From an uncultured virus (IMG/VR IMGVR_UViG_3300045978_000081) (lineage: Duplodnaviria > Heunggongvirae > Uroviricota > Caudoviricetes), in IMG/VR virus record IMGVR_UViG_3300045978_000081: a stretch of 20,000 bases of DNA; one strand, written 5' to 3'. Below, in pieces: positions 1 to 20,000 of this stretch (positions are counted from its first letter, which is position 1; each line of letters begins with the position of its first letter). A program made the position numbers and the translations under genes. The notes under the pieces are model-generated. The model saw only the letters and a list, made by a program, of their open reading frames with translations. It had not been told where the DNA came from and searched no databases.

Positions 1-2
1 TC

Positions 3-386
3 ACAAAAGATTACGTACCACAAAAGGTACTTATTCATAACTGGCTAAAGAAGGTACTGGCACTTCCCTGTGATGTTATCGTTACAGGTCACCTAGAGCC
101 AATGAAGGATGATGTGTTAGGCAGTATAGAGTACCGATATTCCACCACTGGTAAAGGCACGGTCATCATACCGCTGCAGTTTACTGAGGTGTGGGTAGCA
201 GATACAACACAATCCTCGAAAGGAATTGAGTATAGAATAATCACGCAACGAACTGGTAGGTACATGGCAAGTAGTCGCCTGTCTGCTGGCAAGCTCGATA
301 CTTACGAGCCGCCAGATATTAAGGCAATACTCAAGAAATGTGGTATGGACATCAAAGATAAGCCGTCGCTGTTCGGGAGTAAGTAA
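3..386 (+). CDS. Phage AAA_24/Sak4-like ATP-binding protein, C-terminal part (5' truncated by the window)
   Basis: Frame is open from position 3 (TKDYVPQKVLIHNWLKKVLALPCDVIVTGHLEPMKDDV...). LPCDVIVTGH and QFTEVW resemble the C-terminal half of phage AAA_24 proteins, and it precedes a DUF669-like gene. Walker A is not in the window. Confidence 0.65.
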   Translation, partial: TKDYVPQKVLIHNWLKKVLALPCDVIVTGHLEPMKDDVLGSIEYRYSTTGKGTVIIPLQFTEVWVADTTQSSKGIEYRIITQRTGRYMASSRLSAGKLDTYEPPDIKAILKKCGMDIKDKPSLFGSK

Positions 387-433
387 TGCCTCGCAAACGT
401 AGTGCAAAACCAACTGACCAGGACTTCCTATGA
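386..433 (+). pseudogene. 15-codon mini-ORF MPRKRSAKPTDQDFL, a truncated duplicate of the N-terminus of 872..1408
   Basis: ATG at 386 overlaps the upstream TAA (TAATG). TGA at 431-433 overlaps the HNH start (ATGA). First 11 aa are identical to ORF 872. Confidence 0.85.
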
Positions 434-894
434 CTGAGAAGCGATTATTTCTCTTTCTGAAAAAAGTGAGTATCAATAAACTTACTGAGTGCTGGGAGTG
501 GACGGGAGCAACAAATGGAACTGGATATCCATTACTGTGGGATAATAGTTCTGGGAAATCCAGGTTGCATTATGCTCATAGACTATCCTATGAACACTAC
601 GTTGGAGAAATAACTGCTAATAATCAGGTAGATCATATCTGCTCAGTTAAACACTGCGTTAATCCAGATCATTTACAGCAGGTAAATGGAGCAGATAACC
701 AATCACGTGCATCTATTAGAAAGGAGAACTATAACAGCGCCAAAACACACTGCAAAAATGGTCACGAATTTACAGAGGAGAATATAATATACTCTAAATG
801 GTGCGGTCGAAATGGAGTACAACGCAAGTGCCGAAAGTGTCGAAAGGAAATGTTAACAAGGAATAAGAGTAATGCCACGGAAGAGAAGTGCTAA
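430..894 (+). CDS. HNH homing endonuclease with C-terminal Cys/His zinc-binding region
   Basis: CWEWTGA..GY, AHRLSYE, VDHICSVKHCVNPDHL..N, KTHCKNGHEF, RKCRKC. Confidence 0.92.
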   Translation: MTEKRLFLFLKKVSINKLTECWEWTGATNGTGYPLLWDNSSGKSRLHYAHRLSYEHYVGEITANNQVDHICSVKHCVNPDHLQQVNGADNQSRASIRKENYNSAKTHCKNGHEFTEENIIYSKWCGRNGVQRKCRKCRKEMLTRNKSNATEEKC

Positions 895-1408
895 ACCCAC
901 AGACGATGATTTTCGTTGGGATTCAAGTAAGCCTCCATTGCTTATGGAGAAAACTGCCGAAGAAACCAGAGTAATTAAACCGAACCACTTTTCTGAAGGA
1001 AAAGTCATGCCTATTATTGATTTCTCAGACATGGGACTAGACGATCTGCCAGAACTGAAGATACTGCCCGCCGGCACTGAGGCGAAACTGAGGATACTTG
1101 ACGTTAGCATCAAGCCAGATCGTAATGGTGATGAGATGCTACAGATACGGTTGGATGTAGCTGATGAACCTAACGTGAAGGAAGTGTACTGGCAATGCCA
1201 CTTCCCTAAGGCGAGTATGAATGACAAGAGAGTGTTCATGCTGAAACAGTTTCTTAGTGGATTCTGCGAAGCATTTGAGATCGACAAGACAGCAGCAAAT
1301 GATACTAATGATTGGGTCGGTAAGGAAGGCTGGGCGATACTAGGAGTAAGAAGTGATCCTAAATATGGTGACTCGAATGAGGTTACTCGGTGGGTAAGAG
1401 GTCAGTAA
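872..1408 (+). CDS. DUF669-like phage protein, putative ssDNA-binding protein; possible internal start at 1007
   Basis: LDDLPELKILPAGTEAKLRI, DWVGKEG..ILGV, YGDSNEV pattern, downstream of the AAA ATPase. GAAGGA precedes the in-frame ATG at 1007 (MPIIDF). Confidence 0.65.
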   Translation: MPRKRSAKPTDDDFRWDSSKPPLLMEKTAEETRVIKPNHFSEGKVMPIIDFSDMGLDDLPELKILPAGTEAKLRILDVSIKPDRNGDEMLQIRLDVADEPNVKEVYWQCHFPKASMNDKRVFMLKQFLSGFCEAFEIDKTAANDTNDWVGKEGWAILGVRSDPKYGDSNEVTRWVRGQ

Positions 1409-1418
1409 GTTAGCTTTG

Positions 1419-1444
1419 AGGAGGAGGCTGCGGCTTCCTCCTTT
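1419..1444 (+). terminator. GC-rich hairpin, possible weak intrinsic terminator or processing site
   Basis: AGGAGGAGGC-TGCG-GCTTCCTCCT, 10-bp stem with one G-U, 10 nt after the stop of 872..1408. The T run after it is short. Confidence 0.5.
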
Positions 1445-1460
1445 AAGGAGCGCAGCTACT

Positions 1461-1682
1461 ATGCGACGCATAACCTTTGAGGTAACTGATGAACAGTATT
1501 GTAAGCTGAAGGATCATCTAGAGTACGGGCTAATGAAACGCTTCTTTGGTGCACTCGTAGACGACACAGTCGTCATGCTAGATGAGTTTGGTGACTTGTT
1601 TATAATAGCGGTGCTATCAAAGCGGGTGAGTTACCGGCAGATAATGGAGGATAAAAATGCTTTGGTTAAAAGTCAACCGTAA
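1461..1682 (+). CDS. Small protein (73 aa), possible ribbon-helix-helix DNA-binding protein
   Basis: AAGGAG at 1445-1450 favours ATG 1461 over the TTG at 1416. MRRITFEVTDEQYCKLK has an alternating beta-strand followed by a helix, as in RHH proteins. Confidence 0.55.
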   Translation: MRRITFEVTDEQYCKLKDHLEYGLMKRFFGALVDDTVVMLDEFGDLFIIAVLSKRVSYRQIMEDKNALVKSQP

Positions 1683-1887
1683 CGCACAACCGAAGCACAA
1701 CGTGCGCTGCCTGCCACCAGCTGCTCTCTGTACTACCAGCGCGGTCGTTTTTCTTCCGAAGGGTGGCGCCTTTTCCCTGCGCGAAGGGAGTGTTTGTCAA
1801 GGCACTGCCTCCAGCGAAGCGGCCTTGACAAGCAAACGACCGAAGTGCTATAATCACTAGCCACCTTGAGGAAAGGAACGAGCTGTA
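1660..1887 (+). repeat. Structured intergenic element, copy 1
   Basis: GGTT-AAAAGTC-AACC 1664-1678; CTCTCTGTACTACC; outer stem GGGTGGC/GCCACCT; inner stem TTGTCAAGG/CCTTGACAA; tip GCGAAGC 1814-1820. Confidence 0.8.
1825..1854 (+). promoter_or_regulatory. Consensus sigma70-type promoter (TTGACA-18-TATAAT, extended -10 TG) upstream of the ParB-MTase/polymerase genes
   Basis: TTGACA 1825-1830, TGC-TATAAT with TATAAT at 1849-1854. Confidence 0.8.
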
Positions 1888-1890
1888 ATT

Positions 1891-2100
1891 ATGGCGAACA
1901 TAGATGACCTATCCATTCCAAGCCTCGAATCTCAAGGCTTGCAATTAATTCTCACCATACGTGAGCGTAGACGATTCACGCCTGAGAAAGTACGCGAGAA
2001 GAAACTCCCGTCAGAAGCTATGCTCAATAAACTGAGCGATAAACAGCTCGCTGATCTATACTACACTCTAGCAGCCAAGATGCAAAAGGAGTTACTGTGA
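1891..2100 (+). CDS. Hypothetical protein (69 aa)
   Basis: ORF whose stop overlaps the next start (GTGA). No family recognised. Confidence 0.7.
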   Translation: MANIDDLSIPSLESQGLQLILTIRERRRFTPEKVREKKLPSEAMLNKLSDKQLADLYYTLAAKMQKELL

Positions 2101-3437
2101 AACTAGGAATCCTGCGTGTTGTTCCGATGTCTCAAATTGAAGTTGATCTAGATGCACGTGGGCGTCAGGCTTATGGTATTATACCTGAACTTGCAGCGTC
2201 CATACAGAAGCATGGACTAATTCACCCCATTGCAGTGTACTCAGTAAATGGTGAGCCACCATATAAACTTGTTGCTGGTGGGCGTCGATTTATGGCTTGC
2301 ACTGCACTGAAATGGGAAGAGATTAGTTGCCGCATATATGACACGCCAATGACCGAGCTGGAATTGAAGGCAGTTGAATTATTCGAGAATCTTGACCGTA
2401 TGAATTTGAACTATGATGAAGAAGTGAAGATGAAAGAGAAGCTTCATCTAACACTGGTTGAAATTCACGGTAGGAAAATAGCAAAGACTGCAGATGCACC
2501 TGGACACTCAATACGTGATACGGCACGAACACTTGGTGTTAGTCATGCTACAGTCATACAGGATATGAAACTCGCTGAAGCAATGCGCATTCTGCCTGAA
2601 CTTGAATTGGATAAGGAGAAAAATAAGTCAGCTGCCATGAAAAAGCTGACGCGATTTGCGAATGTCATCAGCAATAAAATGGCTGTGTCTGAAGCTAAGA
2701 AAGACGCCGTCCTTTCAGGCAGAATGACAAGCCCGGATGATCCACTCGCAGCCTACATAGTAGGAGATTTCTTCGAGAATAAACTCGCACCTAATCAGTT
2801 CAATTTTATAGAATGCGATCCGCCGTATGGAATTGATCTACCAGAGCAGCGAGCTGATGGTGAAACTGATTTCAGTTTGCAGCATGATTATAAGGAAATT
2901 TCTGGCCCGGATTATTTAATGTTCTTGAATAAGCTGCTCGAAGAATGCTACAAACTAGCGGCAGAGAATGCCTACATTATCCTCTGGTGCGGCCCGCAGC
3001 ATTTGAATAGGGCACTGGACGCAATGAAGCGTGCAAAGTTCTCTACGGTTCATATACCTGGAATTTGGAAGAAAGGTGAGAGTGCTGGTCAGGCAATGGG
3101 CATGAGAACGAACCTTGGAAATGCGTACGAGATGTTTGTGTACGGGCGTAAAGGTAATGCAGAGTTACGCAAGCAAGGCCGCTCAAATATATTCGACTTT
3201 AATGGAGTGCCATCATCGCAGCGCATCCATCCTACTGAAAGGCCAAGGGCGCTAATGAAGGAACTCATTGATACCTTTGCTTGGCCCGGGTCAAATATAC
3301 TAGTTCCATTCGCAGGAAGTGGAGTTACAATAGTCACGGCATTTGAACAGGGACATAAAGCCGTTGGCTACGATCTCAGTCAGAATTTCTACAATGCGTA
3401 CGTGAAGCGTTTAGTTGAGGAGGTAACGGCTAAATGA
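2097..3437 (+). CDS. ParB/Srx-like N-terminal domain + HTH fused to an N6A/N4C DNA methyltransferase (beta class)
   Basis: GLIHPIAV..LVAGGRRF..ENLDR (ParB-N); SIRDTARTLGVSHATV (HTH); DPPY (motif IV) before HPTERP and PFAGSG (motif I). Confidence 0.9.
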   Translation: MKLGILRVVPMSQIEVDLDARGRQAYGIIPELAASIQKHGLIHPIAVYSVNGEPPYKLVAGGRRFMACTALKWEEISCRIYDTPMTELELKAVELFENLDRMNLNYDEEVKMKEKLHLTLVEIHGRKIAKTADAPGHSIRDTARTLGVSHATVIQDMKLAEAMRILPELELDKEKNKSAAMKKLTRFANVISNKMAVSEAKKDAVLSGRMTSPDDPLAAYIVGDFFENKLAPNQFNFIECDPPYGIDLPEQRADGETDFSLQHDYKEISGPDYLMFLNKLLEECYKLAAENAYIILWCGPQHLNRALDAMKRAKFSTVHIPGIWKKGESAGQAMGMRTNLGNAYEMFVYGRKGNAELRKQGRSNIFDFNGVPSSQRIHPTERPRALMKELIDTFAWPGSNILVPFAGSGVTIVTAFEQGHKAVGYDLSQNFYNAYVKRLVEEVTAK

Positions 3438-3646
3438 TAGATGCTGATAGAACACTTATATTACTTAGACAAATAGAATCTCTAAGTAGAGAAGGCAAAT
3501 TAGTAATTGCTGGATCACTGATAGATGCACTATATCCGAAGCCTATTCCCGAAATGGATTTAGATATAGTATTTGCGTGCAAGCAAAAAGTGCTTAGTTG
3601 GATAGCACAACAACTAGGAGATAATGATGCCTTACGTTCCAGCTGA
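3434..3646 (+). CDS. Hypothetical protein (70 aa)
   Basis: Start overlaps the previous stop, GGAGG upstream, 3' end overlaps the polymerase start. Confidence 0.7.
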   Translation: MIDADRTLILLRQIESLSREGKLVIAGSLIDALYPKPIPEMDLDIVFACKQKVLSWIAQQLGDNDALRSS

Positions 3647-6110
3647 TGGATCACTCAACTCCAAAATAGCTATTGTTGGCGAGCAGCCGGCAAAGTACGA
3701 AGCTAGATACAGCAAGCCATTTACTGGCCCCGCCGGTCGTAATCTAAATGAGTGTTTGCAGAATGCTCGCATACCACGAGGTGGTTGTTATCTGACGAAC
3801 GTAGTGAAACAAACTGAGTTTGAATTAGAACGCTATTTTAATTTGAAGGGTAAGAATCCTGCCGCGACGCAGCTAGGAAAGGCGTGTATAGAGGAGCTAC
3901 GTGATGAGCTTATGGATTGTCGCGCTAACATCATTGTGCCTCTTGGCAATACTGCATTGTTCGCTCTATGTGATAGAACTGGCATTAATAGTTGGCGTGG
4001 AAGTGTGCTTGAGTCTACGCTTTTACCAGGGCGCAAAGTCATTCCTACATTGCATCCAGCTGTGTATACAGATGAGAAGGTACTACAGAACCCAGCTGCA
4101 TACCTGGCTAAATATCTAATTACTATAGACCTTAAGAAAGTCCGTAGTGAGTCTGAATTTCCGGAGATTCGCTTAGCGGACAGAAGATTGAGGATCCAGC
4201 CAAACTTCTATGAAGCGCTTACATGGCTGGAGCGTTGTAAGGTACGTGCTGAGGATGGTGGAATTGTATACTATGATATAGAGTTAACACCAAAGACCCA
4301 AGAACTGAGTTGTATTAGCTTCTGCACATCGCCCGATGATGTAATGTGCATACCATTTGTAGATGCAAACGGAGACTATTTTACTGCTGAGCAAGAATAC
4401 AAGCTAATGTTGAGCATTGAAGAATTGCTCAGCAATTCCAGCTGGATGAAAGGGGGACAGAATATTATCTTCGATTCGCACTTTCTATTACGCAAGTATG
4501 GTATACGCACTCGTAATATTGTTGCTGACACTATGGTAGCTCAGCATATACTCTACCCAGATTTCGGAGGTAAAACGTACCGTGGAAAATCACTTGAATT
4601 TATTACGTCAATGTGGACGGATATACCTTACTACAAACGTGACGGAAAGTTGTGGCTCACTGGCATAGGCGACTACGCCAAGGGCTGGAATTATAACTGC
4701 CTAGATAGCGCAGTATGCGCTGATGCGTTTCCTAAACAGCTCACCGAGCTCGAAGAGCGTGGTAATTACGACTCGTATGAGCGACAAATAAAACTCATTG
4801 GACCTCTGAGTTATATGATGGAGCGTGGAATTAAAGTGGATAAAGAAGGAATGGAGCGAGCGTCCAGAGATGCTTTGTTAGAAGCTGATGAATTAACGCA
4901 ACAAACGTTCGAGGTTATGGGCAGCTCGGCCTTTAACCTAAATAGCCCGCAGCAAGTAGCGGAATACTTTTATGGTAAGTGTGGAGTTACACCTTATTTA
5001 AATAAGAATGGCAAGCCTACTACAGATGAGGAGGCATTAACACGCATAGCGAATAAGGGATTTAAAGAAGCTAGTATGATCCTCGAGATTCGACGTTTAC
5101 GTAAGAAGGCATCAACATTTCTAAATGTCGAGAACGTTGACGATGATGGTAGGATGCGATGTAGCTACAATCCAGTAGGTACACGATTCTCGCGGATTAG
5201 TTCGAGTGCAAATATATTCGGTACTGGTGGAAACTTACAAAATGTACCACATGATGTACTGAGTTATTACGTCGCAGATTCTGGATACGTAATTTATTCA
5301 CTTGATATGTCGCAGATTGAGGCGCGCATTGTCGCGTACGTTGGAAACATCACTCAAATGAAGGAAGTATATGAACAAGGTCTGGATATACACAGACAAA
5401 CGGGAGCACTCATTTTTAATAAGCCTTACGATGAAGTCAGTAACGCACCTGGATCGAGTACCATTGGTAATGGAACTTACAGTGAGCGCGATTGGGCAAA
5501 GCGTGCCAACCATGCTTTCAATTACGGTTTTGGTTACAAGTCTTTCAGCTTGCTATATGAAATCCCTGAAAAAGAAGCTAAGTTCATTTATGATAGATAC
5601 CATTCTGCTTATCCAGGACTTAGAGGTGGATACTGGAAGTATGTAGAAGGGTTGCTTAAGGCAACCCGTACGCTCACTAATCTATTTGGTAGAAGAATTA
5701 CGTTCCTAGGAAAGCTTGATGATAAATTGCTCAATGAAGCTTACTCGTGTATACCGCAAGGAACATGTGGAGACCTAGTAAATGAGTGGGGATTGAACTT
5801 CGTTTATTATAACTCAGATGCGTTGTTCCAACGCGTGGAGCTGTTAACTCAAGTACATGATTCAATTAGTATACAAGTGCCGCTGGATTTGCCACTGATA
5901 GATCACGCACGTATCTTGACTGCGATTAAGCGTTCTCTAGAACAGCCGCTGGAGTTCGGCAGAACCCAGTTTGTCGTGCCTGTTGATCTGGTAGTAAATA
6001 GTTGTCTCAACAAGAACAAAGGTATAGAGCTGAAAGGCACGAAGTTTAGTAATGATCCTCGTGTACTGGAAGTGTATTTACAGGACGCTATTCTAACACT
6101 GGGAGTTTAA
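3624..6110 (+). CDS. polA: Family A DNA polymerase with N-terminal uracil-DNA glycosylase family 4-like domain and 3'-5' exonuclease
   Basis: UDG-like: IVGEQP, PFTGPAG, YLTNVVK, VPLGNTA, TLHPA. Exo: YDIE, QNIIFD, YNCLD. Pol: FNLNSPQQ, RISSS..NLQN, DMSQIEAR (motif A), RDWAKRANHAFNYG (B), QVHDS (C). Confidence 0.95.
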   Translation: MMPYVPADGSLNSKIAIVGEQPAKYEARYSKPFTGPAGRNLNECLQNARIPRGGCYLTNVVKQTEFELERYFNLKGKNPAATQLGKACIEELRDELMDCRANIIVPLGNTALFALCDRTGINSWRGSVLESTLLPGRKVIPTLHPAVYTDEKVLQNPAAYLAKYLITIDLKKVRSESEFPEIRLADRRLRIQPNFYEALTWLERCKVRAEDGGIVYYDIELTPKTQELSCISFCTSPDDVMCIPFVDANGDYFTAEQEYKLMLSIEELLSNSSWMKGGQNIIFDSHFLLRKYGIRTRNIVADTMVAQHILYPDFGGKTYRGKSLEFITSMWTDIPYYKRDGKLWLTGIGDYAKGWNYNCLDSAVCADAFPKQLTELEERGNYDSYERQIKLIGPLSYMMERGIKVDKEGMERASRDALLEADELTQQTFEVMGSSAFNLNSPQQVAEYFYGKCGVTPYLNKNGKPTTDEEALTRIANKGFKEASMILEIRRLRKKASTFLNVENVDDDGRMRCSYNPVGTRFSRISSSANIFGTGGNLQNVPHDVLSYYVADSGYVIYSLDMSQIEARIVAYVGNITQMKEVYEQGLDIHRQTGALIFNKPYDEVSNAPGSSTIGNGTYSERDWAKRANHAFNYGFGYKSFSLLYEIPEKEAKFIYDRYHSAYPGLRGGYWKYVEGLLKATRTLTNLFGRRITFLGKLDDKLLNEAYSCIPQGTCGDLVNEWGLNFVYYNSDALFQRVELLTQVHDSISIQVPLDLPLIDHARILTAIKRSLEQPLEFGRTQFVVPVDLVVNSCLNKNKGIELKGTKFSNDPRVLEVYLQDAILTLGV

Positions 6111-6113
6111 GAA

Positions 6114-6599
6114 ATGACAAACAAGGAATTTGCTAGATTCTGTAAATACTTCGTTGTAATGACAGACGACGCAGAACAAAGTCATAGAGTATGCTGGTTA
6201 TGGATAGGTGCTTTAACGGAGGGATATGGATTTCTTAAAGTCAAAGGTAAGAATATAAGAGCACACCGACTTATGTATGAGCACGTATATGGTGAGATAA
6301 AGGAAGATTACGTAATACATCATAAGTGTCACAACAAGCGTTGTGTAAGCCCGTTTCATCTAGAAATGGTAACACGCGAACATAACGTTAGTGAAGCCCA
6401 AACTAAGACACATTGTAAGCGTGGACATGAGCTATCCGATGATAACGTACATATGTATAGAGACAAATACGGAAAGTTTAGAAGATACTGCAAGAAATGC
6501 GCTTCAAATTCAGCACGTAATAGATATGCGGCTCGTACTTTAGTTGATAAATTAACGGATGAAGATATAGCTAAATTGATGAGTCTAAAAGGAGAATAA
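6114..6599 (+). CDS. HNH homing endonuclease, paralogous to 430..894
   Basis: CWLWIGA..GYG, AHRLMYE, IHHKCHNKRCVSPFHL..N, KTHCKRGHEL, RYCKKC. Confidence 0.92.
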   Translation: MTNKEFARFCKYFVVMTDDAEQSHRVCWLWIGALTEGYGFLKVKGKNIRAHRLMYEHVYGEIKEDYVIHHKCHNKRCVSPFHLEMVTREHNVSEAQTKTHCKRGHELSDDNVHMYRDKYGKFRRYCKKCASNSARNRYAARTLVDKLTDEDIAKLMSLKGE

Positions 6600-6601
6600 G
6601 A

Positions 6602-7801
6602 ATGGCGAGACACTTGAGTAATTTCCTGGATGCTTATCTCTACTTTACCGAAGAAACTGAGCCATGCGAGCTTTACCGCAAGTGGGTAGGAGTCAGCATT
6701 ATTGCTGCAGCATTGCAGCGGAAATGTTACTTGCATTGGGGCTCGCAGATTTGGTATCCTAATCTGTACATAGTATTAACCGGTCCTCCAGGTGAGCCGC
6801 GTAAGGGTACAGCTATGGCTTCTGGCTACAGCATTCTGAGACCGCTCAATCTAAAGCTATCTGCAGACCGACTGTCACCTGAGTATTTTATAAAAGAACT
6901 CAGTGCCTCACTCACTACAACGCAGCTGGGCAATGGTAAGTTTATAAATCACTGCAGTATGACAATCTTCAGCAGTGAGTTGACAGTATTTCTGGGATAT
7001 AAGAACTCGCAGTTCTTAGCTGATTTAACTGACTTGTATGATTGTAAGGATCCATGGGCGTACAGGACTAAAAATAGTGGGCACTTTGAAGTAACAGGTG
7101 CATGGCTAAATATGTTGGCTGCAACCACACCTGAGCAAATACAAGCAGCATTGCCAATTGAAGCAATAGGAGGTGGCTTTGCAAGTCGAGTGTTATTTAT
7201 ATTCGCTGATAGGAGAGGTAAAACTGTCCCTATGCCAATAGAGAACGAAGAACTTAAGGCGAAATTAAGAAGCGATTTAGAAGAGATTTCGTTGTTAGCT
7301 GGTCCATTTGTTGCTACAGAAGATTACATACTCACTCGCACTGAGTGGTATTTGAACGAGTCTCAGGAGAACCAAATAATTCAGGATCCAAGATTCGCTG
7401 CGTATTATAGCAGGAAAGCGAGCACTGCAACAAAGCTCAGTATGATACTCTGCGCGTCACGTAGCGACGATATGAAGCTGAGAGGTGAGGATTTCGTTAA
7501 CGCAATCGATATGCTTAATGAAGCTGAGATACAAATGCCACGTGCATTAAGTGGCGTTGGTAGGAGTGATTATGCTGAGCTGCTTCCAATGGTAATGGAA
7601 GAAATACTGAGACATAAAGAGGTGACTATAAGGTATTTGATGAACCGATTTTCGCACGATACGACGTACTTCCATTTGATTAAGATGGTAGAAACACTTG
7701 AGATTATGGGCGTTTTGAGTTACGCTCCATTAACTAAGAAGATATATGCGAATCCTAACTTCGGGAATAGTTCGAGTGGAGAAAGTGCGGTTGTCAATTG
7801 A
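6602..7801 (+). CDS. DUF3987/YfjI-like P-loop ATPase, putative replicative helicase, no primase domain
   Basis: YPNLYIVLTGPPGEPRKGT (Walker A-like), SSELTVFL, LTDLYD, GGGFASR; next to the polymerase. Confidence 0.75.
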   Translation: MARHLSNFLDAYLYFTEETEPCELYRKWVGVSIIAAALQRKCYLHWGSQIWYPNLYIVLTGPPGEPRKGTAMASGYSILRPLNLKLSADRLSPEYFIKELSASLTTTQLGNGKFINHCSMTIFSSELTVFLGYKNSQFLADLTDLYDCKDPWAYRTKNSGHFEVTGAWLNMLAATTPEQIQAALPIEAIGGGFASRVLFIFADRRGKTVPMPIENEELKAKLRSDLEEISLLAGPFVATEDYILTRTEWYLNESQENQIIQDPRFAAYYSRKASTATKLSMILCASRSDDMKLRGEDFVNAIDMLNEAEIQMPRALSGVGRSDYAELLPMVMEEILRHKEVTIRYLMNRFSHDTTYFHLIKMVETLEIMGVLSYAPLTKKIYANPNFGNSSSGESAVVN

Positions 7802-8012
7802 GGCCGGAAGACTCCGCTGGACCGCTGCTGATTATAGCACTTACGTTGCCTAATGCTGTCAAGGACCCGCTACGCTGGGGATCCTTGACAGCGGCAACTC
7901 CAGTGCAGAGAGTAGACGCGGTCCGGCGGAAAAATCTGCCGGCCTGGAAGTATGGAGAGTTGCTGGCAGCCGCACTCCCGTTGGTCGTGAGTATGGTTAA
8001 AATCTAACCATA
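7801..8012 (-). repeat. Structured intergenic element, copy 2, at the convergence of the two arms
   Basis: TATGGTTA-AAATC-TAACCATA 7992-8012; stems AGGCCGG/CCGGCCT, GGACCGC/GCGGTCC, GCTGTCAAGGA/TCCTTGACAGC; minus-strand TTGACA (7857-7862) and TATAAT (7831-7836); tip GCGTAGC (7869-7875, minus). Confidence 0.8.
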
Positions 8013-8014
8013 AA

Positions 8015-11000
8015 CTATCTTCTCTCACGTCTCTCTGAGCGTTCACGTCTCGCTCCTCTTGTTGGCTCCTGCGAATACCAGCCCATCAAACTGTCGTAAA
8101 CATTCTCACCGCGCTTTTGTGCTCTAGTAAACTTACTTATTTGACGGGTGCCAGGTACACCTAAAAGTGTAGCTGTTGGTTCCCACCACGGCGGGCTGAG
8201 TGGATCATTTCTGTAGGCGCGTGCAGCATCTCGTGCTGTTTCTATTGCAGGCCCGGCTATTCCTTTACCGTACCTCATGCCACCTATAATAGGCAGTCTC
8301 TCTATTTGTCCTACCGCCAAATCAAGCGCAAGTTGTGGTAGTGAATGTCTAGCCTGCATTCCTTTCCGCACATCTTCAACAGGATCAGGTAACGCTGGTT
8401 GAATGTGCAGCAGTTTGTACAACTCGTTAATGATCTGGGTGATGATGAGGAATCCAATTACGTTGCGCATAAATCTCATATTACTGCGTGGTGCTCCAGG
8501 CTCTTCCCAACTGCCAGGACCACTGGCTACTCCACCTGGAGGTATCTGCCCACCACCTCCACCACCAATCTTACCTTTAGTGAGCACTTCGTCTCGCAGG
8601 AAATTGAAGTCACTAATCAAGAACGTCTGGAATTGCGTGACAAGTTTACCTAATGGGTTACGCTGTATGCCTGCAAGATCGCCTGGCATCGTACTTCCTT
8701 GCGTACGCACCACAAGATCGTCTGCGTAGCGTACAGCATCCTTATGATTGTATCCGACCTTCGGACTCGTGGCGAACTTGTAGCCGGCGTTCCACGTAAC
8801 AAGTGCAGCTTCCATATCCAGCAATTCAATCAGCTTGAATCCTGGCCGGCCAACCATTTGCTGCAGTTCAGCTAAGTTACCTCTGCCTAAGGCACGAAAT
8901 AATTCTCCTGGTCGTCTACCTACGAATGCACTAGTAACTTCATTGTAGGCATCAATGAACTTACGTGAGCTGAGTATCTCACTGTTACGTAATGCGAAAT
9001 CCTTCTTCTTGCCTAGTGGTAAATCGGCTAACATCTCGAATGCTGATCCTAGTGTCTTTGGTATACCAAGTGTTTGGCTAGTATTTACCAATGTAGACAG
9101 CTGGATTGTACCTGATCTTATAAGCCCAGATAGTGTAGCGTACGCAACGTTCTTGTTGACAGTATTTAGTATCATCCGCTGCGTTGCAGTGAATTGCTTG
9201 TTTGTACCGGTTGCAATATAGTCAGTCCAGTTACGTAGCTCTTCATACAGGCCTGGTTTATTGTCCTTAAGTTGCCACGTCTCTTTACCAGTAACAGGAT
9301 CAGGTAAGTTAGTTTCAATAAGCTCATGCATCTTCGCAATGAATGGACTCATGTGAATGTCCTTCAGCGCCGATTGAGCATAAGTATCAAGTATTTTTAG
9401 TGCGTTCATTTCGGCCGTGTAGAATGCATGCTTGCGTACAATGTACGGGAAGTTTGTTGCTCGATGTTTGATGTACTTTGCGTGCACAGAATCGGAAGTA
9501 TCGCGGGCAAGATCTACTTTAATACCAAGCGCATTCAGCACGTTTATTGTGCGCGCGAAGGTTTGGTAGTCATCCACTCGTGCAAGTGGCTCACGTCCAG
9601 TTGCAGCACGTACTTCATTTACTCGATTATATAAGTAAGCATAAACACCATCAAGATTTGCCTGCAATCGCCGCTCAGCAGAAGTAAGCGGCTGAGGTGT
9701 GACCTTATTATATGTAAGTATTCGTTGCCCGTCTCCACCTTGACGCGCATAACCATTAGCGCCAATATTCTCTAGTGATTTTGAACTGAAGCCACGACCT
9801 AATTCTTCCATATCTGCGTGTAAAGTATTCAGCTCGGCATTCAGGTTCTTTTGTGCAGTGCGATACGCATAGTAGAGAAATTCTGTACCTGCTGCTTTGT
9901 GCTGGCGCAATGGTAGCTTTAAGTTCCACTCACCACCACCCGGCTTAATGTCACGTGCATTCTGAATGCCTCGCACCTCACTCTGCCACAAAGGTACGTA
10001 CGTATTGCCACTTGCAACGCGCTGCTTAACAACTCTATCTCCTGGAATTACGTTCTCAGGATCGAAGCGCATATTACGCGGATTCGTTGAGTTTGGAGGT
10101 TCAGGATTATTGATACCTTCTAGGTACCGCTCAAACATTGCTACATCTTCAGGACGTGCACCAAACAGAAATTCTCGTACGTTCTTTCCTGCCTTACGCA
10201 TATCAGCTTGCAATCGCTGAGCGGCCATACGTGCTTCACGAGACCAGTTACCTCCTATTGCACCTTCCTCACCAAGCATAGTATTCACATCATTCAGTAT
10301 ATCTATGAACGCCCTACGCTCAGACGTGTCAATGCCAGCTCTTGCTGATTCGCGCATAGCTTTGTAGTGAGGTATCAAATCAGCCGGCAATTTATCTGTA
10401 ATATCCACGCCTTGCTCTATAGCACGTAACATTTCTTCTATTTGTTCCGGACCAATAGGTGATGTTTTACTCTCAACGTATGCACCTGCAGCGTCCTTAG
10501 AAATCGGGACAGCTCGTAGATCGTCACCACTGTTAAGACGAGCATCAGTCCTGACAACGTCCTTAGGAACGAGTTCATAGTTCCTGCCCTTCATTACGTA
10601 TAAATCAAGGTCATTCTCTGCAGCAACACGAGTTGCTTCACGTATCAGTTCTTGGCCAGTAAACTCATGTGCACGCTCGATTGGTAGACCAGTAAAATCA
10701 GCTTGTGCTTGTAAGGAACGTTTTAATACCTGCCCTAATTCAGGGCTCGTTCTTCCTCGCTGTATCTCAAGCTCAATATTTGCAAGTGATGTACGGGCGT
10801 TCATTCCTCTAGTATCAACGAAAATAGCATCAGGCCTGCCTTCTATAGTACGTACTTGTATTGGTGCTGATGATATAAGCTCTGTGTACTTAAAGGGTAA
10901 TATAGATGCCTTAGCACTGGGTTCTAAATTAGTAACGGATTTTATTTCAGTGAAACCAACATTCGTGACTACAGGACGGGTATATGCATAGTAAGCTGTA

Positions 11001-13552
11001 TCCGCCGTACGTCTTGCTACATCTTCAGGCAGTCCCATACTGATAAGAGTTTGTCTCAGTTGTGATGGTCGCACTCCTTTACTAAAAGCATCCATGACGT
11101 CGGCCAGATTCATGCCTATTTGCTGCAGTGTTTCTTGAATTTCTTCTTTAAATGACTCTACATTCTTACGCACGGCGCGTTCTTCAAAAACGCTTTGTTC
11201 TGCTGCGGCACGTGATTCTGGAGTACTTGTCTCATATATAGGTCTACGAGTGGGCCTATTTATAAGAGGCTCTGTATCTGGCGCTTTCACTACCTTACGT
11301 TTACGTTTAGGCTTCTCAATGACAGGAGATGTATCTATTACTGGTTCTGCAGGTGCAGGTATTTCTACTTCAGTTCCTGCCGGTGCGTTTTCTAGTACAG
11401 CTTCAGTTGCTGCTTGCTGAACAGCTGGCTTATTGACGGTATAATAACGAGTGTAATTACCTTGCTTTACTTGAGTTATACTACCTTCATTCAGAAGATT
11501 TTGAATTGCTTCATTAACTTCACTACGTGCAAACCCCACTCTATTTACTATAGCTTGTATTGTAGCCCCACCTTCCCGAGATAGAAAATCCCTCACTGCT
11601 CCACTAACATCTGAAACTGGCATTTCAGATAGCTCAGATAAACTGCTCTCCACAATTCCTCTTTCAGACTTCGCAGCGCGTACTTTTTTAAGTTGTGGTA
11701 TTAACTCCTGAATTGTTTCCTCATCTACACCAAGCTGCCGTAATCCACGCTCTACGCTTTTCGCGTCAGTATTAAGAGCTTCACGTTTCAAGTTTGCTAA
11801 CGACGTTTTACGATCAGCTGGACTTGTTTCCTCATTTTGAATTGCTTCTATTGCCGCGAACGCAGGCCCTCTATATTCAGTGCGAGTAGGAGTTATTACT
11901 TCTGGAGCCGTAGGCGATACCGCAGCTACTGCTGGAGTCTCGGGTGAAACTGGTGCTGGTACAGTTTCAGGAGCAACAGTAGCTGCAGCCTCAACACGTG
12001 GTGTTTCGATAGGTGCAATTTCACGAGTCGGTCTTGGTGCCTCAGGCGTAACAGGAGCTAAAGCTGTCTCACCTCGCACTACAACTTCAGGCTGCACTGG
12101 CCGCTCAGCAGTCATAGTTGGTGCTGCACGCTGAGGTTCAGGTGCGCGTTGAGCTTGAGGCTCAGCTGACCTTGGTGCTTCAGGTGTAGGAGCAGCAGGT
12201 CTTGCAGCTTCAGGCGTTGGTGTTGGGCGCGTAGGCTCAGCAGGAGCTCTAGGTGTACCTTGTGGTTTAGGTACGCGGCCTAAGCGCTCTCGTAAATCCG
12301 TCATGATACTGCCTCTATTTGGATCAGCTGCCCATTCATCCGTTACACGATCTAGCTCTGATTTGTACGCACGCAATTCAGCTGGATCATATACTATATC
12401 TGCAGCAGCTCCACCACCAGCTGGCCCTTCATCCGGCGGCTTAGGTCCTCGTGGTGGCATGCCGACTTCACGATCAGCTTCATCTCTAAACTTTCCACGA
12501 GCTTCTTCAAGCGCGTTATTTAGTCGAGGATTTTTTGATGCTGCATTCGCAAGATCTTCTGCAGCTGCTGCGGCTTGCGCGTCAGTTGTAGCACGTGACA
12601 TACGAGTTTTGTATTCAGCAATCTTTGAGCGTATTTCTGGAGCAGCTTTGCGTACGCCCTGATCTAGCTTGTAGAATAGATAAAGTTCAGTGGCAAAGCT
12701 AAGCACTCGAGCTGTATCCTCGTTAAGTACGCCTGTTGCCACAAGTGCGCGACCAGGTAGTTCAGCTACATCCTTAATTAAACCGGTTACAGTGCCTACA
12801 GCTTTATTTACGTTCTTTGCAATATCTGAGCGTGGTTCAGGAGTTAGTGACGTAATGCGCTGATCCATTCGGTTGAATATATCACGGTAATGAGTTTTAC
12901 TTTCGGGCCCACCGGCCATTGGTCCGCCACGTGCAACACGTGCAAGTTGAGTATTCAAAATATCGCTAACTGCAGTTGCAGCACCAAATGCAAATGCTCC
13001 AGCACCGGCGAGTACATTACCACCAGCTTCGGCAATATCGCGCACAAAATTCGTGGATCGTTGCAGCGTACCATATAATCCAGGAGAGTATTGTCGCGTC
13101 GGCGTTGCTCCTGGTGCTCCAGGCTGAAGGTCACGTCTGCTAGTATAACGCTGTGACTCTGGAGCTTGAGTAGGAACTGTGCGAATTCCACTAAAACTTC
13201 CAGTGCCGGTATATTCGCGTGTTGTATCTGGTACTAATTTTTCAGCTACCGATCCAATAGCTGAACCAACATCACTTGCTATTTTGCCAGGATCTATACT
13301 AGGTAGATAGCCAGAAATTCCTGTGCCTGATGGTTCTGCAGGCGGCACGTATTGAGGCGGCAATTGACCAGGGCTGAGCCTCTGCTCAGCGGGTAAGCCG
13401 CTATTATAGTTATTTAATAATGCTTCATTCAAGTCCGGCTTCTTAGGAGCAAGCGGCGTTTTGCCTATTCCTAAGCGTCCAAGTAATTCTTCATTTTCTG
13501 GCTCACCTTGAAGAAGGTAGCGTTCTACGTCAATAGGTGCGACTGTTGACAT
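8015..13552 (-). CDS. Very large virion-associated protein (1845 aa), putative internal/ejection (DNA transfer) protein
   Basis: Last gene of the structural arm; GAGGA RBS; Ala/Gly-rich N-terminus, Pro-rich linker, C-terminal helical region with hydrophobic segment (RTQGS..NPLGKLVTQFQTF..VIGFLII). Function inferred from size and position. Confidence 0.65.
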   Translation of the reverse strand: MSTVAPIDVERYLLQGEPENEELLGRLGIGKTPLAPKKPDLNEALLNNYNSGLPAEQRLSPGQLPPQYVPPAEPSGTGISGYLPSIDPGKIASDVGSAIGSVAEKLVPDTTREYTGTGSFSGIRTVPTQAPESQRYTSRRDLQPGAPGATPTRQYSPGLYGTLQRSTNFVRDIAEAGGNVLAGAGAFAFGAATAVSDILNTQLARVARGGPMAGGPESKTHYRDIFNRMDQRITSLTPEPRSDIAKNVNKAVGTVTGLIKDVAELPGRALVATGVLNEDTARVLSFATELYLFYKLDQGVRKAAPEIRSKIAEYKTRMSRATTDAQAAAAAEDLANAASKNPRLNNALEEARGKFRDEADREVGMPPRGPKPPDEGPAGGGAAADIVYDPAELRAYKSELDRVTDEWAADPNRGSIMTDLRERLGRVPKPQGTPRAPAEPTRPTPTPEAARPAAPTPEAPRSAEPQAQRAPEPQRAAPTMTAERPVQPEVVVRGETALAPVTPEAPRPTREIAPIETPRVEAAATVAPETVPAPVSPETPAVAAVSPTAPEVITPTRTEYRGPAFAAIEAIQNEETSPADRKTSLANLKREALNTDAKSVERGLRQLGVDEETIQELIPQLKKVRAAKSERGIVESSLSELSEMPVSDVSGAVRDFLSREGGATIQAIVNRVGFARSEVNEAIQNLLNEGSITQVKQGNYTRYYTVNKPAVQQAATEAVLENAPAGTEVEIPAPAEPVIDTSPVIEKPKRKRKVVKAPDTEPLINRPTRRPIYETSTPESRAAAEQSVFEERAVRKNVESFKEEIQETLQQIGMNLADVMDAFSKGVRPSQLRQTLISMGLPEDVARRTADTAYYAYTRPVVTNVGFTEIKSVTNLEPSAKASILPFKYTELISSAPIQVRTIEGRPDAIFVDTRGMNARTSLANIELEIQRGRTSPELGQVLKRSLQAQADFTGLPIERAHEFTGQELIREATRVAAENDLDLYVMKGRNYELVPKDVVRTDARLNSGDDLRAVPISKDAAGAYVESKTSPIGPEQIEEMLRAIEQGVDITDKLPADLIPHYKAMRESARAGIDTSERRAFIDILNDVNTMLGEEGAIGGNWSREARMAAQRLQADMRKAGKNVREFLFGARPEDVAMFERYLEGINNPEPPNSTNPRNMRFDPENVIPGDRVVKQRVASGNTYVPLWQSEVRGIQNARDIKPGGGEWNLKLPLRQHKAAGTEFLYYAYRTAQKNLNAELNTLHADMEELGRGFSSKSLENIGANGYARQGGDGQRILTYNKVTPQPLTSAERRLQANLDGVYAYLYNRVNEVRAATGREPLARVDDYQTFARTINVLNALGIKVDLARDTSDSVHAKYIKHRATNFPYIVRKHAFYTAEMNALKILDTYAQSALKDIHMSPFIAKMHELIETNLPDPVTGKETWQLKDNKPGLYEELRNWTDYIATGTNKQFTATQRMILNTVNKNVAYATLSGLIRSGTIQLSTLVNTSQTLGIPKTLGSAFEMLADLPLGKKKDFALRNSEILSSRKFIDAYNEVTSAFVGRRPGELFRALGRGNLAELQQMVGRPGFKLIELLDMEAALVTWNAGYKFATSPKVGYNHKDAVRYADDLVVRTQGSTMPGDLAGIQRNPLGKLVTQFQTFLISDFNFLRDEVLTKGKIGGGGGGQIPPGGVASGPGSWEEPGAPRSNMRFMRNVIGFLIITQIINELYKLLHIQPALPDPVEDVRKGMQARHSLPQLALDLAVGQIERLPIIGGMRYGKGIAGPAIETARDAARAYRNDPLSPPWWEPTATLLGVPGTRQISKFTRAQKRGENVYDSLMGWYSQEPTRGARRERSERRERR

Positions 13553-13561
13553 TTACGTTTC

Positions 13562-13796
13562 CTCTGCTAGCGGCATTTCTCCCTGCAGGTGCAAGAGAGT
13601 GTAGTTCCTTTGTGGAGAACCTGCTAGAGAAAAATGCGGGGCCATTTTTCTCTTGCAGAACCTCCAGTCGTCACAACACGGGAATTGCCCCTGCTGGGAA
13701 AATGCCATCGCGCCGGTAGCACAAGAGAGATCAGCGGCACTAGGGCTCCCGTTGGTCGCAGCTTCATCTCCAGCTATGGTTAAAATCTAACCGTAA
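13562..13796 (-). repeat. Structured intergenic element, copy 3 (most diverged hairpin)
   Basis: TATGGTTAAAATCTAACC 13775-13792 and CTCCCGTTGGTCG 13746-13758, both identical to copy 2; stems GGCATTT/AAATGCC, AGAGAAAAATG/CATTTTTCTCT; minus-strand TACACT at 13598-13603. Confidence 0.75.
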
Positions 13797-13801
13797 CAAT
13801 C

Positions 13802-14764
13802 TTACTCTTTGGGCCTGAGTTTCCAGGGTATCGGCTGCTTTAAGCTTGGATAAAATACTTGCTCAAGGTATTGTTGCACGTTCATTGCGCCACTAGGGTA
13901 ATTCTGAGCTGCGTCATAAACCTCTTGGGCCGTATAGCGATGACCATCTACAGTAGGCAAATCTATCTTCTTCATTCGAGTACCTGAATAGATGCGGCCA
14001 GGATTATCCTCAAAGATATACACGTACGGCTGTTTGCTTGTCGCATGAAACAGCTCAGCTTCAGGTGCTAATTCACTCTCATCGTACGAGTTCTGTAGTG
14101 CATAGCCACCAGGTCTCTTCGAGCGTAGATTCTGTTCTGCATCTGTTGCTACTTTCATCTCAGTGCGAGCATCCGTGCGCGCTTTAGCTATTTTCTCTGC
14201 ACGCTCTTTCTCGAGCTGCATCATCTTCTGTATATTCTCGTTACGCTCTTGAGCAAGTGTCATTCCTTTGGCTGAGAACTCCTGACCACCGATCTTCAGC
14301 TTTACGTATTCATCATTCTGTTTATCTAGCAGTGCAGCCTCTCTCGGATACAGTTGACGGATGCGCTCAGCATTGGCATTGCTGGCATTAACAGCTGCCA
14401 TACTTTGCTCAATATTAGCTCGTATGTTCTGCTTCTCTAAACCGAGCAGCTCAGTAACGCGGTTTGATTGTGCTTGATACAGGCCTGTCTGTGCACGCTC
14501 CTGTGCAACGCGTTCTGGCAACAGTGTTTCGGTACTGATTCGCTGAGCACGACTCGCACCAGCTGCTTCACGTGACTGGTCAATATCCGCAAGCATCTTA
14601 GCGGCAATGTGAGGCTCTTCTGCACGTAACCGTGCTGCCTGCGCTTTATTCAAATCACCTGAAGTTTCACGGTACGCAATCTCACTTTGTACATTACGTG
14701 CCTGTATAATGTCCTGCACGCTGCGTAGTCGCAGTGCTTCTCGTTCTGTGTCGAGTCGGCCCAT
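13802..14764 (-). CDS. Helical/coiled-coil virion protein, probably made as the C-terminal part of a -1 frameshift fusion with 14824..15384
   Basis: Ala/Gln/Glu/Arg-rich ORF; the frame stays open upstream of ATG 14764 into the end of the previous gene; weak RBS. Confidence 0.7.
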   Translation of the reverse strand: MGRLDTEREALRLRSVQDIIQARNVQSEIAYRETSGDLNKAQAARLRAEEPHIAAKMLADIDQSREAAGASRAQRISTETLLPERVAQERAQTGLYQAQSNRVTELLGLEKQNIRANIEQSMAAVNASNANAERIRQLYPREAALLDKQNDEYVKLKIGGQEFSAKGMTLAQERNENIQKMMQLEKERAEKIAKARTDARTEMKVATDAEQNLRSKRPGGYALQNSYDESELAPEAELFHATSKQPYVYIFEDNPGRIYSGTRMKKIDLPTVDGHRYTAQEVYDAAQNYPSGAMNVQQYLEQVFYPSLKQPIPWKLRPKE

Positions 14765-14784
14765 AGCTGCAACCTGTTCTGGAT

Positions 14785-14836
14785 TAAGCCCCGCAAGACT
14801 TCCACTTTCAAATCCTCCGGGGCTTAGTAGAAAGGG
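14785..14836 (-). promoter_or_regulatory. Putative programmed -1 ribosomal frameshift signal (C CCU UUC + stem-loop)
   Basis: Heptamer at 14836-14830 in XXXYYYZ phase; stem TAAGCCCCG/CGGGGCTTA (14818-14826 and 14785-14793) extended by AGGATTT/AAGTCTT. Confidence 0.75.
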
Positions 14837-15384
14837 GCAATATCTAGTATGCTGGGATCACGTCTAGCTGCAGCAGTTCTTATTGGTGCTGGTGCATTAG
14901 TTACGGGAACTGGAGCCGTAGTAGCTGGAGTAATCACGGGTGCTGTCTGTGTACGTGCAGGTGGCTGAGCTGGTGCTACGTTAGTCGGTCTGGTTGCTGC
15001 AATGTCACGAAGCGTATTTGAGAATGCACCGTACTCCGGCGTGCTCGTAATATTTCGTGGCTCAGGCAAGTTGAGGTCGAATGTGTACGAGCCAGATGGC
15101 GTTGCCTTAACGCTGTTCAGACCAGGACGGTCTGGCTTCGTGATGCCACCGTGCAAGTCAATAAGCTGTTTAATTTGTGCTGATCGCGCCGCGTCGCGTT
15201 TCTCGATGGCAGATTGAGCGGCTTTACTGCTAATCATATTTGCAGCGGCGGTACCAATTACTCCACCTGCACCCTCAGGGTCCATTTGCCTACCCATGTT
15301 CGCGAGCAGTAACTGGAAGTTGGGATCACTTAACATACCGCTAAAACTCCACGGTTGCTGTGTGGCTGCTGAACCTTCTGCCAT
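14824..15384 (-). CDS. Putative small ejection/internal virion protein (186 aa)
   Basis: AAAGGA RBS; Gly/Ala-rich N-terminus, Pro/Thr/Ala-rich C-terminus; upstream of the large virion protein. Confidence 0.65.
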   Translation of the reverse strand: MAEGSAATQQPWSFSGMLSDPNFQLLLANMGRQMDPEGAGGVIGTAAANMISSKAAQSAIEKRDAARSAQIKQLIDLHGGITKPDRPGLNSVKATPSGSYTFDLNLPEPRNITSTPEYGAFSNTLRDIAATRPTNVAPAQPPARTQTAPVITPATTAPVPVTNAPAPIRTAAARRDPSILDIAPFY

Positions 15385-15393
15385 GATAAATTC

Positions 15394-15607
15394 CTTTGGT
15401 TAAAGTTTAACCACAACGCACCGACGCGCAGTATAGCGCGCCACTGACTCTCTTGGTACTTCCCACCGCCGCAGCCTTTCCGATCGGGCCACCCATCCCT
15501 TCCACAGCGTAGGGTAGCGCTTGTCAAGCATCCCAGCGGAGCGGATGCTTTACAAGCAAGCGTACCGAAGCGACAATCCCACGGGTGGCACGAGAGGAGC
15601 TAAGGCG
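15394..15607 (+). repeat. Structured intergenic element, copy 4 (antisense to flanking genes)
   Basis: GGTT-AAAGTTT-AACC 15398-15412; CTCTCTTGGTACTTCC; GCCACCC/GGGTGGC; GCTTGTCAAGCATCC/GGATGCTTTACAAGC; tip GCGGAGC 15536-15542; TTTACA-17-GACAAT 15549-15577. Confidence 0.8.
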
Positions 15608-15913
15608 CTAAAACAATACATCGCCTACAACTAGCGTACCCTTTGAGCTATGATCAGACCACGGATTAATTGCTACATATAATTGCCACCTGTATGTGCC
15701 AGCAATGTTCAATACTCCTGCCTCTACTACGTACTCAACACGTCCGTCAGTTCCATCCGTAATATTAGTGAGCGGCTTTACTACCTGCGTGCCATCAGGC
15801 TTCACTAACTTTACTTGTTTAGAGCCAGCTGTAGATACGTCTAGTGTTTCACCATTATCTAGTACTGTCCAACGTAGCTTCACACCTACAGCATTTTTAT
15901 GAATGTCGTACAT
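15608..15913 (-). CDS. BppU N-terminal-like (Ig-like) virion protein
   Basis: LVKPDGT, DGTDGRVEYVV..LNIAGTYRWQLYV pattern. Confidence 0.65.
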   Translation of the reverse strand: MYDIHKNAVGVKLRWTVLDNGETLDVSTAGSKQVKLVKPDGTQVVKPLTNITDGTDGRVEYVVEAGVLNIAGTYRWQLYVAINPWSDHSSKGTLVVGDVLF

Positions 15914-15914
15914 A

Positions 15915-16193
15915 TTATAGCTCCACTAGAACCAGCGGTTCTTTGAGAACCTCTGCAATAAGTTCTTTTTGTAACGAAACTGTTGCAGTTTCTTCTATCT
16001 GCACAGTGACAGCTGTGATGTAGTCTTTGTTTCTGCTTACATTTGCCGTCTCGTTTAACGCTTGAATAAAGTGCGCTGGCCCAAGCTCAATAATCTCACC
16101 GTATCCAACACCGGGCGTAATTAACGGAATGAATCCACGCGTTACAATATGTGGTATTGATTGTAACTGAGTTACAATGTACTGAATAGCCAT
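15915..16193 (-). CDS. Hypothetical virion-module protein (92 aa)
   Basis: Tightly packed ORF; start overlaps the upstream stop. Confidence 0.7.
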   Translation of the reverse strand: MAIQYIVTQLQSIPHIVTRGFIPLITPGVGYGEIIELGPAHFIQALNETANVSRNKDYITAVTVQIEETATVSLQKELIAEVLKEPLVLVEL

Positions 16194-16735
16194 TAGCTAG
16201 TCCGTATACGCTGTGTTGGATTAAGCCCATTATCCATCGTGAATATCATTGCGTCCGTTGTACCGTCAAGTCGTTTTGCTTTAATTAAGTTAGACTCAAT
16301 AACAAACTGCGATAATGTAGACCACATCATAAACAGCAATTGATCCCGAGTAGGAGCGGCTCCGTCGGCGGCATAAGATTCGGTTAATGCAGTAGTATTA
16401 AGTGCTCCAATATTTGTTAAGTCATTATTAGTAAGCATCACTGACGGTGCGTCAAAGAATACCGAACCATCACCCCACTCAAATTGTGGGTCGCTCCACA
16501 AAACAAGAATTTTGTCTGCAGTCATTTCAGTTGCAGACAATGACACGGTAATGCACCCGCTTCCTGCTGGCGTCTCGGTTGGTAGTGTTGTTAAATCAAC
16601 TGGTGCTCCAGCGTCCTTACTTATCTTAAAATCACCGGCAGCAATTGTAGGTGTTTTCTTTATACGGCCAGGAACAAGCGTATCTAAGAGCGTTATTCTA
16701 AATGAGTAAGCAACGCCGCGCTGTGGATTTGGCAC
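16193..16735 (-). CDS. Hypothetical structural protein (180 aa)
   Basis: GTG start with AAGGA RBS; beta-rich GDFKISKDAG..LSATEM..D region; located in the tail module. Confidence 0.7.
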   Translation of the reverse strand: MPNPQRGVAYSFRITLLDTLVPGRIKKTPTIAAGDFKISKDAGAPVDLTTLPTETPAGSGCITVSLSATEMTADKILVLWSDPQFEWGDGSVFFDAPSVMLTNNDLTNIGALNTTALTESYAADGAAPTRDQLLFMMWSTLSQFVIESNLIKAKRLDGTTDAMIFTMDNGLNPTQRIRTS

Positions 16736-16738
16736 TGA

Positions 16739-16966
16739 TTATTCCTTTCGGCGACAATCACGCACTAGTTCAACTTGCTTATCTAGGCACGTAATTAATT
16801 TCTCGTAAAAAGTACGGGATATTTCCTGCGAGCGATTAAGTGCTCCAATAAGCCACCAAACAACTATAGTACCCATTAGTAATAGTGTTAGCGATACTAT
16901 AGGCCCGCCCTCACGTAGGACAGGAAGTATAATACTTAACCATCCACGTGCTCGTTCTGGCTGCAT
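16739..16966 (-). CDS. Small membrane protein, holin candidate (75 aa from MQPER)
   Basis: Hydrophobic PIVSLTLLLMGTIVVWWLIGAL with a charged C-terminus (RDCRRKE). Start uncertain (16966 or 17008). Confidence 0.5.
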   Translation of the reverse strand: MQPERARGWLSIILPVLREGGPIVSLTLLLMGTIVVWWLIGALNRSQEISRTFYEKLITCLDKQVELVRDCRRKE

Positions 16967-17220
16967 GACTTTAGTCTCTGTTGATAAGAACGCATAACTG
17001 CACGACAATTATCGCAGCGCGCATACGAGCCAGATACTTTAGCAATGGTGCATTGCACGCATAACTTAGCTCGTTTTAATTGCTTGTAACGTTTACGCTG
17101 ATAAATTCGGTTATCCATTACGCAACGTTCGCACTTTCGATTTGAGAACAGCGATTTTCTACCACAATTAGCGCAGCGTTTCTGCCGTATATAAATAGCA
17201 CGTTCGGCTGCTCTAGCCAT
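16936..17220 (-). CDS. Basic Cys-rich protein with four CxxC pairs, putative zinc-binding
   Basis: CANC, CERC, CVQC, CDNC; Arg/Lys-rich. Confidence 0.6.
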   Translation of the reverse strand: MARAAERAIYIRQKRCANCGRKSLFSNRKCERCVMDNRIYQRKRYKQLKRAKLCVQCTIAKVSGSYARCDNCRAVMRSYQQRLKSCSQNEHVDG

Positions 17221-17222
17221 AG

Positions 17223-18614
17223 TTAGTTTACCTTACTGCAGATCATAGTAATTACACCTTTAGCGCCTAATTCGCCTGCACAATTAAGAATTAAATCTCC
17301 AGATGGTGGCGGTTCTGGTAAAGGTGTAGTACCAAAAACATATGCGCCTAAATCAGGTGGCTGCGTGTAGGGCTGTCCTTGTACGTCACTTTCTACAGCA
17401 ACAGTTATTCCAGCTCGTATCGCTGGCGAATTTGATTTAAGTGTCAAATCTCCACTTGCAGAGTCGGTGTATATATTCTCTACAGGTGCAATTAGCGTAA
17501 TACCAGTGTTACCACTTTTATCTGACATGTTGTGGTGATTTTTATCCGGGTTTGGTGATACGCCTGCAGAATTGCCCAGCGATAAATAAGCATTTTTTTG
17601 TTCAGTAATCAGATTATTTACTACTGTAAATCCACTGCCATCTCCTGAAGTTGTCCAGATACCAGTAGGATCATCGTTCCATCCAGCTTCTTTCCATCCG
17701 TGAATTGTATTGTTAGCAATTAATCCGGAACCTGATAGTGTAATTCCTGAACCGTTGTGTTCAAGTAGGTTTGATGCTACTGTACAATCTGATCCTGCAC
17801 AGCGGATACCAACACTGCTATTGTGACGTACTATATTACGCTCTATCTTTATTCGCGAAATTCCTCCGCCCTCACACGATACGTGAATGCCATAGTAAGA
17901 GCAATATTCTACGCGATTATCACTAATAATTTGATCCGTACCGCACACGTACATTCCGTGCGGACAGCCACTTGGCGTAGGCTTATTGTCGCTATGGGGG
18001 CATTCTTTAAGTCCAGTGTGGTGAATATAGTTATGCGTAATAGTTAAGTATTTACTAGTACTGCCGCCCTTAATTTGACCATCGGCTAATTCATTTCGCG
18101 TTATAGTAACGTGCTGTGCATTGCCGATGTATACACCACCAACAGAACCAGCATTACTATGACGTACTATTCTCAAACCCTCGACGTGAATAAACCTCGC
18201 GTAATCTAGTAACGTAATTGCCGAACCACCACCAGGAAATTGTTTACCTGCTGGTGAAAGAACAGCATTTCCAGCCGCAATTAACTTAGTAGGCTGATCC
18301 GGATCTATACCATTAACTATTGGATAACAGGGTTGTTGCACAGCAGAATCACCACTAGAGCAGGCACGGCTATTAGATTGCTGCGAGATTAGCAATTCGT
18401 TGTACGTACCCGGGCCGATAATTAGCGTATCTCCAGAAGATAAGCATTGTAAGCCAGCATTAATTGAAGCACGTGATGTAGCTGGATTTTTCGCTTGCTC
18501 GCATGTATGACTATCATTACCTCGTGGTTTACGTGTTGCCTGTTGACTTACGTAATACGTTTCGTAGGCATATACTTCTGCTGATAAAAACAGTAGTAGT
18601 ATAATGCTTATCAT
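17223..18614 (-). CDS. Right-handed parallel beta-helix (pectate-lyase-like) protein with predicted signal peptide
   Basis: MISIILLLFLSAEVYA leader; YYVS..GND, GDTLIIGPGTYNE; repeated I.NN/I.RN strands; LKSNSPAIRAG..PDLGAY. Confidence 0.85.
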   Translation of the reverse strand: MISIILLLFLSAEVYAYETYYVSQQATRKPRGNDSHTCEQAKNPATSRASINAGLQCLSSGDTLIIGPGTYNELLISQQSNSRACSSGDSAVQQPCYPIVNGIDPDQPTKLIAAGNAVLSPAGKQFPGGGSAITLLDYARFIHVEGLRIVRHSNAGSVGGVYIGNAQHVTITRNELADGQIKGGSTSKYLTITHNYIHHTGLKECPHSDNKPTPSGCPHGMYVCGTDQIISDNRVEYCSYYGIHVSCEGGGISRIKIERNIVRHNSSVGIRCAGSDCTVASNLLEHNGSGITLSGSGLIANNTIHGWKEAGWNDDPTGIWTTSGDGSGFTVVNNLITEQKNAYLSLGNSAGVSPNPDKNHHNMSDKSGNTGITLIAPVENIYTDSASGDLTLKSNSPAIRAGITVAVESDVQGQPYTQPPDLGAYVFGTTPLPEPPPSGDLILNCAGELGAKGVITMICSKVN

Positions 18615-19474
18615 ACGCGCGCTCCCTCAAGCACTTTAATACGTGCCGACAATTCTTGTAGTGCACCTACAAGCCACGGTACGAGTTTACTAAAATCAAC
18701 TTGCTGTGGCTTGATACTGCCATCCTCATTGAGCGCATCAGGTTCGCCTGTAACAGCTTCTGGAACAACTTGCTGTAATTCATGCGCGGCAAATCCATGC
18801 CCTTCTTCACCGGTAGATTTCCATAAAAAGCGAATTGGATTGAGCGATATTATACGCTCCAGGGCGCCGGTGAGTGGGGCGATGTCGGATTTGAGGCGGG
18901 CATCACTGGAGGTGGCGTAGGTGGTGCTCGTGGCATTGGCGATAATGTAACCTACTACTGCCGCAGCGGTATTGCGAAAGACAATGGACGAGTTGCCAGA
19001 CGTGTCGTCGCCGTAATTCTGAATTATCAAGCCATGACTGGTAGGCTTGTCAAACAGCATAAATACCTTCGCATTATTGCTGACATCTGTGGTGCCAAGC
19101 ACAATGTTTCCCTGGATATAGTTTGCGGCGCTGCCCTGCATAAAGAGTTGCCAGCGACCGCTGCCCACCGAGAGATTCGAGTTAAACGCCGTCAGCGGAC
19201 TACCTGCCGTATCGCTGACAGTATGCTGCCGCGCGTTCACGTTTTGCTGGCCGGTGATGTCCCCGCTGGCGATGAGCGTATTCAACGTCGCACTCCCCCC
19301 CGTAATCGCCACCGCATTCGCATGCTGCTCGGCCATAGTGCCCAAGCCTAAATTATTACGTGCTGTCGCAGCTGTCGTTGCGCCAGTACCACCACCACTA
19401 ATACTCAGCGGCATACTTTGCCCGTTCCACAACGTCGCATTGAGCACACTTGTTGGATATACGTCAACAGCCAT
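18611..19474 (-). CDS. Tail fibre/spike protein with C-terminal peptidase S74 intramolecular chaperone (287 aa)
   Basis: Start reassigned to MAVDV (AGGAG RBS); GGTGATTAATARNNLGLG; SDARLKSDI..GFAAHELQQVVPEAV..VDFSKLVPWLVGALQEL. Confidence 0.9.
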   Translation of the reverse strand: MAVDVYPTSVLNATLWNGQSMPLSISGGGTGATTAATARNNLGLGTMAEQHANAVAITGGSATLNTLIASGDITGQQNVNARQHTVSDTAGSPLTAFNSNLSVGSGRWQLFMQGSAANYIQGNIVLGTTDVSNNAKVFMLFDKPTSHGLIIQNYGDDTSGNSSIVFRNTAAAVVGYIIANATSTTYATSSDARLKSDIAPLTGALERIISLNPIRFLWKSTGEEGHGFAAHELQQVVPEAVTGEPDALNEDGSIKPQQVDFSKLVPWLVGALQELSARIKVLEGARV

Positions 19475-19640
19475 CTTTGCACTCCTGCTGCACTTTCTTG
19501 AGTGCGGTAATTCCACCATCAATTCTGTGCAGCGTGATTTCGAGATACGCAACACGCTCACGTAAACGCAGCAATTCATTTTCACCAGCAGTAAATTCGT
19601 CCTGGAGACGGCTAATTTCTTGTGTAATTAATTCAAGCAT
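19464..19640 (-). CDS. Small coiled-coil protein (58 aa, not in the ORF track), possible fibre assembly factor
   Basis: Hand-translated MLELITQEISRLQDEFTAGENELLRLRERVAYLEITLHRIDGGITALKKVQQECKDGC; GAGGA RBS; overlaps both neighbours. Confidence 0.75.
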   Translation of the reverse strand: MLELITQEISRLQDEFTAGENELLRLRERVAYLEITLHRIDGGITALKKVQQECKDGC

Positions 19641-20000
19641 GCTGGAGTTCCTCTATCATCGTGAGCATTTCTTGCATGCTAGCAATAACGTAAGGCAGCA
19701 GTTTTGAGCTATCCATTTGTTGCGGCATGATATTACCGCTTTCGTCTACAGCATCAGGTTCACCAGTGATGGCTTCGGGAACCAGGTGCTGAATCTCGTT
19801 AGCAACAAATCCCACGCCGCGTGAGTTATCACTACGCCAGCGCCAAGTACGCGCTGGAATCTGGCGCAGCACGTCCAGGGCGCCGGTGATGGGGGTAATG
19901 GCGGTTTTGAGGCGAATATCGCTGGAGGTGCTGTACGCGGTCGCTGTGGCAGTCGTACTGATGGAGCCCACTTCCGCTCCAGAGGCATTGGTGAAAAACA
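19633..20000 (-). CDS. Tail fibre with peptidase S74 chaperone, C-terminal part (5' end outside the window)
   Basis: Frame open to the window edge (FFTNASGAEVGSIS..); SDIRLKTAI..GFVANEIQHLVPEAI..MDSSKLLPYVIASMQEM. Confidence 0.88.
   Translation of the reverse strand, partial: FFTNASGAEVGSISTTATATAYSTSSDIRLKTAITPITGALDVLRQIPARTWRWRSDNSRGVGFVANEIQHLVPEAITGEPDAVDESGNIMPQQMDSSKLLPYVIASMQEMLTMIEELQHA

Follow-up and report, generated by a model that had tools for sequence, protein, structure and literature searches.

Imperfect hairpins with internal loops between cistrons are familiar from the promoter-adjacent RNase III hairpins in the long operons of T7-like phages and from the enterobacterial REP/BIME elements, and REP stabilises mRNA independently of its orientation. 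The intergenic PeSLs of T4-type phages pair a strong sigma70-like promoter with a stem-loop that is short, G/C-rich and terminator-like and can extend over the -35 or the -10; they measure ~100 bp, lie in early hyperplastic regions, differ in number among close relatives and are shuffled by recombination (PMC2839356). The Frpo element of conjugative plasmids works on the single strand that is transferred, drives the genes downstream on it and is off once the DNA is duplex (PMC9849209, PMC11541004). For phage N4, a C-GNA-G-type loop is reported to drive the extrusion of DNA hairpins at promoters, and these hairpins are small and read by the virion RNA polymerase (PMC4496689).

Here we show that a repeat family exists between the genes of an uncultivated soil phage, each copy of which is ~230 bases long and contains a host-type promoter within a long hairpin. 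The window, i.e. the whole stretch of 20,000 nt that was analysed, comes from the uncultured Caudoviricetes virus IMG/VR IMGVR_UViG_3300045978_000081, and the whole phage genome is 46.8 kb.

Architecture and distribution of the repeat family

The plan of the cassette, read 5' to 3', and the four copies in the window are as follows.

Part 1: 15-bp GGTTA-N5-TAACC palindrome
Part 2: small variable hairpin whose loop often contains CAACG or has it close by
Part 3: conserved ACTTCC-AGGCCG-like motif (foot)
Part 4: rod of ~140 nt, its 3' arm carrying a sigma70-type promoter
Promoter in the 3' arm of the rod: -35, spacer, -10, C-rich discriminator and T-purine start
1660..1887, + strand: copy c1, sense; palindrome 1664-1678, rod 1743-1883, downstream gene start 1891
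c1 boxes, + strand: TGTCAA 1795-1800; -35 TTGACA 1825-1830; -10 TATAAT 1849-1854
7801..8012, - strand: copy c2; palindrome 8009-7995, rod 7944-7802; convergent junction after the 1845-aa gene
c2 boxes, - strand: -35 TTGACA 7862-7857; -10 TATAAT 7836-7831 (TGc-TATAAT); 20-nt spacer
13562..13796, - strand: copy c3, sense; palindrome 13792-13778, rod 13709-13570
c3 boxes, - strand: -10-like TACACT 13603-13598, without a good -35
15394..15607, + strand: copy c4; palindrome 15398-15412, rod 15467-15607; antisense to both flanking minus-strand genes
c4 boxes, + strand: -35 TTTACA 15549-15554; -10 GACAAT 15572-15577

An earlier, sequence-only reading had placed four fold-back elements at these coordinates and strands, and all four were recovered there as a single diverged fold-back family, with 63% mean column identity in the alignment and real compensatory change in the rod. 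The number four describes the window; the genome holds nine copies, found by nhmmer and by a covariance model (R1) alike. That reading was also right that c3 has TACACT with a poor -35 and that c2 and c4 point into neighbouring genes, c2 being directed into the DUF3987 gene (6602-7801) at its 3' end; c3 lies upstream of the 1845-aa gene (start 13552). The window contains four palindromes at no more than one mismatch, against 0.41 expected, and none of 200 shuffles reached four. The palindrome was also found without a rod, between many genes and near early promoters, which makes it probable that the palindrome by itself serves as an operator or RNA hairpin.

The -35 hexamer reads TTGACA in 15 out of the 20 copies collected from this genome and its relatives, TTTACA in three and TTGACT in one, and 19 of the 20 hexamers have C as the next base; promoter-like hexamers are conserved across the family. 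Linear spacers from the -35 to the -10 box measure 17 nt (five copies), 18 (nine), 19 (two), 20 (three) and 21 (one), those of c1, c2 and c4 being 18, 20 and 17 nt; the 17-18-nt spacers of 14 copies should suit ordinary duplex DNA, and extended TGn-TATAAT boxes occur in three of the four copies with the longest spacers. Downstream of 14 rods, a Shine-Dalgarno sequence and a start codon follow within 35 nt on the same strand, and the remaining six copies (c2, c4, c6, G1c, G1e and G3a) have no gene start ahead. Rods precede replication and virion genes; the early region has three host-type promoters matching the consensus at 12 of 12 positions, all of them rod-free. No T-run follows any rod, and no rod was among the terminators reported by a scan of the early region. 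For the CT-rich motif, a nut/boxA-like role in antitermination may also be considered. Small open reading frames over the elements (e.g. 1657-1860) were rejected as genes because indels between copies break the frame. The 1845-aa virion protein was likewise rejected as a virion RNA polymerase, having no PDB match, weak winged-helix matches in Pfam and a PHROG family of unknown function; its nearest Atlas clusters are of "large polyvalent protein" types, and no RNA polymerase was recognised among the proteins of this phage.

The covariance model found 6, 2, 1 and 2 copies in the related IMG/VR records G001-G004 (11 more, 20 in total) and none in G005 or in loci L010-L018 (distant relatives), and the exact palindrome was not found in L010-L018. 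Among the full-length related genomes G000-G003 (45.5-46.8 kb), the copy number is 9, 6, 2 and 1, differing between phages whose PolA proteins are 77-82% identical. In G003, the site of c2 holds the palindrome alone, where the present phage has the full cassette, and the sites of c1 and c3 are occupied by a different repeat of ~230 nt. Copy c9 and G1e are 75% identical, yet they lie at non-syntenic loci and in different orientations, and G3a, the orthologue of c4 in G003, is also antisense, rod and promoter-like hexamers being kept in both at 57% identity. Megablast of the window and blastn of c2 against phages gave no match. An IMG/VR pattern scan for the -35 inverted repeat plus a -10 matched at least 120 stretches, and the 80 loci examined among the matches listed yielded one marginal match to the model (E 0.0088) and no added members. 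PolA, used as query against metagenomes, retrieved 17 loci, most of them from the same phages; among the 12 of these scanned with the model, rods occurred in L165 only (n=2). Strains L001 and L003 differ at 98 positions, none within the elements (5.8 expected), a comparison that is uninformative on the elements because the differences cluster in patches.

Pairing of the rod and its strand asymmetry

Since MAFFT-only alignments gave a poor consensus structure, covariation was counted in the 20 forward copies of a model-based alignment (A5), from which the 10 reverse-strand rows had first been removed. Over the 37 consensus pairs of the rod, 82% of cells are canonical, against 63% after column shuffling (0 of 500 shuffles reached the observed value) and 41-45% when the partners are slid. 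Two-sided changes occur in 33 of the 37 pairs, compared with 20.9 +/- 1.8 in shuffled columns, and nine pairwise copy comparisons contain 34 two-sided and two one-sided changes in total. Pairing in the rod is under selection; the check for significant covariation that the sequence-only reading had proposed came out in favour of a conserved fold. G-U pairs make up ~5% of rod pairs. As RNA, the whole elements fold with z = -2.45, -7.97, -4.64 and -3.55 (c1 to c4); as DNA, the rods give z = -2.89, -8.12, -6.43 and -3.89, and their complementary strands are nearly as good (z = -2.23, -7.98, -6.13 and -3.57). Most copies pair the -35 with a TGTCAA-type complement in their minimum-energy folds, as had been claimed earlier for c1, c2 and c4. 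The -10 is fully unpaired in 8 out of 20 copies, has five of its six bases unpaired in two more and is partly paired in 10. The proposed -10 bubble accordingly stands for c1, c2 and c4, where the box is fully unpaired in the minimum-energy fold, and only in part for c3, where it is partly paired; the geometry, with a -35 duplex, a -10 bubble and a downstream duplex, resembles an open promoter complex.

The difference between forward and complement folding energies separates 14 sense copies from four antisense copies (Mann-Whitney p = 0.0013, or p = 0.0029 if the orthologue G3a is left out), the antisense class comprising four members from about three independent lineages. G-U pairs in the forward strand and the complement number 36 and 26 in sense copies, and 4 and 11 in antisense copies (Fisher p = 0.043). 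The better-folding strand therefore tracks the local mRNA sense and not the promoter strand, an asymmetry that fits RNA and single-stranded DNA alike, because the mRNA-sense strand would, with replication and transcription running in the same direction, be the lagging-strand template as well. Contigs from RNA libraries (four runs of low depth, unstranded and with possible DNA carry-over) bridge c1 (1612-2005 and 1630-1920), and another one, of the same low depth, unstranded and possibly DNA, spans from the upstream gene through c3 (13575-14023). Ends of such contigs fall within rods at 1751, 13575 and 15567; given the low depth and unstranded libraries, these ends were accorded no evidential weight, nor were stretches lacking coverage or the depth itself.

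Possible roles of the cassettes

Tentatively, and with somewhat less than even confidence, we regard the family as modular intergenic cassettes of promoter plus stem-loop, carried by a clade of uncultivated soil phages and analogous to the T4-type PeSLs, though larger. In duplex DNA the cassette would be an ordinary internal promoter of the gene directly downstream, which could raise expression inside the long replication and virion operons. The rod, whichever way it is oriented, would form in polycistronic read-through RNA and may there serve as an intercistronic processing or stability hairpin, predicted to be of the RNase III-site or 3'-protective kind. The cassettes would be spread and exchanged via recombination at the intergenic palindromes, sometimes inverted, in which case the promoter would fire antisense. 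Several observations sit uneasily with this. Six of the 20 copies face no gene start, yet c4 and G3a keep rod and hexamers; an RNA role would leave unexplained why the C-GNA-G apex occurs on the promoter strand only; the few G-U pairs and the near-equal folding of both strands would also fit a DNA cruciform; the -10 bubble is retained although a fully paired RNA rod should be easily evolvable; and the antisense class is small, with four members from about three independent lineages.

A serious, though less probable, alternative is that the fold acts in DNA, the rod or its near-perfect apical part extruding under supercoiling or forming on transient single-stranded DNA. Sequestration of the -35 could then let superhelicity or replication switch the promoter, or the folded strand could be a ready-made open complex on which host RNA polymerase initiates with the 5' arm as template, the RNA running toward the palindrome and either priming the complementary strand or transcribing operons in the sense direction from the inverted c4, c6 and G1e. 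An N-C-GNA-G-N' mini-hairpin caps 16 out of 20 rods, in every case on the promoter strand, with none on the complement (shuffles would give 1.3), and the similar DNA z-scores of both strands, the scarcity of G-U pairs, the -10 that is fully or nearly unpaired in 10 copies (8 plus 2), the six copies with no gene ahead and the location of rods at replication and virion genes, with none at early promoters, point the same way. In the four long-spacer copies, moreover, the 5' arm from the -35 complement to the bubble is 15 nt and the 3' arm 19-21 nt, so folding would shorten the spacer. However, 14 of the 20 linear spacers already measure 17-18 nt and three of the four longest-spacer copies have an extended -10; transcription in the folded mode would be antisense, leaving the adjacent gene behind, in 14 copies; the -10 is partly paired in 10; and full cruciform extrusion would probably be costly, as about two thirds of rod positions pair. 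The sequence-only reading had given priming origins first place, but that ranking was not upheld, because 14 copies stand directly ahead of a same-strand gene with as many spacers at duplex length, and priming gained no specific support, since fold strength follows the mRNA-sense strand and c2 had no match among 72,556 plasmid records in a blastn search (word 11, E <= 1) and hence no sequence similarity to Frpo/ssi. Its statement that there is no primase beside polA and the helicase is correct at the Pfam level, where no primase domain was detected, and is qualified by the DUF3987 protein, which matches a PHROG family labelled "DNA primase"; the Pfam result favours a fold acting in DNA, and the PHROG label speaks against it. 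The further proposal that the rods are DNA devices, in which the repeat, extruded by supercoiling or on the strand unwound at a fork, is an open promoter complex and host RNA polymerase transcribes opposite to the duplex mode, seems unlikely to us; such devices could be topology- or replication-sensing switches that time middle and late genes or drive operons from the inverted c4, c6 and G1e, or, in this phage with no recognisable primase domain, could supply the lagging-strand template with RNA primers.

That the elements are selfish fold-back repeats (MITE/REP-like) is improbable in our judgement, although much about their distribution is compatible with it: the copy numbers of 9, 6, 2 and 1 among G000-G003, the occurrence of cassettes in both orientations, one junction known both filled and palindrome-only, the close similarity of c9 and G1e at non-syntenic sites, the 69-113 nt separating 19 of the 20 rods from a palindrome, and five homing-type endonuclease genes in the genome (three HNH and two GIY-YIG). 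The rod and palindrome would then serve mobility, either because a hairpin-specific nuclease or recombinase recognises them or through template switching, and the embedded promoter would be carried since, with it, an insertion into an operon does no harm or is of use. However, the scanned proteins include no recognised transposase, HUH nuclease or integrase, the c2 junction shows no visible target-site duplication, and 14 copies are placed precisely ahead of a gene start. The copies are 50-75% identical and therefore old, and their retention of promoter hexamers and pairing implies selection for function in place. Very improbable, in turn, is a 6S-like decoy, in which the transcribed rod would imitate an open promoter and tie up host sigma70 polymerase in the late phase of infection. 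Its architecture of closing stem, central bubble and apical stem (~140 nt) does match, and the RNA-library contigs are compatible with read-through across c1 and c3; but the exact DNA-type hexamers, the C-rich discriminator and the placement ahead of genes better suit a real promoter, the phage itself relies on sigma70-type promoters, and the -10 bubble is fully open in 8 of the 20 copies only. All nine genome copies, searched on both strands against Rfam (E <= 1), matched neither 6S nor any other family, which answers the database check raised by the earlier reading, and Rfam scans of the window and the rest of the genome returned unrelated weak matches only (mir-4081, snR85 and PrrB/RsmZ).

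If the rods are RNA punctuation around internal promoters, they are a well-documented new case of exchangeable promoter and RNA-processing cassettes, which would aid the annotation of uncultivated phages. Should the fold act in DNA, they would be the first phage promoters for host polymerase built as cruciform or single-strand switches, and DNA topology would be coupled, with no phage-encoded regulator, to the timing of genes or the priming of the lagging strand. Under either reading, 20 naturally diverged hairpin-embedded promoters offer material on how sigma70 polymerase behaves at structured promoters.

Comparison with known systems

Like 6S RNA, the elements are rods with a central bubble in imitation of an open promoter; they differ in lacking an Rfam match, in their DNA-type consensus boxes and in their position ahead of genes. 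Frpo and ssi are long stem-loops in several diverged copies that offer host RNA polymerase a -35 and a -10, as the folded rods may do too, whereas most copies here appear duplex-competent in spacing and 14 of the 20 would face a gene in the duplex mode; no sequence similarity links the two (c2 against plasmid records). The C-GNA-G-type apex at a promoter, present in 16 of 20 rods, recalls phage N4, but here the boxes are of sigma70 type, no RNA polymerase is recognisable and the 1845-aa virion protein is polyvalent-like. The RNase III processing hairpins of T7-like phages and the REP/BIME elements are shorter than the rods, and no promoter lies inside them. The T4-type PeSLs are alike in being repeated intergenic units of promoter and stem-loop that run up to the next gene's Shine-Dalgarno sequence and start, as 14 of the 20 copies do here, and in that relatives differ at the cassettes (copy number, palindrome-only versus full sites and alternative repeats at the same sites). 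The present cassettes belong to another phage group without sequence relationship to PeSLs, their rods do not look like terminators or attenuators by sequence (no T-run), and six of the 20 are inverted or face no gene. In contrast to PeSLs, they lie in replication and virion modules, and the entire promoter is enclosed in a covarying rod of ~140 nt with a -10 bubble, ahead of which stands a separate 15-bp palindrome.

Genome context and distribution of the cassettes

The window derives from a single phage contig of 46,817 bp, in which it occupies bases 747-20746 of the minus strand, and it holds a replication module and a converging set of virion genes.

Table. Features of the genome and of related IMG/VR loci (L-numbers); window positions unless a locus or the genome is named
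Replication module, plus strand: two HNH endonucleases, ParB-methyltransferase fusion, UDG-PolA fusion, 399-aa DUF3987 protein
Virion genes, minus strand, converging: 1845-aa protein, BppU-like and beta-helix proteins, S74-chaperone tail proteins
3624-6110, plus: PolA
8015-13552, minus: 1845-aa protein of the virion module
430-894, 6114-6599; L020:3729-4148 (minus), 7306-7605 (minus), 8039-8407 (plus): homing-type endonuclease genes
1660-1887 (plus), 7801-8012 (minus), 13562-13796 (minus), 15394-15607 (plus): cassettes c1 to c4
1664-1678, 7995-8009, 13778-13792, 15398-15412: 15-bp palindromes
Genome 5335, 6955, 12738, 19069, 24164, 25792, 26164, 31053, 34569, 37296, 43697: all palindromes of the studied genome
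L009:7880-8200 (plus), 18880-19143 (minus), 820-1100 (plus): second repeat family, ~230 nt

No nucleotide-level relative of the window was found in the phage collection searched, in which the top PolA relative is that of Desulfofustis phage LS06-2018-MD01 (40.5%). Among the IMG/VR loci, L001-L003 are contigs identical to this phage, and PolA identity amounts to 77-82% in L004-L009, 49-57% in L010-L016 and 44% in L017-L018; the public runs containing the stretch are labelled soil metagenome. PolA has an N-terminal uracil-DNA-glycosylase-superfamily domain fused to exonuclease and polymerase domains, and its match in L004/L005 spans 3435 nt (L005:10001-13435) versus 2484, indicating an insertion of ~950 nt. 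The 46.8-kb genome contains five homing-type endonuclease genes (three HNH and two GIY-YIG). For the 1845-aa protein, an above-threshold Pfam family and a PDB relative were both sought and neither was found; Pfam gives weak winged-helix matches only (residues 650-710), and the closest language-model clusters are of 'large polyvalent protein' types. A contig from an RNA library (X19, depth 14.4) links 18857 to 19874 and omits 1016 nt inside the tail-fibre genes, which may represent a strain variant or recombination between two S74-type fibre genes.

The sequence-only reading, which proposed folded single-stranded promoters or priming origins, had assumed that the phage lacks a primase. In line with this assumption, a scan of replication and early proteins detected none with a Toprim, zinc-finger primase or primase-polymerase domain; however, the DUF3987 protein matches PHROG 14296 (E = 6.5e-61), whose name 'DNA primase' is an annotation label rather than a demonstrated activity, and this match makes the premise no more than tentative.

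The four ~230-nt intergenic cassettes, each combining a palindrome, a small hairpin and a rod of ~140 nt, lie exactly where that reading had placed them, and align with a mean column identity of 63%. A profile made from them retrieved five further copies elsewhere in the genome (E 8e-16 to 1.2e-7) together with lone palindromes. The rod covariance model R1 (138 positions) recovered all nine genome copies (c1-c9), plus 6, 2, 1 and 2 in the related records G001, G002, G003 and G004, so that the wider scan proposed by the sequence-only reading extends the family to 20 copies; no R1 rods were found in G005 or in L010-L018. The observation of these elements is real and statistically solid. Relatives differ in cassette content and orientation is not fixed, because G003 has a palindrome without cassette at the c2 junction and a different structured repeat of ~230 nt at the c1 and c3 sites, and because inverted copies such as G1e of G001 occur. 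The repeat following the palindrome at these G003 sites belongs to a second, unrelated intergenic family with the common core CTCATAGTCATAGC...TTGAG. L011, whose PolA is 53% identical, has long intergenic rods of its own at 18880-19120 (minus) and 3400-3600 (minus), of -106 and -85 kcal/mol, with flanking motifs GGGGnCCCC and GTAATTT; their TTGACA/TGTCAA-type arms lie near the base in reversed order, and a -10 is not evident.

Base pairing and promoter signals of the rod

All 20 copies share a common rod fold, with a conserved ACTTCC-AGGCCG-like motif at its foot.

Table. Parts of the rod
Basal part: stem TTTYCC... pairing with ...GGRAAAA, then a 3x3 purine-rich internal loop or A-A mismatch
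Middle: second stem, then the -10 region (an open bubble in some copies), then a third stem that likewise has a GNA/GNA-type loop
Top: nearly invariant TGTCAAG/CTTGACA stem and a small apical hairpin

For c1-c4, respectively, folding gave z = -2.45, -7.97, -4.64 and -3.55 for the whole elements as RNA, -2.89, -8.12, -6.43 and -3.89 for the rods as DNA, and -2.23, -7.98, -6.13 and -3.57 for the complementary strands as DNA. Covariation was assessed on a model-based alignment (A5, 20 rows after 10 reverse-strand rows were taken out) with a consensus of 37 pairs, each of which recurs in 8 or more of the minimum-energy folds of single copies. Canonical cells reach 82%, versus 63% in column shuffles (equalled by 0 of 500) and 41-45% with slid partners; this percentage is inflated by taking the consensus structure from the same sequences, an effect that leaves the two-sided excess over one-sided changes untouched. 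Two-sided changes were found in 33 of the 37 pairs, versus 20.9 ± 1.8 in column shuffles and 15-18 with partners slid by offsets other than +2 and +3, bearing out the earlier claim that the stems differ in sequence yet still pair. Across nine pairwise comparisons of copies, two-sided changes outnumber one-sided ones by 34 to 2, and hence base pairing in the rod is maintained; covariation shows that the rod matters.

The 3′ arm carries a -35 box, which reads TTGACA in 15 copies, TTTACA in three and TTGACT in one, c3 being without one. A -10-like hexamer lies 17-21 nt downstream; its second-position A and sixth-position T were imposed by the search script, so that the presence of these two bases alone is not evidence. 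The hexamers comprise TATAAT (four copies), CATAAT (three), GATAAT, GACAAT, CACAAT, TACACT (three) and seven further TAnnCT/TAnnTT forms, and in 19 of the 20 copies a C and then a T-purine step follow. Spacers measure 17 nt (five copies), 18 (nine), 19 (two), 20 (three) and 21 (one), and three of the four longest-spacer copies have the extended form TGn-TATAAT. In 14 of the 20, a same-strand Shine-Dalgarno and start codon follow within 35 nt of the rod. The early region contains 27 promoter-like sites versus 14.5 ± 3.6 in shuffles, of which three match the consensus at 12 of 12 positions and carry TG and several match it at 11 of 12, and the phage clearly depends on host-type promoters. That the cassettes are promoters is well supported by their sequence and position; given the boxes, the spacers, the Shine-Dalgarno and start placement and the host-type promoters elsewhere, most copies are best interpreted as functional duplex promoters of the gene that follows. 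Perfect sigma70 consensus promoters are dense on both strands of this early region (L020:3500-11500, genome 23.5-31.5 kb), where a divergent pair at L020 7857 (minus) and 7952 (plus) shares one palindrome-like site.

Level at which the rod acts

Both strands of the rod fold, G-U pairs making up ~5% of all pairs. How the promoter strand, which carries the -35 and -10, compares in energy with its complement varies with context. Of the 14 sense copies, whose promoter faces the adjacent gene, 13 have the more stable fold on the promoter strand, with a margin of 1.2-13.2 kcal/mol; in the remaining one, c8, the complement is more stable by 0.8. The four antisense copies give differences of -1.0, +0.6, +1.0 and +3.2 (Mann-Whitney p = 0.0013 for sense versus antisense; p = 0.0029 without copy G3a), this class being small and comprising about three independent lineages. 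Between promoter strand and complement, the G-U pairs of sense copies divide 36:26 and those of antisense copies 4:11 (Fisher p = 0.043). The better-folding strand thus tracks the local mRNA sense, and this favours RNA formed by read-through, with the limit that the mRNA-sense strand would double as lagging-strand template where replication forks run in the direction of transcription. RNA-library contigs, unstranded and of low depth, span c1 and run through c3. Our preferred reading, held tentatively, is that the rod would function in RNA produced by transcriptional read-through.

A cruciform or single-strand promoter, in which the rod would act in DNA, is less likely, though a serious rival, and is kept alive by the following points. 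An N-C-GNA-G-N′ mini-hairpin occurs in the apical part of 16 of the 20 rods, in every case on the promoter strand, the complement having none, versus 1.3 expected from shuffles, of which 1000 gave at most 7. The four copies with long spacers bulge out the extra bases, the 5′ arm measuring 15 nt and the 3′ arm 19-21 nt. Moreover, rods precede replication and virion genes, whereas the early consensus promoters lack rods and are preceded by AT-rich DNA. A review of N4 states for the early-promoter hairpins that extrusion requires a G:C closing pair and a loop with 5′ G and 3′ A, that the cruciforms form at sub-physiological superhelical density, and that an N4-type hairpin between E. coli promoter boxes abolished activity until gyrase was inhibited (PMC4496689). 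Judged from geometry, a DNA fold would use the 5′ arm as template, with RNA running towards the palindrome. Such RNA would be antisense at each of the 14 sense copies, and at c4, c6 and G1e it would read the downstream operons in sense. No evidence speaks for the priming-origin proposal in particular.

Six copies have no gene start ahead (c2, c4, c6, and G1c, G1e and G3a of related records). As noted earlier, copies 2 and 4 point into neighbouring genes: c2 lies at the convergent junction, directed into the DUF3987 gene, and c4, like its orthologue G3a, is antisense inside the virion operon. Copy c6 is directed at the 3′ end of an operon that runs leftward, where the coding strand is set by a GIY-YIG gene, and G1e, which shares 75% identity with c9 (a sense copy), is antisense in the G001 replication module.

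The palindrome and comparison with known systems

GGTTA-N5-TAACC occurs four times in the window (one mismatch allowed) versus 0.41 expected, a count reached by 0 of 200 shuffles. All 11 genome palindromes are intergenic, and the four related genomes contain 11, 11, 13 and 10. The palindrome precedes the rod by 69-113 nt in 19 of the 20 copies; lone ones lie 10-25 nt ahead of start codons and also at a convergent junction, and degenerate ones precede the consensus promoters of the early region by ~45-60 bp. It is a punctuation mark independent of the rod and looks like an operator or an RNA hairpin for some protein. A 163-aa protein encoded directly upstream of the large terminase (L020:10496-10987, plus), with weak LuxR/GerE-type helix-turn-helix and weak small-terminase PHROG matches, is a candidate DNA-binding protein; its tie to the palindrome would be pure speculation.

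Open-access keyword searches on single-stranded or hairpin promoters, PeSLs and phage RNase III stem-loops, which other wording would escape, returned no description of rods like these. Frpo promoters fold on the transferred single strand, rebuild their boxes and drive downstream leading genes, and conversion to duplex switches them off (PMC9849209, PMC11541004). The idea of the fold is common to both, whereas the cassettes differ from Frpo in sequence, judged by blastn of c2 against plasmid records, and in gene geometry, and do not require a single-stranded stage. Among published elements the PeSL of T4-type phages comes closest: an intergenic strong sigma70-like promoter with a stem-loop able to overlap the -35 or -10, it ends at the Shine-Dalgarno and start of the next gene and mediates modular shuffling (PMC2839356). 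Compared with the PeSL, the cassettes differ in size, enclose the whole promoter in a rod that covaries and has a -10 bubble, and have a separate palindrome, a core-module location and inverted occurrences. They represent a novel version of the phage cassettes that pair a promoter with a stem-loop.
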